Notes under the pieces: model-generated | What the model saw: only the letters and a program-made list of their open reading frames with translations | What the model was told of the DNA's origin: nothing | Database searches by the model: none | Translations under genes and position numbers: made by a program | From: Octopus sinensis | Taxonomy: Eukaryota | Direction: 5' to 3' | NCBI RefSeq assembly: GCF_006345805.1 | Contig: NC_042998.1 | Location: 39,184,001 to 39,248,000 of the forward strand | Length of the DNA stretch: 64,000 nt | Shown here: in pieces, positions 1 through 64,000 of the stretch | Numbering within the stretch: position 1 is the stretch's first letter | How the letters are laid out: every line of letters begins with the position of its first letter

Positions 1-353
1 AGTTTTCGATAAATTATATTTTTGGGTAGGTGAAGCTATGTAAATGGTAATTGAGTGTGGTGTAAGCAGACTGAGGAAGTGGTTGTGTGGGAATCGGGGA
101 TAGGGGAGAAAAGAAAGAAAGTATGAGCTTGAAAAGTGTGGGTTAATTTTAATCAATGTTGGCATTGTTATGGTGAGATTTATTTTGGTTTGATAGATAA
201 AGTTTAGATATTGTTTAGGGTGCAGCCAAGCGTAAAAGTAAAGAAGTAAAGAAATGTGTGAAATTCAGGTCACATCTTTCTTTGTGCAGAAAGTTATTTT
301 GTTGTTTTGGAGTTCACAAAAGAATGCTTGTAGATAAATCATATATATATATA

Positions 354-661
354 CTGGCACGTGAAAAACAACATTCAAGCAAGGGTGTTGCCAGTGCCAC
401 CGGACTGGTTCCTCTGCAGGTGACACCTAAAAAACACCATTTGAGTGTGGCCATTGCCAGTACCACCTGACTGGTCCTCGTGCCAGTGGCACGTAAAAGC
501 ACCCACTGCACTCTCAGAGTAGTTGGCGTTAGGAAGGGCATCCAGTTGTAAAAACTCTGCCAGATCAGATTGGAGTCTGGTGCAGCCATCTGGCTCACCA
601 GTCCCCAGTCAAACTGTCCAACCCATGCCAGCATGGAAAGCAGACGTTAAATGATGATGAT
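354..661 (+). mobile_element. 3' end of RTE-type LINE (non-autonomous/truncated copy)
   Basis: Matches 6385-6702 (GGCACGTAAAAGCACCCACT...CATGCCAGCATGGAAAGCAGACGTTAAATGATGATG), followed by (TA)n. Confidence 0.85.
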
Positions 662-664
662 ATC

Positions 665-697
<33 letters not shown>

Positions 698-2078
698 GTA
701 TGTATGTATCTATGCATGTATGTATATGCATGTATGTATATGTATGTATATATGCTGTGCAGTGCGATCAAATTGCAAAGAGAACTTCTCTCCTTAACCA
801 ATCAATGCATGCATGTGCATACACTTAGGTGCATGTATGTGTATTTCTTTATTCTTTTCTTTCACTGGTTTTAGTCAATTAAAATTGGTTAATTACACTC
901 CATTTCCTGATAAGGAACCAGTGGGAATTGGATTACGGCCATGTTAATGCCAAAACACCACCTCAGAAGTTTTAGTTGCTTAAATCAAATTGTATTTAGT
1001 CCGGATAGATTTTGTGAGGAAAAACGGCAAAACTAACTCAGATATAAAACAAAGTAACCAATTTGGAACTAAATAAGTCCCAGTGATTCAATGGTTTGTG
1101 GAAGTTAAATGCAGATTGCAGCTAGATATGAAAACGGATTTTCAATTTCAGCGCTACACAATACAATATAAATATTACACAACTAATGAACGAATATCAA
1201 CAAATAAAACTCGTTAAACAACATTTGATTCACTTTGTTTTTGTGACAATTTGTTCAAAACAAACCAATACAAATTATACTAAAATCAAATTTTCTATTG
1301 CAAAATGTACAAAATAAATGGCAACCGATATCTCTTATTATTTGAATTGATATACCTAATTTCAAATCTTCAAACAAGCCATCTTCTGTCAGAAGTTTCT
1401 TTAAGTAGTTTCTCCATACTGGTGGGTTGTTTGTGTTTTGGCCGAGGGACAAAGTGACTGAAACAGAAAAACAAAAACAAACAAATTTGCAAATATATAT
1501 CAATGCAATAATATTTTTTTTTACAATGCTCAATACATACATACATACACACATTCATACATACATACATGCATACATACACACACATACACACACGCAT
1601 ACATACATACACACATACACACATAAATAGACAGACAGGCACTCAGGTGCAGAGAAATAAAACCAAATTTCATTAGATTCAATTAGATGAGGATGTGTAT
1701 TAGATTGCACCTTAACCCTCACCCTAACCATAAATCTAATCTTAACTTTAAGCATCTCTACACCTGCCTTCTCTTCTTTCTGTAGAAAAAAAATGCTTGG
1801 GAGGGTCGTGCTTTCTTTCTCATACATTTCAGATTTGCTGTCTTACATCATCTACCTGTCCCCTTTGCTTCTTCCAATATATCTACAATTCATAAATGCC
1901 AGTCAATGTTTTCTCTAAATGGCCCGTGTTGTAGGCCTTCTTGCATCTTGGGTCTGAATTACTTCATACTTGTCAAATTCAACCTGGCTGCTTTGGTTGC
2001 CTAAACTATTCTAATTCTATCATTAGCATATATCACTATTTCTCATCAGGTTTTCGAAAGGTCAGCATTTCTTTAAAA

Positions 2079-2341
2079 CAGGGGTTCTCAGTCAAATTCC
2101 AGGTAACCCTTGCAGGGCCAGAAAAGATTTTGTTGTTAAAATTTATCTGCAATGAATCAGTTATATTTCTACAATATAAAAAACACTTTATTTTTTTTTT
2201 ATATACAATCCCTAATAATATTTAATTATAAAAAATGTGATAGGATTCTTTAAGCCTGGAAAGGTCCACTAGAGTAAAATAGGAAATGAAAAGGGTCCAA
2301 AAGGGTCACTAGGTGAAAAAAAAAATGGTTGAGAAACATTG
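2079..2341. mobile_element. hAT (Charlie-like) MITE
   Basis: Termini CAGGGGTTCTCA / TGAGAAACATTG (9/12 inverted match) with perfect 8-bp TSD CTTTAAAA at 2071-2078 and 2342-2349. Confidence 0.85.
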
Positions 2342-3334
2342 CTTTAAAAGAACATAAGTCTTCATCAGCTTTTGATCTGTGGAAGAGAAGTTGTCCATTT
2401 GCTACAAAATTCGAGATGAGATGATTTTATTTTCTTTGTTGGTATAAAAACATTTGATGAATCCAACTGCGAGCATTAGGTTGTTGTTTGAGATTAATTC
2501 AGATTTGTACTCTTTCCTGGATAAATTGTTAATGAAGTATAATTAGGCATATTTAGTAAAAAGCTGATTTAGTAAAAAACACTTGCAGAAGACATTGATT
2601 AAAATGTAATACAGATGAAAATAAAATTATCTAATAAGGTAACGAGTCATTATCATTGAAGAATGAAAAAAAGTCTAAAAATGTAGTCAATCAGTTCTAA
2701 GATTATATAAAGCATAACTTAAGCGAGAAGAAACTTACTCGAGAGACTTAGAGTCAGCAGCCAAAAGACTTTTCCAGACATGTTTATTCTGCAAAATAAG
2801 GACAAAAGAAAACATTGCAGAATGTGCTAGAAATAGAAACCAAAAAATATAATAGTATAATGTACATAGACATACACAGGAAGTCAATAATGAGAGATAT
2901 CATGGTAATATTCGTTCAGGAATATGGTCATCGACTTCCATTCATGTAACACTGCACACTATGCTTGTCTCTTTGGATGCAAAATTATCTTTTCATTAGG
3001 TTTAATTAGGCAGCAAAACTTTAAACAAACATCATTTGCAACCTTTGTTCAGTGAAACGCTTGAATAAATTTGCCAAACTCAAGATTTTAAAATTTCTAG
3101 ATACATATGCTCAAAATATATGCTGGTACTTCAAGAAATCCAGTACAGTTCTTTGCACAAATAAACTTATATGACTGCAAAACATGGATATATGACTGAC
3201 GATGCAGCCATCTTTACATATGTATCTATCTGCTTATACATACAGGACACAAATACATATGTATATATGTATGCATGTACATACAAATATATATATATAT
3301 TGGTATATATATCTATAAAGATATATTATGGGGT

Positions 3335-3374
<40 letters not shown>

Positions 3375-3378
<4 letters not shown>

Positions 3379-3670
3379 CCATGGGATTACATCTAGAAAG
3401 TTCTCCTCCAAAGTACAAGTCTGAGCAAGGTTGTTTATGGAAGACCTGTAGTTCCTCATGCATACCAGCCTCCCCTCTCCATACCACTGATGTAATCCAA
3501 GGTAAAGGCAAAGGGGCTGACACAGCTTAGCACCAGTGACGTCGCAACTTGTTTCTACAGCTGAGTTAACTGGAGCAACGCGAAATAAAGTGTCTTGCTC
3601 AAGAACACAACGTACAGCCCAGTCCGGGAATCAAACTCACTACCTCATGATTGTAAGCCCAATGAGCCAT
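3375..3670 (-). mobile_element. tRNA-derived SINE with CORE-like domain
   Basis: Minus strand has GAGTTTGATTCCC (B-box-like) and TGTGTTCTTGAGCAAGACACTTTATTTC, shared with 30588-30885. Confidence 0.7.
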
Positions 3671-3916
3671 GTAGCTTCACTCTGTATGTGTGTGTGTGTG
3701 TGTGTGTGTTTGAAAAAGTTAAACTAAAACACTCACACTCTAGAAAAACACTTCTTCCCAAAAATGGTTAGTAACATCCTTATGAAACATTTCATAACAT
3801 TTTTTATTTAAATATCATCTTTACACATCAAAAACTGTATTAAGTAATTCTCATAGGCTTTCAAATAGACATATACGCATACATATATATGTAGGTATGT
3901 ATGTATATATATATAC

Positions 3917-4205
3917 AACAATTGCAGCATGGAAGGTGTTTGTAAGCCATTTAAGAAACACACAAAAGCCGTTCGATTCACTTCAACATTTAAGTTTAAT
4001 TTGTCAAAATATTTTCGTCGCTAAAATCCGCGACCTGTTCACTGACAGTGAACAGGTGAACAGGTCGCGGATTTTGTCAGTGAACAGGTCGCGGATTTTA
4101 GCGACGAAAATATTTTGATAAATTAAACTTAAATGTTGAAGTGTATCGAACGGCTTTTGTGTGTTTCATAAATGGCTTACAAACACCTTCCACGCTGCAA
4201 TTGTT
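3917..4205. mobile_element. Foldback/palindromic MITE-like element
   Basis: About 120-bp near-perfect inverted arms AACAATTGCAGC... / ...GCTGCAATTGTT. Confidence 0.85.
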
Positions 4206-4284
4206 TTCGTTTCAGCACACGATCTCAGATCAAATTACTTGCTATGCGAGTACATCTCCGTAATATATATATATATATATATAT

Positions 4285-6700
4285 GAGACAGGTTTATTTA
4301 GCCAGAGGGGAAGCGGATAAGAAAAAATTTGCCAATGTTCTGAGCCGTGAGGATGAAAGACTTGAGGTATTTCGTGTTGCAAGACAGTGTGTGAGAGAGA
4401 ATCGTGATGTGGTAGGAGAGAAGTGTGTTCGCATGGATGATGGTTCACTTGCGCTAAATGAGAATGCAAAGAGAGAGGTTTAGAGATGCCACTATGAAAG
4501 GTTGCTGAATAAAGAAAATGAATGGGATAAAGAGAGTCTGCCGAATGTCAACCCAACAGAGGGACCAGCCATCCGAGTCGAAAATTCTTTGGTAGTTAAA
4601 GCAATTAGAAGCATGAAGACAGGGAAAGCCCCAGGCCCATCAGGAATTACTGCAGAGATGCTCAAAATATCTGGCAGTGTCGGCTATAACCTAGTCACCC
4701 GTATAGTCAACCAGGTGATACACGAAGGAGTCATACCCAATGACTGGTGTAGCAGCATACTAGTCAACTGCTACAAAGGTAAAGGTGATGCCCTAGATAC
4801 AAATAATTACAGAGGTATCAAGCTGTTGGATCAGGTAATGAAGGTTACAGAGAGGGTCATAGCCCAACTAATTAGAGAGAGAATTAGTTTAGATGAGATG
4901 CAGTTTGGGTTCATGCCAGGGCAAAGCACCACTGATGCTATATTCCTGGTAAGGCAGCTGCAGGAGAAATACCTAGCCAAAGATAAGCCCCTGTACCTGG
5001 CTTTCATTGACATGGAGAAAGCCTTTGATAGGGTCCCCCCATCCCTCATCTGGTGGTCAATGAGGAAACTAGGGATAGATGAATGGCTGGTGAGGGCTGT
5101 GCAAGCCATGTACAGAGATGCCGTAAGTAAGGTTAGGGTTGGCAACATGTACACAGAAGAATTCAAAGTAGAGGTTGGGGTCCACCAGGGTTCAGTACTC
5201 AGCCCCCTCCTATTTATCATAGTCCTCCAGGCAATTACAGAGGAATTCAAGACAGGTTGCCCCTGGGAGCTCCTCTATGCTGACGACCTTGCTCTAATTG
5301 CTGAGTCACTATCAGAACTGGAGGAGAAGTTCCAGGTGTGGAAGGAGGGTTTAGAATCGAGGGGCCTTAGAGTCAACCTAGCTAAAACCAAAGTACTAAT
5401 AAGTAGAAAGGTAGACAATCCACAAATGTCTTCAGGAAGATGGCCCTGCTCGATCTGTAGAAAAAGTGTAGGTAGAAACTCTATAAGATGTACCCAGTGT
5501 AAGCTATGGACACATAAGAGGTGCAGCAATGTCAAAGGTAGGCTAACTGGGAAGATAGTTTTTGTATGTGGCAGATGCTCGGGAGCATTGAGCTCCGAAA
5601 ATCTGCAGAAAACAACTTCCGTCACTTTCCAGGGGGAAAAACTAGAAGTAGTTGATAGCTTCCGTTATCTAGGTGACCAAGTCAGTAGTGGGGGTGGGTG
5701 CGCTGAAAGTGTAACTGCTAGAATAAGAATAGCCTGGGCAAAGTTTAGGGAGCTCTTACCTCTGCTGGTGACTAAAGGCCTCTCGCTCAGAGTAAAAGGC
5801 AGACTGTATGATGCATGTGTACGAACAGCCATGCTACATGGCAGTGAAACATGGGCCGTGACTGCTGAAGACATGCGTAAGCTCGTGAGGAATGAAGCCA
5901 GTATGCTCTGATGGATGTGTAATGTCAGTGTACTTACTCGACAGAGCATTAGTACTTTGAGAGAAATGTTGTACCTAAGAAGCATCAGTTGTGGTGTGCA
6001 AGAGAGACGATTGCGCTGGTATGGTCATGTGGCGAGAATGGATGAAGATAGGTGTGTGAGAAAGTGCCAATCCCTAGCAGTTGAGGGAACCCGTGGAAGA
6101 GGTAGACCCAGGAAAACCTGGGACGAGGTGGTGAAGCATGACCTTCGAACTTTAGGCCTCACTGAGGAAATGACCAGCGACCGGGACCTTTGGAAATATG
6201 CTGTACGTGAGAAGACCAGACAGGACAAGTGAGCCCACCCTACTTATGCATGCCTTTCCTCCCTTGGACACAAAGACCTGTTGAGGCAAGCGAAGTCGAT
6301 ATAGAACCTCATGCCAACCCCCTTTGCTTGCGAAGACATATTGGGGCAAGCGAAATCGAAATCGAAATCGAATTGAACCAGCCAGGTGGTACGTAAAAGC
6401 ACTATCCGACTCGTGGCCGATGCCAGCGCCGCCTCGACTGGCTTCTGTGCCGGTGGCACGTAAAATACACCAATCCGACCGTGGCCGTTGCCAGCCTCGC
6501 CTGGCACCTGTGCAGGTGGCACGTAAAAAGCACCCACTACACTCACGGAGTGGTTGGCGTTAGGAAGGGCATCCAGCTGTAGAAACATTGCCAGATAAGT
6601 CTGGAGCCTGGTGCAGCCTTCTGGTTTCCCAGATCCCCGGTCGAACTGTCCAACCCATGCTAGCATGGAGAACGGACGTTAAACGATGATGATGATGATG

Positions 6701-6702
<2 letters not shown>
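4285..6702 (+). mobile_element. 5'-truncated RTE-clade LINE
   Basis: RT ORF, 3' UTR with ~63-bp subrepeats, (GAT)n tail; (TA)n on both flanks. Confidence 0.93.
4502..6232 (+). pseudogene. RTE reverse transcriptase ORF2, interrupted by in-frame stops (4481-4483 upstream, 5909-5911)
   Basis: Motifs KAPGPSG, NYRGIKL, QFGFMPG, FIDMEKAFDRV, GVHQGSVLSPLLF, YADD, FRYLG, LHGSETW, RLRWYGHV, GRPRKTW. Confidence 0.93.
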
Positions 6703-6752
<50 letters not shown>

Positions 6753-6942
6753 ATATATGAATTAGCGATAAAACCACTATGATGCAACTCAATACTAAAT
6801 TGAATTTTTCCCTGTAAGTTTGGAGTTATACTCCCTAATATTATATATACATATATATATATATATAGTATGTGACCTCGTCTGTATCACTAGCGATTTT
6901 TTTTCCCCTGTCTTCCCTTCTCGGGATCTTTCTTTCTCCTAT

Positions 6943-6977
6943 GTTTCCGACGAAGAGCTCCGCTCGAAACGTCAAAC
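6943..6977 (+). ncRNA. Minimal type-I hammerhead ribozyme motif (Penelope-like), U4C variant
   Basis: GTTT-CCGACGA-A-GAGC(TCC)GCTC-GAA-ACGT-C-AAAC: stem I GTTT/AAAC, stem II GAGC/GCTC, palindromic stem III ACGT, GUC cleavage triplet. Confidence 0.65.
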
Positions 6978-7082
6978 CCTCCTAATCCCCTTCTTTCCTG
7001 AGCGTCCAATAATACTTTATTTGTTCCACGTCCTTGCATTGTTGTTTTTTTGTTTTTGTTTTCTTGTTTGGATTAACTTTAC

Positions 7083-7117
<35 letters not shown>

Positions 7118-7182
7118 AATGTATTTTATGTGTATATATATATGTGCATGTATATATATGCATATGTGTGTGTGTGTATGTG

Positions 7183-7220
<38 letters not shown>

Positions 7221-7769
7221 AAGCAAATAAGTAACAAGTATTTCAAGGATTTTAGTGCACTGTGGCCATTTCAAGTGGGTCCGTTTAATCAAAGAACGCA
7301 AGCATTCAAATGCGTTTCCAACATACAGGATACTCCATTATAATTTTTGAGTAAATACTTCATCAGAACTACAGAATAAAAGAACTACATGCTTGTTGCT
7401 ATTATTGTAGCAAAATTAACTTAAGGAGGGAGCTGCAGGCCTATAAACAGGTCCGGCAGATGGTGAGAAGGGGATCAACAATGGGTCTTCGCATTCCTGT
7501 GCGATCAGGAGACAAAAGAAGCCTCACACCCTCACGGTCAGCAGAGACCAGAGATGTTTACTATTACTGGTGATCAATGAGAGTGATGGCCTTGACCTCG
7601 AAAAGAACCAATTCACCTTGTTCTATTTTTAATTACTGATAGAAAAAATAATTATATATGTATATGTATGTATGTATGTGTGTGTGTATATAGGATAAAA
7701 ATTTTCGAAAAAATTTTTATCAATAGCCAGCATATTAAAAAAATACCTTTAAAGGTTAAATTTTATAAA

Positions 7770-7978
7770 CAACTTATAAACAAGGGCAAAAGAAAAAATT
7801 CAAATGCCAAATATGCCGAAATATAGACTTAATCGTCAATAACCATATAATTTATCACTATAAGCATATAATTTTCGAGACGCGTGCTTATAGTGATAAA
7901 TTATATGGTTATTGATGATCAAGTCTATATTTCGGCATATTTGGCATTGGAATTTTTTTTTTGCCCTTGTTTATAAGT

Positions 7979-7980
<2 letters not shown>
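7770..7980. mobile_element. Foldback MITE-like inverted repeat
   Basis: About 97-bp arms (7770-7866 / 7885-7980) with an 18-nt spacer, flanked by TA/TG microsatellite. Confidence 0.85.
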
Positions 7981-8025
<45 letters not shown>

Positions 8026-8374
8026 ATGATATTATATTTAATAATATATATATAATATTATTATTTGATTTGCCTAATAGTGGTTTTATCTCTAATTTAA
8101 TATAATATATATATATATATTATATATATATATATATTATATATTATATATTTACTGATGTTTACATCATTGAACTTTTGAATTTTTCTTTCCTTTTTAT
8201 AAATTTTGCTGGGGTTTACAGTTTTTGTAATTATGCAGTTTGTATATATTAACAGGTGTTTACTTCCTTAATTTTTATTGTGCATTTAATTGTGTTACTG
8301 CAATAAAAGGTATGTTTACACATTCAAGTAGTCAGGGAGAATAGAAAGGTAAAATTTTCACAGAAAATTGTAGA

Positions 8375-8790
8375 TATTATTATTATTATTATTTATTGTC
8401 TTTGCACAGCTTCTAACACTGGAGATGTACTACAGTGCCAGCTGTTCACTACCAATGAACTCAGGTAACATCCCTTATTTTTCAAGCACCATCCAGAGTA
8501 TTCAAGTGGTTCCAAACAGTGCTGTTTTCTACAAGTGCTCCACCCTTATTGCAGCCCCTATTTGTTCCGCGTACTATCAAGGTCTTTACTCACTGTTTCC
8601 AGGGCTCCGACAATTATTGGTACTACTACCAGCTTTTTCAGCAGCCACAACTGCTTAACCTCCCAAGCTAACCTGTCATATCTATTGACTTTTCTTTCTT
8701 CCTTATCGCATACCTTGTTGTCAGCTGGACATGCTAGATCTATGATCCAGCATTGTTTTCTTTTTTTCTCAATTAGTGTTTCTGTGTCTT
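8375..8790 (-). mobile_element. 3' fragment of a restriction-like-endonuclease (R4/Dong-type) non-LTR element
   Basis: IEKKRKQCWIIDLACPADNKV...VVPIIVGALETV, then frameshifted KTALFGT..IL; (TAA)n-like tail at about 8375-8395. Confidence 0.75.
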
Positions 8791-8832
8791 TGGCTGCTGT
8801 CAGCTCAGAGCAATTATCATCATCATCATCAT

Positions 8833-9717
8833 AAACCTGGGATGAAGTGGCGAAGCACAATCTTCGAACTTTAGGTCTCACTGAGGAAATGGCTAGAGAC
8901 AGAGACCTCTGGAAGTATGCTGTGCGCGAGAAGACCCGGCAGGACAAGACCATAACCCGTGGCCTTCTACATGGGATGTAGCCAGCCCACTTATGCATAC
9001 CTTCCCTTCTTGGGACACAAAACTCTACTTGTGAAGACCTGTTGAGGCAAGTGAGAATCAGAATCGAAATTGATCAATGGAAATTGCAGCCAAGTTACCA
9101 GTGCCGGTGGCACGTAAGAGAACCATCCGAATGTGGCCGTTGCCAGCGCCGCCCCGACTGGCCTCGGGCTGGTGGCACATAAAAAGCACCATCCGTTTGT
9201 GGCCATTGTCAGCGCCACCCAGACTGGCCTCGTCCCAGTGGCACGTAAAAAGCACCATCCGTTCGTGGCCGTTGCCAGCCTCGCCTGGCCCCCGTGCTGG
9301 TGGCACGTAAAAAGCACCATCCGTTCGTAGCCATCTGCCAGACTCGTCTGCACCACCATCTGTTCATGGCCATTGCCAGCGCCGCCCCGACTGGCCTCGT
9401 GCCGGTGGCACGTAAAAAGCACCATCCATTCGTGGCCATTGCCAGCCTCGCCTGGCCCCCGTGCCGGTGGCACGTAAAAAGCACCATCCGTCCATGGCCG
9501 TTTGCCAGCTCCGTCTGGCACCTGTGCGGGTGGCACATAAAAAGCACCCACTATACTCATGGAGTGGTTGGCGTCAGGAAGGGCATCCAGCCATAGAAAC
9601 ACTGCCAGATCAGACTGGGCCTGATGCAGCCTTCTGGCTTCACAGACCCCAGTTGGACCGTCCAACCCATGCTAGCATGGAAAGCGGACGCTAAATGATG
9701 ATGATGATGATGATGAT
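8833..9717 (+). mobile_element. Short 5'-truncated copy of the RTE LINE with expanded 3' UTR subrepeats
   Basis: Start matches the RT C-terminus at 6115-6230; 7 GGCACRTAA units; (GAT)n tail. Confidence 0.88.
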
Positions 9718-10221
9718 TATTATTATATGTTTGACTTTTACTTTGTATTTGTACAAGTTGACTCCAAGTCTCAGCCAGGGACCTCAACAGACAACAAGTT
9801 AGAAGTTCAAGTCGGTATTATGCCTAGGGTGTCAAATATTTAGTTTTGCACAAAGTATTGTTCTAGAGAATGTTTAAGAAAACATAAGAAAATTATGAGG
9901 CTTTTTTTTTTATTTGAGATTACATAAACAATATTTTATGTAGGTTATGGGCAATTCCCATGAGCCCTATCTTTTTAATTTTGGCCATTTTCGGGTTTCC
10001 TGGTATATGAGCTAGTTAGGAATCAGCCCCTTTTGCTATCATTCCGAGGGCACCCATGACAACAGGTATTGCTTTAGTCTTGAGGTTCCACATTTTGCCA
10101 ATTTCTATTTGAAGATCTTTATTATTCTGTTGTGTCTGCTTCAACACATGAACTCATATAAAGAATCTTGCAAACCAAATCCAAAAGCGAAATCTTTATT
10201 ATTGTTATTGTTATTATTATT

Positions 10222-10395
10222 AAGGCAACGAACTGGCAGAAATGTTAGCATGCTGGGCAAAGCGCTTAGCAGTATTTTGTCTGTCTTTATATTCAGAATT
10301 CAAATGCTGCCAGGGTTGACTTTGCCTTTCATCCTTTCAGGGCCAATAAATTAAGTACCAGTGGAACACTGGGGTCAATGTAATCAACTATTCTC
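10222..10395 (+). mobile_element. tRNA-derived SINE (Nin-domain-like family)
   Basis: CTGGCAGAAATGTTAGCA head and TTTGCCTTTCATCCTTTC...AATTAAGTACC, as in 30260-30491. Confidence 0.7.
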
Positions 10396-10996
10396 CTCCT
10401 TGCAAAATTTCAGGCCTTGTCCTTTAGTAGATAGAATTATTATTATTATTATTACTATTATTATTATTATTATTATTATTGAGTGAGAGTGCAACGTAAG
10501 CCATCAAAGTGACTCTGGAGTACAAATATACATAGGCCAATATACCCATCATGACGATGCACATATCGTCAGCCATTAAGAGACATACTCGACTGGTTAT
10601 GGTCAAACAACTGACAAGCAAATCTATGATACTGAGTAGAATATTTTCTGGAGCCCATGTTTTATACCAAGACAAAGCAATGTACACGATAACAATTTCA
10701 ATCGTTAAGATCAGAAACCATGAGAACCACTGTCTGATACTGCATCAGGGTATTTTTATTATTATTATTATCATTACTATTATTATTATTATTATTATCA
10801 TCATTACCAATGACAAATTAAGTCCGGTGAATAAATTATTTTTAACTATGAATCGATTCATTCATTTGTTTACTTCAAAGGCATACATATTTCTTTTGCA
10901 TCTGTTCACCTGATACACACACAAACCATTACAGTCCAATGGTGGTTGTTTTGTAACAGGTTTTTAGCTGTACAAAGCCTTGTATATATAATCTTT

Positions 10997-11110
10997 CTAT
11001 GTCAGATTTTGGGTGGTGCATATTATTGCAGTAAAGGCTTTGTTAATTGTCAGGAGACAAGTTATTGGTCTGTGATTTTGTGGGTTTGCTGTTTCAGTGG
11101 ATTTGGGAAT
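10997..11110 (-). mobile_element. Non-LTR RT N-terminal fragment (R4-like)
   Basis: TLIPKSTETANPQNHRPITCLLTINKAFTAII resembles the LIPK...NYRPITCL RT motif. Confidence 0.6.
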
Positions 11111-11209
11111 TAGGGTACCCAAACATGGTGTTTGGGTACAGAGATGGACTGATGTTGATTGAATCATAATGTGGCGAGTGTGTTTACACGTGCTGTACAA
11201 GCAATGCTA

Positions 11210-11705
11210 AATTTGTAGAGTTCAATGAGGACATCGTGCAAAAACTGATGAAACAAAATCCCATTGTAATTGTTCAGAAACTAGAAGAGAAGCTTGAATT
11301 TCATCAGTTAACCATTCATCGACATCTGTGTGCCATCGGAAAAGTCAGAAAATTGGGTCAATGGGTTCCTCGAAAACTTTCCAAGTCTAATCGTGTGCAG
11401 AGAGTGAATATGTGCTCTCCTTTGCTGTCATGTCTCACGAATGAACCTTTTTTCGACCGAATAGTGACTGGTGACGAGAAATCGGTTCTCTATAAAAATG
11501 TCAAGTGCTGAAGACAGTGAACAGGGAAAGGAGAAACACTGGTAGTCTACAAAATCATTTGGACGGAAAAAATATGAATTCTGTAGACGAGGTCAAAACA
11601 GTTGTAGAGGAGTATTTTTCGTCATGGAAATGTGAATTTTGGAAGTCTACCAGAGAGATCGCAGAGCATTGAAGAAAATGAAAGAGAGTATATTTTAGAA
11701 TCTAA
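11210..11705 (+). mobile_element. Internally deleted mariner transposase relic
   Basis: GQWVPRKL (WVPHEL-like) and IVTGDEK; C-terminal HLDGKNMNSVDEVKTVVEEYF. Confidence 0.8.
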
Positions 11706-11743
11706 AATATAAGTAGAAATCCACAAAGTAAAAATTGATGCAT

Positions 11744-11940
11744 ACATTGTCACTTCCATTATAGCTTTGAAAAAAAGCTGTTAAAATCGAACTGCACTCT
11801 TCAAAACTTCCACTAAGAATAAGTACAATTACTATAAGAATAATTACTACACGTGGGTGTTTTGTCCATCATCCTTAAACAAACCTTATTCAGAGACCTT
11901 TTGAGCAGGATGGGTTACTCAACTTGTATTTCTCTACACG
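11744..11940. mobile_element. 197-bp retroposed insertion with 18-bp TSD
   Basis: AAGTAAAAATTGATGCAT directly repeated at 11726-11743 and 11941-11958. Confidence 0.6.
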
Positions 11941-12373
11941 AAGTAAAAATTGATGCATGCATGGCATCAATTTATGGTGCAAACAAAGGTGAATAGTTCA
12001 AGAAGTTCACTTTGCATTTACAAAGTCTCAGCTTTGATCCAACTTTCGTGTTATGTGGACAAGAGATGTCTATCATAATCTCAGACAAACCCAAGTGTTG
12101 ATTGCCATATTGAAACAATTATCAGTCTACTGATGATTATTTTATCAATGCTAGAGTGACAAAGAGCTAAGTCGACTTCGGTTGGGTTGACATCAGAAAG
12201 TCAAGTGAGGCCACTAAGTAGAGGGTCATCCCATAAATAATGCGGTTTTTAATACTTCTTTTATTTTCCAAAATTAAAATAAAGTTCTTTTTCAATCTAA
12301 AATTTAGCTGAAATAAACTAAGTCCTCTAATCTAAAATGATGTCAAAATGTCTTGTGTGACAATTTTTTCCAT

Positions 12374-12479
12374 CACCTGAGCACTGTATTGTAGTGCACC
12401 TGAGCACTGTTTGTATTGCACCTGAGCACTGTATTGTGGTGCACCTGAACACTGTTTGTGGTGCACCTGAGCACTGTAT
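12374..12479. repeat. Minisatellite, 5 x ~22-bp unit CACCTGAGCACTGT(A)TTGTRGTG
   Basis: Directly visible tandem units. Confidence 0.9.
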
Positions 12480-12988
12480 ACAATAATTTCATTATTATTA
12501 TTGTTAGCTGGTGAAATACTTTTGTTTTCACACATTTGTACCAAAGCAAAAAAAGATTGATCAGTCACTGCTATGGAACCGGGATTTTATTTTAAAATCA
12601 ATGATTAGACTTATTACAACATGTCAAAGTATTTTCCATGTCAAGAAATATTAAAATATCTTATCACCTCTTCCCCAATCAAGAGGCTCTGCAACAAGAC
12701 AGAAACCTTGAGCATCGAATTACATTTCAAGCAAACTAACATGTACTCTACCAACAATCAATGAAGCCAATAAAACACCGATCAACTACTAAGGTTGATC
12801 CCATTCACTTTTCTGTCCCCAAAATGTGTGGCTGTCTCACATGAATCTTTATTAATGATATCAAGAAGAGTCCTCAATGGGCAGAACCATAGGAACACGC
12901 CAGACAAAACAGTTTATAGTATCTATTTCAGTATTTAAAATCTTTCTGAGATCAAATTTATCCCTCATCCTTCTGGGGCTCTCACACA

Positions 12989-13043
<55 letters not shown>

Positions 13044-13253
13044 ATGTATGTATGTCTCTTCTATTTTTAATTATTATAAATCTTCCACTGAGGAGAGAGA
13101 CGGTTTCCAACAAAGATACAAGGCTCCATCTTTAGGGTGTAGTTAACACACAAATTCAGATTTGAAACTTGAGAAAACTCTTGCTTAATTTTACTGTTCC
13201 ACTCACATGTATATATATATATATACATATACAAACATACATACATATAAAGA

Positions 13254-13428
13254 TTTTTTACAAAAAGTTAAGATAAAGAAGAAAAAGCTTTTTAGAGAGT
13301 AGAATGGTACTAACCTTTAGGAAGGAATTTCACAAATTGTATACTCACAGTTAGAAATTCCTTCCTAACAGTTCGAACCATTCTACTCTCTGAAAAGTTT
13401 TTTTCTTAATCTTAACTTTTTGCAAAAA

Positions 13429-13429
<1 letters not shown>
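13254..13429. mobile_element. Small foldback element
   Basis: About 80-bp imperfect arms (CAAAAAGTTAAGAT...AGAGAGTAGAATGGT...TAGGAAGGAATTT / reverse complement). Confidence 0.75.
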
Positions 13430-13460
<31 letters not shown>

Positions 13461-13463
<3 letters not shown>

Positions 13464-13930
13464 TCATCATCATCATTTAACATCCGTTTTCCATGCTAGC
13501 ATGGGTTGGACGGTTTGACCAGGGTCTAGGAAGTCAGGAGACTGCACCAGGCTCCAGTCTGATTGGGCAGTGTTTCTACAGCTGGATGCCTTTCCTAAAG
13601 CCAACCACTCTGCTTTTTACGTGCCACCAGCACAGGGACCAGAGGAGGCTGGCAATGGCCACAATCGGTTGGTGTTTTTTACATGCCACTGACATGGAAA
13701 CCAGTCAAGGCGGCGCTGGCATCGGCCACGTTCGGATGGTGCTTTTTATGTGCCACCAGCACGGGTATCATATCTACAATTTTTATCTGATTCTCATTTT
13801 GATGTTGATGTACTTGACTCAATAGGTCTCCTCAAGCACACCAGGTTGCCCTACGATCCAAGGTAATTTTGAAAAGGCCGGAGCTGGTTATGCGAAACTG
13901 GTGTAGGATACAGCCATGAACTTACTTTAT
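13461..13930 (-). mobile_element. RTE LINE 3' end copy
   Basis: (CAT)n TTAACATCCGTTTTCCATGCTAGCATGGG = reverse complement of the LINE tail; abuts (TA)n. Confidence 0.85.
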
Positions 13931-14559
13931 TTGTTGGGCCCTTGCAGTCACAGCATATCTCAGTCTTTCATCATTTGAGAGACAAATACGGGACAAAATA
14001 CCAAAAGAAGTCTAACCCCTCCTCAGTTGCCGACTGTTTATTACTCCCTCTACATTTTTCTCTCTTCTTTTCATTCTGTATCCTTTCAAAATTTCTCCCA
14101 GGCGTTACCCATTACAATGAGTCTTGGCCTAACACCCCTTAATGTTTGTCTTTGTCAATTGTTTACTCTGTACGTCCAATCTGGTGTCGTTTGTTCGTTC
14201 AAAGCCCTCACTCTCCAGAAATTTTATATTTTAAAAATTTCTGGATGCTGCCGTTTAATGATGTTTTCTTCTATTGTTGTTGAAAGCTCGAAATATGGAG
14301 TAATAAACAGTCGACAACTGAGAAGGGGTTACACTTCTTTTGCTATTTTGTGCTTACGTATTTTTCACTAATTGGTGATGTCCAATTCTTATTGTATATT
14401 TTTTGGTAATTTGTCCTGTACTTATCGCACGAGTGTCTACGTAATTTTCACTCGTTCGTGATGTCCTGTACTTGATGTATTTTATATTTATAATCGAACG
14501 CTATGCAGCCTCATCTACAGTAAGTTTCTACTTGTGTGCGTGTGTGTGTGTGTGTGTGT

Positions 14560-14765
14560 ATGTGTGTCGTTGTGTCTGTCTGTCCCTCACAACCGTTTGG
14601 CAATCGGTGTTGGTTTGTTTACCTCCCAGTGACTTTGTGATTCGACAAAAGAGACCGATAGAATAAGTACGAGGCTTAGAAAGTCCTGTGGCCTATTCAT
14701 TCAACTAAAAATTCTTCAAGATAGTGCCCCAGCATGGCCGCAATCTAATGACTGAAACAAGTAAC
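14560..14765 (+). mobile_element. 3' half of CORE-type SINE
   Basis: CAAAAGAGACCGATAGAATAAGTAC...CCAGCATGGCCGCAATCTAATGACTGAAACAAGTAA. Confidence 0.7.
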
Positions 14766-16489
14766 AAATACATATATAGAAATATATAGTCGACCAGCCT
14801 CTCCCTCAAAATTTCACGTCGTGTGCCAAGAGAGGAAAGGAATTTATATACGTATATATTTTGCGATGCTAATAACTTCTGCCTCAGAAAACGGCGTTAG
14901 TCGAGCACAGAGCGTAATTTGAAATTAAATAAAGGACAGAAGAACAGGAAAATTAGGCAACGAACTTCATTAGCTTACAGTCGTTTTTGCTACAGGAGGC
15001 AGTGCGGTCAGAAATGAGTGCTTGTGCATCACCCTATAGCTACTGTTTTATGTGTGTGTGTGTACACATATATATTTCTTTATTGACCAGAAGAATTGGT
15101 AAAAGAGATACACGCTACCATTTTGCTTCACACTACGTAGTGTTAAAACATTAAAAAAGATCAATATAAGTTTAAAAAAATAAACTGAACCAGAAGGTAA
15201 ATTAGGGTGACTTACTTCTTTGACTGAAGATAACTGTGTGTAAATAGGCCCGTATGTATATAGTCAATATATCCCTTGTATTGATCCTTTCTTGTGAGAA
15301 ACGTTGAATTTAGATTAGAGATACTCCATTGCTTAAAAACCTCAAACAATTTCGGGAGGTCAATGGAATTAGTTTTACGAACGAAGATTCCCTTAATCTC
15401 TTCGCTTTTCACTAAATTTAGAAACACTCACAGCTAATGATGTGGAAGCCCAAGGTCTATTCAGGATTGAGACAACAGGAAGATTGGAAAAAAACAAAAA
15501 TCGTGTGTAATCACATGTATCAACGCATAGACAGATATGTCCACACATACGCAAGCACGTCTCGGTGTGTGTGTGTGTGTGTGTATTAGAATACAATTTC
15601 AAAATAACCAGTTTAAAAATCAACTCCCACTTGGTAACTTGTTTTCTATTTTCTTGTTGGGTGGGGAGGGAGGCGGGTATAATTTTTGGTTTCTGTTTTT
15701 GCCGTCAATAATTTCACATAAGTGGCTACGCACACAAAACATGACAAATATTTCCTTACATATATACAAGTATACATACATACGACCTTAGGAACTGTCA
15801 CAGAGAATGAGACGATTATTTCCACTTGCATAGGCGCATAGTCATTCACACAATTACACTCACGTACATACACATTTATACATGACGCAAATCATATAAA
15901 CACACACACACATACACACGCACACACACATGCAGGCAGTGGTGCCTCCGAACAAGAAATGAGATGTGTAAAGACACATCAGAAGTGCGGGACCTGTTAA
16001 ACCGGCTTGTCAACATATTTTCGTTATGATAAACCAGTCTAACAGAGAATTGTATGACTTAACAAAACAGTTGAGATAACTACAATAGGGAGAGGAGGAG
16101 GAGAAGGAAAATTAGAAAACGAAGGAAATGAATTAGGATCGCAACTGTCAATCAAACATCTTGGACAAGAGTGACCGCTGCTGTTATTATTTTCTTTGTC
16201 CATGAGGTTATTATGTGTAGCCCCCGGTCAGTCTTGATTGAGTATACACATTTGGATGTCATCTCTTGCTAATCGAGCGATTACGTAGAGATTCTACAGT
16301 TGAGCTGTTGACATTAGTGCTGCTATTTTGGTTAGTTTAGTAACCCTGAACTCTTACAATGATTTGTTGCATTCAACTCGGCCAAGACAGTTGAAGCAAT
16401 CGAAATATTGTTATTCATTTAAAACGGCATCTTAGCAGAATCATTAAAATTGTATTTAACACTGAAGTATAAAAGGTTGTTATCAAATG

Positions 16490-19375
16490 TGCTCCTCAGG
16501 TGTTCTGCGCAACGCAGCAGCTGAGCAAGAGTCTTTCTTGTGCATGGCGCAAAGGATTGTCCAGCAGCTGACCTGGCTACACCAAGCACAAACAAGGAAC
16601 CTTGCCCACCACTATGCAAGACCACCACAGTCACACCCAAATTCGGTATGTGACACTCTAATTGTATACATAAGGCAACGTAATATAGTCATATACAATA
16701 TATATTGCCCACACGGATGCTCCAAACCACATAGGCAAGTTTGAAGATTGCCTCACAAGAATTAAAGAAATCCTCATGAATCTGGAACACCACGTGACCA
16801 TATTTCTTATGGGTGATTTCAACTTCCCCAACGACAACTGGCCCGAAGGTCTCATACTCTCAGGAATGACTCATTGCAAGCAAGCACAAGTGGAGTGCCT
16901 GCTCAACCTCACCAATGCCCTATTCATGGAGCAAGCTGTACTCAGACCAACTAGGGCGAATAACATTCTGGATCTCTGCTTCACGAACAATATGGACATC
17001 ATTTATGATGTGAAAGTGACACCGACATTAGTCTTGGATCACAACATAATAGAGCTGTCTATGTTTGGGCCGAAAGTAACCAGAGACATACAGCCTAAAG
17101 GAAGCACCCGAAATCTCTCCAATCTGAACTTCCACAAAGCAGATTGGAAATCGATCCAAAAAGAGATCCTCAGAGAGGACTGACCGAAATGTCTCTCCAC
17201 ACTGGACATTGACATGAAACTAGAATGTTTCATGTCTTCTGTGCAAGCCGTATGCCAGAATTATGTCCCAGAGCACAAGGCCAAAACAAATAGGAGCAAG
17301 ATTCCAAGAGACAGGAAGATCCTCATGAGACGATGGATGAAGATTACAAATCGACTCAACCAACATCCCAAAAGTAGCGAAAGATCCCACCTAAAAACAA
17401 CACTCATGGAGATCGAAAAAAGGCTGCAACAATTCTATGTGAGAGAGAAAGCAGACAAAGAAGTCTGGGTTATAAGAACATTAAGTCAAACCCAAAGGCA
17501 TTCTTTCATTATGCGAAAGAAACAGCCTCAGTGCACTACAAGATAGGACCCCTCCTCCAACTAAGATCAGTAAGGTACTGAATGACCAGTTCAAAAGTGT
17601 CTTTACCACCCCGTTGGAACACAGACAAGTGAACGAGCCAATGGACTTCTTTGCCACCTCACCTATAACCAGCGAGGCAGTTACAATGGAATACATCGAC
17701 ATTAGCGAAGAAGATATACTATTAGTCATAGATGAAGTGGACACAAACTCAACTGCTGGTCCAGATGGTTTCCCAGCAATCCTCCTCAAATCGTGTAAGC
17801 ATGCCCTGGCAAAACCCCTCCAGATTCTCTTCCAGAGCTTTCTTAAAAATGGCAAACTGCCAAGCAACAGGAGGGAATAATATGCCCAATACATAAAGGG
17901 GGGAGTAGAGAAGATGCCAAAAACTATAGGCCTATCTCTCTGACTTCACACATCAGCAAAGTCATGGAACGGATAGTCAGAGGGAAACTAATCGCATTCC
18001 TTGAAGAAAATAACTTGTTGAGTGATACCCAGCATGGTTTTCGACCAGGTAGGAGCTGTCTGACCCAGCTATTACAACATTATGACTGGGTGTTGAGGCA
18101 GTTACTCAACAAATCAAATGAGGACGTAATATGCCTTGATTTTGCAAAAGCTTTTGATAAAGTGGATCATGTTATGATATGCCACAAACTGCGTGACCTT
18201 GGCATAGCTGGAAAACTTGGAGAGTGGTTACATGACTTCCTGAAAGATAGGAGTCAGGCAGTAGTGGCTAATGGAGCCACCTCTATGAACACACAAATAG
18301 TGAGCGGTGTTCCACAGGGCACTGTCTTGGAACCACTGCTTTTTATAGTGGCCCTCTCAGATATGCCCTCAAATGCCCGGATAGCCACCCTTGCAAGCTA
18401 TGCAGATGATACGAAAGTCTCGCAGAAAATACAGAACCCCAGCGATGTTGCATACCTGCAGCAGGAGTTGGACTCAATTTACAAATGGGCTGAGGATAAT
18501 AATATGCAGTTTAATGCTGAAAAATTCCAGGCCCTGCGCTACCAGCATCCAAAACTGAATATGAAACTTACAGGGTACACCGTTCCACAGGGAATTTCAA
18601 TCCCAGAGCCAAAGTCTGTGAGGGACCTGGGTATCGACATGAGTGATGATACCTCTTTCCAAGTGCACATTACCAGGATGGCGACAAAGCGCAGACGACT
18701 GGATGGATGGATCCTAAGAACATTCAGAACCAGAAAAGGAAACCATGATGGTCCTCTAGCGGACATTCGTTCTCAGCCGCCTGGATTACTGCTCACAGCT
18801 ATGGTCACCCACCAGTGTGAAATTAACAACGGACCTTGAAGCAATCCAGAGAATTTTCACAAAGAAGATCGTCTCTTTGCAACAGCTCAGCTACTGGGAA
18901 AGGTTGAAACTGCTAAGACTCTACTCCCTGGAGAGAATATGGGAGAGGTATGCAGTAATATATATCTGGAAGATCCTGGAAGGAATTGTGCCAAATTTTG
19001 GCATTGTAAGCTACACCAATGCTAGAACGGGACGACACTGCATAGTGTCAAAGATCCCAGCAATGCCATCATACTTCAGGACCAGTTACTGCAACAGCCT
19101 GGGTTTCAAGGGCCCACAGCTTTTAATATTCTCCCAACGAAACTTGCACAAAGTAAATGTAGGGGTTTTTAAATCAAAGCTGGACATCTTCCTGCCGAGA
19201 GTCCCAAATGAACCTACCTCATGGCAAGAGGTGCAAATGAGGGTAGCTATATCAAACTCCATTCTTCACCAAGTGCCACATATTAGAGGAGGCTCTTAGT
19301 AATAACAGTGTAGCAAAACGGCGGTGCATCAGCATGGCCGCATCTCTGAGCTGAAACTAGAGAGAGAAAAAAAAA
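16490..19375 (+). mobile_element. CR1/L2-group LINE, ORF2 (APE + RT) with several stops/frameshifts
   Basis: Endonuclease MGDFNFP, TRANNILDL, LDHNII; RT NYRPISLTS, QHGFRPGRSC, LDFAKAFDKV, SGVPQGTVL, YADDTK; C-terminal LYSLERxxERY; A-rich tail. Confidence 0.92.
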
Positions 19376-20406
19376 CTATTCACTTCAGAAATAATGTATT
19401 TATTAACTCATTTGATTCTTGCCTTTGTTGCACAATATTGGCTTCTCGAGTTATTACATGCTATGTAACCTTGTTCACTTTCATTATTTATTGCCGAAGG
19501 TAGTGGAATTAAGAGAACTGGAACCATTCATAGTTTATTTAAAAAAAAGTTAAATTGTTTTTTTTAAAGAGAGAACAAAAACGATACTAATGGAGAAAAA
19601 ACAAAGGAAAAAAATAAAGATTATAAACTACGAGTAAAAACGTTCAAATAGTACAGCATGAAATTTGGGGCTCATGCAACCTTTTCATTTTTCATTTTTA
19701 TATAACATTTTTCTCATTTTTCATTCGTTTTATATTTTTGTCCCAATTGTGTCGTTCTGTCTGTCCTTGTGCTGTCCCTTCTATGTTTGGCCCTTGTGGC
19801 AGGAAATAAAAATCGTTATTTATTGTATACCAGACTGACTTGACACTGCACGCTAAATTAGAGGCCACTGACAAACAAGACGAATATTAAAGGAATTTAA
19901 TTTGAACCCGAGTAATACAACAAATATGATATTTAAGGTCCCTAATTATTGAAAATTTCCTAGATGAGGTAGTCATGGTTTTTTTTCTCTCTTAATAATT
20001 TGATCTTTTGATATTTTTTCTTTCATTTCTCTTGTAAAAATATGTTGTTAATATAAATTATCTATAAAAAAAAATAAATTTTAAAAAAAATGTATATTGA
20101 AGTATATTTATAACTGAGATTTAGAGAATCAGCCTAGTGTCCTTAGTCAATCTGACTAAAACAAAATATCTCATCTGGTCAAGGCTGGTTGAATAAGAGT
20201 ATGGCACCCGTTGTATTCATCGTGTCGAGGGAAACGAAAACTGATTCAGCGCTTAGTAATAATAGTTATTATATAGCTTGGCCTGTTCTTTTGCCGTTAA
20301 CATAACGACTGCCTGAGAGACAATTATTGGCTTTCATCTGAGGAAGCAGAATGATGTTAATGTATCACAAATAATAAACATTTTCAAGGTACTTGTTAAT
20401 TGTCGT

Positions 20407-21015
20407 GGTCCCGGTTTTGCACACGCGAATTCGCGCGCGCGCGCGCGCCAGACGTAGGTACTCGATACTCGAGATCCTACGAGGTGACTTGCGCATGCGC
20501 AGTGCAGAATTCGCGCGTGCGCGTTAACCCCCCCCCCCCCCCCGAAAAAAAAAAGGATTTTTTTTAAAGATACCTTTCTGCTTTTTAACACAAAAAGGTG
20601 TTGGATTTAACTAAAAATATATATATGTGTGTGTGTGTGTGTATATATAACATATTCAATTTTACACAAAAAAATTACATAGTCGCTTTCCTCGCGGATT
20701 TACAGATAAATGAATTAATTACTATTTTACAGAATAAAATTAATGAATTAATTATATAAATTAAATAATTCTTGAAAATTAATTATTATTAATACTCGAG
20801 ATCCTACGAGGTGACTTGCGCATGCGCAGTGCGCGATTCGCGCATGCGAGTTAAACCCCCCCCCCCCCCCGGAAAAAAAAAAGGATTTTTTTAAAGATAC
20901 CTTGGTCGCTTTCCTCGCGGATTTACAGATAAATGAATTAATTACTATTTTACAGAATAAAATTAATGAATTAATTATATAAATTAAATAATTCTTGAAA
21001 ATTAATTATTATAAT
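20407..21015. repeat. CpG-rich subterminal module, partially duplicated in tandem (mirror at about 25945-26550)
   Basis: ACTCGAGATCCTACGAGGTGACTTGCGCATGCGCAG...poly-C/poly-A block at 20467 and 20794; (CG)8 run at 20432-20448. Confidence 0.85.
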
Positions 21016-21140
21016 AATATTTTTTGAACAAAGTAAAAAGTAATTACTTTTTTTTTACAGAAACGCGAACGGGGAATTTTCAGTTTAAAGTTATAAATAA
21101 ATACATTTCATGTGTAATGTAAAATAGTAGTCAATTAATT

Positions 21141-23264
21141 AAATACCTTCTTTTTCTGGGGTATTATTCTTGTTCAAACTCGTCACATATTTGTAACTTT
21201 TCGATGTAAACCTTTCAATGTAAGTCTTAAAAAGTTGCAGCAGCTTAGCAGAAATGTCACGTTATAATTTCTACAATGCAATGGTTTCAATACACGCGGA
21301 AGATCATACCCATTCAAACTTTATATCATTCTGAAACATCTTTCAGAATATTCATCACACGACCGTTTTCATTTTGTCCAAATATTTTTTTTCACAGAAA
21401 TTCATCAAAATTGTGGAGATTTTATGACAGTGTAGCAAATTAGTAATCAACTAATTAAATACCTTCTTTTTCTGGGGTATTATTCGTTCAAACTCGTCAC
21501 ATATTTGTAACTTTTCGATGTAAACCTTTCAATGTAAGTCTTAAAAAGTTGCGCAGCTTAGCAGAAATGTCACGTTATAATTTCTACAATGCAATGGTTT
21601 CAATACACGCGGAAGATCATACCCATTCAAACTTTATATCATTCTGAAACATCTTTCAGAATATTCATCACACGACCGTTTTCATTTTGTCCAAATATTT
21701 TTTTTCACAGAAATTCATCAAAATTGTGGAGATTTTATGACAGTGTAGCAAATTAGTAATCAACTAATTAAATACCTTCTTTTTCTGGGGTATTATTCGT
21801 TCAAACTCGTCACATATTTGTAACTTTTCGATGTAAACCTTTCAATGTAAGTCTTAAAAAGTTGCAGCAGCTTAGCAGAAATGTCACGTTATAATTTCTA
21901 CAATGCAATGGTTTCAATACACGCGGAAGATCATACCCATTCAAACTTTATATCATTCTGAAACATCTTTCAGAATATTCATCACACGACCGTTTTCATT
22001 TTGTCCAAATATTTTTTTTCACAGAAATTCATCAAAATTGTGGAGATTTTATGACAGTGTAGCAAATTAGTAATCAACTAATTAAATACCTTCTTTTTCT
22101 GGGGTATTATTCGTTCAAACTCGTCACATATTTGTAACTTTTCGATGTAAACCTTTCAATGTAAGTCTTAAAAAGTTGCAGCAGCTTAGCAGAAATGTCA
22201 CGTTATAATTTCTACAATGCAATGGTTTCAATACACGCGGAAGATCATACCCATTCAAACTTTATATCATTCTGAAACATCTTTCAGAATATTCATCACA
22301 CGACCGTTTTCATTTTGTCCAAATATTTTTTTTCACAGAAATTCATCAAAATTGTGGAGATTTTATGACAGTGTAGCAAATTAGTAATCAACTAATTAAA
22401 TACCTTCTTTTTCTGGGGTATTATTCGTTCAAACTCGTCACATATTTGTAACTTTTCGATGTAAACCTTTCAATGTAAGTCTTAAAAAGTTGCAGCAGCT
22501 TAGCAGAAATGTCACGTATAATTTCTACAATGCAATGGTTTCAATACACGCGGAAGATCATACCCATTCAAACTTTATATCATTCTGAAACATCTTTCAG
22601 AATATTCATCACACGACCGTTTTCATTTTGTCCAAATATTTTTTTTCACAGAAATTCATCAAAATTGTGGAGATTTTATGACAGTGTAGCAAATTAGTAA
22701 TCAACTAATTAAATACCTTCTTTTTCTGGGGTATTATTCGTTCAAACTCGTCACATATTTGTAACTTTTCGATGTAAACCTTTCAATGTAAGTCTTAAAA
22801 AGTTGCAGCAGCTTAGCAGAAATGTCACGTTATAATTTCTACAATGCAATGGTTTCAATACACGCGGAAGATCATACCCATTCAAACTTTATATCATTCT
22901 GAAACATCTTTCAGAATATTCATCACACGACCGTTTTCATTTTGTCAAAATATTTTTTTTCACAGAAATTCATCAAAATTGTGGAGATTTTATGACAGTG
23001 TAGCAAATTAGTAATCAACTAATTAAATACCTTCTTTTTCTGGGGTATTATTCGTTCAAACTCGTCACATATTTGTAACTTTTCGATGTAAACCTTTCAA
23101 TGTAAGTCTTAAAAAGTTGCAGCAGCTTAGCAGAAATGTCACGTTATAATTTCTACAATGCAATGGTTTCAATACACGCGGAAGATCATACCCATTCAAA
23201 CTTTATATCATTCTGAAACATCTTTCAGAATATTCATCACACGACCGTTTTCATTTTGTCCAAA
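21141..23264. repeat. Tandem array, ~314-bp unit x ~6.8 (left arm)
   Basis: Unit starts (AAATACCTTC) at 21141, 21457, 21770, 22084, 22398, 22711, 23025. Confidence 0.95.
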
Positions 23265-23318
23265 AATACATTCGGGAGATCATACCCCTTCAAACTCTAT
23301 ACCATTCGGAAAGATGTT

Positions 23319-24176
23319 TCAGAGAATATTCATCAAGCAATCGTGTGCAGTTTGCCCATATTGTTCCTTCCACAGAAACTCATCAAGGTACGAGTCCACC
23401 ATGGTGGAATGTACCCCCATCATCGTTTTAAATTTTCTTTTGGCATTCTTCCAGTAACATTCCACAGAATTTGTGTGTACACCTGTTAGCGGATCCACAA
23501 AATTCTGGGAATGGTTTACTGTGAAATGGATGTATTTTGGTGTCACATCCATTTCTGCAATACCATTATAGGCGGGCCAGCAATCCGAATGAATTGTTGT
23601 GCCCGGTCTAATAAATTTTTTGATGATGGGTAGCAGAGTTTCCGAGGAACGGTCAGCTACGAACAGTATGAAGCCTTTTTTGTCTTCTCTGTCGTACCCT
23701 CCAAAGACCCATCTCTCTTGTGGCGTTCTTCCTCTATTGTATTTTCTCTTACACATCAGACTTTCATCTACTTCAACAATGTGTCCGACACCACCAATTT
23801 GGTATGGATTCTTCATTAGATTATTGCTACAGATATCTCGCATGTATTGATACCATTGAATAACGCTAGGTTTTGACAATCCAGTCATTGCTATTGCTCC
23901 TGTTATTGTTAGGTTACTGCCCCAACAATATATAACATGAATGAAATCGTGCAGTTTCAACCTGCTATTTTCGAGATACGATTTCTTTCTAATCGACTCT
24001 TTTTCCCCTTTGTGAGTTGGGCAGCGAAAAATTTTTTCCTGGTTGTGTTTTATAAGAGTCATCTCTCTATGGCATTTTGAGCAAATTGGAGTTGAGGAAC
24101 TCAACACTTTTTTGTCCTTTAGGAATGAATAGATACTGTCAAAATCTTTTACGATGCTTTCTATCTCATACAACAT
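23319..24176 (-). CDS. Merlin/ISXO2-like DDE transposase, 285 aa (294 aa if a 2-nt insertion near the end is removed)
   Basis: N-terminal CxxC...CxxH, GGVGHIVEVDES (D), KRKYNRGR...WVFGG, IHSDCWPAY (D), HTNSVECYW (E), SYLDEFLW. Confidence 0.92.
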   Translation of the reverse strand: MLYEIESIVKDFDSIYSFLKDKKVLSSSTPICSKCHREMTLIKHNQEKIFRCPTHKGEKESIRKKSYLENSRLKLHDFIHVIYCWGSNLTITGAIAMTGLSKPSVIQWYQYMRDICSNNLMKNPYQIGGVGHIVEVDESLMCKRKYNRGRTPQERWVFGGYDREDKKGFILFVADRSSETLLPIIKKFIRPGTTIHSDCWPAYNGIAEMDVTPKYIHFTVNHSQNFVDPLTGVHTNSVECYWKNAKRKFKTMMGVHSTMVDSYLDEFLWKEQYGQTAHDCLMNIL

Positions 24177-24929
24177 TTTTTCTTAATTTAACTCAGTTCA
24201 ACTGATGAAGATAAACTGAAAATAAAGTTATTTTCAGTATCAGTTAGCTGACTATCATTCAGTTAGCTCTGATTGGTTAGATTTTAGAACTTTCTCTGTC
24301 CCCTCTTTCAAACTAATTTTTGTTGTGGGGGGGGGGGAGAAAGATGAACGATTTAAAATAAATATATCTTAATTGTAGTGTGAGAAAAGTATATATATTC
24401 TGATGATAAAATATATTCTTTCAAAAACATTTGTAGTCCTACTATGAAAGATTGTTTTGGGCTGAAACCCAAGTTAACGAAAGTACATGAATAAGGATTT
24501 GACTGTCATGATGTTGAGTCTTATTAGATTCTTGTCCGATTCAGTATATTGTCATGTGCTTTCTGAAGTAGGCAATAAAAACCTTATAAACAAACTGTTA
24601 TCTACATAATACTGTGGTAATTAGACAAACATTAACTGAAATTAATTATGCCTTCCTAACAGAAAATGACATAATATGTATTTATTATGTGAACATGTAA
24701 AGGAAACTGAAAATTGTGATATGTTCCTCTCATTACTGGCACTTATTAACTTGAGAAAAATAAAAAGGCCACATATAGAATGAGATATTCGAAAATAAAA
24801 AAATGTTAAAAGATACTCCTCGGAATTAAAATCATGACAAAGATTTTCAAAATCCCTTTTTTGCGATAGATGGAGATTGCCTGAAGTAAATAAGGGAGAA
24901 GGAGAGAGAAGACAGCAGAAGGAACAGCA

Positions 24930-25822
24930 TTGATGAATTTCTGTGAAAAAAAATATTTGGACAAAATGAAAACGGTCGTGTGATGAATATTCTGAAAGAT
25001 GTTTCAGAATGATATAAAGTTTGAATGGGTATGATCTTCCGCGTGTATTGAAACCATTGCATTGTAGAAATTATAACGTGACATTTCTGCTAAGCTGCTG
25101 CAACTTTTTAAGACTTACATTGAAAGGTTACATCGAAAAGTTACAAATATGTGACGAGTTTGAACGAATAATACCCCAGAAAAAGAAGGTATTTAATTAG
25201 TTGATTACTAATTTGCTACACTGTCATAAAATCTCCACAATTTTGATGAATTTCTGTGAAAAAAAATATTTGGACAAAATGAAAACGGTCGTGTGATGAA
25301 TATTCTGAAAGATGTTTCAGAATGATATAAAGTTTGAATGGGTATGATCTTCCGCGTGTATTGAAACCATTGCATTGTAGAAATTATAACGTGACATTTC
25401 TGCTAAGCTGCTGCAACTTTTTAAGACTTACATTGAAAGGTTTACATCGAAAAGTTACAAATATGTGACGAGTTTGAACGAATAATACCCCAGAAAAAGA
25501 AGGTATTTAATTAGTTGATTACTAATTGCTACACTGTCATAAAATCTCCACAATTTTGATGAATTTCTGTGAAAAAAAATATTTGGACAAAATGAAAACG
25601 GTCGTGTGATGAATATTCTGAAAGATGTTTCAGAATGATAAAAGTTTGAATGGGTATGATCTTCCGCGTGTATTGAAACCATTGCATTGTAGAAATTATA
25701 ACGTGACATTTCTGCTAAGCTGCTGCAACTTTTTAAGACTTACATTGAAAGGTTTACATCGAAAAGTTACAAATATGTGACGAGTTTGAACAAGAATAAT
25801 ACCCCAGAAAAAGAAGGTATTT
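24930..25822. repeat. Tandem array, same ~314-bp unit x ~2.8, inverted (right arm)
   Basis: Unit ends (GAAGGTATTT) near 25194, 25508, 25822. Confidence 0.95.
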
Positions 25823-27004
25823 AATTAATTGACTACTATTTTACATTACACATGAAATGTATTTATTTATAACTTTAAACTGAAAATTCCCCGTTCGCGT
25901 TTCTGTAAAAAAAAAGTAATTACTTTTTACTTTGTTCAAAAAAAATTATTAATAATAATTAATTTTCAAGAATTATTTAATTTATATAATTAATTCATTA
26001 ATTTTATTCTGTAAAATAGTAATTAATTCATTTATCTGTAAATCCGCGAGGAAAGCGACCAAGGTATCTTTAAAAAAATCCTTTTTTTTTTGGGGGGGGG
26101 GTTTTAACTTTTTAACTCGCATGCGCGAATCGCGCACTGCGCATGCGCAAGTCACCTCGTAGGATCTCGAGTATTAATAATAATTAATTTTCAAGAATTA
26201 TTTATTTATAATTAATTCATTAATTTTATTCTGTAAAATAGTAATTAATTCATTTATCTGTAAATCCGCGAGGAAAGCGACTATGTAATTTTTTTGTGTA
26301 AAATTGAATATGTTATATATACACACACACACACACATATATATTTTTAGTTAAATCCAACACCTTTTTGTGTTAAAAAGCAGAAAGGTATCTTTAAAAA
26401 AATCCTTTTTTTTTTCGGGGGGGGGGGGTTTAACGCGCACGCGCGAATTCTGCACTGCGCATGCGCAAGTCACCTCGTAGGATCTCGAGTATCGAGTACC
26501 TACGTCTGGCGCGCGCGCGCGCGCGAATTCGCGTGTGCAAAACCGGGACCACGACAATTAACAAGTACCTTGAAAATGTTTATTATTTGTGATACATTAA
26601 CATCATTCTGCTTCCTCAGATGAAAGCCAATAATTGTCTCTCAGGCAGTCGTTATGTTAACGGCAAAAGAACAGGCCAAGCTATATAATAACTATTATTA
26701 CTAAGCGCTGAATCAGTTTTCGTTTCCCTCGACACGATGAATACAACGGGTGCCATACTCTTATTCAACCAGCCTTGACCAGATGAGATATTTTGTTTTA
26801 GTCAGATTTGACTAAGGACACTAGGCTGATTCTCTAAATTCTCAGTTATAAATATACTTCAATATACATTTTTTTTTTAATTTATTTTTTTTTATAGATA
26901 ATTTATATTAACAACATATTTTTACAAGAGAAATGAAAGAAAAAATATCAAAAGATCAAATTATTAAGAGAGAAAAAAAACCATGACTACCTCATCTAGG
27001 AAAT

Positions 27005-27450
27005 AAAACATTTCTGCCACTGAAGCTCTTCAATTATTTTTAATCAATGTTTTTTCCACCTCTCTCTGCTTTGGGCTTTCGTTATTGCGATGTTCCCGTC
27101 CCAATCTACGTCTCAGTATATTTGATCCAGTCTCTCTTTGCTCGTCCTTTCCTCCTTTGCCTTCTAATTGTCCAAATATGACGACATTTACATACGACCC
27201 AGTCATTCTGCTAATGTGGCCGAACCAATGAATAATTCTTTGTTTTGTTTTTATGATCATTCTCTCTGCGCAGACAAAGCATTAATTTGTTCGAAGACTG
27301 AACAGTTGGTCCGATAGTCCTGCAACATAAAACCAAGAATTCTGTGAAAGCATGTCATATCGAATCCTGACCAATTCAATGTTTTTAACTCTGCCTCTCT
27401 TGCAATATACACAATCGCTGGCATCGTAGATTACGATGACCTCACTTCGA
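27005..27450 (-). mobile_element. RTE LINE C-terminal fragment abutting the Merlin right end
   Basis: FDMTCFHRILG and RIIHWFGHISRM...GQLEGK resemble RTE RLRWFGHI...GxVEG. Confidence 0.6.
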
Positions 27451-29854
27451 TCCTAATTACGTTCTTGTTGATGTTCCTTACCTTTGCTAATTGTGACCAC
27501 ATTATTGTAATTAAACTTCTCGGTTTCGTGTCTTTTACTATAGCTTCGAGCCAACCAATAACCTTGCGGTAGAATTGGTATGCGTAGACTAGAAAAGCTT
27601 AGTGTGTGTGTGTGTGGTTTCTGTGTGTCTATTGTTCGTTACATTTGACCCGGCGTGGCGAAATAATGCTTCCGTACCTTAATGGCGGGGATAAATAGAA
27701 ATCGCTAAAATAAATACCATGTTTTAAAACGAAATAAGTACCGGTATTACTATGATATGCCCCATCATAGCTGAAGTCCTAAATTCTGAATGAAATAAAA
27801 GAATAGGCATGACTCTGAGTCTTTTTCTTTTATTAGAATTCTTTCTAGAAGAAGGAAATTGGTTTCTAACGAAAAGAAAGAAAAAAACTCCATCGTTGAA
27901 ATCTGAATAGCAACAACAAACTCAAGGAAAGTCTTGCATATTTTTTATTGTTATTCCAACAAAGTATATCTGCTTACCGGTGTCTTCAAAAATTTTAACT
28001 TTTACAGATTTTCACTTAGAAATTTACTAGTATAACCTAGTATACCAGTATGTATTACGTTTGTAAGTGTTCGTATCTATAGAAAAAAACAAAGCCGAAG
28101 AGTTGGTTTCGAAATAATTTAATCCTGTAATATTTATGAGTTTCAGGGAAGATTTAGGTCGACTTACGTAACCTAGGCCAGATATATTTATGGTATCTTC
28201 ACTTCGTCAGAGATTCTTTTAATATGAATTACCTAAACTTATCTTTTCTTATATAACTAAATTCCACAGAAAGGCTTCGAAGGGGGCTAAAATTATTTTT
28301 TTTTAAACTTTAATCTTGCCATTTCAAAAGAAATGGTAAGATTAAAGATTAAAGTAACACATAAAATGGTGAACTTTTTAGATGTCAGCCTTGATTTTAA
28401 AATGAATATGCTCTATCCTTAAACCGAATGAAAACTAACGTTACATGCACAAACATTCTGATCTTCCCAATTCTTTTATAGATACTCCTATTAATAATAT
28501 CCCTTTTAGGATATCTAAATTATCAGCGAATGAACGAATATTCAATACTAGCGCTGAATTATATAATTAGGCTCTGAAGTGACTTTCAGGGAAAAATAAC
28601 ATATTTTGTTTTCGTATTTGGTTTGCTGTATTCTCAAGCTGAACTTGTATATTTTATCGTATCGCGGGAGGGTCATTATGCCACTTATAAACACACGCGC
28701 TGCTTCTATTTCACTTCATTTTAATTTTGGTTAACCATTTAACTAATCGATTGTTTAATTAATCGTTCGATTAATCAGTCAATCAATCAATTGGATTTGT
28801 CCTTTCGTTTCCACACATGACCTCATCAATGACATGTCCTCTCTACCCCAGGTCTACTTAAGGTGTGCCTCGCAGAGTCTTTACAGATTCTGTATTTAGA
28901 TGGAAATGTGTGGGAGTGTTTGTGAGAGAGGAAGAGAGTGAAAAAAGAGCGTGTGTACACGTGTGTATGCGCGCTTATGTGTGTGTGGATACACGTTTGT
29001 GTGTCATAGAATGGATTCTGTAAGAGAACGTGTGTGTGTGTGTCTGTCTGTGTGATGGTCATCAAGTCGATTTCTCAATACAGACATGTACTTGTAATAA
29101 CATTAAACAACATGGTTTTCTCTAATTTCAGTTTTGAATTTGTTTTGTGTGACAAATGCAGCGCATAATTTTGTCAAGAATCACATCGACAGCATCTCTG
29201 CTTTTGAGTTTTTGTCCAAAACGAATCTTCTGCTCCGCAATAGAGATGACCACATCACTGGACATAAAGGACAGCAGTATTCCACTCGGACTACTGTAGT
29301 TATGTGCACATAAACATTCCAGTTACTCTCCTGGCATGTGGTCTTTCATCGACCGTAAATCTAGTTTTTAGATGAGAAATGCGACCTCAGTCAGTGCAAG
29401 AGAGATTATCTGCTATGCAGAACTCCTTCCTTTTTGTGGTGAGGGTCACTTATCAAGAACTAATTCTCCATAAACTATTCTCATCGTAAACCTGAAATCA
29501 ACAAACTAGATTATATGAACAACTCATTAATTAAAGTGGAACGAAGTGGGACAACAGCTGATTGATGGGAAACAAGAAATCTATGCATTGTTTTACAGTC
29601 TTTTGTGTCACAGGTCATTACTTTTAGTTCTCTGCAAAACTGATTTGTGTTTGTGGGGTGGGGGTGGGGGGTAAATACCTGATTGAAAAGCCCCTTTGGA
29701 TGGAAAAAGTCGAAGGCCGCCCATGGGACACGAACCCACATCTCCTGTAGATTTATTTATAGCTTTATGTGCTTCGAGATCCATTGTTCCAAAAAACAAT
29801 TATTTGTTGTTCTCTCGAAAGTTTATAAATTCGTATGACGCCCATGGCAAGCAG

Positions 29855-29895
29855 ACAGACAGACAGGTAGGTAGGTAAGTAGGTAGGTAGATAGG

Positions 29896-29971
<76 letters not shown>

Positions 29972-29975
29972 CAGA
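29855..29975. repeat. (GACA/GGTA/GATA)n microsatellite
   Basis: Directly visible. Confidence 0.9.
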
Positions 29976-30259
29976 CATGGACAAAGAGGAAGAGAGAGGG
30001 AGGGAGTGCAAATGGAAAAGGGAAAGCAAAGATAGGAGAAAGTGATTAGTATGTAATTTGTTCAGATATTCATGCGTATATCACGTGAAGATAATCTCTA
30101 TATTGGTTAACTCAGTATTCAGTCGCCTACAATTAACAACAATTAAATAAAAGCAAACGAACCAAAATGTGGGAAAAGTTGAGCAGCAGAATGGACGTCA
30201 GGTTATTTACAAAGATTCCTTGAGGAGTCGCGAAAGCATTACATATATTATTGTAACAT

Positions 30260-30491
30260 AAGGCGGCGAGCTGGCAGAATCGTTAGCACGTCAGGCGAAA
30301 TGCCGAGCGGTATTTCGTCTGCCGTTGCGTTCTCAGTTGAATTTCCGCCGAGGTCGACTTTGCCTTTCATCCTTTCGGGATCGATAAATTAAGTACCAGT
30401 TGCGCATTGGGGTTGATATAATCGACTTAATCCGTTTGTCTGTCCTTGTTTGTCCCTTCTGTGTTTAGCCCTTGTGAGTAGTAAAGAAATA
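30260..30491 (+). mobile_element. Full-length tRNA-derived SINE (Nin-domain-like) with 17-bp TSD
   Basis: Head GGCGGCGAGCTGGCAGAATCGTTAGC; central GAGGTCGACTTTGCCTTTCATCCTTTCGG; TSD ATATATTA(T/C)TGTAACAT at 30243-30259 and 30492-30508. Confidence 0.85.
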
Positions 30492-30587
30492 ATATATTAC
30501 TGTAACATGCAGACAACTAATAAGACAAACAATGTTTCGACGAGTTTCCCGACATGTTGCACAGTAACTATGCACACTCAGCTAAAG

Positions 30588-30885
30588 GCACGTGGCTCAG
30601 TGGTTACGGTATTCGGCTCACGATTCTAAGGTCGTGACTTTGATCCCCGGCGGCGCGTTGTCTTCTTGAGCAAGACACTTTATTTTACGTCGCTCCACTT
30701 CACTCCCCTGTCAAAATTCAAAAGGGCCAATCTTGTCACAGTCTGTGTCACACTGAATCTCCCTGAGAACTGCGTGTTTGTGGAGTGCTCAGTCACTTAC
30801 TCGTTAATTTCACGGGCAGGCTGCTCCGTTGATCGGATCAACTGGCACATTCACCGTCGTAACAGACGGAGTGCCAATTATGGAT
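30588..30885 (+). mobile_element. tRNA-derived SINE with CORE-like domain
   Basis: A-box TGGCTCAGTGG, degenerate B-box ACTTTGATCCC, then TTGAGCAAGACACTTTATTT. Confidence 0.75.
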
Positions 30886-32649
30886 GCTCAGATAGATATG
30901 TTGGCTCAACATAATCTTAGAAAATACTTCACATACTGGAAGTAACTGAATTCAATTGTGACTAAAATCTAACAAATTTTTAAAGAAAATGATCATCGAT
31001 TTAAAAACTAGATGTGAATTAAGCAGTCTATGCACGAGATCCTCACAGTTAAATCTGTAAGTTTTTGTCAAAGAAAACCAAAGAAAACATTGAGTTATAA
31101 TTTTAACAAAGAATTATACGGACACATAAATATTCCCGGCCAAAATGTAATGATTTTATACAAAGATTTGCACACCCATGGAACATCAAACACCCAAAAT
31201 TTGATTCAAGCCCAAAAACATTTCAATGAACTGGTAATCCATATGAATAAATTTTCAGTCTTAACATAAATTAAAAATGTTATTCTAAATAAAACACCGA
31301 AAAGCGGTGCAAGGTACAATAAAAATATCAAAGGCCACCTTGTAGCTATGTTAGAAATCATTAATAACAGCGACATCGTGTCAAAGTGTATTATCCCTGA
31401 AGATAGCAGTGAGCCACAACAGATGTTTCCGAATGCTGATGGCACTTCATTTCAAATTCAAACGGTTGTAGAGCGAATAGATAAATAAATGAATTTCTTT
31501 AACATCTTAAAATTAATTTGGCAAGGAACTCTAGAACTGGTACGAAATTTCGACTTGAAGATAAGCTATTTCTTTCAATTTGAATTCGAAGTTGTAAATA
31601 AAACAGCTGAAATTTATCTAAAATTTACCTAACAAGCAGGACAGTACTAACTTATCGCAAGAAGCTAAGGCAACCAACCCAAGCATGATGCAGACAAGAG
31701 TGTTGGATTATAATAAAATATATTTCTATGGAGAAACATTTCATATATTCTCGTGGTTATAAAATGCAACACAGCACATACATCCAAAGAAATAAAATAA
31801 AGCAGTTGAAACTTGAAATAATAAACTATGTTCACTGAAACAAGAAGAATTTCAATCACAGCCAAGAAACTAAAATACACATCAACGTGTTGTAAAAGCA
31901 AAATGCTGAATAAATTGTTCGCTGAAGAACCCCAAAATGTTAATGCCGTAACTACAACGGGAATTGGCACAATTTCTGTGGAAGACACAGCATCAGAACA
32001 AAATAACTGTAACGAAAGTCAATAAGAGGAAGAAAATATAAGTTTAATAAACAAACTATATGGCTGTAAAGCCAAAGCAATAACATAAGGTTGCAGAGGG
32101 AAAATCAAAGAGAACATTTCCGGGCCGAGATCTTAAAACAGGATATTGATGCAAGAAGTTAGCATTTTGGTATTTTATCGGGAAAGGACATATGAGTACA
32201 TTTATGTCTGCTCGCATGGTTTGTACTTGTCACTCTTCTCATTCCAAAAAGTGGCGAAAATCATTCAGGATACAAATTACTGACCAATGTCCTTCCATGA
32301 TATTAAATTTATTAAATACATTGGGTGTCACATTTTGTTCAAACACAATACTATAAAACACTTGGGAAATCTAAGAGAAAGAAAAATGTATGGAGTGGAA
32401 GAGAACAGCTAATGATCCAAGAAAACAGTTAAAGAACTGCAAAAGTTTCGTTATGGAGTAGCTTTCAATAGCATATCACAGAAATGGATTTGCAAAGCTT
32501 TACAATAACTCAAAGTCTCACAACCACTATTAACCTATCAAAAACATAGGAGACTTCCCTACTTCTAAAAGGTGAGGAGAAACTAATGATATCCGTCTCT
32601 TGTTAAATGCATTTCCATATCTGTTCTCAAACATGTTTTATAGAAACAG

Positions 32650-35400
32650 TGTTTATAGAAATGGCTACCTTGAATCTAAAAATATCTCTCAACTTCCATT
32701 TTTGGACGATTAAATTTGCTCGCATTTGCACGACTCGATCGCAACTCCCATCATGACCCCTGCCTAGTGTTCGAGAGGTCATCAGGGCAAAATTTCGTTT
32801 CCGTACAGAACTGTTCAATAAAAGATTTTTGCCTCGATGGCCAACTCATTTATATCAGTCAGAGAGGCCACCAGAGTGCAGCACCAGTGAATTCTTGCTT
32901 TGTTCTCTCTTGTAATATATCCCCCCCCCCGCTCCTCTCTCTAATGACATCATTGATAGCAAGAAGCCTTCCATATATTGTTTAGTTAACATGCCCCACC
33001 ATACTTTGCCTGCAAGTGTTTCCAGAATGTTAAAACATCAGACTCTTTCAAATACTCGTCCCATAGTGGCACTGAAGAAGTTCCTCTCAAGATTATTGGG
33101 TAACGATGACTTTCACATGACACAAACACCGTGAAGAACAGCCCATGCTTTCTCGAATCAAAGTGTTACATACCATTCTATAAATGTGATATTTTCTCGG
33201 TATACGAAGGAGCCTACAGATTTTGGAGAGTTTTGTTTGGTCGACTTATTAAAATCTTCCTTGTCAAAAACCAGGAAGACTTCATAAGTAGATACGTTAT
33301 AGATATTCATACTTTGAAGCGTTGAAATAAACACTAATACCTTCTGCCATTTTCCCAACGTCGTGTAGAAGGATGGCAGCTTCTGAGATTGCGCCTGCTA
33401 AAAGAATGTCATCATCACTTATAACCTGCATCTGCCATTGCTGATATTATCTGACAAGGGAAAGTGGCCTTTGCTCGAGTGAAGCCCAGTTTTTTTGTGC
33501 TTTTTTTTTAAATTTTATCCACTGAAGCTATGAGGATAAACGAGACTGGAAGAGTTTCTATCAGGTGATCGTACTTCAACACTTGTATTTTTGTAGAGCC
33601 TCATTACTGCTGCTACTACTTCTAGTAGTGTATCGTATGCTTAAAAAAATTCGCTCTATTCTGCCTCGGTGGAGAAAGGCGAAAGCTTTTGAAAAGCTTA
33701 TTAACAATAAGAGTGTCTATAGATTTTTTATATCTATCTCTTTCGATGATTCTTTTGACTGTTACACTGTAGACCGATTTTTCCTGAATCCGTTTCTTGA
33801 TTTTTCTTCATAAGTCCTTCCCCTCCAGTTCTGGTTATATGATTCAACAACAACAACGACAACAACAACAACCTGCTGTAGAATTTTGTATGGATGATTC
33901 TTCTGTTTACTTTAACCACGCCTAAATTACTTAAATTATCTTTCTTGTCAAATTGAAGAGTACAGCCTACAACACATTTCTCAAGTGGATGTTGATTGTA
34001 AATTGTCATACAGAATTGAAAGGATTTCACAGAAAACCTCAGTTAACCAAACTTCTGAGGATAATCCATCAAAACCAACTGCATTCCTGTCTTTGATCCT
34101 TTCAGGACGTCAATGTTTCGATCGAATGTGTGGAATCACCAACTTTGATGTCAACGTCATATTTTATGGCAGGTTTTATAGGTCTGTTTGAAATAACTGG
34201 GGGACGGGGGTCTTTTGTTTGGCATCGTAATTGTAAATAAGATCTTGTTGCTCTCTTCAAGTGATTGCGCTTTTAGTTAATGATTTCCAAACTCTCATAC
34301 GATTCACGGTTTGGTATTAGTTTTGATGAGAAAGTATTTTTGCAGCTTGTTGATAAGATGGGGAAAAAATATTCAAATGTTGCATTTCGGGAGTTGGGTT
34401 CTATTTCTGCTTGCAATGCCTTGAACCTTTATTTCACCAAGATGATACATGATCAAATTGCTTTTTCCTGTCATATAGAGGAGCTTCTGAGATTATTTTG
34501 TCTGTCGGAGCTCATCTGAGATTGTGGTTAATATACGATATACAACGATCAGGACCATCTCCTTCAAAGGAATTTTATGCTCGGCACTTTTGCTGTTTTC
34601 CACTTATTTATGAACATGCAGTTCAATTGATCCTCAATTCCTTTGGTATAAGTTTGTGGCCAAGTCTTGGATCCCTTCTTCTAAAAATTAGCATTTAGGT
34701 ATTGCGGGTTATGTTTTGTGATGAAATCTAGCATGCGCTGACCATTTCGATTGATAGAATAATTGTTATATAAATCTATGAAACCAGCTTCATAAGTTCA
34801 GTTGTTTAAGATAGTAGCACATGGCCATGGGGCATAAGGGGCCACTGATTTTTGTGAAGATCTGTCTAGGGAGAATCTCCCGAACGTTGTTTGGAGATTT
34901 TAGATCCTGAGAGTTAAAGAGAATTTCTATTCCTCAGATTGTTGAGTTTTTCCATAATGAACCAGATATAAAAGTTGAGTCTTTTCTCTAGTTTTTAGGT
35001 CTAAATTATCAAAGTAAAAGCAATGTTCTTAAATGCGTTTGATGTCAGTGTTTTTAGGAAATGTCGATGCTTCTAATTCCGATAACTTGTGAGTGAAATT
35101 TACAGATCGAATCTTAAGATTATGGATGTTTGTTTGCATTCTAACAATGTGGAGTTTAGTTTGGTTCCAAAGCTGACTTTTTGAATGTTAGGAGATAGCC
35201 AATACCACTGCAGGACGCGTTGTAGTCGTGGTTACGGAATTCTTTGGTTCTGCGTGACTGGCGATGCATGATATAGATCTGATTTTAATGTTCGTCATTT
35301 AAATCTTTCGTTAGTTCAATATGAACTACGACCGTTGAATCTATAGATATTAATAGTAATATATCTCGGATATTTGGAAACCTTGATCATTGACCTTCCT
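32650..35400 (-). mobile_element. Old, heavily degraded RTE-type LINE
   Basis: Ordered minus-strand motifs AVGFDGLSSEVW (~34050-34083), NGFRKNRSTV (~33768-33795), DDDILLA (~33395-33415), KAWAVL (~33135-33155). Confidence 0.7.
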
Positions 35401-36039
35401 GGAGATTCCTCTATTCAGCATCGTGTGAGTGTCTCAGATGGTCGGTAGGGGAATATTTTGTTGAGACTTCCTATCTGCCATTCTGCTTCCAATGGCCTCA
35501 TCATGGCCCAGATCGGAAGGTTGATGGGTGCTTATGCCTTGCTAAAGGTTAACCCGTGTCGGTCCAAGACGGCTTATTTCCATATTCGTTGCTAAACCCT
35601 ATATCTAAAAACCTTCCCCCTACTCGCCACTGCATTAGAGTTCTCCTAATCCTATTCCGGTTGAATATAAACCATATCGAAAAGCAATTGGATATCATTA
35701 CACAGTATTCTATATAGAATGGAATGAATTTGATGGATCCTGTATAATACCAAAACGAGGAAAATTTGTGCCTTAACAGGAAATTTTTTTTAGTGAACGA
35801 CCTGAGAATAGAACCTGTTAAACCAAGTAATAACTACAAGTATTTTGGACAATATGAAAATGTCAGGTATGATGGTGAGAGAGTAAAAATGTGGTCATCA
35901 CTAATCGACATACAGTAAACATATCGCTCACAACTCCATGGCAACGCTTATACTGACTTCCACATTTGGTCTTTTGTACAACTCACTTAACATTAACTTA
36001 GTAATACGGATATGAGAAGTCAGAAACTGTTCAATGTGA

Positions 36040-36360
36040 AAGGAGAGTTCAAAATACAATGCAGATATAGGCACCCGTCCTATTCACCAGATTTAGCACG
36101 TGCGGATTTCCATCTCTTCCCCAAGAATAAAATGTAGCTCAATGATCATCGTTTTAACATCGTTGTCGAGATCCAGAGCGAATCGCATAAGGTCTTCAAT
36201 TCGTTTATAGAAAATGACTTCCGGGCCGGATTCCAAAAGTGGCAGGAAAGCTGGGAAGGTGTCTATTTCGAAGGAGATTGAGGTAAATAAGTTATTTTTT
36301 TTATTAAACACTAGTATTTTTTTTTTATTAAACATAACTAGTCCAGCAACTTTATATACC
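36040..36360 (+). mobile_element. mariner transposase 3' relic
   Basis: HPSYSPDLARADFHLFPK...FQKWQESW..YFEGD* (YSPDLAPxD-like motif). Confidence 0.8.
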
Positions 36361-36361
36361 A

Positions 36362-36531
36362 CATACATACATACATACATACATACATACATACATACAT
36401 ACATACATACATACATACATACATACATACATACATACATACATACGTACGTACATACATATATACATACATACGTAATACGTAATTAGATAATACATAC
36501 ATACGTAATTACATACATACATACATACATA
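36362..36531. repeat. (TACA)n microsatellite
   Basis: Directly visible. Confidence 0.9.
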
Positions 36532-37614
36532 CACCAACAAAAACACAACCAGCCAGATATTGTTGTGTGGAACCACAAGAAAACTATGTGTTCTGTTACG
36601 GAAATCAGCTGCCCCTGGATAGCAATGTGGTTAGAAAAATACACGAGAAATAGGACATCTAGGGACCATTAATAAGGATTTTGTAAATCCAGTGCCCATA
36701 CATACCGACCCGACTGGAGCAAAGTATAGCTGAACTTGGGATCTTGAGCGAAATGCATCTCCTTAATTTATACCCTACAATTGATCCCGATATCTGGGAC
36801 TATGAAAATCTAAAAGACCTTCTAAAGATTTAGAAGACAGTGAACATGCTTTCCCTCACAACCTTGCTACCAGGTAGCGGTGAGCGACCAAAATCTACTC
36901 AGAAAAGAGACAGAGAAGACTATACATATATACACACACACATATTTATATATGCTCACACAAGCATAACTCATTCTTTCACACACACACTAAAGTAGAA
37001 ATACATCCACATATTATGCGTATCGTCCAATGCATAATTGTTGGGTGTTACAAAAGGTAATCTTAAAAATGCCGTTCCTTCGGTTTATTGTTATATTTCA
37101 TTGTCATTCAATGACTCCAAATAAGTCCATGAAATTATAAAACCGGTTTTGTAAAGGTTGTGGGATCAATGGCAAGTTTATTCATAGATTACAGCACCAC
37201 TGAAGGTGACTTGGTATATCTTAAATATTTGTGAACTATAAAAGCTAAACAGTCATGTGAAAAACATCTGTCATTACTCCTGAGATAAACTAAACAAAGC
37301 GAATTTCCCATTATATTTTGCCGACGCATTTCGTACGTGTGTGGGTTTGTGTTTAGGTTTGTGTGCATGTTTGCAGAGAAATTGATATGACGACAGTCTC
37401 TTTTGCACCATGATCTATCCATTAGCGTTTTATTATTCTGTTATCAAACAATTATTTTTTTCAAAATATAAGTTTTCAAATTTCAACATATTCTTTTAAA
37501 CTTTCCATTAGTGTTACTACATTAAGTCTGAAAAATTAAGTTACTTTTACATATATAGGTTGACAGACAGACAGACTGAATGACTGACAGACTGAAGGAC
37601 GGAAAGACAGCTAG

Positions 37615-38092
<478 letters not shown>

Positions 38093-39229
38093 GATAAAGT
38101 AAGTTGAAGAACGATAAAACTGAAAACATCTTTATTCTTTTAATTACTTTATATTTTTTGTATTATATTTTAATGAGCGCTAAAATATATGTGAAATTTA
38201 TAAAATTTTGTTAATTTCTTTTCATTTTTTATATTTTCATTTTTTTTTTCACCCTTGAATTACATTTTATTAACAACATATTTTTTAATAAGAAAAAGAA
38301 GAACAAACATTGAAAGTTTAAAAGATCGAATTATTGAGAAGAAAAAGACTTATCTACTTCACCAAGGAAACAAAAGAAAAGAAAAGAAAGTGGGGTGGGA
38401 ATGAAGCAGCAGAAGATGGGGGGAGAGAGAGAGTAGCAAAAGAGGGAACGGATGGCGTGTTTGGCCACGCCTCAAGGACATGAAAGGCATTGCCACGGAG
38501 AATCACCTGCGACATTCGTTGTAACGGCCACCTCACGTGGCGGGTCTCTGTAAACTGTCCGAGTTTCGTAATATTCTATTTCAAGCTGGATGTCGATCAC
38601 CAGAACTCTGAGCGACAACTACGAGCTGATGTGTCGTAGAAAATAAACACCTTTTATAGTCAAAAAATTAGTTCTTCGCTGTGCCAAATCTGTTGCTTCC
38701 AGTTTGGGTTTCATTCCTTTTCTTTCCCTAACCCTGACCCTAATCAGGGAGTTTCAATGCATTCTGCTTTTAAATTTCTCTTTAATCCTGGCATCATGTT
38801 TCACATTTATTACTTTTTAACTTGTCCTGCGTTACAGGACTCCCTCATCGGACATGTGGCATTTCTCGCTATCAACAATTTCCCTCAGTGGATATGGTAG
38901 GCTTATGAGATCTAATATTCTTCACATTAGCTGCGCAGCCAAAACTTACTTAGGATTAACTTTTGTTGTACTATTTTCTCTACCTGGGGTTTCTAAGGAA
39001 GCGTTTATCAAATTCAGGGAGGTTGTGCGATGTTGAGTTAAAATTTGGTAAGAAAAATGAGTTTACTAAATATTTCAAAGCCTTTTCTTTGTCCCAAAAT
39101 CTAAGGTTGGAGATTTGCTTGATCTTAACTTTAAACCCGCTCGCTTTTAGAGTGTCATTTTAGTCAGAACTACCTTGTCTAAGAACCCTTTCCTTCAGGA
39201 CAAATTCGAAATCCCTTTTATCTTTTTCA

Positions 39230-39445
39230 TGTTTCAGTCATTAGACTGCGGCCATGGTGGGGGCGCCGCCTTTAGGAAATCTTACTTGAATGAATTGACC
39301 CAGTACTTATTTTTTTATAAGTTCGGTACATATTCTATCAGTCCCGTGTACAGAACCGCTTAGTTATGGGAACGTAAACACACCAACACCGGTTGTCGAG
39401 CGGTGGGAGGGGGTAACAAACACAGACACACACATAGATATACAT

Positions 39446-39490
<45 letters not shown>

Positions 39491-39650
39491 ATAAGCTTCT
39501 TTCAGTTTTCGTCTACCAAATCCACTCACAAGGCTTTGGTTGACCTGAGTCTATAGTAGAAGACACTTGTCCAAGGTGCCACGCAATGGGGACTGAAACC
39601 AAAACCACGTGGTTGGAAAGCAAGCTTCATCCCACACAGCCACGCCTTCT
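39230..39650 (-). mobile_element. CORE-type SINE with internal (TA)n
   Basis: Matches 56105-56470 over its length. Confidence 0.8.
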
Positions 39651-40357
39651 ACTCACATTGTTGATTAGATTTTAGTATAAACCTGCATCACTATAAGGAG
39701 ACTTTACCCTTTCTTTTGTCTGTCTCCAAAACCTTCCCCAATAACAAATCTCTTTGTTTACTCTGGTTTTCATTTGATTGTGGCTTCACTTCATCGTTGT
39801 TTCCTTGGATCATTTTTGCTGATTCTTTTCTTCACCAGAAACAGACTATAGGAAGTGATTGAACAAATAGCTTCCTAAATTCTAAGCCAGGATTCGAAAC
39901 CGAAATTACATATTTCTACAAATTCTCTTCCTATTGTTCTCAGCCTGTGAACTAGGAAATTTATGAGCGTTAACAGTGAACTTGTAAACTTTTGAGTCAA
40001 AATTTGGACCAAGGGAGATAAGAGATGGAAAATCCTTTGTTTGGCCTGACCTGATTTAGTTATAAAAAATATAAATATGGAACCCAAAATCTCTCTCTCT
40101 CCTGTAATCACTCACAAATGAAATGAACTATCTAAAGAACGGATAACAGAACGGAAAATAATCTGTATATAAGAACAACTCGAAGAAGTTGCCTCTTACA
40201 TCGTAACGACCAAATGAAAGATCATTTCAATTAAAAGTAGTTTTCTTCTCGCATTCATTCGCTGAAAATATATCGTCACACGAATATCTAAGTTAATGGA
40301 TTTAACCATTAACAATGACATCCTTAATCTCTTCCCCCTCCCTCTCCCCACCACCCA

Positions 40358-40404
<47 letters not shown>

Positions 40405-40607
40405 CTATCTTTCTGTCTATCTAATTATCCCCTCAACACCAATGGTACGGTTTCCAAAAAAAACGAGTCTATTGGTGACCCACTTTCTTATACCAGTGAC
40501 CAGTGGACTCACACACTTCTTAAATGTGAGCAGCACTCGGTGAGATCCCTCACATCTTCGAGGATGTCCCCTGAACATGGTGAGAATTGCCTCCCAACGG
40601 CTGACCC

Positions 40608-40885
40608 TGTGGGATGACGTCAGCAGCTGGGTGCGTTGACCGGAAGCTGGGGCAACCGGAAGGGGAAGCTGTCAGGTGTGCGCAGGCAGCGGTCAATTGG
40701 GCTTTTCCAACGTGGGTCGTCCAGGTGACAAGACGTGTGAGGACGTCGCTAAGGGTTTTGGTGAGCAGCTGCTATCTTTAGTGCTCGGGTCGGGGCTGTG
40801 TCGAAGGATTAGTTACCGCAGAAGGGTCTCCATCACGAGGAAGAGAAGGTAGGTGCCTTTATATTCAAATCGCGCACTCACCACA
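40608..40885 (+). repeat. 5' LTR
   Basis: TGTGG...CCACA; about 7 substitutions and 1-2 indels versus the 3' LTR. Confidence 0.9.
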
Positions 40886-40938
40886 AGCTATTTTGGCAGT
40901 TCTTAAACATTTACATTTCAACACGATTCGTCGCCACG

Positions 40939-41730
40939 ATGTCTGCAAAAATTAGGATCGCCAGCGACGCCCTCAGACCTTTTAATGGTGAAGGCGATGT
41001 AGTGGCCTGGATTCGCAAAATCAGGCTGGTGGCAAGACTGCAATGTATAAGCGATGTGGCAAGACTGCAATGTATAAGCGATGTGGCAAGTCTTATGGCG
41101 CTGTATTTAGAAGGGAGTGCCTTAACGCTATACCTTGAGATGGATGAAGAGGAACGGCTCAGCGAGGAGAACATAGAGCGACGCTTGCGGGATGCCTACA
41201 CGGAATGCGAATACACAGCTTTTGCTAAGCTAGGTGCGATCCGGTGGACGGGAGGCCAAGTGGATGACTATGCAGCAGAAGTTAGAAGGTTAGCGAATCT
41301 GGCTGGGTTTGCCCGAGAAGGGCTGGAGAGAGCAGCCCGGCTGGCGTTTGTGAATGGGTTCCCCGACGATGTAGGGATTCACCTACAACGACTGCCCGGG
41401 ATTAAAAAGATGGCGCTGAGCGAACTCGTGGATCAGGCCCGCGTGTTAACGAGACACTCTGGGTGGAAGACGATAGCGATGGCGGTGACGGGGGCGCGTA
41501 AAGACGGACGACATCCCGAGAAAGACGTACAGAAGCTTATCATGCAACGAGAGCGGCCGTTCTCAGAACGGTGTTTTAGATGCCAGGGATCGCACATGGC
41601 GCGGGACTGTACGCAGCCGGGGCCCGTTTGCTATCGATGCAGGCAGACAGGGCACATTTCCCGTGATTGCGACCAGGGAAACGACCGCGGGGAAGTTGCT
41701 GCCTCTCGAACTTTCCCCGCAAACGAGTAG
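40939..41730 (+). CDS. Gag, 263 aa, with two CCHC-type zinc knuckles
   Basis: CFRCQGSHMARDC and CYRCRQTGHISRDC. Confidence 0.88.
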   Translation: MSAKIRIASDALRPFNGEGDVVAWIRKIRLVARLQCISDVARLQCISDVASLMALYLEGSALTLYLEMDEEERLSEENIERRLRDAYTECEYTAFAKLGAIRWTGGQVDDYAAEVRRLANLAGFAREGLERAARLAFVNGFPDDVGIHLQRLPGIKKMALSELVDQARVLTRHSGWKTIAMAVTGARKDGRHPEKDVQKLIMQRERPFSERCFRCQGSHMARDCTQPGPVCYRCRQTGHISRDCDQGNDRGEVAASRTFPANE

Positions 41731-41734
41731 AGGC
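41676..41734 (+). promoter_or_regulatory. -1 programmed ribosomal frameshift signal (G GGA AAC + H-type pseudoknot)
   Basis: Heptamer in the gag 0-frame; stem 1 41687-41697/41709-41720; stem 2 GCCTCT 41701-41706 / AGAGGC 41729-41734; -1 frame opens into protease-like sequence. Confidence 0.8.
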
Positions 41735-41800
41735 GCTATTGGAGACGCTGCCATTGATTGACGTGGAGGCCGAGGGGAAGTCGTTCAAGACCCTCGTGGA

Positions 41801-43465
41801 AATGAGATCCCAGAGCTGAGTTCCAGCGTCAGCAGGAGAGAGCTGTTCTCGGTGTGTGGGAAGTTGGTCGGTCACTACCCGATCGCTGGATGGCTGCGCA
41901 CGGCGTGTGGTTACACCAAGAGACGAGCAGAAGGGGAGAGGTGGGGCGACAAGGTGGGAGAAGGGACGGTGGCGATGATGCAAGAAATCCTAGAGAGGAC
42001 GAGAGCGGAAGACCCGGTCAGGGGGAACTGGTACGTGCCCAAGACGGAATCCAGGACCGTCTGGTGTGATGCCAGCAGTATAGCGATAGGGGTGGTGTTG
42101 GCAATCGAAGGCGCTGTGGTGGAGGACGCGGCCTGGCTTCGGAAAGCAGATGATTTCAACCACATCAATGTCGCCGAATTAGACGCGGTGCTGAAAGGGG
42201 TGAACTTGGCCTTGAAATGGGGGCTGCGCACGATTGAAATCCAGACGGATTCGGCCACTGTTCTTAGCTGGGTAGGATCGGTGATCACCGGTAAAAGGAG
42301 AGTGCGGACGAAAGGTGCTGCGGAGATGTTAGTGAAGCGCCGTCTAGGAGTTCTAGGTGAATTGATCGCCGAATTCGGACTGAAGCTGAGCGTGGTTTTC
42401 GTGCCTTCGGAGAAAAACAGGGCGGACGTACTGACCAGGGTGAAAAGAGCGTGGTTGGAAGAACCGGAGGAGGCCCCGAAAGGTATAGCTGCGGCGTGTC
42501 GGTTAGATGACTCTGAACTGAAGAAACTGCATGCTATGCATCACCTGGGTGTGGACAGGACCCTGTATCTGGCGAAGAAAATTGATGCTGACGTCACTAG
42601 GAGAAGCATCCGGAAGGTGGTCGGGAGCTGCGACAGGTGTCAGTCCATCGACCCTGCTCCATGTGCGCATGAACAGGGAAGCCTTTCCGTGGAGCAGAGC
42701 TGGAAAAGGCTAGCTGTGGATGTGACACACTACCGTCAGCGAATGTACCTGTCCATGGTCGACTGCGGGCCGGGCCGGCTGGCCATTTGGAGGGAGTTGA
42801 GATCGGGCATTGCTGACGAGATCGCGCTGATCCTGAACGGGATATTCTTAGAGAGAGGTCCCGTGGAAGAACTACTGATGGACAACGGGGCGGCGTTTCG
42901 TTCGGAAGCATTGAGGGTTATGCTTGATCGGTGGAATGTGCGACGCTTGTTCAGAGCAGCGTATAGGCCGAGCGGTAACGGGATCGTGGAGAGGCACCAT
43001 CGGACAGTCAAGGCCATAGCGGAAAGAGGGCACATTTCGCCGCTTGAAGCAGTTTTTTGGTTTAACTTGTCTCCCCGATCCGGACAAGCTGAGGAATCTG
43101 TGCCGCAGAGAGCTGTGTTCAAATATGAATGGAGGCACCCGAGCAAAGCGCCGGAGGATCACGAGGAAGAGAAGGGACCCGTTCGCGTGAAAATAGGGGA
43201 GGAAGTCTGGGTCAAGTCACCAAAGGCGCGCTGTACGTCTCAATGGAGCAGAGGAACGGTGACGGCGGTCAATTCCAGAAACAACGTATCCGTAGATGGA
43301 ACGCCACGACACGTCTTGGGCCTTCGCAGGATTGTCGCTTCGACGGACGACGATTCTGGAGAGGGGGAAAACGAGGAGCCCAGCTTGAGAAGATCCCGAC
43401 GAGCAAGGCGCTCTCCTGGTTGGATGGTGGACTACGACATGGAGCGGAGAGATTGTGATCTTTAA
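41801..43465 (+). CDS. Pol remnant: RNase H + integrase (open frame, no RT, no own start)
   Basis: WCDAS..HINVAELDAV..TDS (RNase H); HHCC finger (H..HLG..CDRC); LAVDVT, LLMDNG, NGIVERHH (DDE). Confidence 0.88.
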   Translation, partial: NEIPELSSSVSRRELFSVCGKLVGHYPIAGWLRTACGYTKRRAEGERWGDKVGEGTVAMMQEILERTRAEDPVRGNWYVPKTESRTVWCDASSIAIGVVLAIEGAVVEDAAWLRKADDFNHINVAELDAVLKGVNLALKWGLRTIEIQTDSATVLSWVGSVITGKRRVRTKGAAEMLVKRRLGVLGELIAEFGLKLSVVFVPSEKNRADVLTRVKRAWLEEPEEAPKGIAAACRLDDSELKKLHAMHHLGVDRTLYLAKKIDADVTRRSIRKVVGSCDRCQSIDPAPCAHEQGSLSVEQSWKRLAVDVTHYRQRMYLSMVDCGPGRLAIWRELRSGIADEIALILNGIFLERGPVEELLMDNGAAFRSEALRVMLDRWNVRRLFRAAYRPSGNGIVERHHRTVKAIAERGHISPLEAVFWFNLSPRSGQAEESVPQRAVFKYEWRHPSKAPEDHEEEKGPVRVKIGEEVWVKSPKARCTSQWSRGTVTAVNSRNNVSVDGTPRHVLGLRRIVASTDDDSGEGENEEPSLRRSRRARRSPGWMVDYDMERRDCDL

Positions 43466-43478
43466 GATCAGGGTGGCG

Positions 43479-43749
43479 TGTGGGATGACGTCAGCAGCTG
43501 GATGCGTTGACCGGAAGCTAGGGCAACCGGAAGGGGCAGCTGTCAGGCGTGCGCAGGCAGCGGTCAATTGGGCTTTTCCAACGTGGGTCGTCCAGGTGAC
43601 AAGACGTGTGAGGACGTCGCTAAGGGTTTGGCAGCTGCTATCTTTAGTGTTCGGGTCGGGGCTGTGTCGAAGGATTAGTTACCGCAGAAGGGTCTCCCTC
43701 ACGAGGAAGAGAAGGTAGGTACCTTTATATTCAAATCGCGCACTCACCA
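43479..43749 (+). repeat. 3' LTR
   Basis: TGTGG...CACCA (lacks the last CA of the 5' LTR). Confidence 0.9.
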
Positions 43750-43887
43750 GACTCTTCTGGAGCATAGCTCTCACACCTGGGATGCTGCTACTGCTGCTGC
43801 TACTGCCGCTGCGCTCACGTGCATCCAAGAGAGAGAAAAGTCACTCGACTGATTAGCAAGAAATTACTCAGACACAAAAGACAGCGA

Positions 43888-44092
43888 TTTGGCAGAATCG
43901 TTAGCATGCCGTGCAAAGTGCTTAGCTGCATTTCGTCCGTCTTTAAGTTCTGAGTTCAAATTCTGCCGAGGTTGACTTAGCCTTTCATCCTTTCGGGATC
44001 GATAAAGTAAGCACCAATTGAACACCGAGGTCGATGCAATCGACTCATCCCCCTCCCTCGAACTTGCTGGCCTTGTGCCAAAAATTCGAAAC
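43888..44092 (+). mobile_element. Nin-domain-like SINE
   Basis: TGGCAGAATCGTTAGCA...GAGGTTGACTTAGCCTTTCATCCTTTCGGGATCGATAAA. Confidence 0.8.
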
Positions 44093-45849
44093 CAAAACAT
44101 TACTCCAACACATTCCAGCAAGTGTGCTGCCTGATCTCCCTCTCCCTATACTTGGCCTCTGTTCCTTGGAGAAGGATCGGCTCATACTGTCTCCAGTGAA
44201 ACATTTCTGAAACATTCGTCTCTCCTCCTCTCATCATTGTTGTTGATGCCAACTCCCTGGGCCCAGCTCTAAACACTACGCCAAACCGTCTTCTCACAAC
44301 GTCAGCCTCCAGAAGCCCCTCGCCAATCGTCTTTCCTGGACCCTCACAACCCCTTCCATGAAATCCAGCAAATAAAACAAAAAGTATTCAGCTCCAGTTC
44401 CAACAATACTGAAAAGGCAACATTTCCAGGTTGTCTTACGATTCCTCCCTGCACATCGCAATAGGTAGTGCGATTCTCAACCTGACAGATACACGACATA
44501 ACTCGGGTAGATGTGAGTAAAGGATCTAGTCTAGTATCATATTTCTACCCGAACAGAAATAGTCGAGAGAAAGGCCATCAACATTTATAGGTCATCTTAA
44601 CACTTCTCGGCATAAATTATTTGGAGGGAGATAACTCTTACAGTCTTGACGAAATATATCAAATTTCATTTTAATAAAAGGCAGAGAATGACTGTGAGAA
44701 TTAATTCTGATCGATATTTCAAATATCAGAAATTCGTTTCCATCGAGTATTACTTTGAATTAATATTAGGAAAAATAATTTGATACACAAAGTTAATTTG
44801 AAATGCGAATACCTTGGGAGGGGGTGTAATTAAAAGAAAGTTATTTTGTCAGAAATAATTTACGGCTTAAAAGTACAAGGTCTTCGACATTTACTTATAA
44901 AATCTTTATTTACATTCGATAATGTAGCTTTCAATACAATCGCGAGTGGAGTCTAAGTGGATGTAGTAAAACCTAAGTAATTACTTGTTTTAGAATTGGT
45001 ACAGCAGAAAGCTTCAGTGATGTATAAAAAATGTCTAGTACGATTACAAATATACATATTACCAACCTGACGAACCTTCAATAAAGAGAAACACACTTTT
45101 CATAGTATAACGATACGTAAAGAGTAACAAGTGACGACGGGATCCTGGCTTAAGCATCCCTCATATCTTTTATTTTGAGGAATTTTTACAAAACGTTTGC
45201 CAGGGAACTCATACGATTATGCATTTTTAAAAAATATCCTCCCTTCATAAATCTTAAAATTCCCACTCTTTTTCCGAAACTTTTTTTTAAATCAAAGTTT
45301 AAAATACGGACAATCCGAATCTATCATTTGTTCCTGTTTATAATTTCAAAATAATTTTTGAGATCCAAATTCACGAATACGCACGGCCTATTCTAGATCG
45401 AAGCACACCATGTCACCAGTCATAGCTTTTTAACTTTTTGGTATTTTCAGAAGTTTTTTGCGAATTTCGGATCAACACACTGGATCTCGCACGGTTATGA
45501 AAAATGTTTTCTTCGCTTAAAATTTTTTCTATCCCTACCCTATGCCATAAATCCCTGTGAATACTCAAATTGGACTTCACCTTTCTCGATAACACAGATA
45601 TCAGAGAGCCTGAGGTCATTGTTGGGATTTAGCCACAATGATTTTAATAAAATATGTAAAAGGTAATTTATTTTAATAGCATATTTTTCTATTAATAAGA
45701 GCTTTTTCTTCTTTTCTTTTTCATACATACACACACTCGCTTGGTGCAGGGGGTGGGTGTAAGACTTTAAATTATGGATCCGTGGGCGCATCCTCATTCC
45801 ATTAAATGTGTTTATAGGGAGGAAAATATTGAAAACATCAATACATGAC

Positions 45850-46160
45850 AGAGTAATAAAGACACAAGGAAAGCATCGGGTGGTCGTGGTACCTTGGACA
45901 AATGTCTTCTACTATAGCACCGGACTGCGAGGGGGATTTGGCTTACGGAAACTGAAAGAAGCCTGTTTTGTGTGTATGTGTCCTTCCCCACAGCTTGACA
46001 ACCGTTTTTTTTGGTGTGTTTATATCCTCGTAACCTAGTGGTTCGGCAAAAGGTTTCGATACAATAAGTACCCGACTTAAGAAATAAGTACTGTGAGCTG
46101 TTTTGCTTGATTAAACCCTTCAAGGCGATGCTCCAACATGACCACAGTCAAATGATTAAA
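45850..46160 (+). mobile_element. CORE-type SINE (degenerate)
   Basis: ACCTTGGACAAATGTCTTCTACTATAGC...GGAAACTGAAAGAAGCC...ATGACCACAGTCAAATGATTAAAACAAGTAAAAG. Confidence 0.7.
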
Positions 46161-46345
46161 ACAAGTAAAAGAAACCAGATAAAAGAAAGAAGTGTATGAA
46201 TTCTCGGGTGCAGAACAGAAATTCGCAAAATTGTTTTTAAATTCCTGAAAATAAAAAAATCTTGAGAAGTTATATGAGGTACTTAAACCAGAATTCCACC
46301 AAAACGACGATTTTTTATACATTTTCCAGTGAAATTTTTAGTTAA

Positions 46346-46940
46346 TGGTTAATGTTTACTACTTGACACGGAAACGGAAATCAGAAAAAAAATAGTGCAA
46401 CGGGTGTCAAAAAAACGTGTAGGAAACGAATATGAAAAAAAAAATGCACGCAAAGCAACGGGGGTTGGGGGAGAGGACCTCGGAAAATTCACAAGATCCG
46501 AGTTATTCCTTCATAACTTTTAGGAAAATGGGGGTTTTTTTTCAATGAAAATTTATAGAAATACCTTTCAAACGGCATACATTAAAATTATAAAGAAATT
46601 TGTAGGGAGAATCTTTTCCAAGAGGGTGGGGAGAGGACATCGAAAATTCATAAGATCAGAGTTATTCCTTCATAACTTTTAGGAAAATGGGGCTTTTTTC
46701 AACGAAATTTCATAGAAATATCTTTCAAACGACATACATTAAGATTATAAAGAAGTTAGTGCGCAAAATCTTTTCAAAGGGGTGGGGAGGACATCGGAAT
46801 ATTCACAAGATCAGAGTTTTTCCCTCATAACTTATAGGAAGATGGGCTTTTTTTTTTCAATGTAAAAATTTAACGTGTCTGTATATGTATGTGTGTGTGT
46901 GTGTATGTGCGTGTATAGATGTATGTATATAATATATGTG

Positions 46941-46985
<45 letters not shown>

Positions 46986-47474
46986 ATATATAATATATGT
47001 ATCTATCTATGTATATAGATAGAGAGAGAGACAAAGTAATAACGAGAATAACGACGGAAGGGTTAAAAAAGCGTAAAAATAATTGAAAATGAAACAAAAT
47101 TGAAGGCAAAACATTAAGAATTATTGAAAATGGGTAGAAATAAACTCTACGCAGTGTAGTGGTACTACGCTAGGGTATCTGTAGAAAGTTGAATGTGATT
47201 TCGGAATATAACGAAAGAAAAGCTCGGATCTTGGGACTTTTCCGAAAGTCCTCTCCCCACCTCAATATTTACCCCACAAATTTCTTTAAAATCGAAGATG
47301 TATGCCGTTTGAAAGGTATTTCTATAAAATTTCATTGTAAAAACCTCGTTTTCCTAAAAGTTATGAGGGAAAAACTCGGATTTTGGGAATTTTCAGAGGT
47401 CCTCCCCCCACCTTCCCCATTGCACTATTTTCTATCTTATTTTCGTTTCCGGGTCAAGTTGTAAACATTAACCA
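46346..47474. mobile_element. Non-autonomous foldback element with tandem ~158-bp units in its inverted arms
   Basis: Termini TGGTTAATGTTTAC / GTAAACATTAACCA; about 2.5 units left (46467-46870), about 1.3 inverted units right (47218-47412). Confidence 0.8.
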
Positions 47475-47593
47475 AACTTTTGCCGCACCAAAATCTTTAG
47501 CTGATGCAAAGTAACGAAATAACGAAACTTTTTTTCTTTTCCCCCCTCCCAGACATCCGACTTTCTCTCTTATCGTCTCTCTCTATCTCTATT

Positions 47594-47596
<3 letters not shown>

Positions 47597-47653
<57 letters not shown>
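47597..47653. repeat. (CT)n microsatellite just upstream of the MPC2 start codon
   Basis: Pure CT run ending about 58 nt before the ATG. Confidence 0.9.
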
Positions 47654-47656
<3 letters not shown>

Positions 47657-47711
47657 CGTCAACTGTCACATCGCAGTTATCGCCCTTCGCTGGTTGTTCA
47701 TTTCTCCAATT

Positions 47712-47796
47712 ATGGCTGCAGTCTATCGATCTGCGATCAAAGCGCTTGACAAGTTGGTTCCCTCACGAATGGTTCCCTTATGGAACCATCCTGCAG
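47712..47796 (+). CDS. MPC2: MPC2 coding exon 1
   Basis: ATG at 47712, encodes ...PLWNHPA-G, donor CAG|GTTAGT. Confidence 0.93.
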
Positions 47797-50700
47797 GTTA
47801 GTGAATGCTTTCTTTCCTTTTGGGGGAAACATAACATTACATACACTCATCTTCTCCGTCAGTATTCGTCTCGGCCGACAAAGAAATGAACAAACTCGTT
47901 CGAAAGCAATTAAACTCGGACTAGCAGCCAATAACTCAGTCATCGGCTTTGAACAAACGAATAATATTTCTGTTTGCATTTGTGTGCATCCAAAATAATA
48001 TTCCTATGTGCATTTGCTCGCACATCCACAATGTGATGTGAGGGGAATTTGACTTCTATTTCTAGCAGTCGCATAGAGATTCGTGTGTTGTTTTGTTTTA
48101 CATCTGCTTTTAGCTTGTAATTTTAATTATTTATTGATTCTAGAAGAATGAGAAGCAAAGATGACTTGGACAGGATTTGAACCCAAAACGTAAAATAACA
48201 ACAAAATACCGCCGACTGTTTCTGTCCGAGTCTTTAATGAGTCTGCGCGATCAGTTTGTTTGGTGATTGGGGGAAAAGCGAACCCGGAATTACTTTTATT
48301 TGCTGTCTGACCCCTTCAGAGGCAGCGAACACTAATTCTAGCAGTTGAGACGGTTTCTGTTTTACCTCAAAACGACAGAAAAATCAGTGCATCGCAATTT
48401 TGTGACCTTGGAAATATCATTGACACCATTCCTTTTGTTGAAATCTTGTTATTCTAGTTTTCATTGATTTATTGTTATTATTATTTAAATTACAAAATGG
48501 TTGTTAATCTATTAAAAACGTATCTAAAGATAATATTCATAATTCGAATCATCTTTTATCATACACACAACACGCAGGGACGTGTTTTGCATGAAACTAT
48601 CGTGTCTATCCTCCCCCTCGCACACACACACACCGCGACATGTGTACTTTAACAGGTTAGGACGAACCCCACGCCTCAGTTCTATGCAAATAAAATTATC
48701 TCAGATTTATTTTCACAAACCAGATGGATCCATCTTCGTAATTGGGAAACAGTTCGGTCGAAATACTGGCTTCGCCCATGTTACCTATCAACTTTCGCTT
48801 CTCGGTCGAGACATAAATACATACAGCGGGAGCGATGTACTGGCATATTCATGATGGAGAAAGAAGGCCAGGCAGTTTGTGACCATGCATCTCATTATCA
48901 CAATAATCTCAGATTTCCGTTTGTGTATTTACTAATACCGTTTCTGTGTCACTCATGTAGAACAACTGAAAAGTTATGCCGGTATGACCTTGAAAACTTC
49001 GAGAAAAACAACGTTGTTATACTCGACATAAATAAAATCCTTCTTCCACTTTATTCGGTGACATCTTAACGCATTGGCACACTGGGGAGTTGCCCAGGGA
49101 CCTCACATATCTAGGGATCCAATACTAATCTTTTCATACTCCAGTTGTGTATACAGGGGCCCCTTGTACATTGTTTGGTTACAAAGTAGTGTGTCTAGTA
49201 GAACATAAGTTATCAATGGAGTCCATCCTTCTCTCATCTTTTTTATCACAAGTTTCCTTTTCAAATACTCTGTTGCAATATACAATGCTAATGGGGCCTC
49301 GCTTTGATCATCATCATCATCGTTTAACGTCCGTTTTCTATGCTAGCATGGGTTGGACGGTTCGACCGGGGTCTGGGAAGCCAGGAGGCTGCACCAGGCT
49401 CCAGTCTGATCTGGCAGTGTTTCTACAGCTCGATGCCCTTCCTAACGCCAACCACTCCATGAGTGTAGTGGGTGCTTTTTACGTTCCACCGGCACAGGTG
49501 CCAGGCAAGGCTGGCAAAGGCCACGATTGGTTGGTGCTTTTTACGTGCCAGCGGCACGGAAGCCACTCAAGGCGGCGCTGGCATTGGCAACGTTTGGATG
49601 GTGCTTTTTACGTGCCACCGGCACAGGTATCACAACTACAATTTCCATTTGATTTTTTGATGTTGATATACTTGACTCAATAGGTCTCCCCAAGCACAGT
49701 GTGTGTATATATATATATATAGATATATATATAGATATATATCATCATCATCATTTAACGTCCGCTTTCCATGCTAGCATGGGTTAGACGATTTGACTGA
49801 GGACTGGCGAACCAGATGGCTGTGTCAGGCTCCAATCTGATCTGGCAGAGCTTCCACAGCCAGATGCCCTTCCTAACGCCAACCACTCCAAGACTGCAGT
49901 GGGTGTTCTTACGTGCCACACTCGAAATGGTGCTTCTTTACGTGCCACCGGAAAGGTATGCATAAGCGGGCCGGCTACATCCCTGGTAAAGGCCATGCAT
50001 TATGGTCTCACTTGTCCTGCCAGGTCTTCTCATGCACAGCATATTTCCAAAGGTCTCAGTCACTAGTCATTGCCTCGGTGAGGCCTAATGTTTGAAGGTT
50101 GTACTTCACCACCTCGTCCCAGGTTTTCCTGGGTCTACCTCTTCCACAGGTTCCCTCAACCACTAGGGTATGGCACTTTTTCCAGTGAGGAAGAGCTCTA
50201 TTAATGGCCCTTGAAGGGCTCTCCAAAACAATGAGACTTACTGTAGGTCAGCGTCTGGGAAGAAAGTACTGGGCATAATGGTTAGTGCAAGGCCCTGGGC
50301 ATGAGGATACAATATGGATAACTAGAGGCAAAAAAAACAAGGAAGTCAAGAGTGCCTATGTAGAGGCCATTCAAGAGCAGCCAACTCCAAGGAGGACCCA
50401 CTGTAGAAATGGAGTGTCTTGATGAGCAACTTCATGCCAATCAGTAGGGTGGCCTTCTATGGATACAGTGTAGGATGATTGTGTGTTTGTAGCAACAGCA
50501 CCATCTTACATGTGGAATAGTACAGGGTGGCTCAAAAGTAGGTTTACAGTTATTCAACTATCTCTTTTGCATTCAGATATTAACAATTTAGATCTTAATT
50601 AAAAAAAAATTTGAAACCATTTTTCAGCAAGATAGAGCATCTCCACATTATGCGTTGACAGTAAGAGAGTACCTTAACCAAGCCTTTCCACAGCATTGGT

Positions 50701-53700
50701 TTGGAAGACGTGGCAGCTTCGAATGGCCACCACATTCACCTGACCTGACACCAATGGATTTCTTTTTTGGGGGTGTTGTAAAGAACAAGGTTTATGAGAA
50801 GAATCCTAAAACAGTAAATGTTTTAAAAGATTACATTTCTGATGCATTCACTGAAATTGATGGAGATCGGAATTTGAGTCACACTGTGTGTCAGAGTGTT
50901 CTGAAGAGGTTTGAAGAATATTGCAATGTTGAAGGAGATTTTGAGCATCTGAGAGATTAAACATTGTTTAAGATGTGCATAAACAATGTGGTTGTAAGAT
51001 AAAAATTTTAATGTAATAAAATGTTTTAAAAGAAATTTAGAGTGCCTACGTGATAACTGTAAACCCACTTTTGGGCCACCCTGTATTTCATTGCGGGTCT
51101 CAACTAAGGTTTGAAGAGGGTCAGCAGTTGGCTCAAGAGATGAAGTATTTTTCTAGCCTTAAAGAGAACAGCCAGTCTATGATCTATTCCAAGGTGCACT
51201 TAACTCTCACACTTTTCTTCTTCATAACGACCTACATACAGTCGCTCATTATAACTCACTCATCTGCAGACAACACTTGTCTCCTCCACTTTCTGCTCAT
51301 AAGTATCATTCAGATGCATTATTGTCATCCACTCTTACTGTCTCTAATTGTTTTCAGCCAGCCTCATGCTAAATTCCCAGCAGTCGTGCACTGGTTCCAC
51401 TCTTCTACCATAAAACATTTCTATGGCTTCTTCACTGCTTTTAACTCCAATCTGCTAAATCAATGGGAACAACTGCTAGCCGAGTTTTCATTTTATTTTA
51501 TTTTTTGACATGCTTCAGTCATCTGACTGTGGCCATGCTGGAGTACTGCCTTTAGTCGAAGAAATCGACCCCAGGACTTATTCTTTGTAAGTCTAGTACT
51601 TATTCTATCAGTCTCTTTTGCCAAACCACTAAGTTTTGGAAACATAACCACTCCAACATCGGCTGTCAAGTGATGGTGGGAGGACAAACACAGATACAAG
51701 TACACACACATATAAATATATATATATATATACACACAATGGGCTTCTTTCAGTTTCCATCTACCATATCCACTCACAAAGCTTTGATCGGCTCAAGGCT
51801 ACAGTAGGAAACACTTGCCCAAGGTGTCATGCAGTGGGACTGAACCTGGAACCATGTGGTTGGGAAGCAAGCTTCTTACCACACAGCCACCATTTGTGTT
51901 TGTCTCCAACCACCACTTATGTTTTTCATTTGTTACTTCTGTTTTGTATACCCCTGTGTGAATTGTACCTGTGCTGGCACCAGGTAAAAGGCATCCAGTA
52001 CACTCTGTATAGTGGTTGGCATTAGGCCATCCAGCTGTAGAAACCATGTCAAATCAGACAAGGAATTCATCTATAAATATAATATGTGACAATTAGTCGG
52101 TTGTCATAATAAAACACATAGGCATTTTGTCTTAATAACTGATGAGATGCCAGAGCAGACTTCAGCCCCGATATCTGAGTTTTATTATGTCAATCAACTA
52201 ATGTCACATATTATATATATATATATATATCATCATCATCATTTAACGTCCACTTTCCATGCTAGCATGGGTTGGACGATTTGACTGAGGTCTGGCGAAC
52301 CAGATGGCTGCACCAGGCTCCAATCTTGATCTGGCAGAGTTTCTACAGCTGGATGCCCTTCCTAACGCCAACCACTCCGAGAGTGTAATGGGTGCTTTTA
52401 CGTGCCACCGGTACGGGGGCCAGTCAGGCGGTACTAGCAACGACCTTGCTCGAATGTTTTTTCATGTGCCGTATATATATATATATTACATATACACATT
52501 TATACAACAGGCTTCTTTCAGTTTCCATCGACCAAATCCACTCACAAGGCTATGGTAGGACTGAATCTGGAATCTTGTAGTTGAGAAGTAAACTTCTTAC
52601 CACACAGCCACAATTTATTTGCGAAACTCCAGCATTGTTCTTCTTCATGTTCTTTAAGCATTTTCTGTACAATTAGGGTCTTTCCTCTCATGCTTCCTCA
52701 TCCTGAATCCAATTTCCTTTCCTTGCACACCGTCATCTTTGTTCAGGCTGGATTCTCCATGTTCCATTGATTGTCTCCCCATAATTGAGACAAACTCCAT
52801 TGATTTTTATTCTTGCTTTCTTTATGTTTACTTTATTCATAACTTTCCCGGTTTTCTTCGTTCATGTATCATTTTTACAGTCTGTGGTGGTGGTCCATTC
52901 TGGCACTCAGCTACTTGGTTGCTGAGTTGTTTCGTAGTCTTCATCATCATCATCATCATCGTTTAACATCTCTTTTCCCTGTTGGCATGGCTTGAATGGT
53001 TTGGCAGGAGGTGGCAAGCCAAAGAGAAGTTGCACCAGGCTCCAAGTCTGTTTTCTATCAATGGATGTCCTTCCTAATGCCAACCACTTTACAGAATGTA
53101 CTGGGTACTTTCTACGTTGCACAGGAGCTTTTTATGTGACACCAGCACTTGTGCTTTTTATGCACCTGTCCCTAGTGTGTAGCATGTAGTTTGTAACTAA
53201 TTATGTATGTCTCTTCTGATTAGTTACCACTGTGTAGTGTCATGGGGCAGGTGTAGCTGAAGAGTTAAGATGACAGTGTTACTGGTGACACCTGTCTACA
53301 AATAATATGGGAGGCACCAATATTGCTAATTACTTATAAATCAAAACATTAAAAAAAAAAGGACAATCTGTTATTGGTACCAGTACTCACTTGTAAACGT
53401 CTTACCTTTAATACAAATGGTAATCAGAGTATTGAGTTACATTTTATTAAATGTGGGTCTAGTGAGGACTGGACCCAGCAGGCAAAGTAGAGTTTGACTG
53501 CTGGGTTCACTCTGCAACCTGCCCTTTTATTGGTAAGATGCAAAGTAATTTGAAGGAATTTTTCAAGAAAAGGATGTATCTTACTAATCAAGAAATATGA
53601 TCATTTTATGACTTTATAATTGATTTCCTTTTCTTTTAATTGTAGGTCCTAAGACTATTTTCTTTTGGGCACCAGCTTTTAAATGGGTAATGTATTGAAT

Positions 53701-56700
53701 TTATTTTCTACTGCCAAAGCAAAACATCATTGATAAAAATGTTCTACAAGAACTGACGTGAGTTCTTAAAAGTTTAACGAAAAGACAGGTAGCTGTGGCA
53801 CCCTTTCTCAATGAGGAAAATTAGGATGGCTAATTCATTTATTCTTTTATTCAGAGGTGAGATTTCATTCTATTGCTACTCCAGTTTTGCCTTCACTGTC
53901 ATGTTCCTCATGAAGAAGAAATGATGATTGTAATGGAAACTTGAAGTAATGGCAGAGTGATGTCTCAGCTTCATATAAATGAAGGGACCAGCCGAATGTT
54001 TGTGTTTGTACCCCACCTACTGTCTCCTCCAATCACCTCCTTTCTGCACCTTCTCTCCTCTGTGCTGTTCTCCTTACTTACCTGCAATCACACTAAATGC
54101 CCTCACACATCTACCACAACCCCCACCCCAGAACGTTCTCTTTGTTTCTCTTCATCATTTGCTACAGACACTTCAGTCCTGCCCACTCACCCAGTCCAAA
54201 CTTCTGTATCACCTCATTTATTCTCTCCACCCCCATTGGCCTTGAAGGACCCTGTCCGGACACAGCTTTGCCACCATCTCTCTCACAATCACTCTCCTTA
54301 CTCTCTAATTTAACTCACTCTCCTTTCTCTTCCAACTTGAGTATCCATGTATCTACTCTGCAGCAAGACACCTCTCTCTGTCTCAATATACTTTTAATCT
54401 CTCAACTGTTCTCAAAATTATCCCCTACCCCAATACTACTCCCACTCTTGATTGAATGGTTTTCAGAAGGGCAACCAATAGTGGACACCATACCAAAGCA
54501 AACTGGAACTCGTTGCAGCTCTCCGGGGCCATTTGCAAAAGATTGGTTTCTCCTGTGTCCTTAGTGTTCATTGCTCCTGCCCATCTTCCATAGACAAAAC
54601 GCTTCTTTCTCTCTCTGACTTTCTGTGATTCTGATGCACTGCTTGTGTCTCCCTCTGGCCCTAGGCACACTGCAACAAGTTTCTTTTCACGTCTCTCTTA
54701 CATATTGAGCAAGGCCATTTACCTGAAGTGGGTGGAGGCCTGTCTGTTTTCTTGCCTACTAGGACTTGTTACAAACTCCATTATGAGAGTAATTGTCATC
54801 ATCATCATCACTGAATGTCCATCTTCCATGCTGTCGTCGTTACTACACATGTCTATAAGTCACCAAAGGATGTTACCTTGAAACACTGTATATTTCTTCC
54901 CAAATCTGTCAAACTCTCAACTTTGACCAGTTCGAAATATTTTCAAGAAAAAGTTTACGATTCTGGTTGTGGATGAAGAAGACTGTGAGAACAAATTTAG
55001 CAATTTTTGGCAAAATATGTACCCTTTTGCCAAGCTATAACAAAAAGTTAGTGAAATATTTTAAATGTTTACAGTTGGATAGATAAACAAATATAACAAA
55101 ATATAATTTGACAAAAAATGTGAATTTTTAATTATTTTCTGAGATTTTACAAAAACAACAAAAATATTATGGTATGACGAGCTCGTCATACCATCCAACA
55201 CGACAGCATTGAAAATTCAGATCTTGGGACTTTTCCGAAAGTCCTCTCCCACCCTCAAGATTTTCCCCATAAATTTCTTTATAATCGTAATTTATGCCGT
55301 TTGAAAGGTATTTCTATAAAATTTAATTGACTCCCCACCCCCCATTTTCCTAAAAGTTACAAGGAAAGCTCGGACCGTGTTGCGGAGTGGCTGTGTAGTG
55401 GGAATAGATTAGGGTTATTCTGAGGGTTATATTGCCTGTGGTTGATGTGGTTTGGGTTGAATTTATTGTTAATTTTGTAATGTGGGTAGGGAGAGAAGTT
55501 ATGTTGTTTAGTTAAGTTGTGTCTAGTTGAATGTTTGAAGTATCCATGTTGAGAGTTAAATCTCGGAGGCAAATTTTTCCATTGTCTGTGAGATGATGGG
55601 GGTTGATTGATAGGTAATGGTTCTCGAAAGTTTTGGTTAGTCTGGAGGCTTTGATGGATCTTTTGATTTGTGTGTAGGGGACCTTGAAAATTGCAGCCAG
55701 ATTTTCTATTGCTTAGGGTGCAGAAATCACCAGTGCCGCCATGACTGGCTTCTGTGCCAGTGGCACGTAAAAAGCACCAATCGATCGTGACTGTTGTCAG
55801 CCTCCTCTGGCCCCTGTGCTGGTGGAACATAAAAAGCACCCACTACACTCACGGAGTGGTTGGCACTAGGAAGGTCATCGAGCTGTAGAAACACTGCCAG
55901 ATCAAGATTGGAGCCTGGTGCAGCCTCCTGGCTTCCCAGACCCTGGTCAAACTATCCAACCCATGCTAGCATGGAAAACGGACGTTAAATGATGATGATG
56001 ATGATGATGATGAAGCCAACTGTAAATAAACAAAGTTTGAATGTTCAATTTCTTCATTCATATAATCAATATGTGTGTGTAAATATTTATATAAATATAC
56101 TCTTTTACTTGTTTCAGTCATTTTGACTGGCCATGCTGGAGCACCGCCTTTAATTGAGCAACTCAACCCCGGGACTTATTATTTTGTAAGCCCGGTACTT
56201 ATTCTATCGGTCTCTTTTGCCGAACTGCTAAGTAACGGGGACATAAACACACCAACATCGGTTGTCAAGCAATGCTAGGGGGACAAACACACACACGCAT
56301 ATATATATATACATACGACGGGCTTCTTTCAGTTTCCGTCTACCAAATCCACTCACAAGGCTTTGGTCGGCCCGAGGCTATAGTAGAAGACACTTGCCCA
56401 AGGTGCCACGCAGTGGGACTGAACCTGGAACCATGTGGTTGGTGAACAAGCTACTTACCACACAGCCACTCCTGCGCCTCTATGTTGACATATTTTAAAC
56501 GGTGCTTTTCAAATGAAAATGACCTCTTAGTAACATTAAAATAATAGGGTATCTAAAATTTTTAGAAATAATTCTTTTCAGACACAGAATGTGTCTGTAT
56601 GGAGATAAGTTTGCTTCCCGACTACATGATTCTTGGCTCAGTCCAATGGTGTGGCACTTTGGGCAAGTGTCTTCTGCTATAACCTTGGGCTGACCAAAGC

Positions 56701-57988
56701 TTTGTGAGTGGATATGGTAGGCAGAAACTGAAAGAAGCCCATCACATATGTATGTGTGTGTGTGTCCTGATTGACAACCAGTGTTAGTGTGTTTATGTCC
56801 CCCTAACCAAGCGGTTCAGCAAAAGAGACTGATAGAATAAGCACCAGGCTTTGAGAAAAAAAAAAGTGCTGGTGTCAATTCATTCAACTAAAACATTCCT
56901 CAAGGCATTGCTCCAGCATAGCCACAGTCTCATGACTGAAATAAGCAAAAGATAAAAAACTGCATGTATTAAATATGAATGTGTGAACTGCATAGTAATG
57001 AGAGCAATCATTACACTGTGGCATTAACTAAGATGAATTAATTCCTCGTTGGTTTCTAATTAATTATTCAATTCCACATTAGCTTGACACGCTTGTTCTA
57101 AAACAATGTAAATGCATAATTCTATTTTTATTGTATGCTAATTACCTAATATTCCGCAATGTTTTATATATGTCAACACTCGGCACTAACCTGACATGAA
57201 ATGCCATGAGAAACTGAAAGAGATCTCATGAGAGCAGCAACATGAGATCTGATTAAACCTCGGTGTGCTGCCTGGCAGGGCTGCTGAACTTGCTCAGTAT
57301 TTCGTTTCTCTGCTTATTTTCAAGGAAATATCTTTTTACCCTTCTTACACTTTTTATAAACATTGAGTATTGTCTTATCCATTCCAGCTCCTCTAAGCAA
57401 TGGCAGCACTGTAAATTTGACAAGTTGGGCTGAATTCTGCTCTTCTTCTTTATAAATATATATATATATATATATGTGTGTGTTATGAGAGGTAAGCATG
57501 TCAATAAGACCCAAAGGTGTCCAGGTAATGCTAAGTGCTATGGACAGGCTATAGTTAAGCAAATGAAGGAGTCCAACGTAGGTCATATGTCAGCATGTGT
57601 ATATATAAATAAAAAAAATTACAGAATGAGATAAAATCCAAGGCTGTGAAAGATTTCAGAATATTTATAAATAGGTCTTACAGCTGTTTCCAGGATATTT
57701 TATATATCCCTTCAACGGAGACGGTGCGAGAAAATGGTAAAGCAATAGTTATTCTAGATAAGATACGAAATGGAGAGTGAAGTGGAGGAATGAAAATAGA
57801 TGTGAGATATGCAGGGATATTGCATCTGTAGTTCCATTATTTAGGCAGAATGTTATACATATAAGATTCTAGTACTTTGTGAGTAAGTTCCAATATATAA
57901 AATATCCCAGAAACAGCTGTAAGACCTTCTATTTATAAATGTTCTGAAATCTTTCACAGCCTTGGATTTTATCTCATTCTGAAAATTT

Positions 57989-58026
<38 letters not shown>

Positions 58027-61000
58027 TGTATGTCTATGGTCCTGGTAAGGTAGAGTATTTCCAATGCAGCATTCAACCGAGGCTTTAGGCTATCTGCACT
58101 ATTGAATTCCAGACTAATAACAAAATTCTTCAGCTATAGAAAATCCTGATTTCACAACAGTAAAGCTAAAAATGTGGGTTAACTGAAGAGTAAAATCTAA
58201 TTCAAATAAGACAAAGAAAAACCTTAGCACATCTTTAATGGTCAGTTGCAATTGTTTCTCTACCAACTCTGTTTTCAAGGCCAATTCACACAAAAGTTCC
58301 AAGTGAAGATTTATGTAATTTTTGCTGTTTGAAACTTTAGAGTGGCACTTTTTCAAATCTGCAGCAAAGGTGCACTCTCACATTGTGCATCTGCCAGGCT
58401 TTGTGTAGACAAGTTTCTGGTCTTTGATCAAAGACTATAATGTTTTCTAACATAGACAGAAAACCATGCATTTTGAGTGAGAGAGAGAGAGAGAGAGAGA
58501 GTAGTCAATCATATCCCCCCCCCCCCAAGTGTTTGAATAGTATTTACTTTATTGATGCTGAAATAATAAAAGGAAAATTTCACATCATTTAGATTTGAAT
58601 TCCTAACATAAAACGATGGAATTGAACATTGCAAAGCATTCATCTGACATCTTGCTGATACTGCTATGAATACTGAAGAATATGTGGTTCTGCAAAATAT
58701 GTGGAAAATGCCTTAATTTTAGTAGATTATTATTATATTCTATAAGTCATTATTCCTTGTAATAACATTCAACATTATTCAATACAACACTGAGCCTCGT
58801 TCGACTTACTATTCATGTTCACCTTGAAGAATTGCGAATCTAAAATTACGGGAAGTTTATATCCAGTTTAGATCAACAACAAGTTTACTGATAATTGTAA
58901 TCGTCATTGTTATATAAAAGTTTGTTTTCCATGCTGGTATGGGTTGAACAATTTCACAGGAGCTGATAAGGCCAGGAACCATACCAGGCTCCTCTCTCTG
59001 TTTTGGCATGGTTTCTACAGTTGGATGCCCTTCTTAATGCCAACCACTTTACTAGGTTGCTTTTTCCATGGCACCAGCACTAACAGGGTCACCGAGTAAC
59101 TTGCAAAACCCCTTCAGCTGGAAAGGAGAGTAGTGGGTTAGTGGGGTAGTGGCTTGGTGCCTGTTGATGTGAGGGTTAGGGGTATAGAGGGGGAGAGGTA
59201 AGTGTCCTGTATGTACATTGATACTCCAGATAAAATATTAATATTAAGTATTAAGTCGTCCCAGGACTGTTTGAAGAATACTAGAATTAAAATATAGTTA
59301 ATTAATATCTCTCTTTTGTTTTTCTCAAATGCATTACTTCAATATTACTGGGGTCATAAATGTTTCTTTTTTTTTGCTCTTGTTTTCAGTCCCTTGTAAT
59401 TGCTGGTTTAGGGGATTTATCTCGACCTGCTGAAAAACTTAGTCTTACACAATCTTCAGCTTTAATGGCAACAGGTAACTATCTTTCTATTTCCCAATGA
59501 CGTTTCCATTTTTCTTTAATGTTTTAACCCTTTCTACCGAATTTATTTATTATATCAAAATACCCCTATTACTTTGTCAGCTGTCTAAATAATCTGGCAG
59601 AAATATTCCTTCCTGCCATAGGCACAAGGCCTGAAATTATGGGTGGCAGGGGTTAAGATCTAGTTGATTAAGTGAACCCCCAGTACACCAGTGGTACTTA
59701 TTTCATCAACCCCAGAAGGATGAAAAGCAAAGCCAACCCCCAGTGGGATTTGAACTCAGGAAGTGAAGATGCATAAAATGCCGCTAAGCCTTTTGCCTGG
59801 AGTGCCAACAATTCTGCCGGCTCACTGCCTTAGAAATTCAAAATATTGGTTTCAAATTTTGGCACAAAGCCAGCAATTTCAAGGGATGAAGCAAGTTGAT
59901 TATATCGACCCCAGTACTCAACCTGTACTTATTGTATTGACCTCAAAAGGATGCAAGGCAAAGTCAACCTCAGCAGAATTTGAACTCAGAACCTGAAGGC
60001 AAACAAAATGCCACCAAGCATTATGCCCAGCATGCTAATGATTCTGCCAGCTTTCCACTTTATAGACATTCAAAATATTGAAAGACAAATCGAAATACGT
60101 TGTTATTACAGCAATGGAAGAAAAAACCCAACACAAATACATGAAAGCATTTAGTTTCATTTGGAACCAAATATTGCTAGAATGGAATTTGCTTCTCATT
60201 TGTTGGGGGAGTGACAGATTGAATAGCATAAGTACCAGTTATGTACTGAACTCAGTTGAATTGTTCTTTTCATTGCTAGAAAGGTGCCCCTACATAGGTG
60301 CTGGAAGCAGTTGTAATGTAACAATAATAATAATAATAAAGAAGGAATGGAAAGAGTAAAATAATTGAAGCTAAATCAATGTAGGAGACATGCTTGGGAT
60401 GGAGATCTGCTGAGGATGAACTAGAATGAGTTGAGAGGGATTTATTAAATATTCAACCTGCATAAAGGTTGAAATAAGATGGGAAGGCAGATGAAAATTA
60501 AGGAAACTCTGTCGTTATGGATATAATGGACATAACGAATGCAAGCTACCATGTATCAAGAGATTAGATGGAAGTATTAACACAACTAGATTAAAGGATG
60601 TTGGAGCTCACAAAGGAAATGACACAGAATATACAAGAGTGTTGTCATTCTGTACTGCAGAGCAACCCCCCTCCCCATTCAGTGCCTGGTTGTATGTTCA
60701 ATGGACATTAAAACCAAAATGATTATTATGATGACTTCACCTTAGTATACAAACCTGATCAAAAGGTATCACAGCTGCTGCTATGAAAAGAAAACTACAA
60801 CACACATCGGTTTGGCATTGAATCTCCTTTTTTTGAAGTTGGCCCCTTCTGAAGTTCCACACTTGATTCAACATTGCTGGAAGCATTTCAGGAATTCCTT
60901 TTTGTGGGGAAGCAAGTAGTCACCTTGTCACATTCTCTTGGATTTCATCAACATCTTGAAATCATGTTCCTCTCAAACCTTGGTTTCAGGGTCATAGCCA

Positions 61001-63384
61001 TGGACCAACAATTTGTCACCTGCCATGACCATTTCAAAAGCGTTTTTGCATTCCTCAACACAACCGAGGAGATCGTGCACAACCGTAAGCTCGCAGAATC
61101 GTTAGCACGCCGGGTGAAATGCTTAGCGGTATTTCGTCTGCCGTTACGTTCTGAGTTCAAATTCCGCCGAGGTCGACTTCGCCTTTCACCCTTTCGGAGT
61201 TGATAAATTAAGTACCAGTTACACACTGGGGTCAATGTAATCAACTTTCCCTTTGTCTGTCCTTGTTTGTCCCCTCTAAGTTTAGCCCCTTGTGGGCAAT
61301 AAAGAAATAAGAAACTCAGTCTTTGTTTTGAGATGACCCCACTCTACAACACTTTATATTTCCCACACTGCTATAAACAACAGAAGAGAGAGAGAGAACA
61401 TTATGATTTAGTGTGCATGTGCTACAGAGTTGAAGGTCAACCTGTGCCAAGAAGCTTCACTCTGTGTACTTTAGCTCTGTTACCATAGCAACAGTCTCGA
61501 TACTTTTTGATCAGACCTCGAACTGGCTTTAAAATACTTGAAATGAGTTTAAAGATAGCAGGTGGCTGTGTAGATGAAATGGTAGAATGCTAGACTAAAT
61601 GTAGTATTTAGTTGTCTGTCTTCATGTTCTAAGTTCAAATCCATCTGGTTGTCACTTTGCTTTCTATCCTACTAAGATTAGTTGACCCACTGACATTAAT
61701 GTTTTAAGATGAATTCAAGTAACTATAAACCTCTGTATAAGTGTAATCAATATTTTATATTAACGAGCGGTGAGCTGATTAAAGAGTCGTTAGCATGCTG
61801 GACAAAATGCTTGGCAGTATTTTGTCCATCTTTACATTCTGAGTTCAAGTTGTACTGAGGTCGACTTTGTTTTTCATCCTTTTGGGGTTGATAAATTAAG
61901 TACCAACTGATTATTGGGGTCAACATAATCAACCCACCACTCCTCTCAAAATTGTGCCAAAATTTAAAATCAATATTAAATATCAAAGCATAATCCTGTG
62001 AGAGAAGTTCTGGAGCTGATAAAATCCCATCTGTTTCTTGCTCTGATAATTCTGAAAGATTAATGGATATTTTACAGCAATATTAATTGTAGTCTCAATA
62101 TCAATCATTTTATATCTTTACTTTCAGGTCTCATCTGGTCTCGCTATTCAATGGTTATAATCCCTAAAAACTACAGTTTGTTTGCTGTAAATATATTTGT
62201 AGCTCTCACTGGAATGTATCAGTTGAAGAGGATTTTCATGTAAGTTTTCTATTTTCACTTACAGATATTTAGCATCCGTTGCTTTATAAATCACAGGTTT
62301 TTACATTATTTTTAAAGTTGATTCATCTTCATTGCCAATGAAATCGTTTCTCTGACTAATTAATATCAACATTCCTGAGTCTTGTTTGAATATGTAAAAC
62401 AAATTTTTCAATAATTTAAACCCCTTTTCTCATTGGGTGCACGTGTACTTTTTGATATCACCTCATACATAAACACACATACACACACACACACATACAT
62501 ACATTCATTCATACATACATACATACAGACATACATACATACATACAGACATACATACACAAACACACACATACATACATAGACAAATCAATTTACATAG
62601 AACATAAAAAATATAGACTACCAAGGAGGGAGTGCATAGATGTCTCTCATGGCCACTCTTTACCGTGAACCTGGTCCTTAATAAAGCTTTCAAAGTTTAA
62701 ATTCAACTCATTTGAGCACTACTACATGTCTTTATATTGGGCATCTCTGGCTCTCACCTTTTCACTGTAGATAATCATGTGTGTGTGTTGATGTGTGTAT
62801 ACAGATATATAGGTATATCTATGTATGTGTGTTTCTGTGTTGGTGTATGGTTTCCTTTGTCTCTGGGTCTGTATATGTCTGTCTGTCAATTTATGTGTGT
62901 GTGTGTGTGCAGGTGTGTATACCTACATACGATTGTATTTATATGTATGGGTTTCTTTCTCTTATGTATGCTTGTGTGTGTATAAGTGTGTATATGCGTC
63001 TGACTATGATATTAAGTGTGTCTAATCTGCTGTTCCTTTGTTACTTAAATAATTTCATATGACACTCTTTGCTCAGTTAATGCTTTGTGAGTTTTGAGTT
63101 CTAACACCAGGTTGTTAGTATCACAATACCTGAGTGAAATATTAACTCTTGTGTGTATGTGTGTGAGTGTGCTTGTTGGTGTACATGTGCATGCATGTGT
63201 TTGTGTACATGTGCTTGTGTGTGTGCATGCATCAGGTGCCCTTGCTAGTGTCTTTCAAAATCTCTCCCATTCCAATTTTTTTAATTTTAATTTTCAGTTA
63301 TTTGCTTTTTTAAGTTTCTCTTTTCTGCTCTACAACTGAAATAATGTTTCTTTTTACAGGTACCGCAATTATCAACAGTCATGA
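47712..63384 (+). CDS. MPC2: Mitochondrial pyruvate carrier 2, 5 coding exons (47712-47796, 53646-53686, 59390-59474, 62128-62239, 63360-63384), 115 aa
   Basis: Manual splicing gives MAAVYRSAIKALDKLVPSRMVPLWNHPAGPKTIFFWAPAFKWSLVIAGLGDLSRPAEKLSLTQSSALMATGLIWSRYSMVIIPKNYSLFAVNIFVALTGMYQLKRIFMYRNYQQS*. Contains the MPC2/Brp44 motifs NHPAGPxTxFFWAP, RPAEKLS and WSRYSxVIIPKN. All four introns GT-AG; 85+41+85+112+25=348 nt, in frame. Confidence 0.96.
49307..50170 (-). mobile_element. Two tandem RTE LINE 3' end copies in MPC2 intron 1 (49307-49700, 49741-50170)
   Basis: (CAT)n TTAACGTCCG..CATGCTAGCATGGG starts; the second reaches the RT C-terminal GRPRKTW region. Confidence 0.85.
50523..51083 (+). 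mobile_element. Internally deleted Tc1/mariner-superfamily element in MPC2 intron 1
   Basis: 31-bp TIRs CAGGGTGGCTCAAAAGTAGGTTTACAGTTAT (2 mismatches), TA on both sides, transposase remnant WFGRRGSFEWPPHSPDLTPMDF. Confidence 0.9.
51510..51890 (-). mobile_element. CORE-type SINE in MPC2 intron 1
   Basis: Matches 56105-56470. Confidence 0.8.
52083..52210. mobile_element. Small MITE with ~33-bp imperfect TIRs
   Basis: TATGTGACAATTAGTCGGTTGTCATAATAAAAC / GTTTTATTATGTCAATCAACTAATGTCACATA. Confidence 0.7.
52230..52470 (-). mobile_element. RTE LINE 3' end copy
   Basis: (CAT)n TTAACGTCCACTTTCCATGCTAGCATGGG after (TA)n. Confidence 0.85.
52943..53165 (-). mobile_element. Degenerate RTE LINE 3' end copy
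   Basis: (CAT)n GTTTAAC...TGCACCAGGCTCC...CTTCCTAATGCCAACCACT. Confidence 0.7.
53646..53686 (+). CDS. MPC2: MPC2 coding exon 2 (41 nt)
   Basis: Acceptor TTGTAG|, encodes GPKTIFFWAPAFKW, donor TGG|GTAATG. Confidence 0.95.
55218..55373. repeat. Solo copy of the ~158-bp unit of the 46346-47474 element, in MPC2 intron 2
   Basis: GATCTTGGGACTTTTCCGAAAGTCCTCTCCC...TGCCGTTTGAAAGGTATTTCTATAAAATTT matches 47226-47340. Confidence 0.8.
55725..56012 (+). mobile_element. RTE LINE 3' end copy in MPC2 intron 2
   Basis: Ends CATGCTAGCATGGAAAACGGACGTTAAAT(GAT)n. Confidence 0.85.
56105..56470 (-). mobile_element. CORE-type tRNA SINE, near full length
   Basis: Minus strand: GGTTCCAGGTTCAGTCCC head, ACCTTGGGCAAGTGTCTT core, tail GGCGGTGCTCCAGCATGGCC..GACTGAAACAAGTAAAAG. 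Confidence 0.85.
56610..56950 (+). mobile_element. CORE-type SINE, inverted relative to the neighbour at 56105-56470
   Basis: CACTTTGGGCAAGTGTCTTCTGCTATA...CTCCAGCATAGCCACAGTCTCATGACTGAAAT. Confidence 0.8.
57622..57981. mobile_element. Inverted-repeat element in MPC2 intron 2 (~85-bp arms), possibly paired Penelope-like ends
   Basis: CAGAATGAGATAAAATCCAAGGCTGTGAAAGATTTCAGAA... and its reverse complement at 57894-57981; degenerate hammerhead on minus strand 57675-57722. Confidence 0.8.
58905..59110 (-). mobile_element. Degenerate RTE LINE 3' end copy
   Basis: TTTTCCATGCTGGTATGGGTTG...GGATGCCCTTCTTAATGCCAACCACT. Confidence 0.65.
59390..59474 (+). CDS. MPC2: MPC2 coding exon 3
   Basis: Polypyrimidine tract + TTTCAG|, encodes SLVIAGLGDLSRPAEKLSLTQSSALMAT-G, donor CAG|GTAACT. 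Confidence 0.95.
59610..60060 (-). mobile_element. Two tandem Nin-domain-like SINEs in MPC2 intron 3
   Basis: Reverse complements of the 30260-30491 family at about 59610-59830 and 59840-60060. Confidence 0.7.
61088..61310 (+). mobile_element. Nin-domain-like SINE in MPC2 intron 3 (young copy)
   Basis: High similarity to 30260-30491. Confidence 0.85.
61765..61960 (+). mobile_element. Nin-domain-like SINE (degenerate)
   Basis: GTCGTTAGCATGCTGG...GAGGTCGACTTTGTTTTTCATCC..GATAAATTAAGTACC. Confidence 0.7.
62128..62239 (+). CDS. MPC2: MPC2 coding exon 4
   Basis: TTTCAG|, encodes GLIWSRYSMVIIPKNYSLFAVNIFVALTGMYQLKRIF, donor AT|GTAAGT. Confidence 0.95.
63360..63384 (+). CDS. MPC2: MPC2 terminal coding exon
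   Basis: TTTTTACAG|G completes the Met codon, then YRNYQQS-TGA; phase matches exon 4. Confidence 0.85.
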
Positions 63385-63503
63385 TTTGGAAATACTGCAA
63401 AATATAGGAATTTTGATTTGAAATGCTCATTATTATTAAAGGAAGATTTATTTAAATTTTTGGAATAATTATTTGTTGATTTACAAAATGACCATGTTAA
63501 AGC

Positions 63504-63509
63504 AATAAA
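63504..63509 (+). terminator. Candidate polyadenylation signal AATAAA for MPC2
   Basis: AATAAA about 120 nt after the stop codon; AT-rich context so could be chance. Confidence 0.4.
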
Positions 63510-64000
63510 TTAAATTACATATATTAAACATTTGTTGTTGTTGTTATATTTAGCCCCCACCCCTTTAACCCTTTCACTACCAACCCAGCTGAAACCACCT
63601 CTGGCCCTGTAGTACAAAATGTCTTGTTTTCATAAGTTTTGAATTAAAATCTTCCACCAAACCTTAGTCACAATTTATGTTCCTAACTGAATGATAACCA
63701 AGTTATTTTACTAAATTTTTTGTTATATTTAAAGTAATTGAAAGAAATACAGAGCATCTCAAAATAAATACAGTAATGAAAGGGATATGATTCCGCAAGA
63801 AATTGTTGTTGACAAACAACCGCAGAATTTGTATTCACCTCAATAGACATCATTGATTGGTTGAAATTGCCGAAATGCAAGAAATAGGTTACAAACTACA
63901 GAATTTTCTCAAGAAAGCCAAGAGAAAAAGATGTTTTATGTAACACATTCTACCAGTATACGAAGTTTAAAAGTGTTTAGTTATAAAGAAATTATTTTTA

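Follow-up and report, generated by a model that had tools for sequence, protein, structure and literature searches.

The window, by which we mean the whole 64,000-nucleotide stretch of DNA analysed, contains one copy of a young Merlin transposon family of Octopus sinensis, the species that gave the best protein hit. Alignment with all sister copies placed the limits of the transposon at 20388-26569 (6,182 bp). The earlier note had let the element run from 19955 to 27004; the sister copies align to 20388-26569 only, and the 432 bp that the wider limits add at either end are host DNA. Along the forward strand the locus is made up as follows:

19949-19957, no strand assigned: putative remnant of the original left target-site duplication, TTGAAAATT, identical at 8 of 9 positions to the right-hand TTGAAAATG
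19955-20387, plus strand: host DNA that repeats the right flank in inverted orientation, 99% identical to 26570-27004 and absent from all sister copies
20388-20464, plus strand: true left terminus, beginning 5'-GGTACTTGTTAATTGTCGTGGTCCCGG...; sister copies have perfect 8-9-bp duplications bordering the same terminus
20465-21120, plus strand: subterminal direct repeats a (20465-20576), b (20682-20794), a' (20794-20903) and b' (20905-21016), then a short link to the array
21121-23267, minus strand: 3'-side array of 6.8 units of 314 bp, each holding the final 32 codons and the 3' UTR in decayed form, gene-sense
23290-24176, minus strand: Merlin/IS1595-type transposase gene, assigned by domain match, with its ORF (23319-24176) interrupted by a 2-nt insertion
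24177-24929, minus strand: 5' spacer from the start codon to the 5' arm, 753 bp, of which related subfamilies share only the gene-proximal ~256 bp
24930-25842, plus strand: 5'-side array of 2.9 units of 314 bp, gene-antisense, its inner edge being both a unit boundary and the start of the gene homology (DEFL codons)
25843-26569, minus strand: right subterminal repeats and true right terminus, placed by arm alignment and shared termini
26570-27004, plus strand: probable original right flank, with the target-site copy TTGAAAATG (26570-26578) first; proposed template of 19955-20387

Seven further full-length copies were identified, each on another contig and with the same order of parts as the window copy. 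Perfect 8-9-bp target-site duplications bordered five of these seven, with one more offset by 4 nt, and perfect 8- or 9-bp duplications flanked 11 family members (L031, L032, L034, L035, L037, L038, L054, L055, L056, L058 and L059). Unlike these 11, the window copy has inverted flanks and no direct target-site duplication. Both ends of every copy read GGTACTTGT..., that is, they start with 5'-GG. The transposase ORF matched DDE_Tnp_IS1595 (PF12762, E = 1.4e-20, profile positions 25-152 of 153), a domain found in 823 homologues. Merlin elements are the eukaryotic relatives of IS1016/IS1595 (PMC8101967), and because of its 5'-GG termini and DDE_Tnp_IS1595 domain the element belongs to a genuine Merlin family (IS1595-like DDE, cut-and-paste) of Octopus sinensis; the Merlin-type assignment made earlier was thus borne out by the domain, the termini and the 8-9-bp duplications of family members. 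The insertion that interrupts the gene lies near 23321-23324 and is private to the window copy; when it was removed, the restored frame stopped at 23290-23292. Sister copies lack the insertion and read on to ...KHLSEWYRV and stop, as the proposed 2-nt correction had supposed. Intact 294-aa versions of the transposase were present in L031 and L039, and in the L031 protein motif resemblance and domain coverage pointed to D137 (EVDES), D198 (HSDCW) and E239 (SVECYW) as candidates for the catalytic D, D and E, with spacings of 61 and 41.

Alignment of 19955-22035 with 27004-24930 covered 2,089 nt at 98.5% identity, outer host DNA included. The inverted arms of ~2.08 kb described before therefore hold as an alignment, but not as element sequence throughout, and the family's own arms in the window copy were alignable over ~1.65 kb. 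Tandem-repeat coordinates for the 3'-side array were 21121-23264 (6.8 copies), and the array continues to 23267. Across copies, arm length ranged from at least 1,009 bp (L037) to several kb. In the eight full-length copies the arms carried 0.9 to 11.9 units, with unequal numbers in the two arms of a single copy; L037 had the fewest repeats, with one partial unit in its 5' arm. The left array does lie directly downstream of the gene in sense orientation; a TATT microhomology at unit position 24-27 connects it to the true end of the gene. The right array does start at the DEFL codons (24930), where the boundary of the tandem unit coincides with the inner edge of the terminal inverted repeat (TIR). 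A possible subterminal array of five 112-bp repeats was rejected: TRF reported none, and alignment gave the order a-x-b-a'-b', two repeats of ~220 bp.

Most differences between the arms were homopolymer indels, which suggests assembly noise; the unit counts and the 2-nt frameshift may therefore be imprecise. Such indels are a typical long-read error, and the flank-inverted structure of the window copy was found nowhere else in the genome, as would be expected if a palindromic or chimeric long-read join had made the inverted arms. We consider such an artefact very unlikely, since the same order of parts recurs in eight copies on different contigs with mostly perfect target-site duplications, and since the outer junction of the inverted flank carries an old target-site copy and microhomology, which are not the product of an assembler.

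The 314-bp unit is homologous to the end of the transposase gene. In a search against the 2.7-Gb genome, unit positions 1-120 matched the gene 3' end (23268-23386, its last ~120 nt) with 79% identity (E = 3.4e-19), and the local alignment score of unit and gene tail stood 31 SD above shuffles. The earlier reading that each unit holds a homolog of the last 32 codons was confirmed by these values; its hand counts of 75/96 and 21/25 came to 76/96 coding nt and 17/21 following nt when computed with the 2-nt insertion removed. The least-derived units were 90.6% identical to the gene end of a sister subfamily (type B) and 85.5% identical to their own (type A). Polarised sites, drawn from 117 nt only and close to a trichotomy, assigned 7 changes to the unit alone and 7 to the type-A gene alone, plus 1 shared with each. 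Together these comparisons support a unit that would descend from an ancestral-like gene end, near that of type B, and that was probably not copied from the present tail, in agreement with the earlier proposal that an older version of the gene end was the source. In type B, the unit sequence is a single-copy gene end with its contiguous 190 bp downstream. Unit positions 286-314 were also compared by eye with the region upstream of DEFL and with the 5' spacer and resembled neither; in type B they are contiguous 3' downstream sequence.

Relatives of the window copy bear on how such a tail entered both arms. The related element L042 has inverted repeats of ~620 bp that end ~40 nt past the stop codon, at unit position ~135, and its entire 3' UTR already lies within the long TIR. 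In L040 the gene 3' end has been tandemly repeated independently (182 bp x 4), and 1 nt separates the distal edge of that array from the inner edge of the L042 TIR. L038 carries an independent inverted duplication that extends 766 bp into the gene. More distant Merlin families have 72-80% gene identity. An undisturbed 5' arm was present in no type-B copy. We consider that the window element is probably best explained by inward TIR extension, tandem duplication and homogenisation, with a further flank event at this locus. In the order of events that we infer, an already long TIR, with its inner edge ~40 nt downstream of the stop codon, would have grown inward by ~135 bp, so that the 5' arm acquired the 3' UTR and the final 32 codons in inverted form. 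A 314-bp segment beginning exactly at the new inner edge would then have been duplicated in tandem. Unequal exchange and arm-to-arm conversion would have homogenised the units while their number drifted between 0.9 and 11.9 per arm, and the real gene tail, under coding constraint, would have diverged from its non-coding copies. The polarity of the first step, an extension as opposed to a shortening in L042, was judged from one outgroup element only.

The earlier note had instead proposed that the gene 3' end of an older relative was first amplified as a satellite and then recruited into both arms. This order would fit the higher identity of the unit with the gene end of type B (90.6%) than with that of the resident type A (85.5%). 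It would also fit the abrupt gene-array junction at unit position 24-27, since recombination of a gene into an existing array should leave such a junction. However, among the scored hits of the genome search every unit match of at least 92% identity lay within about ten element loci and none formed a free 314-bp array; the least-repeated copy, L037, has just one partial 5'-arm unit; the long TIR of L042 already includes the whole 3' UTR; and in type B the unit sequence is a plain single-copy gene end plus 190 bp of downstream DNA. We therefore regard free amplification before recruitment as unlikely. Inward extension with in-situ duplication, which L042 favours, appears the simpler path and would be more economical than recruitment of a satellite.

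Units were compared within and between elements. Inside most copies unit divergence was 0.5-1.3%, equal within and between arms, and it rose to ~3% in L033, L035 and L036; between subfamilies it was 2.3-5.4%. Substitution divergence between the arms was 0-0.55% within seven of eight copies, compared with a mean of 1.73% between copies. These data show that the units of one element evolve in concert across both arms.

The arrays look dispensable for transposition, because array-less derivatives appear still to have transposed. Perfect target-site duplications flanked derivatives 232 to 2,919 bp long that had no 314-bp unit or just one, and L059 transposed with only ~97 bp of its right end; we propose that the outermost ~100 bp serve as the functional ends. 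An alternative, argued by analogy with the TIR repeats of Galileo, is that the arrays are selected as secondary transposase-binding sites or transposition enhancers. Units are kept in both arms of all eight autonomous-type copies, the unit contains a short palindrome (AATTAGT..ACTAATT), and the THAP domains of Galileo bind sites within its TIR repeats (PMC3688188). Such a function nevertheless seems quite unlikely here given the perfect duplications of the array-less derivatives and of the copy with ~97 bp of one end, and the 13-fold variation in copy number. Nor was the terminal motif repeated: searches with terminal 12- to 30-mers revealed no additional copies inside the arms or the rest of the element, and words common to the unit and the terminal/subterminal region were at chance level, with no excess over shuffles. 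The kilobase arms would rather be structural by-products, long inverted repeats being prone to recombination. Two independent arrays of the gene 3' end, the 314-bp array of type A and the 182-bp array of L040, each break at a TIR inner edge. As a long shot, the TIR inner edge might be a hot spot that repeatedly turns the transposase 3' end into arrays, whose sense tails in the 3' arm and antisense tails in the 5' arm could yield read-through hairpin RNA and small-RNA silencing of the element's own transposase, a self-limiting device.

The inverted flank sets the window copy apart. The outer 432 bp occur at just two places in the genome, except for the distal ~110-150 bp, which belong to an old dispersed repeat; this repeat overruns 27004 by 3-4 nt, on the right side only. 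At the outer-left junction, the 9-mer at 19949-19957 spans the breakpoint with a 2-nt AT microhomology, and matches of at least 8/9 occurred in only 22 of 9,140 15-bp windows of the 64-kb window. An inverted target-site copy lies at 20379-20387, within the duplicated flank. The 8/9 match and the 3-4 nt of dispersed repeat, on which this model rests, point to the right flank as the original. In the repair mechanism that we infer, cleavage of the left end would not have been followed by full excision, and the 3' tail of the cut end would have primed on the right arm, copied 432 nt of the right flank and rejoined the old left target-site copy via the 2-nt microhomology; the empty site would then read ...CCCTAATTA-TTGAAAATG-TTTATT.... 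The mirror model, in which the left flank would have come first, was rejected: the best match of the left 9-mer near the outer-right junction was 7/9 and 31 nt off, compared with 8/9 for the right-hand 9-mer, exactly at the outer-left junction.

We also considered whether the Merlin copy might be nested centrally in another foldback or MITE-like element, with the 432-bp segments as the arms of that host. The outermost 110-150 bp do belong to a dispersed family, whose alignable end falls within 3-4 nt of 27004. The copies of that family have only these ~110-150 bp in common, however, and the remaining ~290 bp of the 432-bp segment occur at this locus alone. The Merlin ends are without a direct 8-9-bp duplication and the adjacent flank is non-palindromic, contrary to an insertion at the centre of a palindrome, and no paired inverted arms of the 432-bp sequence without Merlin were found elsewhere in the genome. 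Nesting is therefore extremely improbable and was rejected. The window copy seems to carry the trace of a cut at only one end that was repaired from the opposite arm; repair of this kind can produce inverted duplications of host DNA.

Taken together, the family shows TIR growth in progress within one genome, in a natural series in which the arms of L042 end shortly after the stop codon, those of the main lineage have taken in the gene tail and multiplied it, L038 has been palindromised and L040 carries a separate tandem array. It should be useful for the study of TIR lengthening, of convergent long TIRs across unrelated superfamilies and of the passage of transposon repeats to proto-satellites; the view of Merlin transposition itself is unchanged by these findings.

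Like other members of the Merlin superfamily (PMC8101967), the octopus family has a ~294-aa DDE_Tnp_IS1595 transposase with an N-terminal Cys/His cluster, 5'-GG termini and 8-9-bp target-site duplications, and internal tandem repeats have been reported in many Merlin families (PMC8101967). The founding description gave Merlin TIRs of 24-462 bp (cited in PMC8101967), in contrast to octopus arms of at least 1 kb to several kb. This range is not truly defining for Merlin, because Repbase Merlin-1_DR and Merlin-N5_DR list 1,000-bp TIRs; the earlier statement that described Merlin TIRs measure tens to a few hundred bp is outdated (PMC8101967). The suggestion that the architecture is not recognisable from described Merlin elements was likewise too strong, as zebrafish Merlin-1_DR, Merlin-N5_DR and Merlin-2_DR have ~1,000-bp TIRs with tandem arrays symmetric in both arms (S1 Table, PMC8101967), in one example 113 bp x 5.2 at 531-1114 and 3193-3775. 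Compared by table description, these zebrafish entries mention no coding-end origin of their repeats, unlike the octopus unit. Our literature search retrieved no paper on this octopus Merlin family and no eukaryotic transposon specifically described with its own coding 3' end inside its TIR.

Further parallels are found among foldback-like elements. Galileo, of the P superfamily in Drosophila mojavensis and D. buzzatii (PMC3573991, PMC3688188), has foldback-like TIRs of 0.3-1.26 kb that, as proposed for the octopus, grow by repeat expansion and inverted recruitment of adjacent internal sequence (PMC3573991); in Galileo, too, repeat number can differ between the TIRs of a single copy, and chimeric or rearranged copies occur. 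It differs in superfamily, in that its recruited pieces are non-coding spacers, and in that its longest TIRs occur in non-autonomous copies, whereas the piece recruited in the octopus family includes 32 codons and is present in copies with intact ORFs. In Tetris, a foldback-type element of D. virilis (PMC4079207), the long inverted arms also consist mostly of tandem repeats; its transposon-internal repeats have been linked to satellite formation, in contrast to the octopus unit, for which no element-free array was found among the scored hits. The octopus family thus has the trait of the foldback-like class (Galileo, FB and Tetris), namely long tandem-repetitive inverted arms with repeat number varying between arms and copies, and its structure is a variation on behaviour known from other long-armed transposons.

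Self-comparison of the window revealed inverted arms at 19955-22035 and 27004-24930 that were 98.5% identical over 2,089 aligned nt. Tandem Repeats Finder and a domain match identified the following features:

21121-23264, left 314-bp array, 6.8 copies, 99% matches (Tandem Repeats Finder)
23319-24176, minus strand, transposase ORF of 285 codons between both arrays, DDE_Tnp_IS1595 domain (E=1.4e-20)
24930-25842, right 314-bp array, 2.9 copies (Tandem Repeats Finder)

The earlier note's description of inverted arms and 314-bp arrays with an ISXO2-like transposase between them therefore holds. The left array lies directly downstream of the gene and is read in the gene sense; the right array, on the opposite strand, opens with the sequence homologous to the DEFL codons. 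The best protein match was a predicted protein from Octopus sinensis, at 96% identity. Positions 1-120 of the unit were 79% identical to the last 32 codons of the gene plus the first 20-25 nt of its 3' UTR (E=3.4e-19 when the entire 2.7-Gb genome was searched). Removal of a 2-nt insertion, private to the window copy by comparison with sister copies, left 76 of 96 coding and 17 of 21 downstream nt identical. The local alignment score was 31 standard deviations above that of shuffled units.

Copies were sought in the assembly using three queries (unit, gene and terminus). This analysis revealed seven further full-length copies with the same structure (L031-L037, on C18, C11666, C8504, C1, C29, C4 and C14; 95-98% identical). 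Fragments were also present, as were 247 or more candidate termini. Because all sister copies aligned only to positions 434-6616 of the interval 19955-27004, which the earlier note had taken as the transposon, that interval is too wide and the real element is 20388-26569 (6,182 bp). Both element ends start or finish with GGTACTTGT... Perfect target-site duplications were identified in L031, L032, L035 and the sister-subfamily (type B) copy L038 (9 bp), in L034 and L037 (8 bp), and in five derivatives that are shorter, at 232 to 2,919 bp (8-9 bp); L036 carried a 9-bp duplication displaced by 4 extra bases at the left end. Intact 294-aa proteins are encoded by L031 and the type-B copy L039. The Pfam domain, 5'-GG ends and target-site duplications agree with the published hallmarks of Merlin (PMC8101967). 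The 8.4-kb copy L033 had no matching target-site duplication, and another left terminus belonging to this family was found ~155 bp past its right end, at 9863-10000 (G000:C8504, contig end).

From the outside inward, each arm consists of a ~77-bp terminus, subterminal direct repeats (a-x-b-a'-b') and 314-bp units. On the 3' side of the gene, a TATT microhomology joins the real gene end to position 24-27 of the unit in all eight copies. The innermost unit on the 5' side begins at position 1 and adjoins a 753-bp spacer.

Numbers of 314-bp units per arm in type-A copies (the window copy and L031-L037)
Copy; 3' arm; 5' arm
Window copy; 6.8; 2.9
L031; 6.8; 2.9
L032; 2.9; 6.9
L033; about 4; 11.9
L034; 3.8; 1.9
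L035; 1.9; 4.9
L036; 1.9; 1.9
L037; 1.8; 0.9

Unit positions ~206-302 (e.g. window 25135-25231) were 76-78% identical to many dispersed loci of ~100 bp; a related MITE or capture of a repeat could account for this segment. Differences between arms (20388-22035 versus 24930-26569 in the window, and in all sisters) were for the most part short indels (1-5 nt) that fell in homopolymers or simple runs, at 5-15 gap events per 730 bp. These indels suggest residual long-read error in the assembly, so that the frameshifts seen in several copies could be spurious.

Units within one element differed by 0.5-1.3% in most copies, to the same extent within as between arms, and by up to ~3% within L033, L035 and L036. 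Units from different subfamilies, of which three are visible (window copy, L034 and L037; L031 and L032; L033, L035 and L036), differed by 2.3-5.4%. The non-array parts of the arms had 0-0.55% substitutions within 7/8 copies, compared with a mean of 1.73% between copies. Units and arms undergo concerted evolution. The arrays are unnecessary for movement, because perfect target-site duplications flank derivatives that lack units (L054, L055, L056 and L058) and L059, which keeps a single unit at one side and just ~97 bp of the opposite end. The terminal motif did not recur inside the element, and no words were common to the units and the terminal region beyond chance.

In the four type-B copies (L038-L041), whose gene is ~90-91% identical to that of the window copy, the unit sequence is single-copy and represents the true gene end (...GQNENDCVMNILKHLSEWYKI and stop) plus ~190 nt downstream. 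The units keep a GQNEN state, compared with GQTAH in the type-A gene, and the least-derived units were 90.6% identical to the type-B gene end versus 85.5% to their own. When sites were polarised with L041, seven changes were private to the unit and seven to the type-A gene; a single change united the unit with the type-A gene, and another united it with type B. On these identities and site patterns, the gene-end copy in the unit appears to date from around the A/B split and to be ancestral-like, not foreign; the earlier note was right to derive it from an older gene end. In L042, which is more distantly related (gene ~81-83% identical), the inverted arms measure ~620 bp and their inner edge falls at unit position ~135, ~40 nt beyond the stop codon. 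In the least complicated history, an existing long TIR would have been extended inward by ~135 bp, and a 314-bp segment starting at the new inner edge would then have been tandemly duplicated. The proposal that a satellite was recruited into both arms is not favoured, since the L042 arms and the single-copy state in type B fit TIR extension.

Rearrangement of this region was recurrent. In L040, the last ~50 codons of the gene have independently formed a tandem array of 182 bp x 4.0 (4379-5107; G000:C14:52369379-52370107), and the distal edge of this array lies 1 nt away from the site of the TIR inner edge in L042. L038 (G000:C4:59164641-59167960) is a near-perfect palindrome with 1,449-bp arms at 99.6%, in which the 5' half was replaced by the inverted 3' half, reaching 766 bp into the gene; a perfect 9-bp duplication flanks it. 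In type A, the tandem-unit boundary is the TIR inner edge. Taken together, these three cases point to the base of the inverted-repeat stem as a possible hot spot for breakpoints. L040 also contains a nested insert of ~1.6 kb between 117-bp inverted repeats (2499-2615 / 4048-4164). In L039, L040 and L041 (three of the four type-B copies), homology stopped ~55-260 bp 5' of the start codon, and no recognisable 5' terminus was identified; L039 and L040 have small inverted segments at this boundary, one 94-bp piece being 100% identical to the L038 palindrome centre.

Host DNA makes up the outer 432 bp of the arms as first drawn. These segments, 19955-20387 and 26570-27004, are inverted copies (99% identical) found genome-wide only at these two sites, barring a dispersed repeat at the far end. 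No direct target-site duplication was detected at the window copy, where the 9 nt at either end are reverse complements. A version of the right-hand 9-mer TTGAAAATG, reading TTGAAAATT, sits precisely on the outer-left junction (19949-19957); 0.24% of 15-bp windows contain an equally good match. The dispersed repeat extends 3-4 nt beyond 27004 on the right and is truncated at 19955 on the left. This anatomy (19949-20387 / 26570-27004) resembles what a one-ended cut, mended from the opposite arm, would leave behind. We infer that the left end would have been cut with excision not completed, that the 3' tail of the left arm would have paired with the right arm, to which it is identical, and been extended over 432 nt of right flank, and that the tail would have rejoined the old left target-site copy via 2-nt AT microhomology.

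The dispersed repeat itself (26860-27008, inverted copy 19955-20100) is old, ~110-150 bp long, purine-rich at one end and 72-83% identical to at least 40 loci. Reverse-transcriptase ORFs were identified at 4502-5911 (+; RVT_1 E=6e-32) and 17964-19299 (+; RVT_1 E=3e-25); the latter ends ~650 bp left of the inverted structure, and the Merlin element therefore adjoins a non-LTR retrotransposon remnant. Retrotransposon gag-pol remnants (zinc knuckle, RNase H-like domain, integrase core) lie at 40939-43465 (+). Other tandem repeats in the window (9101-9548, 36361-36533, 37679-38091 and 46468-46872) comprise 63-167-bp GC-rich, (ACAT)n, (TAGA)n x 104 and 157-bp x 2.6 types.

Merlin TIRs measured 24-462 bp in the founding description, as quoted in PMC8101967. 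S1 Table of PMC8101967 lists Repbase Merlin-1_DR and Merlin-N5_DR with 1,000-bp TIRs and symmetric tandem arrays, and Merlin-2_DR with 79-bp arrays close to both ends; internal tandem repeats were noted in many Merlin families (PMC8101967). In a literature search we found no description of an amplified recruited piece that includes the element's own transposase coding sequence, or of such a piece in copies with intact ORFs. In Galileo, of the P superfamily, TIRs grow by tandem-repeat expansion, with unequal numbers between both TIRs, and by taking in neighbouring internal sequence in inverted form (PMC3573991); Galileo repeats are bound by the transposase THAP domain (PMC3688188). The octopus structure is real and family-wide, with long-TIR, foldback-like dynamics in a Merlin family that would make a good case study for TIR evolution. 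Its arms do not represent a new mechanism, and the two routes of TIR growth in Galileo are the ones proposed here for the octopus Merlin family.
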